The notes under the pieces: model-generated
What the model was told of the DNA's origin: nothing
Database searches by the model: none
Seen by the model: the letters and a program-made list of their open reading frames with translations, nothing else
Part shown: piece by piece, positions 1 through 64,000 of the stretch
Position numbering within the stretch: position 1 is the first letter of the stretch
Layout: the number at the start of each line of letters is the position of its first letter
Translations under genes and position numbers: made by a program
Source of the DNA: Marine Group II euryarchaeote MED-G35
Lineage (GTDB): Archaea; Thermoplasmatota; Poseidoniia; Poseidoniales; Thalassarchaeaceae
Reading direction: 5' to 3'
Length of the DNA stretch: 64,000 nt
NCBI GenBank assembly: GCA_002457155.1
Contig: NTJS01000005.1
Location: forward strand, 1,694 to 65,693

Positions 1-1
1 G

Positions 2-388
2 CTATTGTCCACCGATAATGGCCTTGACTCACTACTCAGCGGGAACATCGAAGCCGGCAAAGAAAAGGATGCGAACCTGAAAGTAACGGCCTCGGAGAGC
101 CATCCCAAGAGGCATTGTGACATCACGGTGACAGTGACCTCAAAGAGAGAAATGAGCGGAGGGGGAAATGCCATCGCAGAGGGAGAAGTCAGAGTCACAG
201 TTGAACCTCCCCCAACAGGGGATTCGGGTTCCAGTAACCAGGGAGATGGCAGTAGCAATTCAGAGGATTCAATTGAGTCTAATCTGCCTGCTCCAGGGGT
301 GATTGTGACTATCTCTGGGTTGCTATGGGCACTATTCTTCCCCAGAGATGAAAGCGAAAGAAAAATCTTGAGGAAAACGCGATACTAA
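2..388 (+). CDS. 3' end of a larger secreted/surface protein (partial, continues upstream of window)
   Basis: The reading frame is open from the window edge. A Ser/Gly/Asp-rich linker (PPPTGDSGSSNQGDGSSNSEDS) is followed by a hydrophobic helix (VIVTISGLLWALFF) and basic residues, which fits a C-terminal membrane anchor. Confidence 0.4.
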   Translation, partial: LLSTDNGLDSLLSGNIEAGKEKDANLKVTASESHPKRHCDITVTVTSKREMSGGGNAIAEGEVRVTVEPPPTGDSGSSNQGDGSSNSEDSIESNLPAPGVIVTISGLLWALFFPRDESERKILRKTRY

Positions 389-488
389 CGAGAAGCACGA
401 ACTTGACTCAGCAACATATAACCGTGATTTGAATGTCCGACAGATGTTGCTTGGGCCAACGGGGCAGCTTGGAGAGGGGTCTTGAAGA

Positions 489-2099
489 ATGCCAGAAGAA
501 GTAGATGGTGAGGCTCGGTTCAATAGAAACGTCATGTATGCCTTGGTAATTACATCAATAATGCTCCTTGTTCTGCCCATGTTTTTCGTCATTGGAAAGT
601 CCACCAATTACTCAGCGTACGATGATAGCGGCCTAGGACAATTATCCGATATGAGGGATAGTTTCGAAGAAGGGTATGTGGAGAACAGGGACGAAGGTTA
701 CTATGTCGCTAACACAATGTCTACCCCAATGCTTGTCAATGACTGGAAAGACCCTCATCGCACATTACTGACGATTATCGCACCCGAGAAGCCAATCGAT
801 CAAACGGAAGCAGACGAAATTTTCCGCTTTGTCACGGAAAAGGGAGGGAAGGTAATAGTTGCAGCCGACAACACTCAAGCCCATAACCTGGCCATATTAT
901 TTGGCGTCAGGTACATGGATGCACCATTGAAAGACGATAAGCAGCATTGGGTTTACACGCAACAATCTGAGCAATTCATCGACTGGGGCAACGTTTGGAG
1001 CGCATCCCCAGTAAACCAGGACATAGACGATATGTCCCCTGGGGCACTAATGCAGGGTTGCACATCATTCCAAATTCAGAATCCAGACGGGTTGAACGAT
1101 TGCAGGATACCAGTGATGTACAAGGGCCCAACTGGAATGATGTTTGAGGCTACAGACAAGGATCTTGAAGACCCAGGGCACAGGGAAATAATGACACTTG
1201 GCAGGGCTTCTCCCTCTGCCTTTATTGACAGAGTCGGAAATGGCGATCCAACAAATCCTGAGAATCCTGCTACGGGAGATCTGAGGCTAATGATGAGGTT
1301 CGACTACCCGGGAATAAAGGTCCTCGACAAGGTTGCTGATGAAGGTAGGGGAGCGTTCTCAGCTGGTGTAGGAGAATTGGAAGTTACGGGCAGTATAGTT
1401 TTCGTTTCTGATGATGAGGCTTTCTCGAATTTGCTGTGGGAGTTAGGAGTAGCACAGGATCAAGGACTAAGTCAAGACTGCTCGGCTATCGGAGATTATA
1501 CGAGAAACAACTGCTGGACCCAAGAAATCCTGAATAACAACGATTGGGGGGGAAATGAGAGGTTCTTCAGACTCCTAGTCTACGACATGATGGAATTTGA
1601 CAATGTAGACCTTAATGCGCCAATAAGATCTGATCCGGGTAACTTCCAAATTGTATTTGATGAGAGCAGGCACGTGACAGGTGTGCTCTCAGAGCCATTC
1701 GTTCAGACTATGGGTACGGTCGTACTCCTTACATCCAACCAGTTCCTGAAGTGGTTGGTAGTACTCAATGTAGCTCTACTACTACTCGTAGCCATGATGG
1801 TGGTCCCTGAGAAGGAGAACTGGAGACACGTTTTCGACCTAACAAAATTCAACCAGCGGCCTGAGAAGCTAGATCCTGCATCGTATAGGGATAGAGTGAG
1901 GAGGGCACTTCTTACCAAGGTTAGGATTCACCATGATTTGACTCGGGATGAGATGGCAATGAGGCCACCACCTGAAGTTCAGGCTATGATAGGAGATCCC
2001 CGTCTTGTGGAATTGGCTTATAGCCAAAGCCGGACGTACACGCCGCAAGAGTTGCGCAAGTTGATGCAAACCATTCGCCGATGGGGAAAAAATAACTAA
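489..2099 (+). CDS. Bitopic/two-TM membrane protein with a large extracytoplasmic domain, possibly DUF4350-like partner of MoxR/DUF58
   Basis: ATG start. N-terminal TM (YALVITSIMLLVLPMFFVIG), about 400 aa of soluble domain, a second TM (VVLNVALLLLVAMMVV) and a basic tail. It lies 8 nt upstream of the MoxR gene. The family guess rests on topology and operon position only. Confidence 0.5.
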   Translation: MPEEVDGEARFNRNVMYALVITSIMLLVLPMFFVIGKSTNYSAYDDSGLGQLSDMRDSFEEGYVENRDEGYYVANTMSTPMLVNDWKDPHRTLLTIIAPEKPIDQTEADEIFRFVTEKGGKVIVAADNTQAHNLAILFGVRYMDAPLKDDKQHWVYTQQSEQFIDWGNVWSASPVNQDIDDMSPGALMQGCTSFQIQNPDGLNDCRIPVMYKGPTGMMFEATDKDLEDPGHREIMTLGRASPSAFIDRVGNGDPTNPENPATGDLRLMMRFDYPGIKVLDKVADEGRGAFSAGVGELEVTGSIVFVSDDEAFSNLLWELGVAQDQGLSQDCSAIGDYTRNNCWTQEILNNNDWGGNERFFRLLVYDMMEFDNVDLNAPIRSDPGNFQIVFDESRHVTGVLSEPFVQTMGTVVLLTSNQFLKWLVVLNVALLLLVAMMVVPEKENWRHVFDLTKFNQRPEKLDPASYRDRVRRALLTKVRIHHDLTRDEMAMRPPPEVQAMIGDPRLVELAYSQSRTYTPQELRKLMQTIRRWGKNN

Positions 2100-2107
2100 C
2101 AAATGGA

Positions 2108-3181
2108 GTGAAAAAAATGAGTGAAACAGAACCAGCAAGAGGGATGCAGGCACCCGGCTCGGGTGCACACGATGCAGTTTTGGCCAAAAAGGCGCAAGAG
2201 GCACGTGGATCGAGTAAAAAAGACGAGGTATTGGCCGCCACCGGAGCAATGGGGCAGGCAATCAGTACAGAAGTCCAGAAAGTAATCATTGGAAAGGCGC
2301 ATGTGATTGACAACGTCATGGTGGACATCCTGTCGAATGGAAATCTTCTGTTCGAAGATTTTCCTGGTCTGGCTAAGACTCTGATGACCAACACCTTCGC
2401 AGATGCACTCGGATGCGATTTCAAGAGAGTTCAATTCACTCCTGACTTGCTTCCAGCGGACATTACGGGGACCAACATATATGATGCAAAGAAAGGAGAG
2501 TTCACCTTCAAGCCGGGTCCCATTTTCTGCAATCTTCTACTCTCGGACGAGATCAACAGAGCACCTCCGAAGACTCAGGCCGCTCTTCTGGAGGCCATGC
2601 AAGAGAAGCAAGTAACTATCGGGGTTGTCACGCACAAGCTTCCTGCGCCTTTCCTAACGATGGCTACTCAGAACCCAGTCGAGCAAGAAGGGACATACCC
2701 ACTCCCAGAGGCTCAACTTGACAGATTCATGATGAAGATGATGGTTGGCTACCCAGACAGGGCTGACGAGAATGAGATTCTGCAGAGAAGGATCAACCGT
2801 AAGACCGACGAGGTAGACGTCAACAGCATTACAGACCCAAGCATCGTAGTCAAGATGCAACAGTCCTGCGAAGAGGTGTATGTGGACAGGTCAGTCAGAG
2901 AATACATGGTGGACATAGTTGCTAGGACCAGAGAGGACCCAAGAGTGCTCGTTGGTTCTTCCCCTCGAGGTTCGCAAGCACTATTGAAGACCGGTAGAGC
3001 GGTTGCAGCCATGCGTGGAAGGGACTTCGTCACTCCTGATGACGTGAAGTCAGTTGCAGAACTGGCAGTTGCCCACAGAATCATCCTAAAGCCAGAGCAT
3101 CAGATTAAGGGACTGGAAACCGGTGAGGTCGTCCGAGATATTCTACATGGGAAGAATGCAGCGAATGTCCCGACCGTCTGA
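2108..3181 (+). CDS. moxR: MoxR-family AAA+ ATPase
   Basis: MoxR-type Walker A (FPGLAKT), Walker B/sensor block (LLSDEINRAPPKTQAALLEAMQE) and a downstream GSSPRGS motif. The start is either GTG 2108 or ATG 2117. Confidence 0.9.
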   Translation: MKKMSETEPARGMQAPGSGAHDAVLAKKAQEARGSSKKDEVLAATGAMGQAISTEVQKVIIGKAHVIDNVMVDILSNGNLLFEDFPGLAKTLMTNTFADALGCDFKRVQFTPDLLPADITGTNIYDAKKGEFTFKPGPIFCNLLLSDEINRAPPKTQAALLEAMQEKQVTIGVVTHKLPAPFLTMATQNPVEQEGTYPLPEAQLDRFMMKMMVGYPDRADENEILQRRINRKTDEVDVNSITDPSIVVKMQQSCEEVYVDRSVREYMVDIVARTREDPRVLVGSSPRGSQALLKTGRAVAAMRGRDFVTPDDVKSVAELAVAHRIILKPEHQIKGLETGEVVRDILHGKNAANVPTV

Positions 3182-3200
3182 GTGATGTCGAGGTGGAAAT

Positions 3201-4520
3201 GTGGCCTGGAGCCGAAAGTCAGCGATGTTCGCATCTCTTTCGGTAGCGATGTATCTCCTGGGCCTAGTTCTGCGCAACCAGCAACTTGTGACAGTTGCTG
3301 TGGTTCTACTTTCATTCCTGACATGGGCGGCCCTGAGGACATCCCATGGTGACGTTGCTTCTTCGGGAAGGAGAGTGGAAGAGGCGGTCATGGACGAGGG
3401 AGTTCAACTTCAGAGCATCGTAGCGATGAGGAAGACTTCGAGCTCCAGAGTTTTCGAGGATGGGGAGATTGACGTAACCCTGAGGATCCAGAACAGATCG
3501 AGCATGGCCAAAGTGCTCGAGCTACGAGACAGGGTTCCAGAGGTTATGAGGATCAAGAAGGGAGCTAACTACGTTCTAATGGAAATCGGCCCTAAAAGAG
3601 AGACTGAGATTTCCTACACCATCGAGACCCCACTCAGGGGCTTCTACACGATTGGCCCTGTATGCATCAGAGTTCAGGACGAGCTTGGCCTCTTCCACAA
3701 TGAGAAAGAGGTTCAGCTCTACGACGACTTCTTGGTTTTCCCGAAGATGGAGGACATCAAAGACGCGATGATCAAGAGTAGGGTGCCTAAGATTTTCACC
3801 GGAGCAGTGAACATCAGGAATCCAGGCGAGGGGTCAAATTTCTACAACCTTAGGGAGTACCTCCCAGGTGACCCGATGAGGAAAATTAACTGGAATGCTA
3901 CAGCAAGGCAAGATGGCAAGATGATGGTTAACGAGTTCGAAAGGGATGCCGTGAGCGATGTAATCATCCTAGTAGATAGCAGATCAGTTAGCGAAACTGG
4001 ACCTGTGAGCAGAAATTCACTCGTTTACAGCACAAGGGCAGCGGCCAGCCTAACCCAGCACTTCCTTTCGAGGAGGGACTCTGTTGGATTAGTTGTCTAC
4101 GGGGACGAAATTGTCTCTGTGGACAGGGATACCGGGAAGAAGCAATTGTATGTCATCTTGACCAAGTTAGCCGGAGCGATGGCAAAGGGCAACACGCCTC
4201 TCAAGATTGTGACCACGAGGATTATGCCCCACATTCATCGAGGGAGCCCAATCATCATCCTGTCCCCCCTAGAGGACGACCCGACGATTGTGGATGCGGT
4301 GAGAGATCTCAGGTCTAGGAACTTCGAAGTTACTGTCCTCTCCCCAAGTAGCCTTGAGTTCGAATTCGATGCTAGAAGGATAGACAGGACGGGGTATGAA
4401 GTCCTAAAAACTGAGAGGGACATCTTGATGACCGAACTCAGAGGTTTGGGTGCTTATGTGATGGACTGGGAGCCTGACATGTTGCTCTTCACGGCATTGG
4501 CTGGAGCAAGGGGTTTCTGA
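3201..4520 (+). CDS. DUF58 domain protein (vWA-like partner of MoxR)
   Basis: Two N-terminal TM helices. DUF58 signature NLREYLPGDPMRKINWNATAR followed by a vWA-like beta strand (VIILVDSR). It lies directly after moxR. The exact start is uncertain (GTG 3201 or ATG 3225). Confidence 0.85.
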   Translation: MAWSRKSAMFASLSVAMYLLGLVLRNQQLVTVAVVLLSFLTWAALRTSHGDVASSGRRVEEAVMDEGVQLQSIVAMRKTSSSRVFEDGEIDVTLRIQNRSSMAKVLELRDRVPEVMRIKKGANYVLMEIGPKRETEISYTIETPLRGFYTIGPVCIRVQDELGLFHNEKEVQLYDDFLVFPKMEDIKDAMIKSRVPKIFTGAVNIRNPGEGSNFYNLREYLPGDPMRKINWNATARQDGKMMVNEFERDAVSDVIILVDSRSVSETGPVSRNSLVYSTRAAASLTQHFLSRRDSVGLVVYGDEIVSVDRDTGKKQLYVILTKLAGAMAKGNTPLKIVTTRIMPHIHRGSPIIILSPLEDDPTIVDAVRDLRSRNFEVTVLSPSSLEFEFDARRIDRTGYEVLKTERDILMTELRGLGAYVMDWEPDMLLFTALAGARGF

Positions 4521-4533
4521 GGTAGGTGATTAG

Positions 4534-5463
4534 ATGGCAGAACAAGGAGGCAAGGGACCAGTAGACACCTCTCACTTGTACGATGGGAAGGTTGTGAGAT
4601 CTTCCGCACCCAGCAGGAAGAAGGCCGCAGGGACCCTGAAGGCTGACTCTGGGATTCCTGATGATGCAGTTCCAGAAGTATCGATTCCTAATTGGATAGA
4701 TGCAATCTTCGGGGGTCCAGTGCTGGTTAATCGGGAGTTTGTTTCGCCAAATAGAATGGTCCTAAACCTCCAAATGGGTGCGATTGGATCCCTCCTAGTC
4801 CTAGGTTTCCTAACATTCATGCTCACCCCAGTTTCGGGTACGGCATGGTTTGCTCTAACTAACATGTTTGGAATTGGCTTCCTAGGTCTGTGGCTTCACC
4901 TGTTGCTGATCCTTGTTGGACTGATATCTGGATTCTGGGGAGTGTGGCAGAGGGATCAACGGGCAATGCTACTGTCATACGTGGCCCTCATTCTAGTGAC
5001 GATCAGGTTCGCAGGTAGCAAGGTGGAGTTTGGCCTGAGTTTCCTTCCGGAGAACGAGGTTATTCAGAAACTGCTCCTAATCCTCTATGCTGTTTTCCTT
5101 GTCGTGTATATGGAGATATCAAGCGCAGTTATTCGTTTTTCCATGCTGGATACCTCGATCAGAACTGGAGAGGTTTACGTAATGAATGTAAAAGGCATCA
5201 CTGATAGGTACAACAGGGCATTGGGGTATACCCCAGCAGTTGCAGCAGTGGTGGCAACCCTCACCCTCTTCATCAATTTCTTTGTCCCTCTTTTCGTTCG
5301 GATTCTTGACCCTGTGGCTGCAAATAGGCTCGAGGAAAGTGTGGAGTTGACAAGCGTTTACGGAGTTGCTCTGGGGACTATCCTAGTGTTCATTGTGATT
5401 GCCTCGATGTTCGCAATCAACCTTCCTCTGAGAATTCAAGAGTACCTTGAGAAGCGAGCCTGA
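4534..5463 (+). CDS. Polytopic membrane protein, last gene of the MoxR-DUF58 module
   Basis: ATG start 13 nt after the DUF58 stop. About 60 aa of cytoplasmic N-terminus, then multiple hydrophobic helices. No family recognised. Confidence 0.6.
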   Translation: MAEQGGKGPVDTSHLYDGKVVRSSAPSRKKAAGTLKADSGIPDDAVPEVSIPNWIDAIFGGPVLVNREFVSPNRMVLNLQMGAIGSLLVLGFLTFMLTPVSGTAWFALTNMFGIGFLGLWLHLLLILVGLISGFWGVWQRDQRAMLLSYVALILVTIRFAGSKVEFGLSFLPENEVIQKLLLILYAVFLVVYMEISSAVIRFSMLDTSIRTGEVYVMNVKGITDRYNRALGYTPAVAAVVATLTLFINFFVPLFVRILDPVAANRLEESVELTSVYGVALGTILVFIVIASMFAINLPLRIQEYLEKRA

Positions 5464-6558
5464 TCACAGGAATCCGCCCATCAAACCCAAGTCAACGATA
5501 ACAAGCATTGCAACAGCCTCTACGACAGGGGCAGCTCTTGGCCCGATAACTGGATCATGCCTCCCTCCAACCTTGAGTGGTTTGGTTTCGTTGCTTGGGA
5601 GGTGGAGCGTAAACTGCTCCCGAGGAAGGCTACTGGGGGGTTTGAAGTGAACCAGTACCCTAATCGGAGACCCGGTCGATCTCCCCCCCAGAGCCCCGTC
5701 TGCTTCACCAGTATCCGCACCTTCCAACTGTGGGGAGTCGGGTCCCGGTATCCACATGTCATTGTTCTCAGAACCCCTCATCTGCGAGGATGCGACTCCA
5801 TTCGAAAACTCGATTGCTCTGGCTCCGGGAATAGCCATCAGACCTCTGGCAAGAGATGGCTCGATGCCATCGAACCAAGGTTCTCCGACACCAATTGGTA
5901 GCCCCTGAATCAGCAACTCAACGACAGAGCCGATGGAATCCTTCTCCCTCCGAATACGTTTGATCAAATCTGCCATTCTTGGAGCCGCTTCGGGGTCACG
6001 ACAATTGAGCCTGGTCATTTCGGACTCCTCTCCAATTGGTTCTGATTTTTCTAATTCCATTAGTGGCCTTGCAGAGATGTCCCCGACTCTGCTTAGATGG
6101 GCATGACAAGACCATCCGGCGTTTTCCAATATTGTCCTGGCTTGGCTTCCTGCTGATACCAGGCCCAAAGTGAGCCTGGCGGATTGGGAACCGCCGCCAC
6201 GGAGGTCGCTGGACCCCTTGGATCTAATCTCCTCCACCATATCTGCGTGACCAGGACGAGGATGATCGGGGAGGAAATCATAGTCAGATGACCTAGCATC
6301 TGAATTCTGAACTAACATCAGAAGTGGCCATCCAGTTGCTTTCCCCTCGTAGATACCAGATAGGATCTCACAGTCATCGGGCTCCAGTCGTGCTGACATT
6401 CCCTTCCTTCCAGGCCTTCTCCGAGACAAATCATCAGAAAGAGCCTGCAAATCAATTTCTGTTCCGGGAGGGATTCCCTCGACTAAAGCGCCAACACACT
6501 TTCCATGACTCTCGCCGAATAGTGTCACCTTCAACTGATCACCTAATCCCATCCCCAT
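5464..6558 (-). CDS. aroC: Chorismate synthase
   Basis: Motifs LFGESHGKCVGALVEGIPPG, RRRPG and RHDPV. The start is set at ATG 6558-6556 (MGMGLGD), which shares one nucleotide with the TGA of the upstream gene. The 37-codon extension in the ORF track would overlap that gene. Confidence 0.9.
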   Translation of the reverse strand: MGMGLGDQLKVTLFGESHGKCVGALVEGIPPGTEIDLQALSDDLSRRRPGRKGMSARLEPDDCEILSGIYEGKATGWPLLMLVQNSDARSSDYDFLPDHPRPGHADMVEEIRSKGSSDLRGGGSQSARLTLGLVSAGSQARTILENAGWSCHAHLSRVGDISARPLMELEKSEPIGEESEMTRLNCRDPEAAPRMADLIKRIRREKDSIGSVVELLIQGLPIGVGEPWFDGIEPSLARGLMAIPGARAIEFSNGVASSQMRGSENNDMWIPGPDSPQLEGADTGEADGALGGRSTGSPIRVLVHFKPPSSLPREQFTLHLPSNETKPLKVGGRHDPVIGPRAAPVVEAVAMLVIVDLGLMGGFL

Positions 6559-7415
6559 CAGGACACCTCCTCGATGGGGGAAACATTGCTTGCAAAACGG
6601 GTATGAATCGTGAGAAGGCCCCTGTCTTCGATAATTTCGGATATTGATTCTGTGTCGTCTTCGAAGCAAACTATTGCAATTGCCGGACCCGAACCACTGA
6701 TTCCAGAAGCAATGGCGCCCGATGCGATGCAGAGATTGCTGAGCCTCAGAGCCTCGTGATCGCCCGTGGCTGCAGAAACTGCCATTCCATTTGACGAGAG
6801 TGAATCCAGAGCGGCCCCGCTCATTATGGATGCCAATGATCTCTCGAAGATCTGATGCTGCTCTGAGAATCTGGTTTGTGAGATTTCTACCGAACGCTGT
6901 CCCCTAAGGCACACTATTACCGACAGACTGTCATCCATCGTACCTTGGATGATTATGGAATCGGAGGCGCCCATAGTTGGATCGACGAGTTTCCACCCGG
7001 GTTCTAGAGACGCCCAATTGTCATCCATGCTTCCTGTGATGGCGCAATTTGACATCAACTGGGACTTGGCCGCGAGATCTGCTATTTCTGAATTGGATAG
7101 TCCCGTCCAAGCGTAAGAATTCAGAGCTCTGAAGGCCGCGCATGAGAGGGCTGAACTGGACTTGAGTCCTTGCCCTATTGGGACCATGCTCTCTATCTTC
7201 CATCCGAATTCGTCTGGAATTGGCAGTCCCTCCCCCCTCCAGCAAGACTCGACTGAATCTAGAAGTCCATGCCTGTCATCATTTACTTCGTTACGCTCAT
7301 CTATAATCTGGACCTCGGTTTCTAACTGAATTCCTACTGAGCATCCTCTGCCTGTCCCCAAAGCATGGAGAATTGAGATGGCGCCATTGGCCCTACCTGA
7401 ACCAAGGACATTCAC
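6558..7415 (-). CDS. aroK: Archaeal GHMP-type shikimate kinase
   Basis: GHMP phosphate-binding motif (PIGQGLKSSSALSCAA) and C-terminal ASGISGSGPAIAIV. The GTG start overlaps the upstream stop as GTGA. It lies between DHQ synthase II and aroC. Confidence 0.8.
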   Translation of the reverse strand: MNVLGSGRANGAISILHALGTGRGCSVGIQLETEVQIIDERNEVNDDRHGLLDSVESCWRGEGLPIPDEFGWKIESMVPIGQGLKSSSALSCAAFRALNSYAWTGLSNSEIADLAAKSQLMSNCAITGSMDDNWASLEPGWKLVDPTMGASDSIIIQGTMDDSLSVIVCLRGQRSVEISQTRFSEQHQIFERSLASIMSGAALDSLSSNGMAVSAATGDHEALRLSNLCIASGAIASGISGSGPAIAIVCFEDDTESISEIIEDRGLLTIHTRFASNVSPIEEVS

Positions 7416-8344
7416 TTCTCTTTCACCTCTGCGGGGAGTGCGAAGCCAACGTGTCTTGCCCTATTGTCAGTGAGTATGGAAATCTTGTCACCTTCTTTCG
7501 CCTGAGTAACTGAAATCGCCCCCTCGCTGGGAGAAATCAATCTCACGGTCTCTGCTTGCTGTACCACTATTTGCCCCTCCGAACCTGGGACTTCGAATCT
7601 AATCAATATTAGGGGCCGAGTCTCTACTTTCAATCGCCCGACTGTGGCCTTCTCTTTGTTGCCGGAAGATGACAATATCGCAACTTCATCGCCAGAGGTC
7701 AATTCGCTCAGATACTTGGTTTTCCCATCTGCCATTAGGGCATAAGAGTGGATTGCCCCTGCATTTACTCTAAACGGACGAGTGGGCACGTAATCCGATT
7801 GAATTGTCTCTCCGTGGATTAGGCAAAGGTTACCTGAAATTGAACCGACTGCCATCCCCTGGCCATCACTAATCCTCCTTGTTAGGTCTACGCACACTCT
7901 TTCTCCCACTCCAGCTCCTTCGATTGACAAAATTCTAGCTTCTTCGATGATGGCCCCGTCATCTTGGGTTTCCTCCATATCCCACTTCCCTCCGAGGATT
8001 GTAACAGCATCATCAACCAGATGGCCGGGCACTAGGATGGCGTCTACTCCCCCTCCCAGCGCAAATGCTGCACCGTTTAGTTCGACTTCTTCACCAATTG
8101 TTGCAGCGATTCTGGTACTCGTTCCTCTGGATGCTGCAACTAGATTCTCCAATGGAACCATGGTCCAGTCCGAGCATCGAACCAGTAACCATGGAACTAA
8201 TCCAATGAGGGACAATGCTTCTTCCTGATCTGAAGGGTCATCGATTTGGACTTCCGAGACATCTTCAGAGAACCCATCCCAGAATCGGCTAACTACATCC
8301 CTGTTGGAGGACTCTTCATCGCTGGATTGGCACCAAATCTGCAT
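7412..8344 (-). CDS. aroB': 3-dehydroquinate synthase II (archaeal type)
   Basis: Blocks recalled from Methanocaldococcus DHQS-II: DWTMVPLENLVA, GERVCVD, TRPFRVNAGAIHSY, KTKYLSEL and GRLKVETRPL. Confidence 0.85.
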   Translation of the reverse strand: MQIWCQSSDEESSNRDVVSRFWDGFSEDVSEVQIDDPSDQEEALSLIGLVPWLLVRCSDWTMVPLENLVAASRGTSTRIAATIGEEVELNGAAFALGGGVDAILVPGHLVDDAVTILGGKWDMEETQDDGAIIEEARILSIEGAGVGERVCVDLTRRISDGQGMAVGSISGNLCLIHGETIQSDYVPTRPFRVNAGAIHSYALMADGKTKYLSELTSGDEVAILSSSGNKEKATVGRLKVETRPLILIRFEVPGSEGQIVVQQAETVRLISPSEGAISVTQAKEGDKISILTDNRARHVGFALPAEVKEK

Positions 8345-8348
8345 CTTT

Positions 8349-9143
8349 TCACCTCAGAAGCCTTGCTGCCTCTTCTGCGGATGCCCCATCATGTACTATT
8401 GCCCTTAGGGATCTGATGTGGGACGCAGGATCTTCTGCAGCGAATACATGTCTTCCCATACATACGCCTGACCCCCCCGCGTTGACTGACTGCTCGACCA
8501 TTTCTAGGATCTGTGAGAATTCGACCTCTCTTGCCCCTCCAGAAACTAGAATGGGTATCGGTACTGAAGAGGTAACGGTTCTGAAGGATTCTTCCGAGCC
8601 GGTCCATGGGACCTTGACAACATTGCAACCCAATTCCCATGCTAGCCTTGCAGCATGTGCAACTCCCATGGTTGGGTCTGATGGGTCAAGTCTCAGATTG
8701 GGACCCCTAGGATAGAACATCCCCAGCACTGGGAGTTCAACCTCGAGGGCCTCGGAGGTAATATTGGACATACGAAGAATCATCTCTGGTTCTGCTTGAT
8801 CTCCGAGGTTTACCTGGCCAGACATTCCAATTGCCCCTCTCGAAAGGCTCTCTCTGGCAGTGGAGACCGTGATCTTTTCCTGGGAACGGGATCCACCATG
8901 GATGGTTGACATGGATGAATGGCAGACAAATCTGCTCCAAGCAGTTCTTGCAAAATGATAGGACAATGGGCCCTTATGCAGCACTATTGCGTCTGCACCC
9001 CCCTCAATTGCTGAATCGACTGCTGAATCGCTGTCCATCAACCCCGGCTCTGGGAATGCGGATGCGCTGTGGTCCATGGGGACCCAAACTCCCCTGCCTC
9101 CCGGAAGGAGGGTTTCCAAGCGGTTTGCTAGTGCATCGGCCAC
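8349..9143 (-). CDS. aroA': 2-amino-3,7-dideoxy-D-threo-hept-6-ulosonate (ADH) synthase, DhnA-type class I aldolase
   Basis: Motifs VPMDH, GADAIVLHKG, YPRG, AHAARLAWELGCNVVKVPWTG (Schiff-base Lys block) and VSGG. It lies immediately upstream of DHQS-II, which favours ADHS over fructose-bisphosphate aldolase. Confidence 0.75.
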   Translation of the reverse strand: MADALANRLETLLPGGRGVWVPMDHSASAFPEPGLMDSDSAVDSAIEGGADAIVLHKGPLSYHFARTAWSRFVCHSSMSTIHGGSRSQEKITVSTARESLSRGAIGMSGQVNLGDQAEPEMILRMSNITSEALEVELPVLGMFYPRGPNLRLDPSDPTMGVAHAARLAWELGCNVVKVPWTGSEESFRTVTSSVPIPILVSGGAREVEFSQILEMVEQSVNAGGSGVCMGRHVFAAEDPASHIRSLRAIVHDGASAEEAARLLR

Positions 9144-9216
9144 GTATTATCGCCAATGTCCACTCTCTTGAATGGTCCCGTTGCATCTTGTCCGAGTTTC
9201 TTAGGCGATTTGTTTG

Positions 9217-9999
9217 TCAGAAATCAAGATCGACAATTACTGGAGCATGGTCGGATACAACTAGCCCCCCTTCCCTCATGATCTCTGTTGATTTCATCAG
9301 CGGTCTAGCCGCTTTGTTTGCTAGGATGTAATCAATCCTCCAACCTCTGTCCCTCTCCCTTGCTCTTCGGAAATTCGACCACCACGAGTAAGGGCCCTTC
9401 ATTGGCCCGACATGTATCCTCAGGAGATCATGCCACCCTGCTTCCAGCATTCTGTCGAACCACTCTCTCTCGTTCTCCAGGAATCCTGAAGTGCGCTTAT
9501 TTCCCTTGGGATCCCAGATATCGTCCTCAGTATGGGCAATGTTCAGATCCCCGCACAGTAGTGCGGGTTCGGACGACTCGAGGAACTGTTTACTCCAAAC
9601 GAGCATGTCCTCCAGCCACTGATCCTTGTAGTCCTGGCGCTCCTGCCTGGCGGATCCATTCGGCAGATACATGTTTATGCAACTCAGGTTATCGTGCTTA
9701 GTGACCAATACTCGCCCCTCTGGATCCCTGGTCTCATCTAGTTCGGTGTCTATCCCCCTGCCCACCTCAACCATCCCAACCCGAGAGCAAGACATCACGC
9801 CTGAGTACCCCTTCTTCTGAGCTGGGTGCCAAATTACCTCATAGCCGTCTGGCTGCGACCAGTCCTTTGGCATCTGCTCTGGCAGGGCACGGACTTCCTG
9901 GAAGAGCATCACGTCGGCATCGATGCGTTCGATGAACTCAACGAGCCCCTTTCGATGGGCGGCTCGAATCCCATTCAGGTTCCAGGAGGCGACTCGCAT
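9217..9999 (-). CDS. xthA: Exodeoxyribonuclease III / AP endonuclease
   Basis: Motifs MRVASWNLNGIRAA, LFQEV, GDLNIAH and C-terminal SDHAPV. Confidence 0.9.
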   Translation of the reverse strand: MRVASWNLNGIRAAHRKGLVEFIERIDADVMLFQEVRALPEQMPKDWSQPDGYEVIWHPAQKKGYSGVMSCSRVGMVEVGRGIDTELDETRDPEGRVLVTKHDNLSCINMYLPNGSARQERQDYKDQWLEDMLVWSKQFLESSEPALLCGDLNIAHTEDDIWDPKGNKRTSGFLENEREWFDRMLEAGWHDLLRIHVGPMKGPYSWWSNFRRARERDRGWRIDYILANKAARPLMKSTEIMREGGLVVSDHAPVIVDLDF

Positions 10000-10008
10000 G
10001 GGGGGTGC

Positions 10009-12501
10009 TCACTGAGATAGGTCTTTGACTTTCTCGACTAGATCCATCCTGCTGATTCTCCACATCCCGTATGGTGTGAGAATTACTGAGATGAGAACAA
10101 CGATTCCGACAAGTTGTGCTGCAACCATGAAATCAGACTTCACAGTGAGATATAATGACCATTGGACGAATGTAGAGATTAATGCTTGAGTGCCAAAAAT
10201 AGTGAAAACAGTGGCGAGAATTCCACCTATCAAACCAATAGCGATATGTTCACCCAGCATCATCAATCCAATCCTATTTATTGGGGCACCAAGCACCCTT
10301 AGTGTCGCAATCTCTACGTCTCGTTCTGCAAGATTGATGATCAGAGTATTGAATAAAACAACAATTGCAATGATTATTCCAAGCGCAAGAATTGAAATGA
10401 ACATTGCTTGTTGCTGTTCCAAAATAGACTCAAAAGTTTTGATTAAGTCCTCTCTTTGAGTCACTCCGAGTGAGATTTCGCCCAATTCACTGTCGACTTC
10501 GACTCCCTCCGGCAAATCGATCAAAACAGAGGTCGCTTCGATTCCCACTACGGGTACGAGATCTTGTCGATGGAAGTATACGGTTCGCGTCAGTTCTCCT
10601 TGAGTGATTCCGGTTATCTCAATATCCAACGAAGTTGAACCAAACATAATCGTCTGAGTTTGCCCAATTTGCCAATCGAGGAAGTGCTGTAATCCCTCAT
10701 CAACCAGAACCTGTGTGACTTCAGAATTAGAAGCAGGGAGTGTGCCTTCTTTGAGATCTATAACTATCATGGAATTTTCATTAGTAGATACCGTATCCAA
10801 CCCATAAGTCAAGAGGTATCTCATATCTCCCTCCGGGTTAGCCGGGAAAACTAGCATCAACTCATGAGATGCACCTCTCTCATCGGCCCATTCATTCACT
10901 GCCACCTCCCCTCCAAAGGGAACAACAACTTGCGCATCCCAATTCTGGTTATTCTCAACATTGCCAACTACAGCATCTTCCATTGTGGCCATCATCAGTG
11001 TCATACTGCCAAAGATTAGCATCGACAGGCCGACAGCAATGAATGTGAAGGCTAGTCTAGTTGGTTTTCTAATGCTGGACCTGATGGTCAGGCCTACTGT
11101 GGAAGGTAATCTCGAAGTTAACTTCTGTAGGCCTCGAGACGAGAGTCTGATCTGATGTTGGCCACGCATGATTTCCAGAGGTTGTAGTCTAGAGGCTTGG
11201 ATAGCTGGAAGAATCCCAGAAAACAAAACAATCAACATCGCGGTTCCAGAAATTTGCAGTAGGATTGGAACGATATCTGCAGGTTCAATAATTGGAATTC
11301 CCAGCAATCCTTCATACATACCCAGCATTCCTGGAGCACCCAATAGTACACCAAGGATTGTACCAAATAAGCATCCTATCAGACCTATGATGATGGGCAT
11401 CAAGATATATCCTGGAATTATAGCATTTCGTGGGATCCCAAGTGTTCGCAATATTGCAATCTCTCTAGCCTGAGATTGTACCAATCTCTGAAGGCTCAAG
11501 AAGATGGTGATGCCAGCAACTATTGCGATCATTGCAGTAACTGGTACATACATCGACATCGCACCTTCGGCATCGGTACGAAGCAATTCTACTGATTCGA
11601 CTCCTGAACGACTGTAAACCAACGAGGGTGAGTCATCAATATCTTGCATGACAGAGTCGATCTTTCCGATAATTGAACTAAGTTCTTCACCTTCGACTTC
11701 AGTGGTAGTCTGCAAGTCATATTCCGGAGTCCCAACTATGTCGATGAGTAGAAGATTGGCCGAACCTGAACTGAGGTCGGCTAACCTCTCAAGGCCTCCG
11801 GCCGTCAAATATCCAGTAGCAAATGTTCCTGGTTCGGAGGGATATAGTGATCCACTCTGGGCAAAGTACAGATGATTTGAATGGTGACCAACCCCCACAA
11901 TGGTGTAATCCATGCTTCCAGCTCCGGAACCTATCGATATGATATCGCCAATCTCAACCTCCATTCCTTCAGCCACCCTTACATCGACGACTATCTCATC
12001 ATCTGCACTGGCCATAACACCTGAGCAGCAGTCGTGGTCAGGAAACCACACTCGGTCGACATTTCCTTCGTCAATACCATGCCAAACAGCAGGAATGATT
12101 GATTCTTCACCATCCTCATTCGTGTGAAACATGACTCCATCCAGTTTCAAGCGAGGTTCGCATTCGTTAAGCACTAAATCTGAATCAGGCCATTGATTTG
12201 CGATTTCCTCACAAATTGAATCAGTAGTACTGCCATCCCAAGCCCGACTAGGGTTTTCAACCCAAATATCTGCAAGGTTTACTCCCTCATCAGTATCCGC
12301 ATAGATGTCATCATACATGCTTGAGGCTGTATGTGCATATGCTGCAAAAGAAATACCTGCGAAAACACCAACCGTCACCATGAGTACCACAGCGAAGAGT
12401 CGAACCCTTGTCCGCCATAGGCTTCTTGCCAAACGCTTTGTAAGTAGGACAAACAAGTAAATCACCTCATTCAACAATTTCGTCAGACAGTACCTTCCCA
12501 C
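10009..12501 (-). CDS. ABC transporter permease, MacB/FtsX-like with two FtsX modules
   Basis: Two FtsX-type signatures (REIAILRTLGIPRNAI and DVEIATLRVLGAPINRI). Each is embedded in a 4-TM bundle and preceded by a large extracytoplasmic domain. The GTG start at 12501 overlaps the ATPase gene by 35 nt. A GTG just after the ATPase stop is an alternative start. Confidence 0.8.
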   Translation of the reverse strand: MGRYCLTKLLNEVIYLFVLLTKRLARSLWRTRVRLFAVVLMVTVGVFAGISFAAYAHTASSMYDDIYADTDEGVNLADIWVENPSRAWDGSTTDSICEEIANQWPDSDLVLNECEPRLKLDGVMFHTNEDGEESIIPAVWHGIDEGNVDRVWFPDHDCCSGVMASADDEIVVDVRVAEGMEVEIGDIISIGSGAGSMDYTIVGVGHHSNHLYFAQSGSLYPSEPGTFATGYLTAGGLERLADLSSGSANLLLIDIVGTPEYDLQTTTEVEGEELSSIIGKIDSVMQDIDDSPSLVYSRSGVESVELLRTDAEGAMSMYVPVTAMIAIVAGITIFLSLQRLVQSQAREIAILRTLGIPRNAIIPGYILMPIIIGLIGCLFGTILGVLLGAPGMLGMYEGLLGIPIIEPADIVPILLQISGTAMLIVLFSGILPAIQASRLQPLEIMRGQHQIRLSSRGLQKLTSRLPSTVGLTIRSSIRKPTRLAFTFIAVGLSMLIFGSMTLMMATMEDAVVGNVENNQNWDAQVVVPFGGEVAVNEWADERGASHELMLVFPANPEGDMRYLLTYGLDTVSTNENSMIVIDLKEGTLPASNSEVTQVLVDEGLQHFLDWQIGQTQTIMFGSTSLDIEITGITQGELTRTVYFHRQDLVPVVGIEATSVLIDLPEGVEVDSELGEISLGVTQREDLIKTFESILEQQQAMFISILALGIIIAIVVLFNTLIINLAERDVEIATLRVLGAPINRIGLMMLGEHIAIGLIGGILATVFTIFGTQALISTFVQWSLYLTVKSDFMVAAQLVGIVVLISVILTPYGMWRISRMDLVEKVKDLSQ

Positions 12502-13147
12502 TGTCGATTCTTACAACTCTTGTAGCGTATTCAATCAATGATTCGTCATGAGTGACGAAAACACAGGTTATTCCTTCTGCTTCACATGCCTTGACTAGTA
12601 CTTCCATGACTGCAGTAGAGGTCTTCGAGTCGAGGTTGCCGGTTAGTTCATCACCAAGTAGAAGGCGAGGAGTCTTGGCTAGGCTTCTTGCAATCGCTAC
12701 CCGCTGCTGCTGGCCTCCACTAATCTCCGCAGGGAATCTATGGATTTCATCGGCAAGCCCGACCATACCGAGTAGTTCCCTGGCCCTCCCCTCGTCCCTA
12801 CTCCCGGCTAGTTCCTGGATGAGCAGGATATTCTCCAGAACGGTTAGATCCTGTAGGAGATTGAAGAATTGGAAGACGTATCCTATGTTGTCTCTCCTGA
12901 ATTTTGTCATCTTCTCTGAGTCGTTTGAAGGCACTAATGATCCTGAGAATGAGTAGCTTCCCGAGGTTGGGCTATCCAACGCAGAGAGGCAGTTTAGAAG
13001 GGTGGTCTTCCCCGAACCAGAGGGCCCGAGAAGGATGATCCGCTCTCCTTCACTAACTTCCAGATCGATTCCGTCAAGGGCCTTCACAGTCCCGGATGGC
13101 ATCGCATAATGCCGTCTTATGTTGCGCATTTTCAGTATCTTTTCCAT
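12467..13147 (-). CDS. ABC transporter ATP-binding protein (MacB/LolD-like)
   Basis: Walker A (GPSGSGKTT), signature (ISGGQQQRVAIARSLA), Walker B (LLLGDELTGNLD) and H-loop (VTHD). Confidence 0.9.
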   Translation of the reverse strand: MEKILKMRNIRRHYAMPSGTVKALDGIDLEVSEGERIILLGPSGSGKTTLLNCLSALDSPTSGSYSFSGSLVPSNDSEKMTKFRRDNIGYVFQFFNLLQDLTVLENILLIQELAGSRDEGRARELLGMVGLADEIHRFPAEISGGQQQRVAIARSLAKTPRLLLGDELTGNLDSKTSTAVMEVLVKACEAEGITCVFVTHDESLIEYATRVVRIDSGKVLSDEIVE

Positions 13148-13200
13148 CTATCTCACCACAATCGGATTATTCCAAATTAGCATCCCTCTTTCGTGAGCCA

Positions 13201-15411
13201 TTACTCAGAGGCCCCGGCAAAGAATGACATTGACTCCTTGAACAACTCTTCCCTTCTGTGCCTCTTGTTGTCCCTTATCTTGAGCCACGTGAATCCTATT
13301 GCCAAGAGGATGATGAAAGGGATGAACGCCTCTGCGTGATATCGCTCCATCACCTCGATAATCCCGCGTGCCGTATAGGCCCAAGTGACCGATGCAGCAG
13401 TACCGCCAACGAAGCAGGCAGCGAGAACCCTCTGGAACCTCATTCGAGCTACCAGCCCTAGCATAGCCCCGACAAGAACTCCGCTGGCCATGAAAGGAAT
13501 CCATACGAATACTATCAGCCCCCAGAAGCCGTACTTGTCGATTCTTTTCCTGTTCTTTTGAGCCACATACTCCACCGAAGACAGAATGTCCCCCATGAAT
13601 GGGTTCTGCAGTAGGGCGCCCGGGATGCCATCCCGCTTAGCCACCATTGCCTCCCCGGCGTGTTCTTCTGAGCCCTGCTCAACCCGTCCGGCGACAGCCC
13701 TATCACCCAGTGTTGATTTCTCATTCCTAGCACTGACAACCAGTTCCCTTCCTTCTAGGAGATGTTCCAAGTCAGATCCCAGTTGGTCCCTTAGGTCTCC
13801 TTGTAGATGCTCGAAGGTGGGCTTGAACAGGAAATAAGCGAACTTCATGACTGGCCTGTAAATTACCCTGACGAAAACTGCATCCTCATCTGCCATAATT
13901 GCGGAGCCATAGTCCGCGACGTCGTGTTTCCTGAACCACCTTGACATGCTTTCTCTGAAAGCCTCCTCTAGTTTACCGAACTGCCCAATTGAGGAAAAGA
14001 AGACACTGTAGTCATCGGATAGTCTGACTTCGCCAATTTCGTCGAAATCAGGGGTTTCTCCCGACCCATCATTTGAGTCGGTACAAACTGTCTTTACCTG
14101 AAGCGGCCTCATCTCTCCGAAGATTCGGAACTCGTTCAGAATATCCTTGATTATGGTGCCTTTAACTTCGATTGGAGACATGATTGCCTTCCTTGTAGAG
14201 CTATATGGAAGAAAAACATCGACTGAGATTGCCCTATCCTGAACTTGGATGGATTCCAGATCGGGTTTGATATGGAGCCTCTTGCAGGCGTTTTCAACCG
14301 TCCTGGAGATTAGCCTTGTCATCTGTTCACTGGATAGCATATCGTCTGAATCCCTATGGTACAACCTATGCATCAAGGGATACTGGACACAAAGGAAGAA
14401 TACGGACATCCCCAGTGAGATCATTGCCATATACCATGGAGGAACTTCTGCATTCCCCCCAGTTAGCATCGCTGTCTCCCTCCCGCCAACCCACTCTGCT
14501 CCCATCAGAATCCAACCCCAGATACCCATGTCCTGGATTGTCATGCATGCACGAGTCTCCTCGTCGATCTTCTCCATCTTCCTATGTGTTTCTCCAGAAC
14601 CGAAAAGAGAGGAGGAAGTGCTAGTATGCAACTCTATTTCTAGATCCTTGTACGAAATATCAAGGAGGGGGTCATTCCCTTTCTCCGTAATTTCCTCTTC
14701 AGAAAGTTCTGACCATCCAGTTGAATTGTCCTCCGAATATATTACTGCGATTAGGATTTTGTAGTCCCCGTCATCCAATTCTTCCTTGCTCAATTCCACG
14801 GACAGGTCCCCAGAACCACCTACAGCAAGGGTGATTTCCGCGTCACCTTCGATTTCCCCCTCGGAGTCGAGTACTGACTCATTCCACACTAGGACCATTA
14901 TGGCAGAGGAAGAAGATGTTGGTACGTTGTTACTTTGAATTCTCAGATTATCTTCCTGGACCCAGGTCTTGACCCAAACCTCACCTCTCTTGTCAACACA
15001 ATCATTTGGGTCTAGTGGAGTTCCCGACAGGGAATCATCAATCGCGATGGAGTCACCGAGAATTAACCCCGATGAGGCGATTGTGACCGAGCCAAAGAAC
15101 ACCAAGCCAGCAATCAATCCGAAGACCAAAGTATAGTCATCGAATGTCTGGGGCACTACGGTGTTGTACAGAAAGCTCTGACCGGGATTCTCCCTCCTAT
15201 CCCTAATCCTGTCCAGTTCTACGTCAATCCTGTCATCGGCTTCAGAGCTAGAAGATGCTCCAGTGGAGTGTTTCTCCTCGGTTTCGAGGGTTGTTGACGG
15301 AAGGATGGCTTCGTCCATTGGAAGCAGACGAGCGGGTCGGGCGTATGTGATATTTTTCACGGAATGTAGTGTATCAATCTGATCAATGATCAGTCGGCAT
15401 TCGGAGATCAA
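13201..15411 (-). CDS. Large polytopic membrane protein; C-terminal COG2426 / small-multidrug-export-like domain
   Basis: Several TM helices. The C-terminal ~150 aa (FWGLIVFVWIPFMASGVLVGAMLGLVARM...FIPFIILLAIGFTWL) resemble the putative small multidrug export family. The rest is unassigned. The real start may be ATG 15318 (MDEAIL), because the ORF start lies only 17 nt from the divergent gene. Confidence 0.55.
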   Translation of the reverse strand: MISECRLIIDQIDTLHSVKNITYARPARLLPMDEAILPSTTLETEEKHSTGASSSSEADDRIDVELDRIRDRRENPGQSFLYNTVVPQTFDDYTLVFGLIAGLVFFGSVTIASSGLILGDSIAIDDSLSGTPLDPNDCVDKRGEVWVKTWVQEDNLRIQSNNVPTSSSSAIMVLVWNESVLDSEGEIEGDAEITLAVGGSGDLSVELSKEELDDGDYKILIAVIYSEDNSTGWSELSEEEITEKGNDPLLDISYKDLEIELHTSTSSSLFGSGETHRKMEKIDEETRACMTIQDMGIWGWILMGAEWVGGRETAMLTGGNAEVPPWYMAMISLGMSVFFLCVQYPLMHRLYHRDSDDMLSSEQMTRLISRTVENACKRLHIKPDLESIQVQDRAISVDVFLPYSSTRKAIMSPIEVKGTIIKDILNEFRIFGEMRPLQVKTVCTDSNDGSGETPDFDEIGEVRLSDDYSVFFSSIGQFGKLEEAFRESMSRWFRKHDVADYGSAIMADEDAVFVRVIYRPVMKFAYFLFKPTFEHLQGDLRDQLGSDLEHLLEGRELVVSARNEKSTLGDRAVAGRVEQGSEEHAGEAMVAKRDGIPGALLQNPFMGDILSSVEYVAQKNRKRIDKYGFWGLIVFVWIPFMASGVLVGAMLGLVARMRFQRVLAACFVGGTAASVTWAYTARGIIEVMERYHAEAFIPFIILLAIGFTWLKIRDNKRHRREELFKESMSFFAGASE

Positions 15412-15476
15412 TTTTGTAATATTAAACGATGGAGCGTGGAGGCAATTTTAATGTCCTCCTACTCCGTAGGAGGGGT

Positions 15477-18400
15477 ATGTCTAGTGTCAACGCGGTGGGG
15501 TCGCGTCTGTCTCTTCTTCTCGTTGGCCTGATGCTTCTCCCGAGTGCCGTGACAATCTTGACCTACCAAATTAGCAATGAGGATCTATTAGATGATGGCA
15601 GGATGGACTCGATTGATTTCGATCTAGAGACCCATTCCACTCTTGGAATCCCCGAATCTAGCGATCCTGCCCATGGATGGAAGGGCGACCCCGGTAATGT
15701 CGGAGAAGCGACTCTATTCTATCGGACTGCTACATATGTCCCGATAGGAGAGTGGGGGGCTATGACTGGAGATAGTTTCATGTCTGGTTGGTTCGTTTTG
15801 GCGCACGATTATCCAGTACCATCTGATTGGAAGTCTGAATTGAGCGAACTGGGGTTGGAATGTAGAACGTTCTACTCGCCACAGGGATTCCACTGCAAGG
15901 TTCCGAAGATGACACCAATGGAACTATCAGATTCTGGAGTAATGGGGGCGTTCCGACTTGACTCGACGGACAAGCTGGCTCCAGATGTCATACCCTTGGT
16001 CGAAGGGGGATCTAGTAACGCAGTAATGCAAGGGGAACGATATGTGATGAACGTCGTATTAGGCGGTTCTGACGAATTAGCAAACCTGATTTCTTCTGGA
16101 GTCGAGGTGGTCGACTACCGATCAGACAGGGTTGCGGAAGTCGTAGTTGACCAGAAGGATATGATTGGTCTCGTCAATCTTGATTTTGTCGAGTGGATTG
16201 AGCCGAAGTATCCATCTCAGTTTGATAACGAGGCAGCAGCAGGAATCATCGATGCTGATTGGGTCGGCGATGCAGCCACCATGGTTTCCTTCGGAGGTTC
16301 ACTCTCAGGGGCCGGGGTGATCGTTGGAGTGATGGACTCCGGCCTAGACAATGCAGTAGAATGCTCGAGTCTCTCCAATTGCAACAGCCTCAACAGTGGA
16401 ATACATGCAGACTTCGCTGGAAGAATCGCTGGAGTTGTTTCGTACACTTGCGGTGGTTGCACCGACGGCCCCGAGGATCAGCATGGCCATGGGACCCATG
16501 TTGCCGGATCTGTTCTGGGAGATGGTACGAACTCTCCCGATGGTTCTGACAATAGCGGAATGGCACCCGGTGCGCACCTGTTCATGCAATCCGTTCTGTG
16601 TGGCGGGTCCCTCTGCAACCCCTCATACGATGTCTTCTTCCCCGAGGCACACGATGCTGGTGCACGAGTCCACACCAATTCATGGGGATCTGGCCCTAGT
16701 CCCTCAAACTCTTGTGGCGGAAGTTGTTTGGCGTACTACAGCACTGCCGCGTTTGAGATAGATTCGGAAGCGAATTCCCTCACTGATTTAACGATTCTTT
16801 TCGCCATGGGGAATGATGCGATGGACTGCACTTACAACTCGTACGGACAGTCATCCTGCTATGGAGGGAAAGATGGGGAAATCAACCTAGGTGCAATGAA
16901 TCAACAGGCTACTGCAAAGAACATCCTTTCAGTGGGTGCCTCGGAAAATTATCGTGATACTTTGGCGCTATATGCTACGCCATACAGGAATTTCTGCAAC
17001 AGTGACCCTCCGTGCGATCTTCCCTTCACTAATGAGAAGTGGGGCACAGCTCCAATCAAGGATGACACGGCCAGTGACGATCCAGAGGGAATGGCCGCAT
17101 TCTCCAATAGGGGCCCTACCAATGATGGGAGGACCAAGCCCGATATAGTGGCACCCGGAACATGGATTCTGTCAACCAAATCCGAATTGCGATCTGCATC
17201 TGCTAACAATGACGTCGGGGAATATTACACTCACATGTTTGGAACTTCGATGGCTACCCCAATCACAGCAGGTTCGGTCGCCTTGGTAATAGAGTACCTG
17301 AATAACATTGGGGCTTACGATTGTAACCTTGCTAGCGACCCCTCGAGCGACCAATGCCCGGAGTCTGCTCTGATCAAGGCAATACTTGCATCTGGGGCAC
17401 ACGACATGGTTGGCCAATATACAACGGGGGGGAATTCCAATGGGAACGGGGCTGCGGAAAAGGCACCGAACAACCACGAAGGATGGGGCCGAGTTGACCT
17501 CCAACAACTGGTCTACTCTGGTTTCACAGAGGGAGTCGAGATCTCAACATCTGATAGCCATTCATTCAAACTCACAGTACCAGATACGGGGATCGAGGAT
17601 TTCCGAGTCGTTCTTTCATGGAATGACCCAGCAAACTCACCAAGTGCGGGACAGCAGTTGATCAACGATCTCGACATCCTCCTGAAGAGTCCCAGTGGGG
17701 CAGTTCAGACCTACACAAATGACGATTTGAACAATCTAGTGGGAATTTCACTTGGTGGGAATCCGGAAGTTGGCGATTGGGAAATCGTTGTCACTGGGGC
17801 AAACGTCCCGTCTGGGCCTCAGAAGTACTACTTGGCTTCCAGCGTAGGTGTCATCGAGGACATGAGGCATCCAGTATCAGATGGACTGAATGAGCCTGGT
17901 TTCCAATCCGGATCCATCTTCACCGAAACCACGATGTCTAGCGGTGGTGACCATCTCTGCGCGATTCTGGATGATTCCTCACTCCAGTGCTGGGGGAGCA
18001 ACTCGTTCGGACAATTGGGGGATGGGACAACCACCGACAGGCTTACGATGACCGAAGTGGGACTAGATGCAGCAAGGACCGCAGTTTCAATCAGCTCGGG
18101 CAAGGACCATACGTGCTCCATACTGGATAATGGCGACCTGCAATGCTGGGGGAGGAACAGCCATGGCCAACTAGGGGATGGAACTTCAGTTCATTCCAAT
18201 TCACCTGTTGATGTGAGTCTGTCCGGAGTACCCGTACAACTCTCCTCGGGGGATTGGCACAATTGCGCCATCCTGGACGATGCTAGCCTGCAATGCTGGG
18301 GGAAGAACGATCAGGGCCAGCTTGGGGATGGGACCAATGTCGATAGCAGCACCCCGGTATCCATATCCATCGGAGAAAACGTCCTAGCAGTCTCAACCGG

Positions 18401-21400
18401 ATCCAACCATACATGCGTGGTAACCAATTCCTGGGCTCTGAAATGCTGGGGCGACAACAGCAACGGGCAACTGGGAGTTGGGTCGACTTCCCCCTCCAAC
18501 AGCCCATCAACCGTCACTGTTGGTGGGAATGCCGTGGCAGTGTCCGCTGGAGGCTCACACACCTGCGCACTACTCGATGGTAACAATGTGAAATGCTGGG
18601 GCGACAACAGCAACGGGCAACTGGGAGATGGTGGGACAAACCAGCAGAACGACGCAGCAACCGTGGGAGTCTCCCTGACTGGAGCGATATCAATCGACTC
18701 TGGAGATAGCCATACCTGTGCGGTGAGTTCCAGCGATTCCCTCCACTGCTGGGGGGGCAGTGCAAATGGGCAAGTAGGAGACGGCAGTACTTCTGATCAA
18801 ATCACATCCCCCATTGAAATCGCACTAGGGCAGAATCTAGGTGCCCTGTCAGTCTCATCTGGGTCATCCTACACCTGTGTTGTTAGTAGCAATGACTTGG
18901 CCCGGTGCTGGGGTGGCCATGGTTCGGGAGCACTCTCCCTCGGAACCTCTCCTTCTGAGTTCACAATACCCATGTGGAGTTACATCAGCTCTTCGGAGAG
19001 GGATTGGAACGATAATGGAAACCTGAACATCTTCGAAGTCAGCGTTAGCAATGACGATGATGGCGATGGTTTTCCAAACTCTGTCGATAGCAATCCCAGC
19101 AATCCGACCGTGGCAGCTAGCTGCGCATCTGGGTCATTCGGCAGGTTCACCTGCAGGCAGGCAACTCCAGGATACTACGTAAGTGGAACAGGGAACACGG
19201 TGATGACTCCAGCGAGTCCGGGGAATTTCACGGACACCTTTGGTGCGACCTCACAAGTACAATGCAATGTAGGAAAGTTCCAGAGGCTATCTGGTCAGAC
19301 CTCATGCGATAATGCAGAGCCTGGCTATTACGTACCGGGAACCGGGGCTTATGAAGGAACACCTTGCCCTGCAGGGAAGTACAACGACCTATCGGGACAA
19401 AGTTCCGTAGATGCCTGCAAATGGGCTGAATCTGGTCATAGCGTTCCTGTGCTCACACAGGTGACATCAGGGGCTTCGCACTCCTGCGCAATCTTAGATG
19501 ATGGTTCGATTCGTTGCTGGGGAGAGAATAGCAACGGGCAGCTGGGTGATGGTTCGAGGACCCCGAGCCTAGAGCCGGAGAAGGCGTCCACGCCACTAGG
19601 GAGGAGAGCAGTTGGGGTTTCCGCGGGATCTTACCATACATGCTCCATGTTCGATGACGGTTCGGTACGCTGCTGGGGATCTAATGAATTCGGGCAACTG
19701 GGAGATGGGACAACCATAGAAAGGACTGCTCCCGTCACAGTCGACCTTGGGCAAGGAAAAAGCGCTCTAGGAATCTCATCCGGAGAGTCCCACACCTGTG
19801 CAGTCCTGAATGATCGTAGCGTCAAGTGCTGGGGCCTGAATAGCAACGGGCAGCTGGGTGATGGGACTACGACGGATAGGTCAAGCCCCATACTCACGGA
19901 CATGGGCGGGGAAGACGCTCTTCTGGTCTCCACGGGATCATACCACACCTGTGCCATCATGTCTGATAGGTCAGTGATGTGCTGGGGGGACAACTGGAAC
20001 GGGCAAATTGGGGATGGGACCAATGCAGATAGGACGACTCCGGTAGAGATTTCGATTCCAAGCAACAGTAGTGCGGTTTCCCTCGCTGCAGGAGCGTTGC
20101 ATACCTGTCTGGGTGTGAATGATGGGTCGCTGTTCTGCTGGGGCTACAACGCATACGGACAACTGGGGAACGGTGGCAATGCTAACTCCAACTCACCGAT
20201 GACAGTGCCACTGAGCGTAAACCAATTACTTTCATCTGTCCAAGTTGGACTATTCCACAGCTGCGCTCTTTTCGACTCCGGAGATGTTGCCTGCTGGGGT
20301 GACAACAGCAACGGGCAACTGGGCGATGGGTCGCAGAATGGGGTCACGGTCCCCACAGTAGTCAGCCTAGGCACGAACACGTCATCGATTTCAGTGGGCC
20401 AGAGGCATACTTGTGCCGTCCTCGATGACGCTAGCCTGAATTGCTGGGGGGCTAACGATGCCGGTCAGATAGGTGACGGAACCTCTTCCAACAGGAACAA
20501 CCCCACTGCTATCGACCTGGGTCATGGCTCAAAGGACCAGCTTCCGTGTGCACCGGGGTCATACCAGCCAAACCCATCCCAGACGACGTGCATCCTAGCA
20601 GACAGAGGGTTCATGGTCCCACAGTCTGGTCAGATTTCCCAGATCGGGTGTGTTGCTGGATACTACTCCAGCCTGAAGGGGCAACCTGCATGCACACCTG
20701 CGTCAAGAGGTTACTACGTCTCAGAGGCAGAATCCCCCTCACAGACCCCTTGCCCGAACGGCCAATCCACTTTGGAGGAGGCATCCACATTCTTCGACTT
20801 GTGCTTCAATGATTTCGATGGGGATGGAATACCAGATCAGTACGACACCGATGCAGACAATGACGGTGTGCCTAACGTAGATGACTACGACTGGCTGGAT
20901 CCCGACGTCTCCGCTGACTCGGATGGAGACAGGATTCCAGACAGCATCGACGTGGATGACGACAATGACGGCGTCAACGACACGGATGACCCATTCCCCA
21001 TGGACCAAGGGGAGTGGGAGGACAAAGACGGCGATGGCATTGGCGACAACGCCGATGAAGACGACGACGGAGACGGTAGGAGGGACATCTTCGACGTGTT
21101 CCCGAATGACGGGAACGAGTGGTCAGATGCCGATGGTGATGGCATTGGCGACAATTCCGATGCAGATGACGACAATGACGGGAGATGTGATGACACGACC
21201 TACTGGAGGCCCGACCTGGTCCCACCATCGAACAGCGGACCTAGCCAGGACGGGGACAGCATCCCCGACTGCTTCGCCTCTGCCAAGGGTGATGCCTTCC
21301 CATTCGATGCCAACGAGACGGATGACACGGATGGGGACAGCATAGGGAACAACGTGGATACCGACTGTGATGGCGATGGATGGCTCAATCCTGTGCCTTG

Positions 21401-21998
21401 TACCATGAACAGCGATGGAGTGAACGGAACCGACGCATTCCCACTAGATGACTGGCGATGGTCTGACTCCGACGGTGACGGCCATGCGGACGCGGACCAG
21501 GGTCCGAACTCAGATGTGTTCCCCGACGACCCGACGGAGTGGATGGACAGCGATCGGGATGGCGTTGGGAATAACGCAGATGAATGCCAATTCGTACCAG
21601 GGGTAAGTTCCAGCACTGAGGACTTCTTGGAACTCCTGAGCATACCCGGCAACGAACTTGGGTGCCCCTTACAGGCCCTCCTGGGAGATGAAATAATCGT
21701 GGACGAGATGGACTCCGACATAGGTGGATTTGATGATGCGGATGCCCCTGACTACGATGGTGATGACATTCCCGACTTGTTAGATCCTGACGACGACAAC
21801 GACGGCATTCCGGATCTGGAGGACGGCGTCCTTGGTGACGAGAAGTGGTCAAGAGACCCATTCAGGCCTTTCACCGCCGAGAATTGGGGCATCATTGCCA
21901 TCTCGATATCCTTCATAGGGATAATGGGATACAGGATGCTCGCTTGGAAGAACCGGGGCATCTCCAGCATCCGCTCAAAGAAGATCAGAATCCAATAA
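15477..21998 (+). CDS. Giant surface protein: signal peptide, subtilisin S8, 2 x seven-blade RCC1 propellers, Cys-rich ephrin-receptor-like modules, thrombospondin type 3 Ca-binding repeats, C-terminal TM anchor
   Basis: AGGAGG lies 4 nt upstream of ATG 15477 and the protein begins with a signal-like MSSVNAVGSRLSLLLVGLMLLPSAV. The ORF itself opens at 15429. Catalytic triad: Asp 16335-16337 (VMDSG), His 16488-16490 (HGTHVAG), Ser 17247-17249 (GTSMATP). There are 14 copies of CWGxNxxGQLGDG. Many DxDxDGxxD repeats. C-terminal TM WGIIAISISFIGIMGY followed by a basic tail. Confidence 0.85.
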   Translation: MSSVNAVGSRLSLLLVGLMLLPSAVTILTYQISNEDLLDDGRMDSIDFDLETHSTLGIPESSDPAHGWKGDPGNVGEATLFYRTATYVPIGEWGAMTGDSFMSGWFVLAHDYPVPSDWKSELSELGLECRTFYSPQGFHCKVPKMTPMELSDSGVMGAFRLDSTDKLAPDVIPLVEGGSSNAVMQGERYVMNVVLGGSDELANLISSGVEVVDYRSDRVAEVVVDQKDMIGLVNLDFVEWIEPKYPSQFDNEAAAGIIDADWVGDAATMVSFGGSLSGAGVIVGVMDSGLDNAVECSSLSNCNSLNSGIHADFAGRIAGVVSYTCGGCTDGPEDQHGHGTHVAGSVLGDGTNSPDGSDNSGMAPGAHLFMQSVLCGGSLCNPSYDVFFPEAHDAGARVHTNSWGSGPSPSNSCGGSCLAYYSTAAFEIDSEANSLTDLTILFAMGNDAMDCTYNSYGQSSCYGGKDGEINLGAMNQQATAKNILSVGASENYRDTLALYATPYRNFCNSDPPCDLPFTNEKWGTAPIKDDTASDDPEGMAAFSNRGPTNDGRTKPDIVAPGTWILSTKSELRSASANNDVGEYYTHMFGTSMATPITAGSVALVIEYLNNIGAYDCNLASDPSSDQCPESALIKAILASGAHDMVGQYTTGGNSNGNGAAEKAPNNHEGWGRVDLQQLVYSGFTEGVEISTSDSHSFKLTVPDTGIEDFRVVLSWNDPANSPSAGQQLINDLDILLKSPSGAVQTYTNDDLNNLVGISLGGNPEVGDWEIVVTGANVPSGPQKYYLASSVGVIEDMRHPVSDGLNEPGFQSGSIFTETTMSSGGDHLCAILDDSSLQCWGSNSFGQLGDGTTTDRLTMTEVGLDAARTAVSISSGKDHTCSILDNGDLQCWGRNSHGQLGDGTSVHSNSPVDVSLSGVPVQLSSGDWHNCAILDDASLQCWGKNDQGQLGDGTNVDSSTPVSISIGENVLAVSTGSNHTCVVTNSWALKCWGDNSNGQLGVGSTSPSNSPSTVTVGGNAVAVSAGGSHTCALLDGNNVKCWGDNSNGQLGDGGTNQQNDAATVGVSLTGAISIDSGDSHTCAVSSSDSLHCWGGSANGQVGDGSTSDQITSPIEIALGQNLGALSVSSGSSYTCVVSSNDLARCWGGHGSGALSLGTSPSEFTIPMWSYISSSERDWNDNGNLNIFEVSVSNDDDGDGFPNSVDSNPSNPTVAASCASGSFGRFTCRQATPGYYVSGTGNTVMTPASPGNFTDTFGATSQVQCNVGKFQRLSGQTSCDNAEPGYYVPGTGAYEGTPCPAGKYNDLSGQSSVDACKWAESGHSVPVLTQVTSGASHSCAILDDGSIRCWGENSNGQLGDGSRTPSLEPEKASTPLGRRAVGVSAGSYHTCSMFDDGSVRCWGSNEFGQLGDGTTIERTAPVTVDLGQGKSALGISSGESHTCAVLNDRSVKCWGLNSNGQLGDGTTTDRSSPILTDMGGEDALLVSTGSYHTCAIMSDRSVMCWGDNWNGQIGDGTNADRTTPVEISIPSNSSAVSLAAGALHTCLGVNDGSLFCWGYNAYGQLGNGGNANSNSPMTVPLSVNQLLSSVQVGLFHSCALFDSGDVACWGDNSNGQLGDGSQNGVTVPTVVSLGTNTSSISVGQRHTCAVLDDASLNCWGANDAGQIGDGTSSNRNNPTAIDLGHGSKDQLPCAPGSYQPNPSQTTCILADRGFMVPQSGQISQIGCVAGYYSSLKGQPACTPASRGYYVSEAESPSQTPCPNGQSTLEEASTFFDLCFNDFDGDGIPDQYDTDADNDGVPNVDDYDWLDPDVSADSDGDRIPDSIDVDDDNDGVNDTDDPFPMDQGEWEDKDGDGIGDNADEDDDGDGRRDIFDVFPNDGNEWSDADGDGIGDNSDADDDNDGRCDDTTYWRPDLVPPSNSGPSQDGDSIPDCFASAKGDAFPFDANETDDTDGDSIGNNVDTDCDGDGWLNPVPCTMNSDGVNGTDAFPLDDWRWSDSDGDGHADADQGPNSDVFPDDPTEWMDSDRDGVGNNADECQFVPGVSSSTEDFLELLSIPGNELGCPLQALLGDEIIVDEMDSDIGGFDDADAPDYDGDDIPDLLDPDDDNDGIPDLEDGVLGDEKWSRDPFRPFTAENWGIIAISISFIGIMGYRMLAWKNRGISSIRSKKIRIQ
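17938..18960 (+). repeat. RCC1-like propeller 1 (7 blades, ~150-bp period) inside the giant CDS
   Basis: Seven CWG(x)N(x)xGQ(L/V)G(D/V)G motifs. A 37-nt exact DNA repeat (aaatgctggggcgacaacagcaacgggcaactgggag) occurs at 18441-18477 and 18591-18627. Confidence 0.85.
19461..20530 (+). repeat. RCC1-like propeller 2 (7 blades) inside the giant CDS
   Basis: Seven further CWGxNxxGQ(L/I)G(D/N)G motifs, from CWGENSNGQLGDG to CWGANDAGQIGDG. Confidence 0.85.
20805..21830 (+). repeat. Thrombospondin type 3-like Asp-rich calcium-binding repeats (coding)
   Basis: Reiterated D-x-D-x-D-G-(I/V)-x-D-x-x-D units (DFDGDGIPDQYDTDADNDGVPNVDD, DKDGDGIGDNADEDDDGDG, DADGDGIGDNSDADDDNDG and others). Confidence 0.8.
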
Positions 21999-22083
21999 TG
22001 GTGCAGGGAGCAGGATTTGAACCTGCGAAGCACTACGCACAGCGACCTGAACGCTGCCCCTTTGACCACTCGGGTACCCCTGC
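21999..22083 (-). tRNA. tRNA-Leu (anticodon CAG), long variable arm, CCA encoded
   Basis: Hand-folded. Acceptor GCAGGGG/UCCCUGC, anticodon stem CAGCG/CGCUG, loop UUCAGGU, 13-nt variable arm, T arm GCAGG-UUCAAAU-CCUGC, discriminator A plus CCA. Length 85 nt. It starts the nucleotide after the giant CDS stop codon. Confidence 0.9.
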
Positions 22084-22138
22084 CAGAGGGTCACGTTTGA
22101 GCAATCAGACTTCAATGCAGCGCGATTAGCAGTATTGT

Positions 22139-22223
22139 TGGTGCAGGGGGCAGGATTTGAACCTGCGAAGCACTACGCACTGGGACCTAAACCCAGCCCC
22201 TTTGACCACTCGGGTACCCCTGC
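22139..22223 (-). tRNA. tRNA-Leu (anticodon UAG), long variable arm, CCA encoded
   Basis: Same fold as the neighbouring tRNA-Leu. Anticodon stem CUGGG/CCCAG, loop UUUAGGU. Identical to the CAG copy outside the anticodon arm except for one acceptor-stem base. Confidence 0.9.
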
Positions 22224-22315
22224 TATGTCTCGTGCGAATAATTACCCACCAAGAAGTCAACGCATCCGTGTCAATGGTCCCCATAGTGTCATAACAGGTC
22301 CTATGCGCCCCGCAG

Positions 22316-23338
22316 ATGGCAAAAATGGCACGAATAGGGATTCTTGGGCTCGGCAACTGGGGGACGGCTCTGGCACTAGTGTGGTGTAAAGACGGTCACA
22401 ACGTCCTAGGATGGACAGTCGAACAGGAGGTGTATGAGTCAATGATGACCGTTCACGAGAACAAGAAGTACCTGCCAGGATACCAAATTCCAGAGTTGGA
22501 TTGCACGATGGAGATCTCCGATGTCACAGAGAGTTGCGAGATTCTGGTGCTAGCTCTCCCGAGCTCGGTCATCCTAGAGGTTGTGGACATGGTAATTCCA
22601 AACCTCAGACCATCTCACCTACTAGTCGACCTGGCAAAGGGACTAGCACCTGCAGACGAGGGCGGTTCCGGGATGATTTCAGATGCAATAGAGAGGAGGC
22701 TCTCGGATGCAGGCATGTCCAATCAGGTAGTGGTGATGACCGGGCCTACGATAGCCCCAGAAGTCGCACGTGGCGTGATCACGAACGCACTGGTGGCTTG
22801 CCATGACATGGGGGTGGCGGAGAGGGTGGCCGAACGCCTCTCTACGGACTCCCTGATTCTAACGCCAGCAGAGGACCCGGTCGGAGCCGAACTCTGGGGG
22901 GCGTACAAGAACTGCGTAGCACTAGCATGCGGACTCGTTGATGGCCTCAAGGACACAATAGGGGGTGACAACCTCAAGGCTGCTCTGGTCCTCTCTGGAT
23001 ATAGCGAGGGAATCGAGCTGCTCGAGAAGATGGGCGCTGACCCGAAGACGGCATTCGGACCGGCTGGAATTGGGGATCTGTACGTGACGGCAACCAGCCC
23101 ACGGAGCAGAAACCGGACGCTGGGGGAGAAGCTGGGTTCGGGGAAGAGCCTGGAGGAGTCACTCGAAGAGATGCACATGGTTGCAGAGGGAGTCAGAGCA
23201 ACCAGGATGTTCATTAACAGGGCTGAGAGGATTGGGCATCCGACTCCCTTCCTGCGCACCTTGGGGGGCCTACTGGATGGTGGGATCGAGATTGAGGATG
23301 CAGTCAGGAGAATGGTCGGTGCGTACGAAGTGGGATGA
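22316..23338 (+). CDS. gpsA: NAD(P)H-dependent sn-glycerol-3-phosphate dehydrogenase (bacterial GpsA type)
   Basis: N-terminal Rossmann motif IGILGLGNWGTALA. Also GPTIAPEVARG and NRTLGEKLGSGKSLEESLEEMHMVAEGV, which are typical GpsA blocks. Confidence 0.85.
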   Translation: MAKMARIGILGLGNWGTALALVWCKDGHNVLGWTVEQEVYESMMTVHENKKYLPGYQIPELDCTMEISDVTESCEILVLALPSSVILEVVDMVIPNLRPSHLLVDLAKGLAPADEGGSGMISDAIERRLSDAGMSNQVVVMTGPTIAPEVARGVITNALVACHDMGVAERVAERLSTDSLILTPAEDPVGAELWGAYKNCVALACGLVDGLKDTIGGDNLKAALVLSGYSEGIELLEKMGADPKTAFGPAGIGDLYVTATSPRSRNRTLGEKLGSGKSLEESLEEMHMVAEGVRATRMFINRAERIGHPTPFLRTLGGLLDGGIEIEDAVRRMVGAYEVG

Positions 23339-23354
23339 GGCCCGTCTTTGCAAA

Positions 23355-23810
23355 TCACTTGACTTCCTTCAATAGATCCAGAGTGGTGCGAATCCAGTCC
23401 TCGGCATAGTCTTCGTAGTCCAAGTCGCAATCTATTCTCTCGTTGACTCTGTTGCCTCCCTTCTTCTGAAGAATTACGTCCCACTCCTTACCAGATTCAC
23501 AGAAGAACTCGAATGCGGTGTCCCCTAGAGCGAGGACAGCGAAATTTACCCCTTCCATACTTCCATCTTCAGACTCTTCTACAGAATCATACAAGTCCTG
23601 AGCATTTACTGGCTGATCCCCTTCCCCCCATGTACTACAGACAACTATCAGCCTCTTTGACGAAGAGAGATCCCCCAAAGAGGCATCCTCCATGTCCATC
23701 ACCGTCGGATGAATATCTAGGCTTCTAGCAATACGTCCTGCATCTTCCGCCAGTTCCTCGGCATTTCCCGTCTCAGTCCCGAAGATCAGTAGCAAATTGC
23801 TTGCACCCAT
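23355..23810 (-). CDS. fldA: Short-chain flavodoxin
   Basis: FMN phosphate loop (LLIFGTETGNAEELAE), then STWGEGD and LALGDTAFEFFC. Length 151 aa. Confidence 0.85.
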   Translation of the reverse strand: MGASNLLLIFGTETGNAEELAEDAGRIARSLDIHPTVMDMEDASLGDLSSSKRLIVVCSTWGEGDQPVNAQDLYDSVEESEDGSMEGVNFAVLALGDTAFEFFCESGKEWDVILQKKGGNRVNERIDCDLDYEDYAEDWIRTTLDLLKEVK

Positions 23811-23950
23811 TTGCTTCTCCTCGTTCCCTAATCCATTACCAACTAGAGTCTGCTTTCAATAATTGTTAACAAAGTTCGAAGATTTAGTGGAGGATCTAGC
23901 CAAAATGACTTGATCGACTGGGTAGCCTTGATTTCCCCCCCCCTTGTCCG

Positions 23951-24178
23951 ATGAACATGGCTGTTGGTGACCTAACTGAATTCGAGTCGAGGCTTCTAAA
24001 ATGGATATCGGCGTCAGACTTCGTAGAGGTTGCTTGGTCGACAAAGAGGGCTGCAGAAGCTTTCAAGGTAGAGGAGAAAGAAGTCTACGAAGCCCTTGCT
24101 TCCCTGACATTGAAAGCCAAGGATCACATTCAGATATTCTACGATGGCGGTTCGATTAGGATAGTTGCCGACTATTGA
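23951..24178 (+). CDS. Small hypothetical protein, possibly winged-helix-like
   Basis: 75-aa ORF with an ATG start that fills an otherwise non-coding gap. The helix-helix-helix-hairpin pattern was judged by eye only. No family recognised. Confidence 0.3.
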   Translation: MNMAVGDLTEFESRLLKWISASDFVEVAWSTKRAAEAFKVEEKEVYEALASLTLKAKDHIQIFYDGGSIRIVADY

Positions 24179-24179
24179 T

Positions 24180-25064
24180 CTAAGTGGATCGGGATTCAAT
24201 AATCCATTGTGGGAAGAAAACTGAGATCCATTTTGGAGGGTTAATATCTCCTTCCTCGTTGAAGAACGATCGAGTATATATTGAAATGAAATCAATCACA
24301 ATCACGACAAAGAAGATGATTATCAGGTAGGCGAATACCTTGTCATACTGTAGGAATTTAAGATAGAGATTGATGTAATATCCTATTCCACCGGCACCAA
24401 CAATCCCAATCACGGTCCCATGCCTGACGTTGTACTCGAACATGAATACTGCTTGGGAGATCAAGTTGTTTGCCTGCTCGGGAATTACCACCCCTATTGC
24501 TTTCTCCACCCTGGAAAGACCCATCGAATCCGCTGATTCCAACGGTATGTTGGACATCCCTTCTATTGACTCATACTGAAGTTTCCCGAGATAACCCACC
24601 GTGTAAATCGTCATCGCCAGAATTCCAGAGAGTGGTCCAAATCCGACTAGGATGACGAAAAATATGGCCCAAATGATACTGGGAAGGCTCCTGCATGCTG
24701 CAAGAAGAAATCTGGTTGGGAAGGTGACGAAGCCAGGATTCAGATTTCTGGAAGCTAATATTGAAATTGGGAGAGATATCATTCCTCCGAGAACAGTGGA
24801 AATGAATGCAATCTTTATTGTCTCAATCATTCCAATCCAAGCAGTGGAACAGGTAAAATCGAACAGCGGGTATGCCGTGCATACAGGATATGCTTGAGGT
24901 TCGAGTACGCTCCAATTCGGTGGCCAAAGTGACTCATTGAAGAATCTGATAAGATTCTGTCCTCCTCCAGATAGCCTGCCCCAATCGTTCACCAAACCAT
25001 CCATCAACCATAGTGATAGAATGATCAGAGCTGGGATAGTGATAGAAGTCCAATTTATCCTCAC
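24180..25064 (-). CDS. phnE: ABC importer permease, PhnE-like
   Basis: Multiple TM helices. Contains an EAA-type loop (ESADSMGLSRVEKAIGVVIPEQANNLISQ) and the PhnE-like block FEYNVRHGTVIGIVGAGGIGY. Its start overlaps the upstream ATPase gene by 4 nt. Confidence 0.85.
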   Translation of the reverse strand: MRINWTSITIPALIILSLWLMDGLVNDWGRLSGGGQNLIRFFNESLWPPNWSVLEPQAYPVCTAYPLFDFTCSTAWIGMIETIKIAFISTVLGGMISLPISILASRNLNPGFVTFPTRFLLAACRSLPSIIWAIFFVILVGFGPLSGILAMTIYTVGYLGKLQYESIEGMSNIPLESADSMGLSRVEKAIGVVIPEQANNLISQAVFMFEYNVRHGTVIGIVGAGGIGYYINLYLKFLQYDKVFAYLIIIFFVVIVIDFISIYTRSFFNEEGDINPPKWISVFFPQWIIESRST

Positions 25065-25777
25065 TTAGTCACCTCCAATGCTGTGGTCTGGGAGATAAAT
25101 GGATTCACCCGACCATCATCGATGACCAGCATCCTATCTGCGATCGATCTTGCTCTAGAAACATCGTGTTCCACCACAATAAGGGTGGCTGATTCCTTTC
25201 TTACGAACTCCACAACTTCTGTCTTCACCATCTCAAGAGTTTTCTCGTCGAGTTCGCTCAAGAACTCATCTGCAAGAATAATCTGTGGGGACTGCGCGAT
25301 CGTTCTTGCAATTGCTACCCTTTTTTGCTGGCCCCCAGACAATTTTCTTACTGGTTCGTAGAGTTTTCCGGATAGACCCATCCTACTGATAGAATCCAAG
25401 GATAAATCTTTGATTTTCCTGGATGGAAATATTCTGTATGGAGAAGAGTGGCCCGCTCTTGCGCCCAGCATAACGTTGTGCAAAACGCTAGCGTGACGAA
25501 CCAATCCCAACCGTTGTGGGATATAGCCCAGAGACCCTCGAGGAGGCCTAATCCCGAAAGGTTGGCCGAACAGGCTAACTCTACCGAACAGAGGCCTAAC
25601 TATGCCCGCAATTGTCCTGATAAGTGTAGTCTTTCCTACTCCAGAAGGACCAGTAATAGCAATGATTTCTCCTGGTGATATTTCCAGGCTAGGGATCTCC
25701 ACCAGAGGGGATTTTTTCGTGTATCCGATTGTCAAACCGTCTATACTGATAACCTTAGAATCCATTTCAACCCCCAA
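25061..25777 (-). CDS. phnC: ABC importer ATP-binding protein, PhnC-like
   Basis: Walker A (GPSGVGKTT), signature (LSGGQQKRVAIARTIA), Walker B (IILADEFLSELD) and H-loop (VEHD). Confidence 0.9.
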   Translation of the reverse strand: MGVEMDSKVISIDGLTIGYTKKSPLVEIPSLEISPGEIIAITGPSGVGKTTLIRTIAGIVRPLFGRVSLFGQPFGIRPPRGSLGYIPQRLGLVRHASVLHNVMLGARAGHSSPYRIFPSRKIKDLSLDSISRMGLSGKLYEPVRKLSGGQQKRVAIARTIAQSPQIILADEFLSELDEKTLEMVKTEVVEFVRKESATLIVVEHDVSRARSIADRMLVIDDGRVNPFISQTTALEVTK

Positions 25778-25785
25778 TTCGGAAT

Positions 25786-26838
25786 TTATGGGGTCCTAAT
25801 ACTATATTTGTCGTTGTAGTAGGCTACAATTCCAGGGATATTCTGAATCGAAGAAGAGTAGCTTCCCATGTGTCCCTCAGTTGTTACCGAAACAAAACCA
25901 GGCGTGTTTAGGACGCCACTCAATATGGATGATGCATCCGCGTCATCTGCCATTCCTATGAGAACACCTCTTACGGCATCGACTTTGGATTTCGACATTG
26001 TCTCTGGGTTATACATCACAGGATGGCTAGGGGACTTGCCGAACTCGGGTAGTGCGACGTACTGGTCCATGTCCAGACACCACTCCTCGTTTTCTGCTGA
26101 GTTCTCGTTATCGCAGTACGAGTCCACCGTGCTGTCCTTGGCAAAGGCCACGTCTCCGACTCCCTCAGACAGGCACTTCACGGCGCCAGAGTATCCGTAG
26201 TAAGGAGTGCCCGAGTCTGGGATGGAGGCGTTCTCGTTGAAGAAGCCGTAGATCGTGTCCCTTAGTGAAGAGACGTCGGTCCCGTCTCCGACCACGGTTG
26301 CGTACCCGTTACCGATTAGGTAACCCATAGGTAACAGCATTCCTGCTGACTTCAGCCATCCTGTGTGACAGGATGTCTTTCCTTCCAGAAGTGCGAACGG
26401 GTCGGTAGATGGGTCATCGTCCAAGTGGGCAGCAGCGATGTCGCTGTCTGCTAGAACCCATGCATGAGCGTTGTAGTGGGTCCTGCCATCGCTTTTCAGA
26501 TCGGCTGCCATGGAGGCTAGGCCGTATTCCTTCCATCCTACCCATGCTGCTCCTCCGTCCATGAATCCGATGTCGGCATTACCGAACCTTAGGGCCTCTA
26601 GCATTGCACCCTCTGAATCTACACTGAAAAGAGAAACATCGTAGTTTAGCTGCTCAGACAAATAGTCTGCGAATGACTGGGGATTCTCGTCTATGTTTTC
26701 ATAATCGTCTCTTACTTCGTAAGCAATGACCAATGTGTCGATCGGTTCATCATTTTCATTATCACCTGTACAACCTGCCAGTGATGCACTAACCATCAAC
26801 GCCATCAGTAAACTCGCCATCTTCTTCTTTCCATTCAT
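25786..26838 (-). CDS. Lipoprotein substrate-binding protein of the ABC importer; transferrin-like (single lobe), predicted Fe3+/(bi)carbonate binding
   Basis: Signal peptide plus lipobox SLAGC (Cys23 at 26770-26772). Several blocks match the transferrin N-lobe as recalled from memory: FMDGGAA, THYNAHAWV, SCHTGWLKSAGMLLPMGYL, YYGYSGAVKCLSEGVGDVAFAKDSTV and SPSHPV. It is the first gene of the phnC/phnE-like operon. Confidence 0.8.
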   Translation of the reverse strand: MNGKKKMASLLMALMVSASLAGCTGDNENDEPIDTLVIAYEVRDDYENIDENPQSFADYLSEQLNYDVSLFSVDSEGAMLEALRFGNADIGFMDGGAAWVGWKEYGLASMAADLKSDGRTHYNAHAWVLADSDIAAAHLDDDPSTDPFALLEGKTSCHTGWLKSAGMLLPMGYLIGNGYATVVGDGTDVSSLRDTIYGFFNENASIPDSGTPYYGYSGAVKCLSEGVGDVAFAKDSTVDSYCDNENSAENEEWCLDMDQYVALPEFGKSPSHPVMYNPETMSKSKVDAVRGVLIGMADDADASSILSGVLNTPGFVSVTTEGHMGSYSSSIQNIPGIVAYYNDKYSIRTP

Positions 26839-26881
26839 TTAGGCAACACTAAAAATTTCGAAAACTATTATGCTTATCAAA

Positions 26882-26897
26882 TTTAGGCTAGCCTAAA
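26882..26897. promoter_or_regulatory. Perfect 16-bp palindrome TTTAGGCTAGCCTAAA in a divergent promoter region; candidate metalloregulator operator
   Basis: The sequence is its own reverse complement. It lies 44 nt from the start of the binding-protein gene (26838, minus strand) and 46 nt from ATG 26943 (plus strand). Its arms TTAGG/CCTAA are the half-site arms of DtxR/IdeR-type iron boxes, but the spacing differs. Confidence 0.35.
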
Positions 26898-26913
26898 CTA
26901 TTTACCAACTCCG

Positions 26914-26920
26914 ATATAAT
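26914..26920 (+). promoter_or_regulatory. Candidate TATA box (ATATAAT) for the 26943 gene
   Basis: AT-rich heptamer 23-29 nt upstream of ATG 26943. This spacing fits a short-leader or leaderless archaeal transcript. Sequence pattern only. Confidence 0.25.
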
Positions 26921-26942
26921 CATCTCCTTCTGCCACTTCAGA

Positions 26943-28940
26943 ATGATAGTGAGTACTACGGCCAAGTCATTTTTGCTTGCTATGATGTTTGCAATCTCCG
27001 CATCCGTACAAACTCTTCATCACCATCACGAGCTAGATAGCAAGTCAGACAGAATGGAACAGTTCGGAGGCGGGGGGTCTCTGGAGGATCAATGTGGGTC
27101 AATTACATTCGAGGATATTTTCATCTACAACCAAGCAATTTTCGAGGTCCGCGTCAATGATGACTGGAAATCTGCCGAAGTGGATGCTAAGGCATGGATA
27201 AACTGGTCACTATCTGATGACATTAGGGAGGACTTGGATGCATTCCTAGAGGATATTGTTCCCTCGGGAGGGGATGGTTGGCTCTCTACTGATGAGATAG
27301 ACGCGATGGTCTCCATTGCTGCAGACTGTCTCGAGTATAGCATCACTAGGATCGGGATTCGAGATGGTGCCCCCCATAGGGGGGGAGAGGGGGTGAGTTG
27401 GATGAACACAACCTGGGAAGACGGTCAGACCAACATCGGTCATCTCAACGGAGTACCAACGAGGCATTCACAATTGAGGGACTGTCAAGGATTTAGCCAA
27501 GATGGGTGTGTCGAAGTACCTGTGATTCCAGATTCTGAGAGAGACTGTGACATTGAAATCAATGAGTCCTTGGGAGCAGATGAGTGCAGAATCGAGCTTT
27601 GGCTAAATGCAACAATGGTAATTGAAGGGGTTTCGGACCCCAATGACTTCACCATTGCATTCAATTCATCGAACATGAGCAATGCGAGGTTAGACTTCAC
27701 TTTCCCCGTGATGCCCGACCTGAGGATGGACATGTGGGAGGAATGCGAGGGGAGATTCGTAGGTGTCGATGAGGAAAATCCTGGAACTGACTCAGCGCCG
27801 ATAAGAGGAAGTTGCATTGGAGATGGAACGGCGAGCTATGAGTTGTTGACAAACGACGATGGTAGTTTGACATATTCCCTAGAGTCGAACTTCTCAAGAG
27901 AGGAGTGGCCACTGGGGGAAGATGTCTTCGCAGACTTCACGACATCGCCAATCCCGACTGATGAAGCCCCGACTTGGACCCAACAAGCACCTATGAATGG
28001 AACATGGATTCCGGTTGTTGGAGAAGGGGCAAACAAGTTGTCATCTTGGGAAGGTATTGCATCTTGGTTCGATGACGAGTCGGGAGTTTCCAACCTAGAT
28101 GTCGTCTGCAATTCAGGTGGAAATGAGATTTCGCAGAGCATCGATGGATCATTGTGGATCAATGTGGATGGAGTCACCGAGATTTCATGCGAAGCGAAGG
28201 ATGCGTCTGGCAAGTCCAGTGGGAATCGTACGTGGCAAGTTGGAGTGCCTGTCTCAATATCCACGCCCGAAGTAATTCTCCAAGACCAGCACCCCCTGAT
28301 TATCTCACATTCGGATTCATGGGGTGGAGACGTTATCGTGCGCCTAGCACTTAGTCAAGGTGGACAACCAAGTGAGATCCAGGAGTTCCACAAAGGAAAT
28401 TCCTCGCAGCAGGCTGTGGACCTAAGTCCACAGGGAATCATTCCAGGTCCTGTCAATGTCTGGGTCGAGGTATTGGTTGGCCAATTCTCTTTCCAACATA
28501 TCATAGATCTAGGGATTGTGAAGGAAAGTGCACCCCCTTCAATGACCATTGGCTCGGGGGAATTTGAGGGTAAAATGTGGAGAGTTGGAGGGCAATACAG
28601 TGATCCAGATGGCGAGCCGGTAACTTTCACGATAGAGGTTGACGACCAGGAAATTGGCAATATCATGGTTTCTGGAAATACTTGGGAGAGCGAATGGATC
28701 GATCTAAGTGTATTTTCATTGGGAATCATCGAAGTGGATGTCACGGGATGTGATCATTCGGGCAAGTGCACGACATCTAGCACAACCGTGGATATTTCAT
28801 TGGTAATGGAAGAACTATTAGAACACGAAACACCTGATGATATTGATGAGGTGGAGGAGAGCATACTGCCCTTCGCGGGAATACCTTCTCTGACCATAGC
28901 AATATCAGTGGCAATACTTTTCAGAGGACGGAGGGAGTGA
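26943..28940 (+). CDS. Secreted acidic protein with C-terminal TM anchor, unknown function
   Basis: Signal-like N-terminus (MIVSTTAKSFLLAMMFAISASVQT) followed by HHHH. Asp/Glu/Trp/Cys-rich body. C-terminus ILPFAGIPSLTIAISVAILFRGRRE. Confidence 0.6.
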   Translation: MIVSTTAKSFLLAMMFAISASVQTLHHHHELDSKSDRMEQFGGGGSLEDQCGSITFEDIFIYNQAIFEVRVNDDWKSAEVDAKAWINWSLSDDIREDLDAFLEDIVPSGGDGWLSTDEIDAMVSIAADCLEYSITRIGIRDGAPHRGGEGVSWMNTTWEDGQTNIGHLNGVPTRHSQLRDCQGFSQDGCVEVPVIPDSERDCDIEINESLGADECRIELWLNATMVIEGVSDPNDFTIAFNSSNMSNARLDFTFPVMPDLRMDMWEECEGRFVGVDEENPGTDSAPIRGSCIGDGTASYELLTNDDGSLTYSLESNFSREEWPLGEDVFADFTTSPIPTDEAPTWTQQAPMNGTWIPVVGEGANKLSSWEGIASWFDDESGVSNLDVVCNSGGNEISQSIDGSLWINVDGVTEISCEAKDASGKSSGNRTWQVGVPVSISTPEVILQDQHPLIISHSDSWGGDVIVRLALSQGGQPSEIQEFHKGNSSQQAVDLSPQGIIPGPVNVWVEVLVGQFSFQHIIDLGIVKESAPPSMTIGSGEFEGKMWRVGGQYSDPDGEPVTFTIEVDDQEIGNIMVSGNTWESEWIDLSVFSLGIIEVDVTGCDHSGKCTTSSTTVDISLVMEELLEHETPDDIDEVEESILPFAGIPSLTIAISVAILFRGRRE

Positions 28941-28941
28941 A

Positions 28942-29466
28942 ATGAGCTTCTCTGGTAGAGTGAATCGTGAGTCCCATTTAGGTGGGTTGCTTGTGGATTT
29001 CGAAGGTAGGCCTCCTAGGCTAGGGACAAGGATTAGAGTCTCCGGTGGGAAGATTCTGGGGAGGGTTGATACTGTGATCGGCCCGGTTGGGTCGGCGCTG
29101 ATTCACGTTCATCCGTTGTACAATGGCATTGATGCTAGGGCATCTGTGGGGTCTCCAGTAGAGATCGCCCCCAGAGAGAGGCCGCGGCAGGATCGTTCCA
29201 GAGGAAGGCATTCAGGTAGTAATTTTCGTGAAAGAGGAGGTCCCAGAAGAGTTTCTTCCGGGAGCAGGGGCGACCGGAGTTTCCGAGGCAACAAGGGCGG
29301 CGGTAGCCGCGGCAGGGGCCCGGGAGGGCAAGGCGGACGGAGCTTCCGAGACAACAAGGGCGGCGGTAGCCGCGGCAGGGGTTCAGGTAACTCTGGCAGG
29401 AAAACAGGAAACTCTGGTCGTAGAAGAGATTCAGGCAAGAGCGGCGGGGGCAACAGGAGACGTTGA
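28942..29466 (+). CDS. gar1: Gar1-like H/ACA RNP protein core with C-terminal Gly/Arg-rich (GAR/RGG) tail
   Basis: The N-terminal ~80 aa follow the archaeal Gar1 pattern G(R/K)V...S..G.L.V.....P.LG......G..LG.V..V.GPV....I.V.P. The tail is SFRGNKGGGSRGRGPGGQGGR / SFRDNKGGGSRGRGSGNSGR. The ATG lies 1 nt after the upstream stop. Confidence 0.55.
   Translation: MSFSGRVNRESHLGGLLVDFEGRPPRLGTRIRVSGGKILGRVDTVIGPVGSALIHVHPLYNGIDARASVGSPVEIAPRERPRQDRSRGRHSGSNFRERGGPRRVSSGSRGDRSFRGNKGGGSRGRGPGGQGGRSFRDNKGGGSRGRGSGNSGRKTGNSGRRRDSGKSGGGNRRR
29278..29381 (+). repeat. 63-bp-period tandem repeat encoding the RGG tail
   Basis: 29278-29318 and 29341-29381 (ag[t/c]ttccgag[g/a]caacaagggcggcggtagccgcggcagggg) differ at 2 of 41 positions. 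Confidence 0.85.
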
Positions 29467-29508
29467 CCCCACCCCAGCATTCTTCATCCGCCTCATTCTG
29501 CGTGTTTT

Positions 29509-30480
29509 GTGGCGAAGAGTGCCGAGATGATTTGGCTGGATGCCATGGAAGCTAACGAAGAGGGGAACAGGGAAGCAGCACTGGCAATGGCCGAAGAGAT
29601 TGTTTCACTGGACGAAGGGCACTCCGATGCTTGGTTCGCAATCGCTCAATGGACTCTTCCTATCGATTCACGTGGGAAGCAGATGATGCCCGATATGATT
29701 CAGTCTTCGAAGACCATGTCGGCAATCAAGAAGACGGTCGAACTGGACCCTCAAAACGAGCATGCATGGAAAATAGGAGGGGAAATCATGGTAGGTCACT
29801 TGGGAATGCTAGAACATGGTCTTGAGTGGTGGGAAGGGAGGAAGGATGCGGCTCCCAGTGACGTGCTTCCCTATTTCGAACAAGTTTCCATTCTGATTAG
29901 GCTTGGTTACTTCGAGGAAGCTGGGGAGTACCTAGAGGTCTTGGACAGGATGATCGAATCTCAGCCCAGCAAGTCTCTGGAGGCCAGAGCCGGGAGACTC
30001 AGGGGGATTTACGAGGAACAGGCGTCCATGGAGAGGGAACTGGGTTTCGAGCCGCAGAATAGCAAGGACGACTCGTGGGACCTAATCAGTCGGATGCGAA
30101 AGAAGAAGCCGATCACAGAGACTTACTTCCTACTAATGTTCGTCATGCCCATAGTTTTCTTGCTTGGCTCTGCAGCAATGATGGTGGTGCCGAGCACATT
30201 GGTTGTGATGCTGCTGATTATCGCCATGTACTTCGGAATCGCACGATTCTCAAGGAGGCTGCTTCTCAAACTTAACAGGCCCGAGTCATTCCTGAACAGG
30301 GCTATCGATATTGAGTGCTCAAGCGGCAAGGTTTGCGTCCCTGATGATATCAGAGTGTCCAAGCTCTACTCTTACGTGATCAAGAAGAGGACCCCGTCAT
30401 TCCAGGAAAGGCTGGGTGTGATCGAACAATCGGGCGAGCCCCTTCCCATGAATTGGGGCCTCGACGTCCCTGAACTCTGA
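29509..30480 (+). CDS. TPR-like N-terminal domain protein with C-terminal TM helices
   Basis: Helical-repeat-like N-terminus. Hydrophobic segments YFLLMFVMPIVFLLGSAAMMVV and LVVMLLIIAMYFGIA. The start is GTG 29509 or ATG 29527. Confidence 0.55.
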   Translation: MAKSAEMIWLDAMEANEEGNREAALAMAEEIVSLDEGHSDAWFAIAQWTLPIDSRGKQMMPDMIQSSKTMSAIKKTVELDPQNEHAWKIGGEIMVGHLGMLEHGLEWWEGRKDAAPSDVLPYFEQVSILIRLGYFEEAGEYLEVLDRMIESQPSKSLEARAGRLRGIYEEQASMERELGFEPQNSKDDSWDLISRMRKKKPITETYFLLMFVMPIVFLLGSAAMMVVPSTLVVMLLIIAMYFGIARFSRRLLLKLNRPESFLNRAIDIECSSGKVCVPDDIRVSKLYSYVIKKRTPSFQERLGVIEQSGEPLPMNWGLDVPEL

Positions 30481-33400
30481 TCAACCACCGCCGCCCTTCT
30501 GCTGCGAGTAGTATTGGGCGTAGTACTGGGTAGCGTACTGCCGTGCCATCTGCTCCTCGTATCCTTGTGCCACCAGTTGCTGCACGTAAGCCTCGACTGG
30601 ATCCATCTGCTCGACACCGCCGAACGACTCCACGGAGTCCTGCTCCTGGTCCGAACCCCCTCCCCTTCTCATGAACATCATCGTAATAGCCAGGACTGCA
30701 ATGAGCAGTAACGCGCCGATTCCCGCGAACACGAATGTGGAAGGGCCACTGTTCCCCTCCTCGTTTCCACCGGTCTCTTCGTCCGACCTTGGAACAGTGT
30801 ACAACTGGATCTGGTCATCGACCACGTAAGACCCCTCTGTGACCCTGATGTGGATGATTCCTGCATTTCCATCGAGCTCGAGATAGAGATGGGATATGTT
30901 CAGTGACAGCAAGTACTGGTCTCCGTCGCATAGCCCGTCCTGCCAGTCGAAACGGCCGAGGGCCTTCTGGGCAGTCTTGATTCCCTCGCTCTTGTCGAAA
31001 ACCGAGATGTCATCCAGAGATGCTTCGACCTTGACGTCGCATTCGGCGCTTGCATCGTTGTCTACTACGGTTCCAGTAATGTTGACAATGTCAGAGTCCA
31101 ATGCAGAGAATGAGTCTCCGTCTGCAGTTGTGATGCTGTCGAATTCAACATCAGGGGCAGAGTCCCCAAACATTTCCCCTACCACTTCGAAGAAGACCCG
31201 ATTTGGTTCCAAGTTTCTCTGCTCCCTCTTGTCATAAACGGTCAACTCGACCATTATGGTGTTCTGTCCGACCGTCAGGTTCCTGAATGTGTAAGTCCAC
31301 TCCACCTCGCTACCTGGTAGCTCGTACACGTGCACGCTGTCGCCGTCTCCGTTAATTGACCAACTGAACTTCCCTATCCCAGTTCCAATGTCACTGCTGT
31401 TTGCTGATGAGAAGCTGATTGTGGTGTCACCAGTATCAGATAGCCTGACCCTATACTTGGGCGAATCTACCATGATCCAGTTTCCATCTTCATCCTGATC
31501 CCCGGTGGGTGTCTGCTGGTAGCCTACGAACTCGACGAATTCAGTGAATGCAAAGTCCTCCAAAATCTCGATGTGAGCAACGGGAGGTGTGCTGTCCGCA
31601 TTGACGTCATTCGTGTATACGGAGATGTTGGTGATTCTGGTATTTCCATGCGAGTCGTGGAGGAACAGCCAGATCCTCCATTCGGCGTCAATCTTGCACC
31701 CAAGTTCGGCGTTCTCATCAGGGACGCAGAATGTAGCGGTGACAGGGTCGGTTGAGTTTGGCCTGTGCACGTGGTTGTTATCGTCACCAAGTGCCTGACC
31801 ATCCCAGCCAGTGACGTCTTCTCCATTGGCAGACTCAATCAGCCAGTCTGCATGGATTCCAGTCGTCTCGGTTAGGAAACCGAAGTCCAGCTCGGCCGAG
31901 CTCTTGATGGGAGTCCTTTCGTACGCCCCTAACATCAGATCATCAAGCGATTGTACGGCACCATCAATCGTGAGCTCGAAGCCCTCGCCTGCTATCTCGA
32001 ATCCGTCCGGATATGGAGACAGGTGGAAGTCCAGTAGGTTGGCTAGCATCGGGAAGTTAGGGTCGCCGAACGGTTGTGATACGGCTGGGTTCTCGACATC
32101 TATGGTAGTCACTATCATTCCACCTTGTTGGTAGTTGCAAGTAGACAACAGGGACTGGCTTGGATTCTCTGAGTCCCTGATGATGGTGTGGAATGTCCCG
32201 CCATCTGATATTTCTCCCCCTTCGGTTCCCCCTGGAGGGCCATCGCTGCAAATACGAGGGATGTTCTCTGCTTTCACTTGAGTAAGGTCCAGTGTGGAAA
32301 GCGCTACGTGCGTCCCTCCGTTGATCCCCGCTAGAGCGGAGGGGTTGATCCCTGACATCAACGGGTGGAACGGATCGATTAGGCTGATGTTGTCAGAGAG
32401 GACGCGATGGTCTACTGTGGCATTGAAATGGTCCCTCATGACGACGTTCATCCCGAATGGCAGCCTGTCGCGAGCATTTGGGTTCTGGATGTCATCGTAA
32501 TCCGAGTAATAGGGTCCTAGATGGACCTGCAAGGTCCCTCCATCCCTCATGAATTCAATTAGAGACTCGGTTAGGGTGATGTCAGCATTGTCTGGGTTTG
32601 GAACTCCTAGGAGTTCGTAATAGTCGCCGTATTCTACGCTGTAGTCGGTCTGCCATGGGAGGAGAATCTTGGAGTAGTGCTCAAACCAGTCCTCCATTCC
32701 GTACACGTTCCATTCTTCTACCTCGAACTGGGTGTAGGTCTTGTTCATGGCAGAGAGGTCCTGCTTGACCCTCTGTAGCCTGTTCTGATCAGTCGGGTTG
32801 GAAAGTATGGCTACATCGATGTTGTCTAGGAATTGGATGTCGAAGTACCTCTCGTTCCCTGAAGTCGCTCCTGTCTCGGTTAGAATGGACTGGAAGCTGA
32901 TGTTGTATGTGTGGGAGTCGAACCAGAGGTCGTATGGGGCCGACCAATTGGCCTGTGACCTCTGGTGCGGGTCTAGAACGAATGGCCCGTTGTCCGAGGT
33001 CTGTTCGTAGACTGTCTGACCGGTTTCTTCGTCGACTATCTTCATAGTGACCTCGTAAACCCCCTCAATGACCCCATTCAGCATAGGAACGGCGAAGTCG
33101 TGTGACTTCTGCCCTTGTGGGTTCGTTGCATACACACACGAGTAGACGGCGTCAGCGACGCAGTCCAGGACATCGGCCTGTAGGAGTGTGATGTCTGCAT
33201 TTGCTATCTCGAACAAGATGGTGGAGACGTTGTTAGCCTTACTGATCTCAGGCTTGTCGAACCACTTGGACGCGTTGTTCGTGTTGTTGTACAGTGTCAT
33301 CAGGTCTATCCTGTAAAGGCCGCTCTCGAAGTCATGAATGCCCATCTCTAACACTCTCTTCTGACCGGCATCCATCCCGGTTACAGTCTGGGTGTATTCA

Positions 33401-36400
33401 CCGTCATCGGTGAATGTGTAGTCGTCCACCCTGATGTTGTCAATTGCGAATCCGGCGTATCCGGCATTTCCGTTTACTCCATCATCATTGGAGTAGAATC
33501 TCCATGTGAATGTGACATCAGCTCCGGATAGGGAAGTGCATTCGTCAGTCCATGCAAAGGAGTCCTCGGCAGTCTGGTTGAGCAGGTGAACATGGGTCAA
33601 GTCGATCCTAGCTGTGTTGACAAGGTTATCAGAGTCGAACCAGGATACGAAGCCGTCTTCACCAATTCCGCCTGAGTGGTCTCCTGCGTACTCTACTTCC
33701 TCGTAGAGTCCGTTCTGGTCGAAGTCCTCGCAGTAGTTGTAAATCGTCTCCGTGTATGGATTGAATGCAAGCCTAAGGCCGTTCTCGTTCAGATCGGTCC
33801 AGCTTCCGTAGATTATCCCCTGGTATACCTCACCTTCCTTGACCCAAGAAGCCTCTAGGTAGGAGAAGTCCCTGACTGATTGGACGTTTCCGTTCCTATC
33901 GGAGATGTGATCCCCCTCAGCGAAGTAATCGAAGCTGAGGAATGTGAAATCGGCTCCGCTATCGGTTAGCTCGATAGGCTCGAGTGTAAGGGTCTCGTTC
34001 CAGCTGTCTCCGTAACCATCGTCGGGATGCCCGAGCCAGTAAGCCTGGTTCTTGAAGACGCCCTGGTTCTGGGGGAGCATATCGTTTGACCCCGTTGAAT
34101 CGTCCAATCTGCTTCCGTTTTCGTTCCCATCGTCCTCCCATATCGGTTGGAATCCTGAGAAGTCCTCTGCTGCGATCAGCTCTGGGAGGGCGTTTCTGAC
34201 CTTCGCTTCGACGTCGAAGTCGACGAATGTGTTGCCCCAGTTCTGCACGCCAATAGTGATTGGCATCTCCCCCGATGCATAGCGTTCGCCATTCAGGAGA
34301 TCTAGCCATGGCTCTTCGAACAACCCCGGATCGTATAGGTTCCGTACAGTTAGCTGGAACCTAGTCTGGTCGTTGGTGCTATCCTGGTCCCCTTGACCCC
34401 CACCCAGATTGAAGTTGGACAGCACGGTTGAGATGTAGTAGGTGGTGTTGTCTACGAAGTCTGCAGTAAGTTGGACTTGCAACGACTCGCCTGCAACTAG
34501 GTCTAGGTTTGTCAGTTCCTGACTCTCAACCGTGGAATCTCCAAAGTTCACATCCCTTGTCCTGACCGAGATGTTGTCGATGGCGAACCCATCGAGGCCG
34601 GAGAAGTCCTCGGACCCCTCGGGACCAACAGTTCCCTCCAGTCCACTTCGGAAACGGAATCTGATGTCAATTGTCTGACCAGCGTAAGGGGTGAGGTCGA
34701 TCGAGTCTGCCTTCTGATCAAGTCCTCCATCTTCCCAGCAAATGTTGTAGAAGACGACGCAGGAATCTCTAATTCCACCTGAATCGGTGTAGTTGTTCCA
34801 CATTGTTGTTTGCCAGTCTCCGAAGAAATTGTCGTTGTAGTCGTTGTACTCTGGGTCAGGGGCACTGGAGACTCTCTCCTCGATGCGGTACTTCCTCTCG
34901 TTGTCCCAACCACCATACCTCCAAACGGTCTCCCATCCACTTCCATCGCTCCAAACCTCGATGCTGCAGGAATCCTCGTACAACCACCTCTCGATGACGT
35001 CATACGGTTCTGCCAAGAATAGTTCGAAGAAACCTGCAGTGCAAATGGCATCCATGTCCAAGAATGCGGCATCGGCTCCAGAGAGGTCAATGCCCTCTAG
35101 TATCAATGCCTCGTCCATGTGGTTGTAGTAACCCGAATCCTCTGTTGAGTTGCCATCATCTAGATCGTAGGTGTGCGAGACCCCAGCCCAGTAGTAGCTT
35201 GTGGGGTTTGCCTCTGCTTCCCAACTTGGGTAAGCGACTGGGCCATCCCAAGACTCATTGTTCTCCTCAGGGTTGCCGTCTGCTGCGAAGCACTTGTCGG
35301 TCCCGTTAGGCATGCACTGGTAGTCGCTGTTGTTGAAATGTGCGACGTCGTACTCGTCGTAGTCTTGGCTGATCCAATGCCGATCCTCGTCTATGTGCCA
35401 GGAGGAGTTGCCAGATTCGTACTCGCCGGTGTAAGAGTACTTGTTGAATGAGGCCGAACCCGTGTTGATGTCAGGAGATGATGACTCGAAGTCGTTGAAG
35501 TAGATCACAGTGTCAGTTCCACCGAGAACCTCCCTAACCTCCAGGTCGATGTCCAGGCTACCCCCGGAAATGGGCATCAGGCCAGTGTTCTTGACCGTCA
35601 CGTTTACCCAACGATTTCCCTCTCCAACGATGCTCTGGAATGTGGCAGGATCTTTTACTGACGGTTCAATCTCTACTCTAGTGATTCCGAGATCGAAGTT
35701 ATCCAGAACCAGTACTGACAGGTAATCCCCCTGACCAGCATATCCCTGTGTGTCCAGCCACATGGCGTTGTTCGAGAATCTGTAGGTATAGTCCTCCTGT
35801 CCGATGACTACCTCGAGAGCACTGTTCTCTGCTCCTTGGAGTTGTCCTGGCATTGCCATTGTTGGCCTCCTACCGACATCGAATGATAGAGGGTCAAGAT
35901 ACCCGTTACCATCTGGGTCAGCGAGAAGGATCTGCACAGTGTTCAGAGCACGAAGGTTTGGCCGCAGAAGGAATGTCTGATTCTGTACCGTGGACTCCTG
36001 GGTGTCCAGCAAGGTCAGGGAAGTGGGTACGAAGAAGTCGAGTTCGCCATCTTGGTTGACATCGGCTATGGTGACCGAGGCTCCTAGATAATCTCCGAAA
36101 TCAACGTAGTTCTGCTTGTCCCATCCCGAGGACGTCTTGGTTGCATAGGATACATTGCCTGTGATGCCGTCAACGACTGCGATGATGTCTATCTCATTGA
36201 CATCGTCATCTGGAGTAGAATCGGCGATATCAAGTCCGTACATCGGGTAGTCGTGCTCGGCATCGAGTGTGAATTCGTGAATATTTCCAGTACCTGTTGG
36301 ATTCATTGGGTTCGGGTACTGGCCTGTCACGCAATCGTACTCCAGTACTGTCATGTTGTCGTATGTTCCAGAAGAATACCCGACGCCTGCATTGTAGGGA

Positions 36401-37257
36401 GGGGTTCTTAGAAGCCAGATGTCAAGGTCTTCACACTCGCCAGGAGCCAGGATTTCATCGCCTGGGTTGGTAGGATCGGGGATTGTCTGCAAATCCTCCC
36501 CCCAATTGCCAAGTTTCAGATATTGATAGAAGCCAGTGGTTAGTGGGACAGAAATGGGAGCATGCTGGTTAGCAGGAATGCTGTAGTCAGGACCCTTGTA
36601 TATCTGGATGAACTGGTTGGCGAAGGTCGAATCGGTCGAGGAGAATACGACGTCGGCGTAACCGTCGTCGTTGATGTCCCCGACGTCGAAGTCAGCTAGA
36701 TATGGGTTGATGACCGTGATTGTCTCGAACATCTCCTCCCATTCGTTCACCCTCTCGTCACAGTCCCCCTTGAGGACGGTTAGATTTGCAGGCCTGATGA
36801 ATGACTCGCCGACGAACCTGACATTCTGTTGATAGTAGACTACGTCGTTTACGTCATCCCCATCAACATCTACAATCTCGACCCTGTTCCCATCAGCCAC
36901 GTCTCGGAAACCGGCTCTGAATGAGTCGTTGTTTGAGATCTGCACGTCCTGCCTGTCTGCGAAACCTCCGTTCCCATCATTGTACAGGAAGCTGATGAAG
37001 TGCCCGAAACCGCTCCCTGATGCGATGTCATTGTCTCCATCGCAATCTAAATCTCCGATGGAAATGTACAGTGGATCCCTCTGAACGCCATATTGAGTGG
37101 TATGGGAAGCAGAAGCATAAGGCACGGCTGAAACGAAGAGCGATGTTAGCATCAGGAACACTAGTCCGACGGCCCTCCTGCTCTTTCCGTGCTCAAGGTT
37201 TCCAGTCATACTTTCGTCCATCATGGTAGTTCGGACTTTCCGGCCACTCTTATGCAT
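30481..37257 (-). CDS. Giant (2258 aa) surface protein with N-terminal FG-GAP/VCBS (integrin-alpha-like) repeats, C-terminal TM anchor and Gln/Tyr-rich cytoplasmic tail
   Basis: Signal/anchor AVGLVFLMLTSLFVSAVPYASA. FG-GAP Ca-loops at about 36030-37060: GDLDCDGDNDIASG, VDVDGDDVNDVV, GDINDDGYADVV, ADVNQDGELDFF. TM FVFAGIGALLLIAVLAITMMF. Tail ...YATQYYAQYYSQQKGGGG. Confidence 0.85.
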   Translation of the reverse strand: MHKSGRKVRTTMMDESMTGNLEHGKSRRAVGLVFLMLTSLFVSAVPYASASHTTQYGVQRDPLYISIGDLDCDGDNDIASGSGFGHFISFLYNDGNGGFADRQDVQISNNDSFRAGFRDVADGNRVEIVDVDGDDVNDVVYYQQNVRFVGESFIRPANLTVLKGDCDERVNEWEEMFETITVINPYLADFDVGDINDDGYADVVFSSTDSTFANQFIQIYKGPDYSIPANQHAPISVPLTTGFYQYLKLGNWGEDLQTIPDPTNPGDEILAPGECEDLDIWLLRTPPYNAGVGYSSGTYDNMTVLEYDCVTGQYPNPMNPTGTGNIHEFTLDAEHDYPMYGLDIADSTPDDDVNEIDIIAVVDGITGNVSYATKTSSGWDKQNYVDFGDYLGASVTIADVNQDGELDFFVPTSLTLLDTQESTVQNQTFLLRPNLRALNTVQILLADPDGNGYLDPLSFDVGRRPTMAMPGQLQGAENSALEVVIGQEDYTYRFSNNAMWLDTQGYAGQGDYLSVLVLDNFDLGITRVEIEPSVKDPATFQSIVGEGNRWVNVTVKNTGLMPISGGSLDIDLEVREVLGGTDTVIYFNDFESSSPDINTGSASFNKYSYTGEYESGNSSWHIDEDRHWISQDYDEYDVAHFNNSDYQCMPNGTDKCFAADGNPEENNESWDGPVAYPSWEAEANPTSYYWAGVSHTYDLDDGNSTEDSGYYNHMDEALILEGIDLSGADAAFLDMDAICTAGFFELFLAEPYDVIERWLYEDSCSIEVWSDGSGWETVWRYGGWDNERKYRIEERVSSAPDPEYNDYNDNFFGDWQTTMWNNYTDSGGIRDSCVVFYNICWEDGGLDQKADSIDLTPYAGQTIDIRFRFRSGLEGTVGPEGSEDFSGLDGFAIDNISVRTRDVNFGDSTVESQELTNLDLVAGESLQVQLTADFVDNTTYYISTVLSNFNLGGGQGDQDSTNDQTRFQLTVRNLYDPGLFEEPWLDLLNGERYASGEMPITIGVQNWGNTFVDFDVEAKVRNALPELIAAEDFSGFQPIWEDDGNENGSRLDDSTGSNDMLPQNQGVFKNQAYWLGHPDDGYGDSWNETLTLEPIELTDSGADFTFLSFDYFAEGDHISDRNGNVQSVRDFSYLEASWVKEGEVYQGIIYGSWTDLNENGLRLAFNPYTETIYNYCEDFDQNGLYEEVEYAGDHSGGIGEDGFVSWFDSDNLVNTARIDLTHVHLLNQTAEDSFAWTDECTSLSGADVTFTWRFYSNDDGVNGNAGYAGFAIDNIRVDDYTFTDDGEYTQTVTGMDAGQKRVLEMGIHDFESGLYRIDLMTLYNNTNNASKWFDKPEISKANNVSTILFEIANADITLLQADVLDCVADAVYSCVYATNPQGQKSHDFAVPMLNGVIEGVYEVTMKIVDEETGQTVYEQTSDNGPFVLDPHQRSQANWSAPYDLWFDSHTYNISFQSILTETGATSGNERYFDIQFLDNIDVAILSNPTDQNRLQRVKQDLSAMNKTYTQFEVEEWNVYGMEDWFEHYSKILLPWQTDYSVEYGDYYELLGVPNPDNADITLTESLIEFMRDGGTLQVHLGPYYSDYDDIQNPNARDRLPFGMNVVMRDHFNATVDHRVLSDNISLIDPFHPLMSGINPSALAGINGGTHVALSTLDLTQVKAENIPRICSDGPPGGTEGGEISDGGTFHTIIRDSENPSQSLLSTCNYQQGGMIVTTIDVENPAVSQPFGDPNFPMLANLLDFHLSPYPDGFEIAGEGFELTIDGAVQSLDDLMLGAYERTPIKSSAELDFGFLTETTGIHADWLIESANGEDVTGWDGQALGDDNNHVHRPNSTDPVTATFCVPDENAELGCKIDAEWRIWLFLHDSHGNTRITNISVYTNDVNADSTPPVAHIEILEDFAFTEFVEFVGYQQTPTGDQDEDGNWIMVDSPKYRVRLSDTGDTTISFSSANSSDIGTGIGKFSWSINGDGDSVHVYELPGSEVEWTYTFRNLTVGQNTIMVELTVYDKREQRNLEPNRVFFEVVGEMFGDSAPDVEFDSITTADGDSFSALDSDIVNITGTVVDNDASAECDVKVEASLDDISVFDKSEGIKTAQKALGRFDWQDGLCDGDQYLLSLNISHLYLELDGNAGIIHIRVTEGSYVVDDQIQLYTVPRSDEETGGNEEGNSGPSTFVFAGIGALLLIAVLAITMMFMRRGGGSDQEQDSVESFGGVEQMDPVEAYVQQLVAQGYEEQMARQYATQYYAQYYSQQKGGGG

Positions 37258-37302
37258 TACCGAAACGTGTTTTTTTGCTGCATTAGGAGATTGTCCCTTT
37301 GG

Positions 37303-37761
37303 TTACTTCATCTCGAGCCAACTGGGGTTGGGCGAGTAACTTACTTCGACACCCCCGTAGATCTTCTCGAGCCTCCCCATGATCCACAGCCTATCTAGGA
37401 AAATCTCGAGGTCTATGCCCTCCCTGTTCATTCGCTCCCCCACCAGTACCTCGATGGTGCTGACTCCTAGCGAAGAGTGCCCATGTTCCCTAACAATCAG
37501 GGTCAGGAGAATCTGCAACCATGCTTCCGCCATTGGGTCCCCAGATAGGTTATTGTTCAGGGGTTCTAAGTCCTCGACTTCGTCCAAGAATTCCATTATT
37601 GCGCGAATGTCCGGGTCGGTCTTCTTCGAGATGCCGTGTTCGTCGGCCTGGGATTGCATGTTCAAATCCCCTACCTGCCTAACTATTGAGGGGATCCTAG
37701 ATGGATCTGGTGGTGGCCCTGGTAGGCCTTCTTCTTCGGGTTCTTGCTCCTCTCCTTCCAT
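37303..37761 (-). CDS. Acidic hypothetical protein
   Basis: 152-aa ORF between acnA and the giant gene on the same strand. Acidic N-terminus with a Pro-rich stretch (GLPGPPPDPSRIPS). No family recognised. Confidence 0.45.
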   Translation of the reverse strand: MEGEEQEPEEEGLPGPPPDPSRIPSIVRQVGDLNMQSQADEHGISKKTDPDIRAIMEFLDEVEDLEPLNNNLSGDPMAEAWLQILLTLIVREHGHSSLGVSTIEVLVGERMNREGIDLEIFLDRLWIMGRLEKIYGGVEVSYSPNPSWLEMK

Positions 37762-37792
37762 CCTACAGCCTCATTTCTCTCCTAGTCGGACT

Positions 37793-40480
37793 TCAATCCT
37801 TTGCCAGTTTTCTTAGGACCGTCTGAAGTATTCCACCATTTCTGTAGTATTCGACCTCAACGGGAGTCTCCAGACCAACGATAGCGGTGAAATTTATCTC
37901 TGTTCCATCGACCTTCCTTGCGGAGATCTGAATCTCCGAGAAGGGCTCCAAGTCCCCAGAAGCGGGGATGTTGAAGAATTCGGACCCGTCTAGTCCCAAT
38001 GAGTCGGCATCATCGCCTTGAGCGAATGCAAGAGGTAGGACTCCCATTCCAACTAGATTGGATCTGTGAATCCTCTCGTATGACTTCGCAATCACTGCTC
38101 TAACACCTAGCAATAGGGTGCCTTTGGCTGCCCAATCCCTGCTGCTCCCAGAGCCATACTGTGAGCCAGCGAGGACCACTAGTTGAGTCGAGGCTTCGAT
38201 GTACCTCTCACTAGCCTGGTGAATGGAGATCACCTCATCGGTTGGGAAGTGAGTGGTCAAGCCACCTTCTGTCCCCGGAGCTGTCTGGTTCCTCATCCTG
38301 ATGTTTGCGAATGTCCCCCTAACCATCACCTCGTGATTGCCTCTACGGCTTCCGAATGAGTTGAAATCCCTCGGCTGTACTCCTTTCCCAACCAGATACT
38401 GTCCAGCTGGCCCTGAGCTTGGGAATGCTCCTGCGGGGCTGATGTGGTCAGTTGTCACAGAATCTCCCACCATGACTAGGACTCGGGCGTCCACAATTGG
38501 CTCAATCGAGGAAGGATCTGGCTGAATTCCCTGGAAGAATGATGGGAGTCGAACGTAAGTGGAATCCGAGTCCCATGGGAAGAGTTCGCTCGCCTCGCTT
38601 GGGATATCATCCCATCTTGGTTCACTCAATATGTCGGAATATCGGCTCACGAACATCTCAGGCCCAATTGCCGCCTCCACAGTACTGCGAATCTCCTCGT
38701 CACTGGGCCAGATGTCTGACAGCATGACGGGTTTGCCCGAGGGGTCATGTCCGAGAGGATCTTCGGAGAAATCTACATCCAATGTACCTGCAAGAGCGTA
38801 AGCCACGACTAGAGGAGGGCTAGCAAGGTAGTTTGCCTTTATTTTCTGATGGATCCTTCCCTCAAAATTCCGATTCCCAGAGAGGACACTGCCGACAACT
38901 AGGTCAGAATCTTCGATTGCCCCCTCGATCTCCGGATCGAGGGGTCCAGAGTTGCCTATGCAAGTGGTGCATCCGTACCCAACTACGCTGAATCCGAGAG
39001 AGTCTAAGTCCTCTGAGAGGCCCGAAGCATCGTAGTACTCTGTGACCACTCTGCTACCCGGAGCGAGGCTTGGTTTGACCCATGGTTTGATTGAAAGACC
39101 CCTTGACCTAGCATTCCTAGCGAGCAAGCCGGCAGCGATCATCACGCTAGGATTGCTTGTATTCGTGCAACTCGTTATGGCAGCGATAACGACATCTCCG
39201 TGTTTCAAATCGCAGTCTCGGCCATCTATAGGGGAGGTTGCGTCGTTCCTGCTGGCATCTACGCCGTGTCCTTGATGACCAGTTGGAGCATTCAGGCTAG
39301 ATCTCCAGTGGGACTTCATCGCTGAAAGTGAGACCCTGTCCTGTGGCCTCTTTGGACCAGATAGAGAGGGCTCTACCGTTGACAGGTCGAGAGAAAGGTT
39401 GGAGGTGAACTTCGGAGTAGGGGTGGAGTCTTGGTACAGAAGCCCCTGAGCTTCCATGAATCTCTTTACGTCCTCTACATGACCCGGTTCCCTACCAGAT
39501 AGTAGCATGTAATCGAGAGTTGTCTGGTCGACGGGGAAGAATCCGCAGGTTGCACCATACTCTGGTGCCATGTTCGCGATTGTCGCCCTGTCTGGGAGGC
39601 TGAGGTTAGACAGTCCCTGCCCGTGGAACTCAACGAACTTACCCACGCATCCGTGGCCCCTCAGCATCTCGACAATCCGGAGAGTCATGTCAGTGGCCGT
39701 TACTCCCGGCTCTAGAGAGCCAATGAGTTCGAATCCAACGACCTCGGGCAGCAGCATGTAGATCGGTTGACCTAGCATGACGGCCTCGGCCTCGATGCCC
39801 CCAACGCCCCATCCGAGTACCCCCAAACCGTTGATCATAGTTGTGTGCGAGTCCGTTCCGACGAGTGAATCTGGAATCCACAATCCATCTTCCTCTCTAG
39901 CTACTCTGGCAATCCACTCTAGGTTTACCTGATGGACAATGCCCCTTCCCGGTGGAACCGCACGAAAGTTGTCTAGGTTTAGTTGCCCCCACTTCAGGAA
40001 CTTGTACCTCTCTGAGTTTCGTTCGTACTCGATTTCCAGATTGCGCTCACGAGCATCGGGAAAGAGTCCGGAAACATCGACCTGCACGGAGTGGTCGATA
40101 ACCAGATCCACTGGAACCTGGGGGTTGACCTTGCTTGGATCCCCTCCGAGTTCCTTCATTGCGTCCCTGAGTGCAGCGATGTCAACAATTGCAGGGACTC
40201 CCGTGAAGTCTTGCAGAATAACCCGACTAGGACTGAATGGGATTTCCTCCGGCTTCATATCTGGCGACCATGAAGCAATTCTCTCCACATCATCCTCGTT
40301 GACAAGGAAACCATCACATTTCCTCAATGCAGATTCAAGGAGAATTCGGATTGAGAATGGAATTTCGGGCAAGTTGCATATGCCTTTTTCCTCTAGTGAA
40401 TGCAAGTCCATGAAACGAGCCTTGGACCCGTCTTTTCTCTCGAACTCGGACTGTGCATCAAATGGGTTTTCATCCCTCAT
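37793..40480 (-). CDS. acnA: Aconitate hydratase A (AcnA/IRP type)
   Basis: Length 895 aa. Motifs IVHQVNLE, GTDSHTTM, ITSCTNTSNP, CTTCIGNSG, SGNRNFEGR and GSSRDWAAKG. Confidence 0.95.
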   Translation of the reverse strand: MRDENPFDAQSEFERKDGSKARFMDLHSLEEKGICNLPEIPFSIRILLESALRKCDGFLVNEDDVERIASWSPDMKPEEIPFSPSRVILQDFTGVPAIVDIAALRDAMKELGGDPSKVNPQVPVDLVIDHSVQVDVSGLFPDARERNLEIEYERNSERYKFLKWGQLNLDNFRAVPPGRGIVHQVNLEWIARVAREEDGLWIPDSLVGTDSHTTMINGLGVLGWGVGGIEAEAVMLGQPIYMLLPEVVGFELIGSLEPGVTATDMTLRIVEMLRGHGCVGKFVEFHGQGLSNLSLPDRATIANMAPEYGATCGFFPVDQTTLDYMLLSGREPGHVEDVKRFMEAQGLLYQDSTPTPKFTSNLSLDLSTVEPSLSGPKRPQDRVSLSAMKSHWRSSLNAPTGHQGHGVDASRNDATSPIDGRDCDLKHGDVVIAAITSCTNTSNPSVMIAAGLLARNARSRGLSIKPWVKPSLAPGSRVVTEYYDASGLSEDLDSLGFSVVGYGCTTCIGNSGPLDPEIEGAIEDSDLVVGSVLSGNRNFEGRIHQKIKANYLASPPLVVAYALAGTLDVDFSEDPLGHDPSGKPVMLSDIWPSDEEIRSTVEAAIGPEMFVSRYSDILSEPRWDDIPSEASELFPWDSDSTYVRLPSFFQGIQPDPSSIEPIVDARVLVMVGDSVTTDHISPAGAFPSSGPAGQYLVGKGVQPRDFNSFGSRRGNHEVMVRGTFANIRMRNQTAPGTEGGLTTHFPTDEVISIHQASERYIEASTQLVVLAGSQYGSGSSRDWAAKGTLLLGVRAVIAKSYERIHRSNLVGMGVLPLAFAQGDDADSLGLDGSEFFNIPASGDLEPFSEIQISARKVDGTEINFTAIVGLETPVEVEYYRNGGILQTVLRKLAKD

Positions 40481-40545
40481 TATCTCACCGAGTAATTTCT
40501 CCCAGTGAGAAGTAAATGAAGTTCACCCATGCAAACGAATCCCAA

Positions 40546-41577
40546 TCAGGCGATTCTAGCAGAAATTATCCGGACAGGGTCCACCGGGGAGTCATTCTGA
40601 GTCTCAAGGTTGCTGATTGCATCAACATGCTCCATACCTGAAATGACGTATCCAAAGACGGTGTGGCAGCTTCTCGTTGTGCAGTCCTTTCCAGCCTCCC
40701 AATCGAGATGGCCGGCCGAACCGTCAGTAGGTACGATGTAGAACTGACTCCCGTCGGTGTTCAGTCCTGCATGTGCTGCAGCAAAGGCGCCAACCGTGTG
40801 CTTCAGACCGTTCTCGTGCTCGTATGGAATCGTGTAATCCTCCTTCTGCCGGCATTCGCTTTCTGGAACCTGCTCTCCATTGCAGAATCCGTAGTAATGA
40901 GCGGAATAGCCTCCTGATCCTCTAAGATTTTCTATGTCTCCGCCTTGGATCATGAAGTTGTCAATTACTCGGTGGAACTCCACACCATCATATTGGAAGT
41001 TCTCTGCATGGGTCAGGAAACTCTCAACGTGCATAGGTGCGTCATCCTCATACATCTCAATTTGTATCTCTCCTGTAACTGACTGACCATTGAGGACATA
41101 CTGTACCTCCAGGGTCACTACAGGGTTATTGCCGTCATCGAGAAACTCAGAAATGAGTTTGATAGAAACCAAGAGAGTTACCATTGAGAAGACCATCGCA
41201 AGGAGCCCGAGAGGAGTTGGATTTCCTTGATCGAACATCTGGAAACCGATGCCGAGAGAAATTGCGTTCTCGTCCATCATTGAAGCGAGCTTGTTCATAT
41301 TCCTGCGTGCCTCCTTGTTCTTCGGATCAATAGAAAGGGACTTGGTGTAATTCTTGTATGCCTTCTGCCAGTGTGACTTCTGGTTCCTTCGGTCAATGAC
41401 ACCCCACTCCGTACTAGCATCAGCGGCCAGAGCGAGTGTCTTGGCCCTCTGAGCCTCGTTGTCTATGCTGCTCCAAGCGGATCTAAGTGCCTCCAGTGCC
41501 CCCTCAGGATCGTTCTTTTCACCCAATAGCTCAGCTGAGTCGTCCCAAGCTTTCTGCAGTTCTGCTGGAATTGGCAC
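40546..41577 (-). CDS. Membrane-anchored cyclophilin-type peptidyl-prolyl isomerase with N-terminal helical (TPR-like) domain
   Basis: GTG start. Central TM LGLLAMVFSMVTLLVSIKLI. C-terminal cyclophilin blocks FHRVIDNFMIQGGD, GSQFYIV and HTVFG. Confidence 0.85.
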   Translation of the reverse strand: MPIPAELQKAWDDSAELLGEKNDPEGALEALRSAWSSIDNEAQRAKTLALAADASTEWGVIDRRNQKSHWQKAYKNYTKSLSIDPKNKEARRNMNKLASMMDENAISLGIGFQMFDQGNPTPLGLLAMVFSMVTLLVSIKLISEFLDDGNNPVVTLEVQYVLNGQSVTGEIQIEMYEDDAPMHVESFLTHAENFQYDGVEFHRVIDNFMIQGGDIENLRGSGGYSAHYYGFCNGEQVPESECRQKEDYTIPYEHENGLKHTVGAFAAAHAGLNTDGSQFYIVPTDGSAGHLDWEAGKDCTTRSCHTVFGYVISGMEHVDAISNLETQNDSPVDPVRIISARIA

Positions 41578-41726
41578 GGGCTCGCGACAGCCCTCTCATT
41601 GAAAACTGCAACGGAAGCGATGATGAGTAGGATTGGTTGATTTTCCTATGGTAACGCATAAGACCCTGAGACTTCGCCGATACACTGCAAGCAACCTATC
41701 TGGAAGCACCGGGGACAAAGAAAGCA

Positions 41727-43511
41727 ATGGGAAAAATCGTCAATGATTTCGTAATCAATGTCGCGACAGCCAACGGGACGGGGTCCCAATCATCAAATCT
41801 GATAATTCTCCACTCAATGTTCGAAATGGGGATTCCAGTCAGTGGAAAGAATCTCTTCCCAAGCAACATCTCAGGTTTGCCGACGTGGTTCATTATCCGA
41901 GTGAGTGATGAGGGGTACCAAGCTCCTGGAGATTACACCAACGTCCAGGTTCTGATGAACAAGGACACCTGGATGAAGGACCTGGAGGGGCTAGAACCTG
42001 GAACCATAGTGGTCTACAACGAGGATGTCAAACTCCCGGTGGACAGAGACGACTGCGTCCTGCTGGGAATGCCGATGACGAAGATGGCTAGGAAAATCAA
42101 CCCCAAGCTCGGGAGGCTGATTGCAAACATGTACTATGTAGGTGCAGTCGCCCACCTCCTAGGAATAGACGAGGATGCAATTGGGAAGGCCGTCAAAGCC
42201 CAGTTCAAAGGAAAGGAGAAAGCAATTGAGTTGAACATGCAAGCAATCTCTGAGGGTAGGTCATTCTCAGAGGAGAACTGGGGATTCGAGTGTCAGTATT
42301 GCCTTGAGGGCAGGGAGAAGAATCCCGATTCTTTCCTGATCGAGGGGAATGAGGCAATTGCTCTTGGTTCCATATATGGGGGTGTCAGCATGCTATCTTG
42401 GTACCCGATTACGCCTTCTTCCTCCCTTGCGGAGTCGATTATCGGATGGTTGCCAGAGCTTCGCAGTGATGGCGATGGAGGTAGCACTTGCGCCGTCATC
42501 CAGGCGGAAGACGAACTAGCTGCAGCGGGTATGGTGCTTGGTGCTGGATGGGCTGGAGGAAGGGGGATGACTTGCACCAGTGGCCCGGGAATTTCTCTAA
42601 TGTCCGAATTCATCGGTCTGTTCTACTTCTCAGAGGTCCCGGGAGTAATTTGGGATGTGAATAGAGTGGGGCCTTCTACTGGATTACCGACCAGAACCCA
42701 ACAGGGCGATCTTTCGATGCTCTACGAGGCGAGCCATGGAGATACCCAGCACATCGTACTAATCCCGGGGACTGTTGACGAGTGTTTCGAATTCGGTTGG
42801 AGGGCCTTCGACTATGCCGAGAGGTTCCAAACGATGGTATTCGGATTCAACGACCTAGACTTGGGGATGAACCGTTGGGTTACATCTGGCTTCCAGTACC
42901 CGGATGAGCCCATGGACAGAGGCAAGGTCATCAGAAGCCAGGAGGAGATGGATTCCATTACAAATTACGGCAGGTACCGAGATGTCGATGGCGACGGCAT
43001 AGCATACAGGACATTACCAGGCAGCGGCCTAGACCCCATTCTGTACAGAGGGACGGGTCATGACGAGGATGGGGTATACTCGGAAGACCCCCAGGTGTAC
43101 CACGATGCGATGGCGAGATTGAAGAGGAAGATCGATGGTGCAAGGGAGCACCTGCCTGAACCCATGATTAGGGAAGAGGAGAACAAGGAACTGGGTGTTA
43201 TTTTCTATGGTTCCATGGAGAACACAATCGTCGAGATCGACGACATGCTGGAAGAGAGCGGACTTTCTGTGAGCACGTGCAGGGTCAGGGCCCTCCCCCT
43301 TCACCCAGAGGTGGAGGATTTCGTTAGAAGGCACGAGAGGACGATTGTCCTCGAGATTAACCGGGATGGTCAGCTATTCGGAATCATACGCAAGGAGTTC
43401 CCCGCTGATTTGATACCGAAGATACACAGCGTTGCATACAGCGATGGAATGCCACCAAGGGCAAGGGTATATTCCGATATGATTCTAGAAGTTCTGAAGG
43501 AGGAAAGGTAA
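41727..43511 (+). CDS. korA: 2-oxoacid:ferredoxin oxidoreductase, fused gamma-alpha subunit
   Basis: N-terminal gamma-like domain (ANGTGSQSSN...GKNLFPSNISGLPTWF). Alpha-domain blocks GNEAIALG, SWYPITPSS and TSGPGISLM. Confidence 0.9.
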   Translation: MGKIVNDFVINVATANGTGSQSSNLIILHSMFEMGIPVSGKNLFPSNISGLPTWFIIRVSDEGYQAPGDYTNVQVLMNKDTWMKDLEGLEPGTIVVYNEDVKLPVDRDDCVLLGMPMTKMARKINPKLGRLIANMYYVGAVAHLLGIDEDAIGKAVKAQFKGKEKAIELNMQAISEGRSFSEENWGFECQYCLEGREKNPDSFLIEGNEAIALGSIYGGVSMLSWYPITPSSSLAESIIGWLPELRSDGDGGSTCAVIQAEDELAAAGMVLGAGWAGGRGMTCTSGPGISLMSEFIGLFYFSEVPGVIWDVNRVGPSTGLPTRTQQGDLSMLYEASHGDTQHIVLIPGTVDECFEFGWRAFDYAERFQTMVFGFNDLDLGMNRWVTSGFQYPDEPMDRGKVIRSQEEMDSITNYGRYRDVDGDGIAYRTLPGSGLDPILYRGTGHDEDGVYSEDPQVYHDAMARLKRKIDGAREHLPEPMIREEENKELGVIFYGSMENTIVEIDDMLEESGLSVSTCRVRALPLHPEVEDFVRRHERTIVLEINRDGQLFGIIRKEFPADLIPKIHSVAYSDGMPPRARVYSDMILEVLKEER

Positions 43512-44536
43512 TGGTTAAGCTGAACGTAATAGAACTGGAGAAATCCGAATACACAGGTGGAAAATCCTCCTTGTGTCCCGGATGCGGGCACGACCAGATC
43601 TCGAATAACATAATCCAAGCTGCCTGGGAGAACGGCATTCAACCTGAGAAGATCGCCAAGATGAGTGGTATTGGGTGCTCCTCCAAGACCCCAGCATACT
43701 TCCTCGGTAAGAGCCATGGATTCAACACAGTTCATGGGAGGATGCCTTCGGTAACTACAGGAGCGAATATGGTTAACAAGGACCTGAGCTTCTTGGCAGT
43801 GTCTGGCGACGGTGATACCGCGAGCATAGGCATAGGTCAGTTCGTCCACGCCATCAGGAGGAATCTGGATATGGTCTACATCGTAGAAAACAACGGTGTC
43901 TACGGCCTCACCAAGGGGCAGTACAGCGCTACTGTAGAGAAGGGTTCGAAGAAGAAGAAGGGCAGCGTCAACCAACAGGCTCCGATCGACCTTTGCGCGA
44001 TGGCAATCAACCTAGGGTGCAGTTTCGTAGCGCGCTCATTCTCTGGTAGCAAGAAGCAGTTGACTGCACTGATGAGGGCAGCGATGAGCCACAGGGGGAT
44101 GGCATTCATTGACGTCATCTCTCCGTGCGTGACCTTCGCCAACAACGACGAGTCCTACAGGTCCTACAACTACGTGAAGGCGAATGACGAGGTCCTCCAC
44201 ATCCTGGACTACATCCCCCACTTCTCCCCACTAGAGGAGGTGGAGGTCCCAGAAGGCGAGTTCAGGGAGGTGAATCTGTTTGACGGCTCGACTTTGAGGC
44301 TAGAGACCGTGGCGGCGGACCACGATTACACGGATGCTGTCTCCGCATTGAGCGCTATACACAAGTCGGAGAAGGCTGGAAGTCATGTGACAGGGCTTCT
44401 CTACTACGATGATAATGTCCCTACCGCAACGGACACGCTGGGGCTGAGCGAAACGCCCCTAGTGAACCTCTCCGAGGACCTCCTGCGACCCAGCGAGGGC
44501 AGCCTGGAGAAGGTGAATGCCGTATTCAGGTCATGA
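43511..44536 (+). CDS. korB: 2-oxoacid:ferredoxin oxidoreductase beta (TPP-binding) subunit
   Basis: Motifs CPGCGH, SGIGCS, GDGD...IG and NNGVYGLTKGQ. The start overlaps the korA stop as TAATG. Confidence 0.9.
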   Translation: MVKLNVIELEKSEYTGGKSSLCPGCGHDQISNNIIQAAWENGIQPEKIAKMSGIGCSSKTPAYFLGKSHGFNTVHGRMPSVTTGANMVNKDLSFLAVSGDGDTASIGIGQFVHAIRRNLDMVYIVENNGVYGLTKGQYSATVEKGSKKKKGSVNQQAPIDLCAMAINLGCSFVARSFSGSKKQLTALMRAAMSHRGMAFIDVISPCVTFANNDESYRSYNYVKANDEVLHILDYIPHFSPLEEVEVPEGEFREVNLFDGSTLRLETVAADHDYTDAVSALSAIHKSEKAGSHVTGLLYYDDNVPTATDTLGLSETPLVNLSEDLLRPSEGSLEKVNAVFRS

Positions 44537-44595
44537 GTACGCAGTTCTGATTGCTCGGTTTTCTTGAAATATCCGGGCCTTGTCCGTGTTACACC

Positions 44596-44671
44596 AGTCC
44601 CTTGGTGTAGCGGTCCATCATATGGCACTCTGGATGCCATGACCCTGGTTCGAATCCGGGAGGGACTACCA
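44596..44671 (+). tRNA. tRNA-Gln (anticodon CUG), CCA encoded
   Basis: Hand-folded. Acceptor AGUCCCU/AGGGACU (A1:U72), anticodon stem UGGCA/UGCCA, loop CUCUGGA, T arm CCUGG-UUCGAAU-CCGGG. Length 76 nt. Confidence 0.85.
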
Positions 44672-44682
44672 ATCTAGATCCG

Positions 44683-44949
44683 CTAGACGTACTGGTAGAG
44701 AAGCTGGGAGACCCAGCTGACCATCATTATGATCATGAACCAACCCAAGGCGAGTTTTGCGATCCTAGTGGGTTTCTTCTTTGGTGGGAAGGGATCAATT
44801 CCGGCTTCGAGGGCCTGTGAGATAATCTCCAACTCCTCCTCGATGGTCTCGGGGGGCCTCATCATCTCACTTCTCCGGGTTGAAAGCTCCACCCGAGGCA
44901 GAGATTTGCCCCCTTGGTGCGAAAGCACATGCATTGCGAAGGCTAGCAT
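44683..44949 (-). CDS. Small hypothetical tail-anchored membrane protein
   Basis: It is the only sizeable ORF in a 330-nt gap. It has a C-terminal hydrophobic helix (LALGWFMIIMMVSWVSQLL). The start is uncertain. Confidence 0.3.
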   Translation of the reverse strand: MLAFAMHVLSHQGGKSLPRVELSTRRSEMMRPPETIEEELEIISQALEAGIDPFPPKKKPTRIAKLALGWFMIIMMVSWVSQLLYQYV

Positions 44950-45004
44950 GATTATTCAATCGTTATCGTAGCGAGGTTGAAGCATCGAATCCCTTCGAGC
45001 ACCC

Positions 45005-46543
45005 ATGGACGAATTGCCGGAGGGACTCTCTCTACCCCCTCTCGAGGCACGCGCGCACATCCCCTCTGCATCAGTAATGCTGAGCAGAGAAGCAGGTGAC
45101 GGGCATGAGGTCCTGATGGGCCACAGGAGTTCTGAGCTCCCTGCATTCCCAGACCTCTGGTCATTCCCAGGAGGAGGAGTTAGCAGAGTCGATAGAAGAG
45201 CTTCAGAAAGACATCCAGAGTGGTTTTCGAAAATGGGAGAAGACAGGCTTTCCGTATTCACCCTCCTAAGGGAGATGGTGGAGGAAGTCGGAATCTCTCC
45301 CGATGGAAAGGGGAGTTTCTTGGAGGTGGACAACGAGGTTCGAGAGATCGTGTGCAAGGACAAGTCCGGATGGCTGGAGGTCGCAGAGTCAGGTATGATT
45401 TCCACTGATGGCTTCGAATGCGAAATAATCACAGAGAGAATCACCCCTCCCCAGTCGCCTACAAGATTCCACAACCTGTTCTTTCACGTTTCCCTGGGAG
45501 ATTCAGGAGTGGAGCCGTCATTCCCGCCTGGAAGGAGCGAGTTCGATGAGTTTCGCTGGTGGAGGCCGGAAGAGATCATCGAATCGTGGGAGAGGAACGA
45601 GTTGCATGTCCCGCCCCCGATTTTGACCATATTCAGGGACCTGCTAGAGGTAATGGGAGAAATGGACCTGGTTTCTGCCTGTGCGGAGATGGCCGAAGAC
45701 CCTCCATCAGGACCTCATAGGTTCGAGTACGGTCCTGGGGTTGAGTGCATCCTGATACCTACGAATACCCTGCCTCCGTCCACACACACAAACTGCTTCG
45801 TCCTCGGTGAGAGGGGCGGTCAGAGGGCGATAGTCGACCCGGCAATCAGAGACGAAGAGGGGTTCAATCTACTAAAGGACAAGGTGGAGGAGATCAGGGG
45901 CGATGGGAGTGCCATCCTATGCACCGTCTTCACCCACAGGCATCAAGACCACCTAGGAGACATGGGCCTGATATCCCAGATTTACCAAGCCCCAGTTTGG
46001 GCGAGCGAGGAGACCCTGTCAGCCCTCCCTGGCATTCCGGGGACTAGGAAACTCAGCGAGGGCGACATAGTGTGCTTAGACGGGCCCAGTGGGAGGTCGG
46101 ACTGGGAGGTTCTGGAGACTCCCGGACACTGCCCTGGGCAGATCTGCCTAGTGGGTGCGCCGGGAGTCGTGGCGGCAGACAACTGCACCATGGTGGGCAC
46201 CATACTGGTGCCATCTAGCGATGGGGACATGGGGGCCTACATCTCAGGCCTGGAGAGGCTCAGGGACCTTGGCCCTCATACTCTCTTCGCAGGCCACGGA
46301 CCTCTGATTCCAAACCCGGAGAGGACGCTGACCCAGTACATAGAGCATAGGAAGGCCAGGCACGCCAATGTCCTGGAAGCAGTGAGGTCCGGATGCTCGA
46401 CCCTTCGGGATATTGCCAGTTCCGCATACTCGGACACCCCCGGGGCCAATCCGGCTCTAGCCGAGGATCAGGCCCTTTCGCACCTGAAGGAATTAGTCCG
46501 AACGGGAGAAGTCAGGAGGACTGGTGGTGACTTCCATGTCTGA
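45005..46543 (+). CDS. Nudix-like domain fused to LACTB2-like metallo-beta-lactamase-fold hydrolase with C-terminal winged helix
   Basis: Nudix box remnant PGGG...(about 25-aa insert)...REMVEEVGI. MBL motifs HRHQDHLGD, TPGHCPGQ and GHGP. The tail YIEHRKARHANVLEAV...AYSD...LSHLKELVRTGEV is typical of the MBL-associated winged helix. Confidence 0.7.
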   Translation: MDELPEGLSLPPLEARAHIPSASVMLSREAGDGHEVLMGHRSSELPAFPDLWSFPGGGVSRVDRRASERHPEWFSKMGEDRLSVFTLLREMVEEVGISPDGKGSFLEVDNEVREIVCKDKSGWLEVAESGMISTDGFECEIITERITPPQSPTRFHNLFFHVSLGDSGVEPSFPPGRSEFDEFRWWRPEEIIESWERNELHVPPPILTIFRDLLEVMGEMDLVSACAEMAEDPPSGPHRFEYGPGVECILIPTNTLPPSTHTNCFVLGERGGQRAIVDPAIRDEEGFNLLKDKVEEIRGDGSAILCTVFTHRHQDHLGDMGLISQIYQAPVWASEETLSALPGIPGTRKLSEGDIVCLDGPSGRSDWEVLETPGHCPGQICLVGAPGVVAADNCTMVGTILVPSSDGDMGAYISGLERLRDLGPHTLFAGHGPLIPNPERTLTQYIEHRKARHANVLEAVRSGCSTLRDIASSAYSDTPGANPALAEDQALSHLKELVRTGEVRRTGGDFHV

Positions 46544-46603
46544 AAATCCCCTCGTCAATGTTCAAATCAAATCACGGGAACAAATGGATAGGGGAGGTCT
46601 AAT

Positions 46604-48007
46604 GTGAGAAGAGAAGTAGTGATCAGGCTTAACAGACAAGGGCAGTACATCGTCGATGGGCACATCAATAACAAACCAGTTAGATTTGTGGTGGATACCG
46701 GAGCTAATCGATGCTCGATGACTGATGAGAAGGCCGATGCAATTGGCCTGGATTGGAGGAATTGGAAAAAGACGACGTCTCAAACTGCGGGAGGACCGAC
46801 TGAATCATGGTCTGGAACCCTCCATTCTGTTAGAGTTGGAGATATTGAAGTCACAACGGGAGTAAGAGGGGGGGTACTGCCAGACATGGATATAAGAAAT
46901 GCTGATGCGCTCCTAGGAATGAGTTTCCTCAGTCAGATTGAATTCACGCAGGATGATGGGGTGTTAATACTACATGACGGCACCGAGGAAACGATGGCCA
47001 AGGATAGCTCAGACAGGTGGTGGGACAAAGAAAACCCGGATCCGAAGGAAGAAGTCGAGGAAATGATCAACGAGTCTGAGGTTAAAAGACTCAGAAGGGA
47101 GGAGGAGTTAGCCCAAGCAGAGCACGAAGCTAAACTGGCCGAATTAGAAAAGAGGGAGGCTGTTGCAAAGGGGACACCATCCCCAGTGGTATCCGAAGTT
47201 CCAGTAGGAATGGGGAATGATGGAGGTGTCCTTGGTCTTTGGTGGCTTTCACCTGGTGAAGCGGTTTCGATAGGATTAGCAGGAATGCTAACACTATTCT
47301 TCTTCGGGATGGGGAGTCTTGTCGCTGCTGGAGAGTCCGAGTGGGCGACGACCGACGGTACGATCCTGAAAAGCGAACATGGGTGGGAAGTATGGGAGAA
47401 TTGCGATGATTACGAGTGTTGGGACGAGATAGAATGCTACGCATACGTGGACTATTCCTACAGAGTAAATGAGATCGAGTATGTCAAGATTGACGTCTAC
47501 CAAGACATGTGGATTGATTATGACTATCAGGGAGCGGAATTCGACTGTGCCGACCATGTGGAGATAGACAGATTCCCAGTCGGAGGGGTGGTACAGGTAT
47601 GGTACGACATCGAAAAACCGGGAGACTCGGAGTTGGATGAACCCAGTTCCAGTAGCATAATCATATTCTTCTGCTGCATGCCGATTTTCCTACTTATCCT
47701 AGTGGTTACTCTGGTAAATGCAAGGTTCAGCAACGGTCCCAAGTACTCCGAAGTATCAGCAGTTCCGGGCCAGCCAGGCCATGCAGTTGTCCACCACCAT
47801 CACGGAGGCAGGGGATGGGGTTCAGGGAACTTCTTCTTCTTTGGCGGAGTACCAGGTGGAAGAGGTGGAAGGCGTCACTTCAGAAGGAAGGTTACAGGTG
47901 GGGGGCGCAGCAGGAGAGGCGGTGGCGGTCGCAGCAGCAGAGGCGGTGGCGGTCGTAGCAGAGGCGGTGGCGGTCGTAGCAGAGGCGGCGGTGGCCGGAG
48001 AAGGTGA
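46604..48007 (+). CDS. Retropepsin-like aspartic protease domain, coiled coil, TM, DUF3592-like domain, TM, His4 and RGG tail
   Basis: GTG start. Protease block YIVDGHINNKPVRFVVDTGANRCSM ... ALLGMSFL. Coiled coil VKRLRREEELAQAEHEAKLAELEKRE. Two TM segments flank a Cys/Trp/Tyr-rich ~110-aa domain. C-terminus HHHHGGRGWG...GGGRSRRGGGGRSSRGGGGRSRGGGGRSRGGGGRRR. Confidence 0.7.
   Translation: MRREVVIRLNRQGQYIVDGHINNKPVRFVVDTGANRCSMTDEKADAIGLDWRNWKKTTSQTAGGPTESWSGTLHSVRVGDIEVTTGVRGGVLPDMDIRNADALLGMSFLSQIEFTQDDGVLILHDGTEETMAKDSSDRWWDKENPDPKEEVEEMINESEVKRLRREEELAQAEHEAKLAELEKREAVAKGTPSPVVSEVPVGMGNDGGVLGLWWLSPGEAVSIGLAGMLTLFFFGMGSLVAAGESEWATTDGTILKSEHGWEVWENCDDYECWDEIECYAYVDYSYRVNEIEYVKIDVYQDMWIDYDYQGAEFDCADHVEIDRFPVGGVVQVWYDIEKPGDSELDEPSSSSIIIFFCCMPIFLLILVVTLVNARFSNGPKYSEVSAVPGQPGHAVVHHHHGGRGWGSGNFFFFGGVPGGRGGRRHFRRKVTGGGRSRRGGGGRSSRGGGGRSRGGGGRSRGGGGRRR
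47915..48001 (+). repeat. 21-bp tandem repeat (about 4 units) encoding (RGGGGRS)n
   Basis: Units agaggcggtggcggtcg[c/t]agc occur at 47915-47935, 47939-47959 and 47960-47980, followed by a diverged unit. Units 2 and 3 are identical. Confidence 0.85.
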
Positions 48008-48054
48008 CTCTCCAGATAGAGAACCCTGAAATCTAGGAATGGAATCTCGTTCTC

Positions 48055-48909
48055 ATGGAAGGTCTTTGGAACGGTCCTCCGGTTCTAGATGGGCATGTTG
48101 CTGATGAGCATTGGATCGAAGTGGAGTCGGGAGTCTCGATTAGGGTACTGGTCTGGGATGCAGAGGAGACGGGTCCGGATTCCGGAACCGTGGTGATGGT
48201 CCCAGGATGGGGTTCCCTCTTCGAGGGGTGGCGCCCATTGATCACTGAGTGGGTAAAGAGCAGACATCTGATCTACATCGAGACTAGAGAGAAGGCCAGT
48301 TCGAAGTTCAACAGGAGAATTTCAAAGGATGACTTCTCCATCGAAAGGCACTCGAAAGACATCGCGGTCGTTCTCGAGGCCTTAGACGTCGATCAGACGA
48401 ATATTGACTGGTACTCCTCGTCACTTGGCTCGACCCTCCTTATCGATGCGTTCGAGAAGGGAGATTTGGGTGGTAGGAGCTCGGTCCTCCTTGCTCCGAA
48501 CCCGGACTTCAAATTCCCACTATGGTCTAGGATGATCATCTACTCGCCGCTCCCCATGGTGGCTTTCCGAAAGATGGTTGGTTTCGTGGCCTGGGTGGTG
48601 AACAGGAGAACTAAGGAAGAGGGTCAGAAGGTTCGTTATCGCAGAGCTCTGCTAGCTCAAGACGTCCCGCGTATGCTCCTCTCCGCTAGATGGAACCTCG
48701 GATACAGCCTTCCTGAAGACCTATCGCACATAGAAGTCCCTTGCGCTGTGATGACTGCGACTTCGGATACCCTGCATGACTTCGACAAGGTTCAGAGAAT
48801 CGCAGATTCAATTCCAAATTGCAGGATGATAAAGGTCCCTTCGAACCAGTACGCCCACGAGCCGGATGTCCTGAGGGAAATGCAAGAATTCCACTCTTCC
48901 CTACCTTGA
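48055..48909 (+). CDS. Alpha/beta-fold hydrolase
   Basis: Oxyanion region VVMVPGWGS, nucleophile elbow variant YSSSLGS and C-terminal His (YAHEPD). Confidence 0.65.
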   Translation: MEGLWNGPPVLDGHVADEHWIEVESGVSIRVLVWDAEETGPDSGTVVMVPGWGSLFEGWRPLITEWVKSRHLIYIETREKASSKFNRRISKDDFSIERHSKDIAVVLEALDVDQTNIDWYSSSLGSTLLIDAFEKGDLGGRSSVLLAPNPDFKFPLWSRMIIYSPLPMVAFRKMVGFVAWVVNRRTKEEGQKVRYRRALLAQDVPRMLLSARWNLGYSLPEDLSHIEVPCAVMTATSDTLHDFDKVQRIADSIPNCRMIKVPSNQYAHEPDVLREMQEFHSSLP

Positions 48910-48971
48910 GTGCCAGATCTCCCCTATCGATTCCCTGATGAAGGGCGCCGTTCCGGACGATATTGAGAATC

Positions 48972-51113
48972 ATGCGGAGCCAGTCATCCTCTTTCGAAAT
49001 CGCGCGAATAGTGCGAGAGATGACGAACATGGTAGGTGCGAGAGTTAGGAAGGCATACCAACCGCACTACGAACAGATAGTTCTGAGGCTGAACAGGAAG
49101 GGAGAGCCATCTACAGATCTAGTAATCGTTAGAGGCCTGAGGGCATACGCATCGAACAGGGATAGGCCGATGCCGACCCAACCCTCGCAGTTCGCAATGA
49201 TTCTGAGGAAGCACCTCAACAACTCCAGGTTGGTAGGGGTCGAGCAATTCGGATTCGACAGGGTGATTCGTTTGGAATTCGAGCATGGCAAGGGTCGTCT
49301 AAGCCTCGTGATAGAGTTGTTCCGAGATGGGAACGTCGTGCTTCTCGATGGGGATGGGGTAATCGTCCGCCCGCTCACACATGCCAAATACGCCAGTCGT
49401 TCACTGAAGAAGGGAGAGAGCTATGCCCCCCCTCCAGAGGCAGTTGATCCAAGGAATCTGGATAGGGGTTCCCTTGATGGGATTCTAGATGGCAGCGATC
49501 ATGCCCTAATCAGGACCCTAGCCTCTAGGGCGAATCTTGGCAGAGTGTACGGAAGTGCGGTATGCTCCATCTCCGGCATAGACGAGGATACACAATCAGA
49601 TTCTCTTACCACTGAGCAGAGGGATTCACTCGATTCTGCATTGAAGGAAATGCTAGGAGACCTAGATGGCGGAGAGGGGGGTAACATCTGGCTTTCCGAT
49701 ACGGAATCCAAGACATCTTGGATGGATGCCGACAACGAGTCAGAGAGAGACTCGGCAGCAGCTGGGATCGTCGAGTTCTCCCCAATCAGCCTGCCATCGA
49801 TGAACGAGGAAATGAGAGTAGCCGTCAGCAGCCTCTCCCTGGTCTACGATTTCATATTCGGTTCTCATGATGCTGCAGCGTTCATCCGCAGGGAGGAGGA
49901 GAAATTGATCGAGACCGGTGAACGCGCCGAAGACGAAAGTTCGAAGTTGTCTAGGAGGGCATCCCAGCAGGAGAAAGCGATAGAGAGATTCAACCAGAGG
50001 GCAGCAATCACACAGGAGCTTGGCAAGTCGATTCAAGATAACTGGGAGCATGTGGATTCGATTTTGGCTCAGCTTAGTGCTGCCGTGGAAGAGAAAGGCT
50101 GGCAGGATGTTGCAGAAATTGCCCATGAAGTTGTTTGGGTAGACAGTTTGAACCCGTCAAAGCATACCGTTGTTGCATACCTACCAGATGAGGATGGTGA
50201 GCCAGGGGCCAAAGTCACCCTAGAGGCCTCCAAGACCGTGCACCAGAACGCGCAGAGGTACTTCGAAGAGGCACGGACCCAGAAGAACAAGGCAAAGGGA
50301 GCGCAAGAGGCTCTGGAGAAGACCGAGAGATCCAGGAAGACTGCTGAGAAGAAGGCCGCCAAGGAGGCAGCATCTGGAAGGCTCAAAGGGAGGAAGAGAG
50401 CCAGAAGATTCTGGTTCGAGAAGTACCGCTGGGCGATAGTATCTGGAGGGCATCTGCTGATTGGGGGGAAAGATGCCAAGGGGAACGACGTCTTGGTTAG
50501 GAAGCACCTCTCGACCAACGACCTTTACTTCCATGCTGATCTGCACGGCGCACCCTCATGCTCACTGAAACTCAAAGATGGCTTGATTCCGAGCAAATCG
50601 CAGCAGGGAGTCGTTCCCGAAGGTGTGGCGTCACTGCAGATTTCTCAGACCCTGGGGGAGGGATTGGAGGATGCACGTGAATTGGAGGATTCGGTAATCT
50701 CTGAAGCTGCTCAGATCTCTGTGTGTTGGTCAAGGGCTTGGGGAAGCGGTGGTGCTGCAGCTACAGCTTTCCATGCCAGATCAAGCCAGGTTTCCAAGAC
50801 TACAGAGACAGGGGAGTCTCTAGCAAGAGGATCATTCGTAGTAAGGGGTGAGAGGAGTTGGCATCGGGATACTCCTCTAGAGATTGCAATCGGATTGGCG
50901 GTAGTGAATGGCGTCCCTCTCCCCGTTTCAGGCGTTCCCAAGGTAATCTCAGAGATGTGCGAAAGGTGGGCTAGTATAGTTCCAGGCATGGAAAAGAAGG
51001 ACAGCGTCGCTAACAGAATCTCGAAATCGACTGGGCTGGCGCAGGAAGACGTTCTTTCCTGTCTCCCTCCTGGTGGATGCTCGGTGGAAGACCACGGGCT
51101 AATTCAGCCCTGA
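48972..51113 (+). CDS. NFACT-family protein (FbpA/NEMF/Rqc2 homolog) with NFACT-N, coiled coil and NFACT-R (DUF814)
   Basis: N-terminus SSSFEIARIVREM...RVRKAYQP...IVLRL. Long helical middle. DUF814 block GGHLLIGGKDAKGNDVLVRKHLSTNDLYFHADLHGAPS. ATG 48972 is preferred over TTG 48963. Confidence 0.85.
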   Translation: MRSQSSSFEIARIVREMTNMVGARVRKAYQPHYEQIVLRLNRKGEPSTDLVIVRGLRAYASNRDRPMPTQPSQFAMILRKHLNNSRLVGVEQFGFDRVIRLEFEHGKGRLSLVIELFRDGNVVLLDGDGVIVRPLTHAKYASRSLKKGESYAPPPEAVDPRNLDRGSLDGILDGSDHALIRTLASRANLGRVYGSAVCSISGIDEDTQSDSLTTEQRDSLDSALKEMLGDLDGGEGGNIWLSDTESKTSWMDADNESERDSAAAGIVEFSPISLPSMNEEMRVAVSSLSLVYDFIFGSHDAAAFIRREEEKLIETGERAEDESSKLSRRASQQEKAIERFNQRAAITQELGKSIQDNWEHVDSILAQLSAAVEEKGWQDVAEIAHEVVWVDSLNPSKHTVVAYLPDEDGEPGAKVTLEASKTVHQNAQRYFEEARTQKNKAKGAQEALEKTERSRKTAEKKAAKEAASGRLKGRKRARRFWFEKYRWAIVSGGHLLIGGKDAKGNDVLVRKHLSTNDLYFHADLHGAPSCSLKLKDGLIPSKSQQGVVPEGVASLQISQTLGEGLEDARELEDSVISEAAQISVCWSRAWGSGGAAATAFHARSSQVSKTTETGESLARGSFVVRGERSWHRDTPLEIAIGLAVVNGVPLPVSGVPKVISEMCERWASIVPGMEKKDSVANRISKSTGLAQEDVLSCLPPGGCSVEDHGLIQP

Positions 51114-51715
51114 TGTCTAGACTTCCACTCCGGGGCAGTGATTGCATAGAGTGAAGAGTCCGTGAAGTGGTCATACAACCACTCTCTATCCTTTGAGATG
51201 CCCTCGATCCTCATTCCCAGCCTCTCTGCAACAGCTCGGCTTTGGTAGTTCTCGACTGCTGCTTCGATCACTGACCTATGGAGCTTCAGATCATCGAAGC
51301 AGTGATCCATCATCCTTGAGCAAGACTTGGTGATGATTCCCTGGCCATTCGAGGACTGAGAGACCCAGTACCCCAGTCCGAAGCTCCTGTTACTCCAATC
51401 CACCCAGTTCAGGCTTATCACTCCCACCAGATTCCCGAATTGCCGGATTATGTAGAAGGCGAAATCATCGGCCTTTTTCTCCGAAAGGCTCCGGATGAGA
51501 GCGAGTTCGTCATCCACTGATTTGACGTCATCCAACCAAGGCAGCCACTTCCTCAGATATGCTCGGTTTTCATCCACTATGATGAACAGCTCTTGCGCGT
51601 CTCCCTCCATTGGGACGACAATCTCCAAGCCTTCCTCCACGAACAGTGATTTTGCAGGTTCGGGATGAGGAGCGTCGGGGTCTTCTGGCCAACCAATCGG
51701 CTCAGACATCAACAT
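51104..51715 (-). CDS. GNAT family N-acetyltransferase (RimJ/RimL-like)
   Basis: Blocks LGYWVSQSSNGQGIITKS and H.SVIEAAVENYQSRAVAERLGM. The start is moved to ATG 51715 (MLMSEPIG), because the longer ORF overlaps the divergent TDO gene. Confidence 0.7.
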   Translation of the reverse strand: MLMSEPIGWPEDPDAPHPEPAKSLFVEEGLEIVVPMEGDAQELFIIVDENRAYLRKWLPWLDDVKSVDDELALIRSLSEKKADDFAFYIIRQFGNLVGVISLNWVDWSNRSFGLGYWVSQSSNGQGIITKSCSRMMDHCFDDLKLHRSVIEAAVENYQSRAVAERLGMRIEGISKDREWLYDHFTDSSLYAITAPEWKSRHQG

Positions 51716-51788
51716 AGCCACACATTGGGAAGTTATAGAATTTCTAATTCGGCGGCAACGCTTCAAGTGGGCTGCCTCATGCGAGGCT

Positions 51789-52871
51789 ATGAGCGGAAGC
51801 GGGGGGTCTGGCAACTGGACCTATGGAGACTATCTGCAACTGCACGAATTATTGGATCTGCAAGGAGATGACAGGGGCGTTTCTTCCGATGAGATGCACT
51901 TCATCATCGTCCACCAAACATTTGAGTTATGGTTCAAGCAGATCATCAGAGAGCTGTCTGAGACTAGGGATATTCTAGCACAGGTTCCAGTACCCGAAGA
52001 CGACATTCCTCGTGCAGTCGATCATTTGACAAGAACTACTGAGATTTTCCGATTGATGGCAAATCAGTGGACAGTCCTAGAGACTCTCACTCCACAAGGA
52101 TTCCTGGCTTTCAGGGATGGTTTGGGAACTGCCTCTGGCTTCGAATCATTCCAGATGAGGGAGTTCGAGTCCCTACTTGGATTGGAAACAGAAGACCGAA
52201 TGTTTGGGATGGATCCGATCAAGACATTCAGAAAGCTAGCCGAGAGAGGAGGTAGGGACAAAGAGGTCCTAGAAAGGCTAGAGGCACATCAAGGGAATGC
52301 ATCCCTCTATGAATCTCTGATGAGATGGATGGAACGCACTCCAATCATGGGATCAAAATGTGAGGGTGAGGGTGACGAAGAAACAGTTAGGGATTATGTC
52401 AATTCGCACTTAGCGGCACACCTCCAGATGGGGAATGAAGCCATGGAGAGAATGTCCGGGATGGACGAGGATGGCTCAACTAGGATGAAGGATAGATTGG
52501 ATGCTGCACAAGAGTCTGCGACTTCTTTCCTAATACCAGATGGAGAGGTGAGTCGCGGTCGTGCCGGACTCCTATTCATCGAGTCGTATCGAGAGTTGCC
52601 CCTCCTCACCTGGCCTAGGAAACTAATCGATGCATTCGTAGAACTCGAAGAGTCGATGGCGAAGTGGAGGCATGACCATGCACGTATGGTCGAGAGAATC
52701 ATCGGGAAGAGAACGGGTACAGGTGGAACCAGTGGAGTAGACTATCTGGACGCCACTGCACGATACAGAATTTTCAAGGATCTTTGGGAAGTTAGGACAA
52801 TACTAGTGAAGCCACAGAATAGGCCTGATTTGCTTAATGCAGAATTTTACGGATACACTGTTGATTCATGA
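51789..52871 (+). CDS. kynA: Tryptophan 2,3-dioxygenase
   Basis: Motifs TYGDYLQLHELLDLQ, EMHFIIVHQTFELWFKQ, GFQSxxFR-like GFESFQMREFE and the proximal His region WRHDHARMVERIIGKRTGTGGTSG. Confidence 0.85.
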   Translation: MSGSGGSGNWTYGDYLQLHELLDLQGDDRGVSSDEMHFIIVHQTFELWFKQIIRELSETRDILAQVPVPEDDIPRAVDHLTRTTEIFRLMANQWTVLETLTPQGFLAFRDGLGTASGFESFQMREFESLLGLETEDRMFGMDPIKTFRKLAERGGRDKEVLERLEAHQGNASLYESLMRWMERTPIMGSKCEGEGDEETVRDYVNSHLAAHLQMGNEAMERMSGMDEDGSTRMKDRLDAAQESATSFLIPDGEVSRGRAGLLFIESYRELPLLTWPRKLIDAFVELEESMAKWRHDHARMVERIIGKRTGTGGTSGVDYLDATARYRIFKDLWEVRTILVKPQNRPDLLNAEFYGYTVDS

Positions 52872-52928
52872 ATTGTGAGGACGAAGTAGCATCGTGCCAT
52901 TGAAGGCTAGGTCGTCAGTCGAACGGGT

Positions 52929-54089
52929 ATGCCTGTTCCGGTCATTTGTGCCTATGCCCGGACTCCGATAGGCAAGTTCGGAGGCTCACTTTCAGATTAC
53001 AGCGCAGTAGACCTGGGCATTCTGACCGTAAATGAGCTCTTGGACCGCGCGGGAATCAACCCTGGGATGGGTATTGTTGACCAGGTGTACATGGGTCAGG
53101 TCCTACAAGCAGGATGTGGCCAGGCTCCGGCTCGTCAGGTTGCTATTGGGGCAGGAATGCCAGTAACCACTCCCTGCACAACAATCAACAAAGTATGCGG
53201 ATCAAGCCTGAAGGCGGCAATGATCGCTGCCACAGAAATCAGAGCTGGGGTATCCAGAGTTGTGGTTGCCGGTGGGATGGAGTCAATGAGCAATGCTCCT
53301 TACTTAGCAAGGGATGTGAAGAAAGGGGAAGACGTCTCGTTTTCCTCTCTTGAATCAGTATTGATGGAAGATGGATTGAGGGATGCATTCTCTGGAGAGT
53401 CTATGGGAAATACTGGGGACACAGTTGCAGAGGAACATGGAATTAGCAGGTCTGATTCGGACAAGTTCTCTGTACGATCACATACCCTTGCCAACAACGC
53501 TTGGGAAGAGGGTTGGTTCAACAGAGAGGTTTTTCCAGTTGGATCACTATATAGGGACGAGGGGATTCGACCAGAGACAAACGAAGAAACCCTTTCTGGC
53601 CTAAGATCTGTTTTCTCGAAAGGAGGTCAGGTTACAGCGGGAAATGCCAGTCAAGTATCCGATGGCGCCTCTGCTGTTCTCATTGCTTCCGAAGAGGCAG
53701 CAGAGGAACTTGGATTGCCAGTATTGGCTAGAATCGTGGAATATGCCACCTCGGGAGTCGAGGCAAGTAGAGTGATGTCCGCGCCAATTCCAACGGTGAA
53801 TAAGCTACTAGAAAAATCGGGAAGAACGATGGGGGAGATTGACATTCTGGAGCACAACGAGGCATTCGCCTCGGCGTCTTGTGCCATCAGGAAGTCACTG
53901 GAAGTTCCCGACGATTCCTTCAACCCACATGGTGGCGCCATAGCAATCGGACACCCCCTTGGGGCAACTGGGACTAGATGTCTGATGACCCTGGTAAATG
54001 CAATGAGTAGAACTGGGGGGAAAAGGGGGATTGTGACTGTTTGTCTGGGTGGAGGGAACGCTGTAGCCATGATGGTTGAGACCCCGTAG
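52929..54089 (+). CDS. Acetyl-CoA C-acetyltransferase (thiolase II-like)
   Basis: Active-site Cys block INKVCGSSLKA, then NEAFA, GGAIAIGHPLGATG and CLGGGNAVAMMVE. Confidence 0.9.
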   Translation: MPVPVICAYARTPIGKFGGSLSDYSAVDLGILTVNELLDRAGINPGMGIVDQVYMGQVLQAGCGQAPARQVAIGAGMPVTTPCTTINKVCGSSLKAAMIAATEIRAGVSRVVVAGGMESMSNAPYLARDVKKGEDVSFSSLESVLMEDGLRDAFSGESMGNTGDTVAEEHGISRSDSDKFSVRSHTLANNAWEEGWFNREVFPVGSLYRDEGIRPETNEETLSGLRSVFSKGGQVTAGNASQVSDGASAVLIASEEAAEELGLPVLARIVEYATSGVEASRVMSAPIPTVNKLLEKSGRTMGEIDILEHNEAFASASCAIRKSLEVPDDSFNPHGGAIAIGHPLGATGTRCLMTLVNAMSRTGGKRGIVTVCLGGGNAVAMMVETP

Positions 54090-54153
54090 CCATCAAATCA
54101 TTCTCTAAGTGGAGTCATAGACCTTATTTGGGGGTCTCCGGTCGACCGCCCCG

Positions 54154-54408
54154 ATGGTTGAGCCAGCAAGAGCACACACACGCTTCGAAAAGGCCAGAAT
54201 TATTGGTGCCAGAGCGCTTCAAATTAGCATGGGAGCACCGCTCTTCGTTACCGAGGACGAATTGCGCGAAAAGTACAGCAGCGAGTTGATTCAACTCTAT
54301 GGTGTCGATGACGCCAAGGAGAAGGTAGTTCTTGATCCAATGAAGATCGCGACACTGGAGTATGAGCAGAATAAGATTCCAATCGACATCGACCCGCACG
54401 AAGAGTGA
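54154..54408 (+). CDS. rpoK: DNA-directed RNA polymerase subunit K (Rpo6)
   Basis: Motif [21 protein letters not shown] and P..IA..E. Length 84 aa. Confidence 0.85.
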
Positions 54409-54441
54409 AGCGGAGCAGCCCCTTACAGGGAGCGATAGCAT

Positions 54442-55482
54442 TTGACTAACTGGAAGGTTCCGAAGACCCTCACGGCGTGGCTGTTGGGATTGACAATTGT
54501 CGTAATCGGCTTAGGAGGGTTGATTCGAATCTACGATGCGGGGGAGTCTTGTCCAGATTGGCCATTGTGTTTCGGGACATTGGGTTTCGATGTCTCGGAG
54601 GAGGAACAAGAGGAATGGTGGGCTGAGAATCCCGAGGAGGTCGACTCACGTGGTTCTGGACACCGATACTCGACTTTCCAAATCTTCACAGAATGGTCCC
54701 ATAGGTTCCTTGCCGGGGCATTTCTCGGTCCTCTGGTTCTGCTGAACTGGTATCTACTAAGAAGGAATGAAGATCCAGGCAAGGATGTCAGGTTCGCTTC
54801 CACTTTGACGGTGGTCCTGATCATCTGGCAAGGCACAATTGGGTGGTTGACAGTTGAATTGGACAACTTGCATTGGAGCGTTGCACTTCACCTAAGCTCT
54901 GCATTAGCATTCACAATTAGCATGTTTTGGCTATGGTTGACTATCACAAGGGCAGAGGGAGGAGTTCCTGGTTGGTTAGATATCGGGCGTGGGATCTCAA
55001 GCAGATGGCGTAGCAGGGTTACTTGGTTGTCAATCGGAGCATTCATCTCGATCTTCTCTGGAACATTCGTGTCCACCACTCCAGGTGCTAATCTAGGCTG
55101 CGGAGTAGATGGAATGCCGGATTCATGGCCTCTTTGTGGAGGTAATCTGGTGGATTCAGTAGGAGACATAGTATTGCAGTCACAGATGATTCATAGATGG
55201 CTAGTTGGTGTGATGCTGATTGCAATGAGTTCGGCCTCCTACCTCATCTGGAAGGAGTCCGAGGAGGATTCAGGCCGCATTCTGAGGAATTGGATCTGGG
55301 CCTCAACCGGACTCTTCGTTACTAATGCGTCAATTGGTGCGATTTACGTAATCTCCTGGGACATGGAAGAAGGGTTCTTTGAGTTGCTTTCATTGGTTCA
55401 CCTTATTCTGGCTTCACTGACCTTCCTTGCAATGGCAACTGCTTGGATTGGGTGTGCCATTACCACGGAGGAGGTTGTATGA
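54442..55482 (+). CDS. ctaA: Heme A synthase (CtaA/COX15 family)
   Basis: About 8 TM helices. Paired His motifs (EWSHRFLAG, ALHLSSA, MIHRWLVG, LVHLILA) and a Cys pair in an extracytoplasmic loop (CPDWPLC). TTG start. Confidence 0.8.
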   Translation: MTNWKVPKTLTAWLLGLTIVVIGLGGLIRIYDAGESCPDWPLCFGTLGFDVSEEEQEEWWAENPEEVDSRGSGHRYSTFQIFTEWSHRFLAGAFLGPLVLLNWYLLRRNEDPGKDVRFASTLTVVLIIWQGTIGWLTVELDNLHWSVALHLSSALAFTISMFWLWLTITRAEGGVPGWLDIGRGISSRWRSRVTWLSIGAFISIFSGTFVSTTPGANLGCGVDGMPDSWPLCGGNLVDSVGDIVLQSQMIHRWLVGVMLIAMSSASYLIWKESEEDSGRILRNWIWASTGLFVTNASIGAIYVISWDMEEGFFELLSLVHLILASLTFLAMATAWIGCAITTEEVV

Positions 55483-56522
55483 ATTCATCAACAATTGCAG
55501 ACTACTTCTCATTGACGAAGCCGAGAGTTGTCATCCTACTGCAGATTACTGCGATATGCGCAGTGATTGTTCATGACTCACTAGAAGGGGGCCTCTCGGG
55601 AGGGTCGGCTGAAACAATGCTAGTTGTTCTGATTGGCGGTTATCTGACGGCCGGGGGTGCTAACGCGATCAATATGTGGTACGACAGAGACATCGATCCA
55701 ATGATGAGGCGCACAGAAAATAGAGCCATTCCCTCGGGCAAGGTAAGTGCTGAATCGGCTCTATTTTTTGGTATCTCGATATCCTCCTTGGGAGTTGCAT
55801 GGTTCTATTTCATGTCCAATGAGGTTGCTGCCTTCTGGTCAGCATTTAGCATTCTTTTCTACGTCCTTATTTACAGCATGTGGCTGAAGAGAAGTACCCC
55901 TCAGAACATTGTCATCGGAGGTATTGCCGGTTCAACCCCGCCGGTTATTGGATGGGCAGCTAGCGTGGAAGATCTCTCCATCTCCAATAATTCTCTGGAG
56001 GCGTCAATTGAATCCCTATTGGACCTTGGAAGTCCAATGCCTTGGTTCATGTTCATTCTGATTTTCCTATGGACCCCTCCGCACTTCTGGGCCCTTGCCC
56101 TATACAAGTCCAAAGAATACGCAGAGGTAGGCGTCCCAATGTTACCCAACGTGAAAGGGCCAGAACGAACAATTATCGAGATGAAGGTGTATTCAATTCT
56201 GCTAATTCTACTCTCATTTATCGCACCTTTGTCATTTGGAGAGATTCGAGTAAACGAGCGAGATTACCATGTTCTCAGTTGGACGATACTTGGGCTAAGC
56301 GTCTGGTACGCGTCCACGGTTTGGAGAATCGATATTTCTGAAATTCCGGACGAATCGGGGAGAATTGCCAGTGCAGCAAACTCGTTCTTTGTTTCGATGA
56401 TATATCTTGCACTCATGTTCGTAGTCCTGGTTACCGGCAGTTTCGGACAAGTGGGAACAGGTTTTGGAGCTATAGTTTGCTTAGCTTTCATTGGAAGGAC
56501 TGAGTTCAAAGTGAGTTCATAG
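55479..56522 (+). CDS. ctaB: Protoheme IX farnesyltransferase (heme O synthase)
   Basis: UbiA-family motifs NMWYDRDIDPMMRRTENRAIPSG and WTPPHFWALAL. ATG 55479 overlaps the ctaA TGA (ATGA). GGAGGAGG lies 5-12 nt upstream. Confidence 0.9.
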   Translation: MNSSTIADYFSLTKPRVVILLQITAICAVIVHDSLEGGLSGGSAETMLVVLIGGYLTAGGANAINMWYDRDIDPMMRRTENRAIPSGKVSAESALFFGISISSLGVAWFYFMSNEVAAFWSAFSILFYVLIYSMWLKRSTPQNIVIGGIAGSTPPVIGWAASVEDLSISNNSLEASIESLLDLGSPMPWFMFILIFLWTPPHFWALALYKSKEYAEVGVPMLPNVKGPERTIIEMKVYSILLILLSFIAPLSFGEIRVNERDYHVLSWTILGLSVWYASTVWRIDISEIPDESGRIASAANSFFVSMIYLALMFVVLVTGSFGQVGTGFGAIVCLAFIGRTEFKVSS

Positions 56523-56574
56523 CCCCCGATGGCTTCAAACACCGGGCGTACCATGGGAGGGCAGGGGTGAGACA

Positions 56575-57831
56575 GTGGAAGAGCATGACCTAATCTATGA
56601 CTGGAATTCTATTGACTACTCCATTGATAGAGACGAGTCCAATCACCCCCATGAGTTGTGGTTTGACGATGAAACTCTCAGAGACGGACTGCAGAGTCCA
56701 AGCGCCAGGAACCCTTCCATAGAACAGAAGATAGAATTGATTGACTACATGGAGAGTCTTGGAATTCAGAAGGTGGACCTAGGGCTTCCCGGGGCGGGTC
56801 CTTTCCATGTCGACCACATAGATGCAATGCTGAAACACATGGGCGATGGGGGCTACAATCTGCGCCCTGGATGCGCAGTTAGAACTGTGGTCTCCGATAT
56901 TGAGCCGCTAGTTGACTTGCAAGCAAAACACGAGACGCAGATCCAGGCTAGTGCCTTTCTTGGGACGAGTCCGATTAGGCAGTTTGCCGAGGGATGGACG
57001 ATGGACAAGATCATCTCCACGGCGGAAAAGGCAGTCACATTCGCTGTCGACAACGACATTCCAGTAATGTTCGTTACCGAGGATACCACTAGAAGCAAAC
57101 CAGAAGAAATCAAGGAAGTCTACTCAAGGGCTATCGAATTAGGGGCCGACAGGATTTGCGTGTGTGACACCTGCGGGCATGTAACTCCTAATGGAGTCAG
57201 GAAGCTCCTAGGGTTCATTCAAGATGAAGTGATTCCAGACTCGGGAGTGAAAAGGAGGGACATCGAGGTAAACTGGCACGGGCATCAAGACAGGGGTCTG
57301 GGAGTAGCGAACAATCTAGCTGCCTACGAAGCAGGTGCCGATGTAATCCATGGAACGGCCCTAGGCGTGGGGGAAAGAGCGGGGAATGCCCCCCTGGACC
57401 AGACTCTGGTAAATCTGAGTTTGATGGGGGTGATCAAGAATGACCTTACTATGCTGAACGAATACACTAGGAAGGCGCACGAATACGTTGAAGTCGCGCT
57501 ACCTCACAATTACCCCGTGTTCGGCGATGATGCTTTCGAGACTGGTACCGGAGTCCACGCATCAGCGGTAATCAAGGCGATGAACAAAGGGGACAACTGG
57601 CTTGCTGATCGAGTCTACTCTGGAGTTCCTGCAGGTGATTTCGGTCTTCAACAGGTCATCAGGATTGGTCACATGAGCGGCCGGTCGAATGTGATTCACT
57701 GGCTGGAGAGGAATGGGTACGCAGCCGAAGACGATCTGGTTGCACATATGTTCGAGGTAGCGAAGAGTCAGAGGAGAATGATGACGGATGATGAAGTCCA
57801 CTCTGCGATATCTGAGTTCAGAGGAGAATAG
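56575..57831 (+). CDS. HMGL-like aldolase of the 2-isopropylmalate / homocitrate / citramalate synthase family (no C-terminal regulatory domain)
   Basis: Motifs DETLRDGLQS, HGHQDRGLGVANNLAA and GTALGVGERAGNAPL. At 418 aa it is too short to carry a LeuA allosteric domain. Substrate is not assignable. Confidence 0.75.
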   Translation: MEEHDLIYDWNSIDYSIDRDESNHPHELWFDDETLRDGLQSPSARNPSIEQKIELIDYMESLGIQKVDLGLPGAGPFHVDHIDAMLKHMGDGGYNLRPGCAVRTVVSDIEPLVDLQAKHETQIQASAFLGTSPIRQFAEGWTMDKIISTAEKAVTFAVDNDIPVMFVTEDTTRSKPEEIKEVYSRAIELGADRICVCDTCGHVTPNGVRKLLGFIQDEVIPDSGVKRRDIEVNWHGHQDRGLGVANNLAAYEAGADVIHGTALGVGERAGNAPLDQTLVNLSLMGVIKNDLTMLNEYTRKAHEYVEVALPHNYPVFGDDAFETGTGVHASAVIKAMNKGDNWLADRVYSGVPAGDFGLQQVIRIGHMSGRSNVIHWLERNGYAAEDDLVAHMFEVAKSQRRMMTDDEVHSAISEFRGE

Positions 57832-57979
57832 GTAACAATTGGGACCTGTTGGATACGTAATGGATGTGGGTCTTCGTCAATTTTCTCCAGTGGGGAAGCC
57901 CCAGCACCATATTGTAACGTTGATAGTCAACTAGCAACGAAACCGAACGGCTATATTCTCCAGATTCCCGAGATGGGTT

Positions 57980-60900
57980 GTGAGAGTCGCATCCTTGATA
58001 ATCGTGATAATGGTTTTCGCACCATTTGGCCAGGCTTTGGCAGACGTAGAAGATGTGGATTCCGCTCCTACCGTTTTCAATGATGTAATGCAATCCTATT
58101 CGAGAACGGTTCAGATAGCCTTCGAAAGGGTCTCTGACTTGAGTTTGTACCACGGAGATTCTCTTGCTAAGGTTAATTCGTGGCTAGTAGTTTCAGGGGT
58201 AGCAATTGAGAATCACCGCAATACAGAAGCGCAACCTGATGAAATCGAGCCATTGGCGCTTCTCAAGGGATCATATATCTGGACGTTCGATGATTCCAAT
58301 ACTGCTCTCGGAGATCTCACTAAGTCATTTGAGAAAGGTGAAATCGAGTCATTCTCTCCACTAATTGAGAGGACCTTCTCACCAAGATTCGAGCCCAATG
58401 ACCCGTACTTCGATGATCAATGGCACCTAAACAACTCTGGGCAAACAAATGGGGAGATCGGTGAGGATGCTAATGTAGTGGGAGTCTGGGACTCATTCAA
58501 TGGTTCGGGAGTAGTAATCAGTGTGATTGACGATGGTGTGGAACATTCGCACCCTGATCTTTCTGACAACTACGTGTCAGTGCATTCCTACGACTGGTGT
58601 GGTGATGACGCTGACCCCGACCCCAACTCCTCCGATGGTCACGGGACAGCAGTAGCCGGTGTTGCGGCTGGAACCGGAAATAACTCAGTTGGAGTTACAG
58701 GTGCTGCCTTTGGTGCCAGTATTGCGGGGCACAGGCTGATTGCTTGTGGTTTTTCAGATTCTACTTCTGCTGATGCATTGAGCTATCACAATGGTGAGAT
58801 AGACATCTACTCAAACTCTTGGGGCCCGTTTGACTCTGGTAACATCCTCGATGGCCCGGGTCCGATAACTATCGCTGCAATTGAAGACTCAATTTACAAT
58901 GGAAGGTCTGGGCTTGGGAACATATACACATGGGCTGCAGGTAACGGACTGGATGCTGATGACAATTCTAACTACGATGGATATTCCAATAGTAGATACT
59001 CAATTGCAGTCGCAGCGATTACTCATTACGGAGAGCAGTCTTGGTATTCTGAACCCGGTGCAAACATCTTGGTTACGGCTCACTCTAATGGAGGGATACC
59101 CCAAGGGAACTACGAGGGGATCACGACAACCGACATTACTGGCTCCGGTGGTTACGACGGTGGAGACGTTACCCATGACTTTGGGGGAACCTCGAGTGCC
59201 ACACCTCTGGTTTCCGGGGTCATTGCCCTGGTTCTCGAGGCTAATCCGGATCTGACTTGGAGAGACGTCCAGAATATCCTAGTCCATTCCTCAAGAAAGA
59301 ACGATGCTAATGACTCATCTTGGAACATGAACGGAGCAGGTCATGACGTGTCCCACAAGTTCGGCTTCGGTGCTGTAGACGCTGGTGCAGCAGTTTCACT
59401 GGCGCAGAATTGGAGCAGTAGTGGTGAAGAGAGCAATGCTAGCTTTGGGCCATACACCCCTAATACTGGGATTGACAATGGGCCTTCGACTTGGACTGAG
59501 TTTAATCTCTCAGTACCAGTAGACTTGAGGTTAGAGTCGATTGATGTGATTGTGGACATCACCCACGACGCTAGAGGGGAGTTGGACATAGTCCTCCAAT
59601 CCCCAAGTGGACATGAGTCTTGGCTCGCAGAGGAACACACTGACAACAACGCGGACTACTCAAATTGGAGGTTCGGCACCGTACAGCACTGGGATGAGTC
59701 TTCACAAGGCGAATGGAAGTTGAAAGTGAGAGATGCCGTTTCTGGATCAAACTCGGGAACGGTTAACTCTTGGGAAGTGATTCTCCATGGAGTCGGGAAC
59801 GTGACTGACTTTGACGGAGACGGATGGCCAGACTACAATGATGAAGATGATGATAACGATGGGTGGAACGACACCGCTGAGCAATCTTGCTCAACTGACC
59901 CACTGGACAACTCCTCGACCCCCACGGACACCGACGCTGACGGGGACTGCGACTTCCTGGACGACGATGACGATGGGGACGGGTACGGGGATCTGGAAGA
60001 GCAGTCTTGCTCAACTGACCCACTGGACAACTCCTCGACCCCCACGGACACCGACGCTGACGGGGACTGCGACTTCCTGGACGACGATGACGATGGGGAC
60101 GGGTTGAGCGATTACAACGAGACTCAGAATCACAAGACCAATCCGTTGGATCCGGACACGGACGGGGACATCTTGAACGACTACGAAGAAATTGTGGTCT
60201 ATGGCACCAATGCAATCAATCCGGACACTGACAATGAGGGCCTAGATGACTACGAAGAGGTGATTATTTACGGGACCAACCCTAACTCGGAAGACTCGGA
60301 TGGTGATGGTTTGAATGACTACGATGAGGTTGTTAACTGGTTGTCGGATCCTCTCACATTTGACCCAGATAACGACTCAGATGAATACTATCACTTCATT
60401 GACTGCGATGATAATGATGCAAGTGTTAACCCCGGAATGCAGGAATTGCTAAACGGGAAGGATGACGATTGCGACGGATTAGAGGACGAGGGTTACAATG
60501 AATCTGATCAAGATGGTGATGGTTTGTCTGACTGGGATGAGTTCCATGTCCATGGAACCAGTCCAATTAATCCAGATTCAGATGACGATGGGATCTCAGA
60601 TGACCAGGAGGTTGAGGTGTATGGAAGCGATCCATTGACCGTGGATTTGGACATTGATGGTGACGGTGCCTATTGGTTCGAGGATTGCGATGATAATGAC
60701 TCTAATTTTGCTCCAGGGGTCCCAGAGATTCTAGATGGGATGGACAATGACTGCGATGAGGAAAGTGATGAGGACTTCTTATGGGTAGACTCGGATGGAG
60801 ATGGCATTACTGACTACTCAGAATTCCATTACTTCTCCACTGACCCAGGCAACGGAGACTCAGATGGTGATGGCCTGCCTGATGGAGTAGAGTTGAACGA

Positions 60901-61987
60901 ATTGATGTCGGATCCACTCGTTGCAGACCCAGATGCCGATCTAGATGGTTGGTATCACTTCCAGGACTGTGATGATGATGATTTCGAAAGAGCACCGGAG
61001 AGACCGGAGGAGCTTGATGGGAAAGACAATGACTGCGACGAAGTTGTAGACGAAGACTTCTACGATATTGATACTGATGGGGACGGGTTATCTGACTACT
61101 CCGAGTACCACAACTATAGCACGATGTTCGACTCTGCTGATTCAGATCAAGATGGTGTAGACGATGGGACCGAGGTCGCTCGTGGACTCTCAAGTCCTGT
61201 TTTTGCTGACTACGACAAGGACAATGACGGTTTCTACGAGTACGAAGACTGTGACGATCTTGTGGGAAGCACATTCCCTGGTGCTATAGAACAGTGGAAT
61301 GGAATTGACGATGACTGTGACGAGGTGAAAGACGAGTTCGTTAACAGGCTGGACCTAGTTCTTGCAAACTATGAGAAGTCGGGTGGAACAGTGTACCTAA
61401 GCAATGGTGAGATCTACGATGGACCCTATTCATACGAGGAATTGCCCGTGCATTGGGACTCGGCAAACGAGTCTTTTGGTATCTCGCTATCCGGAATCCA
61501 GTCATCGATCGACGCAACCATCTCTTGGTCGATGAGTGGTTACTCCCTTGAAATGAATGCTAGCGATAGTGGGAAGGAGATTCTGCTACTTCCCATCAAT
61601 TGCAAGAATCCAATTAGTGATCTTCAGGTGCAAGTTTGCGATGAAGGAGCGTCGGTACAGAAGATTAGGGTCATTATCTCGGAAGGTGAGTACGTAACAG
61701 AGATTGAATGGAGCGTTATGGTGTCGACTTGGTTCGAGCCGGAATCAGAGAACAGGTTCTTAGCGGCCATTTCAAGTCCTGCTGGCATAATCGGAATAAT
61801 CGTTCTTCTAATCAGCCTAACCGGTGGTGGAGCATTAATTGGAGCCAGGATTTCTCGATCCAGGGAACTGCAAGAGGCACTGGAGGCATATGGGGTGAGT
61901 CCGGAGAGATTGGCTATTCGTCCAGAGAATAAGGGCGTGGAGCTACCAGAGGCACCGAGCTTTGCATGGTCAAATGATGAAAAATGA
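57980..61987 (+). CDS. Secreted kexin/furin-like S8 protease with P domain, thrombospondin type 3 repeats, reiterated Cys-rich DCDDxD...DNDCD modules and C-terminal TM anchor
   Basis: GTG start with signal peptide RVASLIIVIMVFAPFGQALA. DPYFDDQWHLNNSG. Asp 58529-58531 (VIDDG), His 58640-58642 (DGHGTAVAG), Ser 59192-59194 (GGTSSATP). P-domain end GEWKLKVRD...GTVNSWEVILHG. TM GIIGIIVLLISLTGGGALIG. Confidence 0.85.
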   Translation: MRVASLIIVIMVFAPFGQALADVEDVDSAPTVFNDVMQSYSRTVQIAFERVSDLSLYHGDSLAKVNSWLVVSGVAIENHRNTEAQPDEIEPLALLKGSYIWTFDDSNTALGDLTKSFEKGEIESFSPLIERTFSPRFEPNDPYFDDQWHLNNSGQTNGEIGEDANVVGVWDSFNGSGVVISVIDDGVEHSHPDLSDNYVSVHSYDWCGDDADPDPNSSDGHGTAVAGVAAGTGNNSVGVTGAAFGASIAGHRLIACGFSDSTSADALSYHNGEIDIYSNSWGPFDSGNILDGPGPITIAAIEDSIYNGRSGLGNIYTWAAGNGLDADDNSNYDGYSNSRYSIAVAAITHYGEQSWYSEPGANILVTAHSNGGIPQGNYEGITTTDITGSGGYDGGDVTHDFGGTSSATPLVSGVIALVLEANPDLTWRDVQNILVHSSRKNDANDSSWNMNGAGHDVSHKFGFGAVDAGAAVSLAQNWSSSGEESNASFGPYTPNTGIDNGPSTWTEFNLSVPVDLRLESIDVIVDITHDARGELDIVLQSPSGHESWLAEEHTDNNADYSNWRFGTVQHWDESSQGEWKLKVRDAVSGSNSGTVNSWEVILHGVGNVTDFDGDGWPDYNDEDDDNDGWNDTAEQSCSTDPLDNSSTPTDTDADGDCDFLDDDDDGDGYGDLEEQSCSTDPLDNSSTPTDTDADGDCDFLDDDDDGDGLSDYNETQNHKTNPLDPDTDGDILNDYEEIVVYGTNAINPDTDNEGLDDYEEVIIYGTNPNSEDSDGDGLNDYDEVVNWLSDPLTFDPDNDSDEYYHFIDCDDNDASVNPGMQELLNGKDDDCDGLEDEGYNESDQDGDGLSDWDEFHVHGTSPINPDSDDDGISDDQEVEVYGSDPLTVDLDIDGDGAYWFEDCDDNDSNFAPGVPEILDGMDNDCDEESDEDFLWVDSDGDGITDYSEFHYFSTDPGNGDSDGDGLPDGVELNELMSDPLVADPDADLDGWYHFQDCDDDDFERAPERPEELDGKDNDCDEVVDEDFYDIDTDGDGLSDYSEYHNYSTMFDSADSDQDGVDDGTEVARGLSSPVFADYDKDNDGFYEYEDCDDLVGSTFPGAIEQWNGIDDDCDEVKDEFVNRLDLVLANYEKSGGTVYLSNGEIYDGPYSYEELPVHWDSANESFGISLSGIQSSIDATISWSMSGYSLEMNASDSGKEILLLPINCKNPISDLQVQVCDEGASVQKIRVIISEGEYVTEIEWSVMVSTWFEPESENRFLAAISSPAGIIGIIVLLISLTGGGALIGARISRSRELQEALEAYGVSPERLAIRPENKGVELPEAPSFAWSNDEK
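59879..60104 (+). repeat. Near-perfect 120-bp tandem duplication (coding)
   Basis: 59879-59984 and 59999-60104 differ at one position (59884 a vs 60004 g). Both encode EQSCSTDPLDNSSTPTDTDADGDCDFLDDDDDGDG. Confidence 0.95.
60365..61350 (+). repeat. About 282-bp (94-aa) supermodule repeated about 3.5 times (coding)
   Basis: Modules start near 60365, 60645, 60927 and 61208. Each has an aromatic-rich xYxFxDCDDxD...PG..E..(N/D)G.D(D/N)DCD(E/G) motif followed by two DxDGDG(L/I)xD(Y/W)xE units. Confidence 0.8.
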
Positions 61988-62060
61988 TGTCACTGTGGCC
62001 ATTAAATAACCCAACGAAGAATGGGATTTCGAGGATGAAAATCACTCCTTAGGATTCATA

Positions 62061-63011
62061 TTGTCTGACTGGGAGCGTCAAACGAGAGTCGGTATGAGCA
62101 TTCGAAGTAAACTTGTTTCTGGGCTACTTCTTCGGCCAAGCAAATTCCTATATCGTATCTTTCGACCCTCTCCGAGGACACTCAGGTTGATTATCCACCC
62201 CATATCATCGGTTGCTAGTCTTCTTGCATCTCCTACTCTAAGGGCTACTTGTGAGAAAGAAGATTTTGATGGGGTTCCAGGAGTTGTTTTTCACCCCATT
62301 AAGGGCAGTGACTCACGAAGAGTCCTCGTATACTTGCATGGGGGTGGTTATTGCTGGGGTTCGTCGAAGAGCACACATCGGGTTGGGTTGTCTAACTTTG
62401 CCAGTATTTCTGGGATGTCGATATATTGCATTGAGTATAGATTGGCTCCAGAGAACCCATATCCAGCTGCACTTGAAGATGCGATTAAGGCTTGGAATAG
62501 CATCTCAAGAAGGTTTTCCGAATCAGAGATCATTCTAGCAGGAGACTCGGCTGGCGGAGGTTTGAGTCTGGCACTGATGATGAGTATTCGTGACAACGGG
62601 GCCAGGATGCCGGATGCATCGATACTTTTCTCGCCCTGGACTGACCTTACATGTTCGTCAGAATCTTACAGCACCAGGGCCAAGTCTGAGCCGATGTTCC
62701 CAAAAGAAGCCCCGAAGGATCACGCTAGAAACTATGTCCCTGGGGAAATCGATGCTTCTATTCCAGAAATCTCTCCAGTGAATGGTAGTTTCATAGGATT
62801 TCCAAGGATGCTAATTCTAGTTGGGGATAGGGAGATTCTGCTTGACGACAGTAGGAGGGTATGTGACAAGGCATCTGAAGATGGAGTAGATGTGAGGATG
62901 GAAATCTGGCCGGATATGTTTCACGATTGGTGGCTGTTTGGATTATTAGTTCCTGAATCAAGAAAATGTCTCCAAAAGGCGACAAGATGGATTTATCTGA
63001 ATGATGAATGA
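62061..63011 (+). CDS. Alpha/beta hydrolase, hormone-sensitive-lipase-type esterase/lipase
   Basis: Oxyanion motif LHGGGY and nucleophile elbow GDSAGG. C-terminal D...H (DMFHDW). The probable real start is ATG 62094 (MSIRSKL). Confidence 0.8.
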   Translation: MSDWERQTRVGMSIRSKLVSGLLLRPSKFLYRIFRPSPRTLRLIIHPISSVASLLASPTLRATCEKEDFDGVPGVVFHPIKGSDSRRVLVYLHGGGYCWGSSKSTHRVGLSNFASISGMSIYCIEYRLAPENPYPAALEDAIKAWNSISRRFSESEIILAGDSAGGGLSLALMMSIRDNGARMPDASILFSPWTDLTCSSESYSTRAKSEPMFPKEAPKDHARNYVPGEIDASIPEISPVNGSFIGFPRMLILVGDREILLDDSRRVCDKASEDGVDVRMEIWPDMFHDWWLFGLLVPESRKCLQKATRWIYLNDE

Positions 63012-63042
63012 ATTAACTAGGTCAACCTGTTCGGAATTGAAT

Positions 63043-64000
63043 ATGACTGACGAGAACATGTACTATCGAATGATGGGCAATACCGGTATTCAGGTCTCTG
63101 TCCTCTCATACGGGTTCTGGGCCACATACGGAATCAAGGACAGGCTATCCGGCGATGAGGGTGTTAAGACCGCTAAAGAACTGATGAGTATGGTTCGCAA
63201 TAATGGGGTGAACTGCTTCGATCATGCAGAGGCTTACGGTAACCCAATCGGGGAGGCTGAGAGGATTTTCGGAATAGCACTGAAGGAACTCCAGGAGGAG
63301 GACTCGGAACTATGGCGTCGCTCGGACTTGGTCATAACAACCAAGACATTCTGGGGAGGCTCCGGGGTAAACGAATCCGGTCTTTCAATGAAACACTGCA
63401 GAGAGGGTCTGGATGCATCACTATCTCGCCTACAGCTTGACTACGTGGACTTGCTTTTCTGCCATAGGCCAGACCCACACACTCCTACCTCAACCGTTGT
63501 AAGATCCATGACGCAGATGGTTCGCTCTGGAAGGGCCACTGCATGGGGAACCAGTGAGTGGTCCGCCCAGCAGATTACCGAGGCCTTCTGGATAGCCAGG
63601 AGCGAGGGGCTAGAACCACCTCAGTTCGAGCAACCACAGTACAATATGCTGCACCGGGATAGATTCGAGAACGAGTATTTTCCGATGTTCAACCCGCCGT
63701 ACAATATAGGCACCACAATATGGAGTCCACTGAGGTCTGGTTTCCTTACGGGCAAGTACCTGGATGGTATTCCAGATGACTCGAGAGCAACACAGGAGGG
63801 ATACGAATGGCTTCTAGAAGATCTAGAGGAAAGGAGGGTAAAGGGCGAGTTCGAAGTGGTCGCAAAACTCGTTGAATATGCGGACAAGGTAGATTGTTCC
63901 CCTGCTCAGCTTGCGCTTGCCTGGTGCTTGAAGAATCCAAACGTCTCGACCATCTTGATGGGGGCAACAACCCCTGTACAGATTGAAGACAACATGGGGT
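63043..64000 (+). CDS. Aldo/keto reductase (Kv-beta-like subfamily), 3' end beyond window
   Basis: Absent from the ORF track because there is no stop codon in the window. My translation from ATG 63043 gives MTDENMYYRMMGNTGIQVSVLSYGFWATYG..., then DHAEAYG, EPPQFEQPQYNMLHRDRFE and LALAWCLKNPNVSTILMGATT. Confidence 0.85.
   Translation, partial: MTDENMYYRMMGNTGIQVSVLSYGFWATYGIKDRLSGDEGVKTAKELMSMVRNNGVNCFDHAEAYGNPIGEAERIFGIALKELQEEDSELWRRSDLVITTKTFWGGSGVNESGLSMKHCREGLDASLSRLQLDYVDLLFCHRPDPHTPTSTVVRSMTQMVRSGRATAWGTSEWSAQQITEAFWIARSEGLEPPQFEQPQYNMLHRDRFENEYFPMFNPPYNIGTTIWSPLRSGFLTGKYLDGIPDDSRATQEGYEWLLEDLEERRVKGEFEVVAKLVEYADKVDCSPAQLALAWCLKNPNVSTILMGATTPVQIEDNMG

What the first reader, a model, noticed from the sequence alone, without database searches (positions are those of the whole stretch)
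15477..21998. 2.2-kaa surface protein combining an S8 protease with two complete RCC1 propellers, ephrin-receptor-like Cys-rich modules and a long TSP3 calcium-binding stalk
- An intact subtilisin triad is present (Asp 16335, His 16488, Ser 17247).
- It is followed by 7 + 7 RCC1 blades (17938-18960 and 19461-20530).
- Each propeller is followed by a Cys-rich segment with a CxxGxYxxxxGxxxCxxCxxGxY pattern (about 19110-19440 and 20540-20800).
- About 1 kb of DxDxDG repeats and a C-terminal TM anchor complete the protein.
- All the non-catalytic modules are best known from eukaryotic proteins.
- The mirror-like duplication (propeller plus Cys module, twice) suggests an internal segmental duplication.
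- The likely function is a protease or adhesin for particle or protein capture at the cell surface. The role of RCC1 propellers outside the cell is not understood.
Basis: partly seen in the sequence, partly recalled or inferred. Interest (0 to 1): 0.6.

Follow-up and report, generated by a model that had tools for sequence, protein, structure and literature searches.

The report
Membrane-anchored giant subtilase of MGIIb archaea
This is a real, intact gene for a roughly 2,170-residue cell-surface protease of marine Group IIb archaea, with a subtilisin-type enzyme held on a stalk of two propellers, cysteine-rich spacers and calcium-binding repeats; the build is unusual, but it is one lineage's version of a surface protease found across these archaea.

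Summary
One uninterrupted ORF (start at ATG 15477, stop codon ending at 21998) encodes these parts in order:
- a signal/TM segment;
- two propeptide-like units;
- a 7-blade RCC1 propeller plus an ephrin-receptor-like Cys module, present twice;
- 13 DxDxDG repeats;
- a C-terminal TM anchor.

It is not an assembly artefact. The DNA repeats are at most 79% identical, and full-length orthologues were found in 17 other genomes.

The organism is a Thalassarchaeaceae (MGIIb) MAG.

The two propeller cassettes are old (37% identical) and are not resolved as sisters. Similar cassettes occur in other giant proteins.

The same protease head occurs in 94 of 99 sampled genomes of the sister family (probably MGIIa). 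The seven relatives I read there, six from that family and one from another genus of this family, have no propellers, only a longer TSP3 stalk. The cassettes were probably inserted in one MGIIb subclade.

All 62 Cys sit in 31 local pairs, with one pair per blade.

The most likely function is calcium-dependent extracellular proteolysis at the cell surface. This is inferred, not shown.

This scan has already reported the same family on other genomes.

Verdict: a new variant of a known kind, of moderate interest.

The parts
15417..15426 (+). AT-rich TATA-like box (TAATATTAAA) upstream of the gene; a putative archaeal promoter element
   Evidence: Read directly from the sequence. That it acts as a promoter is inference only.
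15469..15473 (+). GGAGG Shine-Dalgarno-like motif, ending 3 nt before ATG 15477
   Evidence: Sequence. It supports Met17 as the true start.
15477..21998 (+). Coding sequence of the giant surface subtilase (2173 aa from Met17; the stop codon is 21996-21998). Residue numbers in this report count from the upstream ATG at 15429 (protein P0001).
   Evidence: ORF list and translation. 43 of 52 orthologues start at Met17.
15477..15572 (+). N-terminal signal peptide or signal anchor (residues 17-48; hydrophobic core 26-46)
   Evidence: Hydropathy scan. Conserved in orthologues.
15573..16298 (+). N-terminal domain (residues 49-290): two beta-alpha-beta-beta-alpha-beta-like units, probably a tandem subtilase propeptide (I9-like). 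No Pfam match.
   Evidence: AF2 secondary structure is confident for residues 94-259 (pLDDT 70-92). Foldseek aligns 655-658 columns to ProN-Tk-SP (3afg), which includes a propeptide. No Pfam hit. Invariant Cys145/Cys156.
16299..17498 (+). S8 subtilase catalytic domain (residues 291-690) with seven short Cys-pair loop insertions
   Evidence: Pfam Peptidase_S8 1.6e-35, residues 294-687. KP-43 (1wmd) E 6.2e-48. Foldseek TMt 0.73.
16335..16337 (+). Catalytic Asp303 (GVMDSGLD)
   Evidence: 52/52; aligned to DTGLD of KP-43.
16488..16490 (+). Catalytic His354 (HGTHVAGS)
   Evidence: (52/52).
16812..16814 (+). Oxyanion-hole Asn462 (LFAMGND)
   Evidence: 52/52. Aligned to LFAAGNE of KP-43.
17247..17249 (+). 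Catalytic Ser607 (GTSMATP)
   Evidence: (52/52).
17499..17873 (+). All-beta domain after the catalytic domain (residues 691-815), homologous to the C-terminal beta-barrel domain of KP-43/SubHal.
   Evidence: The phmmer alignment runs through KP-43 residues 197-431. AF2 gives strands at pLDDT 73-90. No Pfam family.
17934..18962 (+). RCC1-like propeller 1 (residues 836-1178): 7 blades, each with an invariant C-x9-C pair
   Evidence: Blade signatures. Pfam. AF2 pLDDT 88.6 for the piece, with 7 four-stranded blades. UVR8 TMt 0.87. Cys 52/52.
18963..19115 (+). Linker with one DxDxDG calcium-loop motif (residues 1179-1229); low model confidence
   Evidence: Motif at 1209. pLDDT 46-68. A similar linker (SERD..ND.DG) follows the propeller of the paralogue on contig C1.
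19116..19433 (+). Cys-rich module 1 (residues 1230-1335): three two-Cys ephrin-receptor-like (GCC2_GCC3) units
   Evidence: Pfam Ephrin_rec_like 24.2 bits against cutoff 23.1. 6 Cys invariant, 52/52. AF2 pLDDT 78-94, short hairpins.
19461..20528 (+). RCC1-like propeller 2 (residues 1345-1700): 7 blades, each with a C-x9-C pair
   Evidence: 37% identical to cassette 1 and colinear with it.
20538..20807 (+). Cys-rich module 2 (residues 1704-1793): three two-Cys ephrin-receptor-like units
   Evidence: Pfam Ephrin_rec_like 35.0 bits and 2.1e-08 on the whole protein. Weak match to the mastigoneme protein Mst1 (8tx1), E 0.053.
20808..21833 (+). Acidic TSP3-like calcium-binding repeat stalk (residues 1794-2135): 12 DxDxDG motifs and three Cys pairs
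   Evidence: Motif scan. Pfam TSP_3 27.7 bits on the piece, 5 stretches. Weak COMP and thrombospondin-2 matches.
21885..21995 (+). C-terminal transmembrane anchor (residues 2154-2173) and basic cytoplasmic tail (KNRGISSIRSKKIRIQ)
   Evidence: Hydropathy. Conserved in orthologues (consensus). No PGF-CTERM or LPXTG family hit in NCBIfam.

Best explanation
**What it is.** The gene encodes a type I membrane protein of a marine Group IIb archaeon (Thalassarchaeaceae).

**Proposed topology (inferred).**
- A Sec-type N-terminal signal takes the chain out of the cell.
- The C-terminal helix, with its basic tail inside, keeps it on the membrane.
- The acidic TSP3-like repeats bind Ca2+ and form an extended stalk.
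- Two disulfide-stapled RCC1 propellers, each followed by a rigid Cys-rich rod module, sit above the stalk.
- A KP-43-type subtilase with its beta domain forms the distal head.
- The two N-terminal propeptide-like units fold and inhibit the protease, and are then cleaved off autocatalytically.

**Proposed function (inferred).** The mature enzyme cuts dissolved or particle-bound proteins next to the cell, so the peptides can be taken up by this proteolytic heterotroph. The propellers act as conserved binding or positioning modules, not as fast-evolving adhesins.

**Shown here:** the ORF, the domains, an intact catalytic apparatus, conservation, and the Cys pairing pattern.

**Inferred:** topology, Ca2+ binding, disulfides, autoprocessing, substrate and physiological role.

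**Evolution.** The head is shared with relatives that have no propellers. They occur in the sister family (probably MGIIa) and in one other genus of this family. The two propeller-plus-Cys cassettes were most likely inserted between head and stalk in the ancestor of two genera of this family.
For: **Intact gene**
- Intact 2189-aa frame.
- S8, RCC1/WD40_RLD, Ephrin_rec_like and TSP_3 Pfam matches.

**Catalytic competence**
- Triad and oxyanion Asn are invariant in 52/52 orthologues and align to KP-43.
- KP-43/SubHal are the closest solved relatives over both the catalytic and the beta domain (E 6e-48; 33% identity and TMt 0.73).

**Extracellular location**
- N-terminal hydrophobic signal and C-terminal TM with a basic tail.
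- All 62 Cys fall into 31 local pairs. Blade and module Cys are invariant, and the variable ones appear and vanish as pairs (467/477 in 34/34, 632/643 in 35/35, 1980/1991 in 27/27).
- In the confident AF2 model (pLDDT 88.6), the two Cys of every blade are cross-strand partners by strand register.
- pI 4.05.

**Constraint on the propellers**
- Propellers are more conserved than the catalytic domain (0.68-0.69 against 0.58 mean identity to the query) and nearly free of indels.

**Not an artefact**
- No tandem arrays, and DNA repeats are at most 79% identical.
- About 55 protein clusters of full-length or partial orthologues carry this architecture; 51 are between 2050 and 2260 aa.
- Frames of 1503-2219 aa were found in 17 other genomes of two genera of this family; the shorter frames lie on fragmented assemblies.
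- Synteny is conserved in those two genera.

**Lineage theme**
- The 1.2-Mb MAG has 10 S8 genes. Six of them combine an N-terminal hydrophobic segment with a TM segment at or near the C-terminus.
- The head is present in 94/99 sampled genomes of the sister family. In the seven propeller-less frames I read (six from that family, one from another genus of this one) it is followed by 21-31 TSP3 repeats and a TM anchor. It is their best match in this genome (425-459 bits against 187 for the next).

**Literature**
- All MGII MAGs encode 1-4 extracellular S8 subtilisins, thought to degrade external peptides (PMC6864105).
- A proteolytic lifestyle and widespread 'thrombospondin' genes are reported for Poseidoniales (PMC6461757).
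Against: - There are no experimental data of any kind: no activity, localisation, expression or ligand.
- The AF2 model of the head is poor overall (mean pLDDT 60.3; the catalytic core is mostly below 50). Head structure therefore rests on sequence homology to KP-43.
- Disulfides are inferred from Cys pairing and strand register. I had no coordinates, so they were not measured.
- The N-domain has no Pfam match, so its propeptide role is inferred from fold pattern alone.
- TSP_3 is only marginally above its cutoff.
- Sequons are depleted (7 against about 23 expected). This is unexpected if the protein is a heavily glycosylated archaeal surface protein.
- The relatives that lack propellers sit in a different genomic context (tRNA-Gly downstream). 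Strict orthology, and hence the direction of the domain change, is not proven.
- This MAG is 68% complete.
Confidence: 0.65

Rival explanations
1. It is primarily an adhesin. The propellers, Cys modules and TSP3 repeats attach the cell to particles or phytoplankton surfaces. The protease domain serves mainly for self-processing or for regulated release (shedding) of the attachment, not for nutrition.
For: - TSP3-bearing genes in Poseidoniales have been read as adhesion genes (PMC6461757).
- Non-catalytic modules make up about 60% of the protein.
- RCC1 propellers are protein-binding platforms: BLIP-II, UVR8 and RCC1 are the fold matches.
Against: - The propellers are highly conserved and of fixed length, unlike typical variable adhesins.
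- The head is of the degradative KP-43 type with a complete active site conserved in 52/52.
- The same head occurs on propeller-less stalks in the seven such relatives read, six of them from the sister family.
- MGIIb populations are reported to be mostly free-living (PMC6864105).
Confidence: 0.15
2. It is a maturation or sheddase protease for the cell's own envelope. It would process the other giant surface proteins or S-layer components encoded in the same genome, and the propellers would dock it onto those partners.
For: - The genome encodes several other giant surface proteins, some sharing the RCC1 + Cys-rich + TSP3 modules: a 6093-aa frame on contig C6, a 1041-aa frame on C1, and the 2258-aa and 1335-aa ORFs in the window.
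- The high conservation of the propellers fits a conserved endogenous partner.
- The architecture S8 + beta (P-like) domain + Cys-rich repeats loosely recalls proprotein convertases. Furin and Kex2 appear among the fold hits, but weakly (TMt about 0.4).
Against: - The closest relatives are broad-specificity alkaline proteases (KP-43, SubHal), not convertases.
- No conserved operon partner was found beyond a divergent membrane protein.
- Most genera of this family sampled lack the gene yet presumably have envelopes.
Confidence: 0.1
3. It is an antagonistic or predatory surface weapon. The propellers recognise the surface of other microbes (for example phytoplankton), and the protease damages their envelope proteins to release nutrients.
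For: - MGII abundance tracks phytoplankton blooms (abstract of PMC8821943).
- Giant multidomain surface proteins are implicated in attacking other cells in predatory bacteria (bioRxiv 10.1101/2023.11.21.568195).
Against: - There is no toxin, lytic or cell-wall-degrading domain in the protein.
- There is no evidence of cell-cell association for MGIIb.
- The idea is purely speculative.
Confidence: 0.05
4. It is an assembly artefact (collapsed or expanded repeats) or a pseudo-protease.
For: - The protein is repeat-rich (14 blades, 13 Ca motifs) and comes from a short-read MAG that is 68% complete.
Against: - DNA copies of the repeats are only 60-79% identical, and TRF finds no arrays.
- Length and domain order are reproduced in 51 other full-length protein clusters and in 17 other genomes, some on contigs longer than 100 kb.
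- Triad and oxyanion Asn are invariant and align to KP-43.
Confidence: 0.02

Closest known systems
KP-43 (Bacillus sp. KSM-KP43 alkaline serine protease, PDB 1wmd) and SubHal (Bacillus halmapalus, 5fax)
   Same: - The S8 catalytic domain and the following C-terminal beta domain are homologous over the whole length (E 6.2e-48 and 2.3e-47; 33% identity; Foldseek TMt 0.73).
- Asp, His, Ser and the oxyanion Asn align.
   Different: - KP-43 and SubHal are small (about 434 aa) soluble secreted enzymes.
- This protein adds a tandem propeptide-like N-domain, seven Cys-pair loop insertions in the catalytic domain, about 1,370 residues of propellers, Cys modules and Ca-binding stalk, and a membrane anchor.
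Tk-SP subtilisin-like protease of Thermococcus kodakarensis (PDB 3afg, 9ues)
   Same: - An archaeal subtilase with an N-propeptide and a C-terminal beta-jelly-roll domain.
- Sequence E 2.9e-17; Foldseek E 5e-21 over 658 columns that include the propeptide.
   Different: - Secreted and soluble, with no propellers, Cys modules, TSP3 stalk or TM anchor.
- Lower similarity than KP-43.
Propeller-less surface subtilases with the same head (found in 94 of 99 sampled genomes of the sister family, probably MGIIa/Poseidoniaceae, and in one other genus of this family); uncharacterised
   Same: - The same N-domain + S8 + beta-domain head (37-45% identity over about 740 residues).
- A TSP3-type Ca-binding stalk and a C-terminal TM anchor.
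- Reciprocal best matches.
   Different: - No RCC1 propellers or ephrin-like modules.
- The stalk is much longer (21-31 canonical Cys-containing TSP3 repeats).
- Different genomic neighbourhood: tRNA-Gly rather than tRNA-Leu/GpsA downstream.
Bacterial cell-envelope proteinases (lactocepin PrtP/CEP, streptococcal C5a peptidase ScpA, SpyCEP)
   Same: It works like them: a large multidomain S8 protease tethered to the cell surface through a C-terminal anchor, with non-catalytic spacer or binding domains. There are weak sequence hits around the catalytic Ser (E about 1e-5; NF040553).
   Different: - No PA domain, Fn3-type domains or LPXTG sortase signal.
- The anchor is a TM helix.
- The catalytic domain is much closer to KP-43.
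Plant CRINKLY4 (ACR4/PpCR4) ectodomain (PDB 7a0j; bioRxiv 10.1101/2020.08.10.245050)
   Same: - An extracellular 7-bladed RCC1-related propeller with one Cys pair (disulfide) per blade at the ...C... / CWG positions.
- Directly followed by a disulfide-rich TNFR/ephrin-like module and a TM helix.
- phmmer E 4.7e-08 to ACR4.
   Different: - CRINKLY4 blades are about 39 aa, with an N-terminal strand filling the pore.
- Here the blades are about 50 aa, and the best fold matches are UVR8, RCC1 and HERC2. ACR4 is not in the Foldseek top 50.
- No kinase domain.
- The Cys module has 6 Cys in three units, not 12.
BLIP-II (Streptomyces exfoliatus beta-lactamase inhibitor protein II, PDB 1jtd, 3qhy)
   Same: A secreted prokaryotic 7-bladed RCC1-like propeller that binds another protein on its face. 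Foldseek TMt 0.69-0.72.
   Different: Stand-alone and small (about 270 aa), with shorter blades. According to the CRINKLY4 paper it lacks the per-blade disulfides.

Membership tests
Peptidase family S8 (subtilases) | Match to the Peptidase_S8 profile above the curated cutoff | tested here: met
   PF00082, 123.3 bits against cutoff 21.8, full profile 1-288.
Peptidase family S8 (subtilases) | Catalytic triad in the order Asp-His-Ser within the D[ST]G, HGTH and GTSM[AS]xP motifs, plus the oxyanion Asn | tested here: met
   D303, H354, N462 and S607 are invariant in 52/52 orthologues and align to KP-43.
Peptidase family S8 (subtilases) | Proteolytic activity | not testable with these tools
   Needs expression and an enzyme assay.
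KP-43/SubHal-type subtilases | Catalytic domain followed by a homologous C-terminal beta-barrel domain | tested here: met
   The phmmer alignment runs to KP-43 residue 431 of 434. AF2 shows an all-beta domain at residues 699-814. Foldseek top hit is 1wmd.
KP-43/SubHal-type subtilases | Small soluble secreted enzyme (about 43 kDa mature) | tested here: not met
   A 2173-aa protein with a C-terminal TM anchor and about 1,370 extra residues.
RCC1-like domain (RLD) propellers | Seven RCC1 repeats closing into a 7-bladed propeller | tested here: met
   7 + 7 blade signatures. PF25390, 464.8 bits against cutoff 150. AF2 model of cassette 1 has pLDDT 88.6 with seven 4-stranded blades. TMt 0.87 to UVR8. 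Propeller 2 was not modelled.
RCC1-like domain (RLD) propellers | Nucleotide-exchange or chromatin-binding function of eukaryotic RCC1 | not tested
   Not expected for an extracellular domain. No Ran-type GTPase context.
Ephrin_rec_like / GCC2_GCC3 Cys-rich repeats (PF07699) | Profile match above the curated cutoff | tested here: met
   Module 1 scores 24.2 and module 2 scores 35.0 bits against 23.1 when scanned as pieces. Only module 2 is found on the whole protein.
   The units have two Cys each (C-x2-G-x-[YF]...C...G[YF][YF]V), and no CxxC is present in either module.
Thrombospondin type 3 repeats (PF02412) | Profile match above the curated cutoff | tested here: inconclusive
   17.9 bits (below 25) on the whole protein. 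27.7 bits (above 25, five stretches) on the C-terminal piece. PDB matches to COMP and TSP-2 are weak, E 0.09-0.9.
Thrombospondin type 3 repeats (PF02412) | DxDxDGxxDxxD calcium-binding motif repeated in tandem | tested here: met
   13 motifs, 12 of them between residues 1795 and 2130.
Thrombospondin type 3 repeats (PF02412) | Calcium binding | not testable with these tools
   Needs biochemistry.
CRINKLY4-type ectodomain | Extracellular 7-blade propeller with one disulfide per blade, followed by a Cys-rich domain | tested here: inconclusive
   A Cys pair is invariant in all 14 blades and cross-strand in the model by strand register. A Cys module follows each propeller. The disulfides themselves were not measured.
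CRINKLY4-type ectodomain | Short (about 39 aa) crinkly repeats with a pore-filling N-terminal strand, and a cytoplasmic kinase | tested here: not met
   Blades are about 50 aa. The fold is closest to UVR8 and RCC1, and ACR4 matches by sequence at only 35 bits. The cytoplasmic tail is 16 residues, with no kinase.
Gram-positive cell-envelope proteinases (PrtP/ScpA type) | LPXTG sortase anchor and a PA-domain insertion | tested here: not met
   There is no LPXTG. NF040553 scores 36.5 bits against cutoff 1400. There is no PA domain in Pfam.
Archaeosortase substrates (PGF-CTERM) | A PGF-CTERM tripartite sorting signal at the C-terminus | tested here: not met
   There is no such NCBIfam or Pfam hit. 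The C-terminus reads ...WGIIAISISFIGIMGYRMLAWKNRG..., with no PGF.

The most novel reading that the evidence does not exclude
The unit '7-blade RCC1 propeller with one disulfide per blade + ephrin/TNFR-like Cys module' may be a mobile extracellular cassette of marine archaea and bacteria.
- Here it was inserted twice into a surface protease.
- It also occurs in arrays in other giant proteins.
- The blade Cys pair was all-or-none per protein across the 65 other RCC1 giants examined: 1399 of 1669 blades carry it, and six proteins carry none.

This prokaryotic cassette could be the evolutionary source of the plant CRINKLY4 ectodomain. Its authors described the blade disulfides as unique to CRINKLY4.

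In this protein the cassettes could act as specific substrate-capture modules that feed the protease.
Probability: 0.12. Interest if true: 0.55.

Novelty: new variant of a known kind. Interest (0 to 1): 0.38.

Why it matters
Marine Group II archaea are among the most abundant archaea in the surface ocean. They are uncultured and are thought to live on proteins, yet their extracellular proteases are known only as MEROPS counts.

This gene gives a concrete, conserved and testable candidate for how an MGIIb cell digests protein outside the cell while keeping the enzyme, and therefore the products, at its own surface.

The comparison with relatives that have the same head but no propellers shows how such enzymes are rebuilt by swapping extracellular cassettes.

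The disulfide-stapled RCC1 propeller plus Cys-rich module is a widespread prokaryotic extracellular unit. Its only studied look-alike is the plant receptor CRINKLY4, so a ligand found for either could inform the other.

It is not a new kind of system, and this scan has reported the family before.

Tried and rejected
- **Assembly collapse or expansion: rejected.** TRF finds no arrays, and direct DNA repeats are 60-79% identical. Length and order are reproduced in many independent assemblies.
- **Pseudo-protease: rejected**.
- **Recent internal duplication: rejected.** The cassettes are 37% identical at protein level and share only blade-motif patches of DNA. U1 and U2 are separate 100/100 clades and are not sisters.
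- **Cassette extraction by HMM or regex: abandoned.** Defining cassette units in other proteins with an HMM or a regex gave fuzzy boundaries, because the blades are repeats. I used BLAST-HSP-defined segments for the tree instead. Nine rows of that tree have long branches, so deep nodes are unreliable.
- **Sorting signals: none found.** No PGF-CTERM, LPXTG or lipobox-type signal.
- **Pfam on two regions: no match.** The N-domain (41-293) gave no family. The beta domain (688-837) gave no significant family; the only hit was far below its cutoff.
- **AF2 head model: weak.** Mean pLDDT is 60. Only the N-domain and the beta domain are usable.
- **Coordinates: not available.** Model coordinates are not exposed to the Python box. 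I could not measure S-S distances and used strand register instead.
- **Literature: architecture not described.** Searches for 'Marine Group II' + RCC1, Poseidoniales + subtilisin, and MGII + thrombospondin found only general statements on S8 peptidases and 'thrombospondin genes'.
- **ACR4 Cys comparison: not possible.** I could not view the ACR4 alignment, so the coincidence of Cys positions rests on the 'CGV/CWG' description in PMC4617170.

Full report
**1. Observation**

The window has one long open frame at 15429..21998 on the + strand (2189 aa; translation, kept as P0001). Residue numbers below count from 15429.

43 of 52 full-length orthologues begin at that column. A GGAGG motif lies at 15469-15473, and an AT-rich TATA-like box lies at 15417-15426.

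- Asp303 at 16335 (GVMDSGLD)
- His354 at 16488 (HGTHVAGS)
- Ser607 at 17247 (GTSMATP)

Pfam on the whole protein gives:

| Family | Result |
|---|---|
| Peptidase_S8 | 1.6e-35, residues 294-687 |
| WD40_RLD | 3e-139 |
| RCC1 | 1e-99 |
| Ephrin_rec_like | 2.1e-08, residues 1744-1792 |
| TSP_3 | 17.9 bits, below its cutoff of 25 |

Scanned as pieces, both Cys modules pass the Ephrin_rec_like cutoff (24.2 and 35.0 bits against 23.1). The C-terminal piece passes TSP_3 (27.7 against 25, five stretches).

A motif scan finds:
- 14 RCC1 blades (7 + 7);
- 13 DxDxDG motifs;
- an N-terminal hydrophobic segment (residues 26-46);
- a C-terminal TM segment (2154-2173) followed by a basic tail.

Each module is three two-Cys units.

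**2. Not an artefact and not a pseudo-enzyme**

TRF finds no tandem arrays in the gene. The direct DNA repeat families, which correspond to blades and Ca motifs, are only 60-79% identical. Short-read collapse is therefore unlikely.

A homology search returned about 55 clusters carrying this S8 + RCC1 architecture, down to about 46% identity. 51 of them are between 2050 and 2260 aa. Many lie on contigs longer than 50 kb, and NCBI names some of them 'S8 family serine peptidase [Candidatus Thalassarchaeaceae archaeon]'.

In an alignment of 52 full-length sequences, the triad and the oxyanion Asn462 are invariant. A phmmer alignment to the solved protease KP-43 puts all four residues in register.

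**3.

*The head.* It is closest to KP-43 (1wmd, E 6.2e-48) and SubHal (5fax). The alignment runs through their C-terminal beta-barrel domain. Foldseek agrees (1wmd first, TMt 0.73, 33% identity; then Tk-SP with its propeptide). Residues 691-815 are therefore a KP-43-type beta domain.

*The head model.* The AF2 model is weak overall (pLDDT 60.3). It is confident for residues 94-259, which form two beta-alpha-beta-beta-alpha-beta-like units, and for the beta domain. I read the N-domain as a tandem propeptide. That is an inference from fold pattern. Pfam finds nothing there.

*Cassette 1.* Residues 830-1339 were modelled at pLDDT 88.6 and pTM 0.84, with seven four-stranded blades followed by short hairpins. 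Its best fold matches are UVR8 (TMt 0.87, rmsd about 2 Å), RCC1, RPGR and HERC2. The secreted bacterial propeller BLIP-II scores TMt about 0.70.

*Module 2 and the stalk.*
- Cys module 2 weakly matches the ephrin-receptor-like repeats of the algal mastigoneme protein Mst1 (E 0.053).
- The stalk weakly matches COMP and thrombospondin-2 type 3 repeats.

**4. Cysteines**

All 62 Cys fall into 31 sequence-local pairs. Every blade has a C-x9-C pair (H-x-C ... C-W-G).
- The 28 blade Cys and the 12 Cys-module Cys are invariant or nearly so (51-52 of 52).
- Cys in the catalytic-domain loop inserts and in the stalk appear and disappear together: 467/477 in 34 and 34 sequences, 632/643 in 35 and 35, 1980/1991 in 27 and 27.

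In the cassette model, the two Cys of each of the seven blades lie in adjacent antiparallel strands. Their positions sum to the same value as the strand ends, so they are cross-strand partners. I had no coordinates, so disulfides are inferred, not measured.

The pattern is not special to this protein. In 65 other large RCC1 proteins from the homology search, 1399 of 1669 blades carry the pair. The distribution is all-or-none per protein, and six proteins have none.

The plant CRINKLY4 ectodomain is the one studied case of an extracellular 7-blade propeller with a disulfide per blade followed by a Cys-rich domain (bioRxiv 10.1101/2020.08.10.245050). Its repeats have 'CGV' and 'CWG' sub-motifs (PMC4617170). 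ACR4 matches cassette 1 at E 4.7e-08, far behind UVR8, RCC1 and HERC2. This is therefore an organisational parallel, not shown membership.

**5. The 'internal duplication'**

Cassette 1 (832-1338) and cassette 2 (1341-1795) align colinearly at 37% identity (E 4e-99). At DNA level only short blade-motif patches match.

Each cassette scores higher against cassettes in other, protease-less giant proteins (353 and 352 bits) than the two score against each other (295 bits).

I built a maximum-likelihood tree of 56 cassette segments: 24 from this family and 32 BLAST-defined segments from other proteins. Nine rows have long branches. In this tree, U1 and U2 each form a 100/100 clade with parallel internal topologies. 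They sit in an unresolved comb with foreign cassettes.

Both cassettes therefore predate the family's radiation. Whether they arose by in-gene duplication or arrived as a pair is open.

A paralogue in the same MAG (contig C1, 1041 aa) has one propeller, the same SERD..ND.DG linker, a long GCC2_GCC3 array and a C-terminal TM.

**6. Distribution and evolution**

The MAG is 1.2 Mb and 67.6% complete. It has 10 S8 genes, and six of them combine an N-terminal hydrophobic segment with a TM segment at or near the C-terminus. RCC1 propellers occur in two other proteins of the MAG.

I searched 201 genomes of the order, this MAG included, with the head (residues 41-837):

| Group | Genomes with a match |
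|---|---|
| Own genus | 13 of 14 |
| Two other genera of the same family | 4 of 4 and 2 of 2 |
| The other ten genera of the family | 0 |
| Sister family (by the NCBI names, probably MGIIa/Poseidoniaceae) | 94 of 99, about 40-45% identity over about 740 residues |

- I read seven of the propeller-less frames, six from the sister family and one from the 2-of-2 genus. All have the head followed directly by 21-31 TSP3 repeats, which carry Cys pairs in the three frames I printed, and a C-terminal TM. None has an RCC1 blade.
- The one frame read from the 4-of-4 genus has both propellers.
- The propeller-less proteins' best match in this MAG is this gene (401-459 bits, against 175-190 for the next paralogue).
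- Synteny (a divergent 736-aa membrane protein upstream; tRNA-Leu and GpsA downstream) is kept in the two propeller-bearing genera. The propeller-less loci do not share these neighbours, and five of the six sister-family loci have tRNA-Gly(TCC) next to the gene.

The simplest reading is that the cassettes were inserted between head and stalk in one MGIIb subclade, and the stalk was shortened.

**7. Constraint**

| Domain | Mean identity to the query across orthologues |
|---|---|
| Propellers | 0.69 and 0.68 |
| Cys modules | 0.63 and 0.67 |
| Beta domain | 0.66 |
| S8 catalytic domain | 0.58 |
| N-domain | 0.52 |

The propellers and Cys modules have almost no indels. They are conserved functional parts, not variable adhesin tips.

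**8. Mechanism (inferred)**

I propose a type I membrane protein. The Ca-binding acidic stalk projects two disulfide-stapled propellers with rigid Cys-rich spacers, and a distal KP-43-type protease. The protease is activated by removal of the propeptide-like N-domain.

It would degrade extracellular protein close to the cell. This fits the reported proteolytic lifestyle of Poseidoniales and the extracellular S8 peptidases counted in all MGII MAGs (PMC6461757, PMC6864105).

Rivals are listed separately: an adhesin-first role, envelope maturation, an antagonistic role, and artefact.

**9. Comparison and novelty**

- It works like bacterial cell-envelope proteinases, but it fails their defining features (no LPXTG, no PA domain).
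- Its head is a member of the KP-43/SubHal-like subtilases.
- The RCC1, ephrin-like and TSP3 modules are common prokaryotic extracellular modules (bioRxiv 10.1101/2023.11.21.568195).
- I found no paper describing this architecture.
- The proteins are in public databases under automatic names.
- This scan has already followed up the same family on at least four other genomes, with the same conclusion.

I therefore rate it a new variant of a known kind, of moderate interest.

Noticed in passing
window 57980-61987 (+): A second large S8 protease in the same window (1335 aa from the first start codon). It has an N-terminal hydrophobic segment, 14 TSP3-like DxDxDG motifs, 16 Cys and a TM segment about 60-75 residues before the C-terminus, followed by a longer tail. 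It has no RCC1. It shows that 'S8 head + Ca stalk + TM anchor' is a repeated design in this genome.
   Followed up: partly
window 30481-37257 (-): A 2258-aa ORF whose only Pfam signal is a weak FG-GAP-like repeat. It is probably another giant surface protein.
   Followed up: no
own genome G000: contig C6 (RCC1 matches from about 13028 to 21709, 6093-aa frame) and contig C1 (74410-75498, 1041-aa frame): Two further RCC1-propeller proteins.
- The 6093-aa frame has 85 Cys and 21 TSP3-like motifs.
- The 1041-aa protein is signal + one propeller + the same SERD..ND.DG linker + a long array of GCC2_GCC3 units + a C-terminal TM.

The propeller-plus-Cys cassette is therefore reused in this genome.
   Followed up: partly
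65 RCC1 giants (P0057-P0121 and the two own-genome paralogues): The blade Cys pair (C ... CWG) is all-or-none per protein. 1399 of 1669 blades have it, and six proteins have none. The CRINKLY4 structure paper calls per-blade disulfides unique to CRINKLY4 propellers. These prokaryotic proteins suggest otherwise, if the pairs are oxidised.
   Followed up: partly
window 15477-21998 (the protein itself): N-glycosylation sequons (N-x-S/T) are depleted: 7 observed against about 23 expected from composition. This is unexpected for an archaeal surface protein. I did not test it against shuffles or orthologues.
   Followed up: no
window 13201-15411 (-) and 21999-23338: The neighbours are conserved around the propeller-bearing orthologues. 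The divergent 736-aa membrane protein upstream is kept in the own genus and in a second genus. The downstream tRNA-Leu(TAG) and GpsA were seen only at the second-genus locus L010; the own-genus loci end before the 3' end of the gene. None of these neighbours is found at the propeller-less loci, and five of the six sister-family loci have tRNA-Gly(TCC) next to the gene instead.
   Followed up: partly
L007 (G003:C1, a single-contig sister-family genome), inside the orthologous gene: A run of 7 X residues (masked N bases) lies just before the catalytic GTSM motif of the orthologue. It is probably an operator mask or an assembly gap, not biology.
   Followed up: no
window 18439-18664: Blades 4 and 5 of propeller 1 share an identical 39-nt stretch (TGAAATGCTGGGGCGACAACAGCAACGGGCAACTGGGAG) inside a repeat that is 79% identical overall. 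This may be local gene conversion between neighbouring blades, or just codon bias on the CWGDNSNGQLG motif.
   Followed up: no
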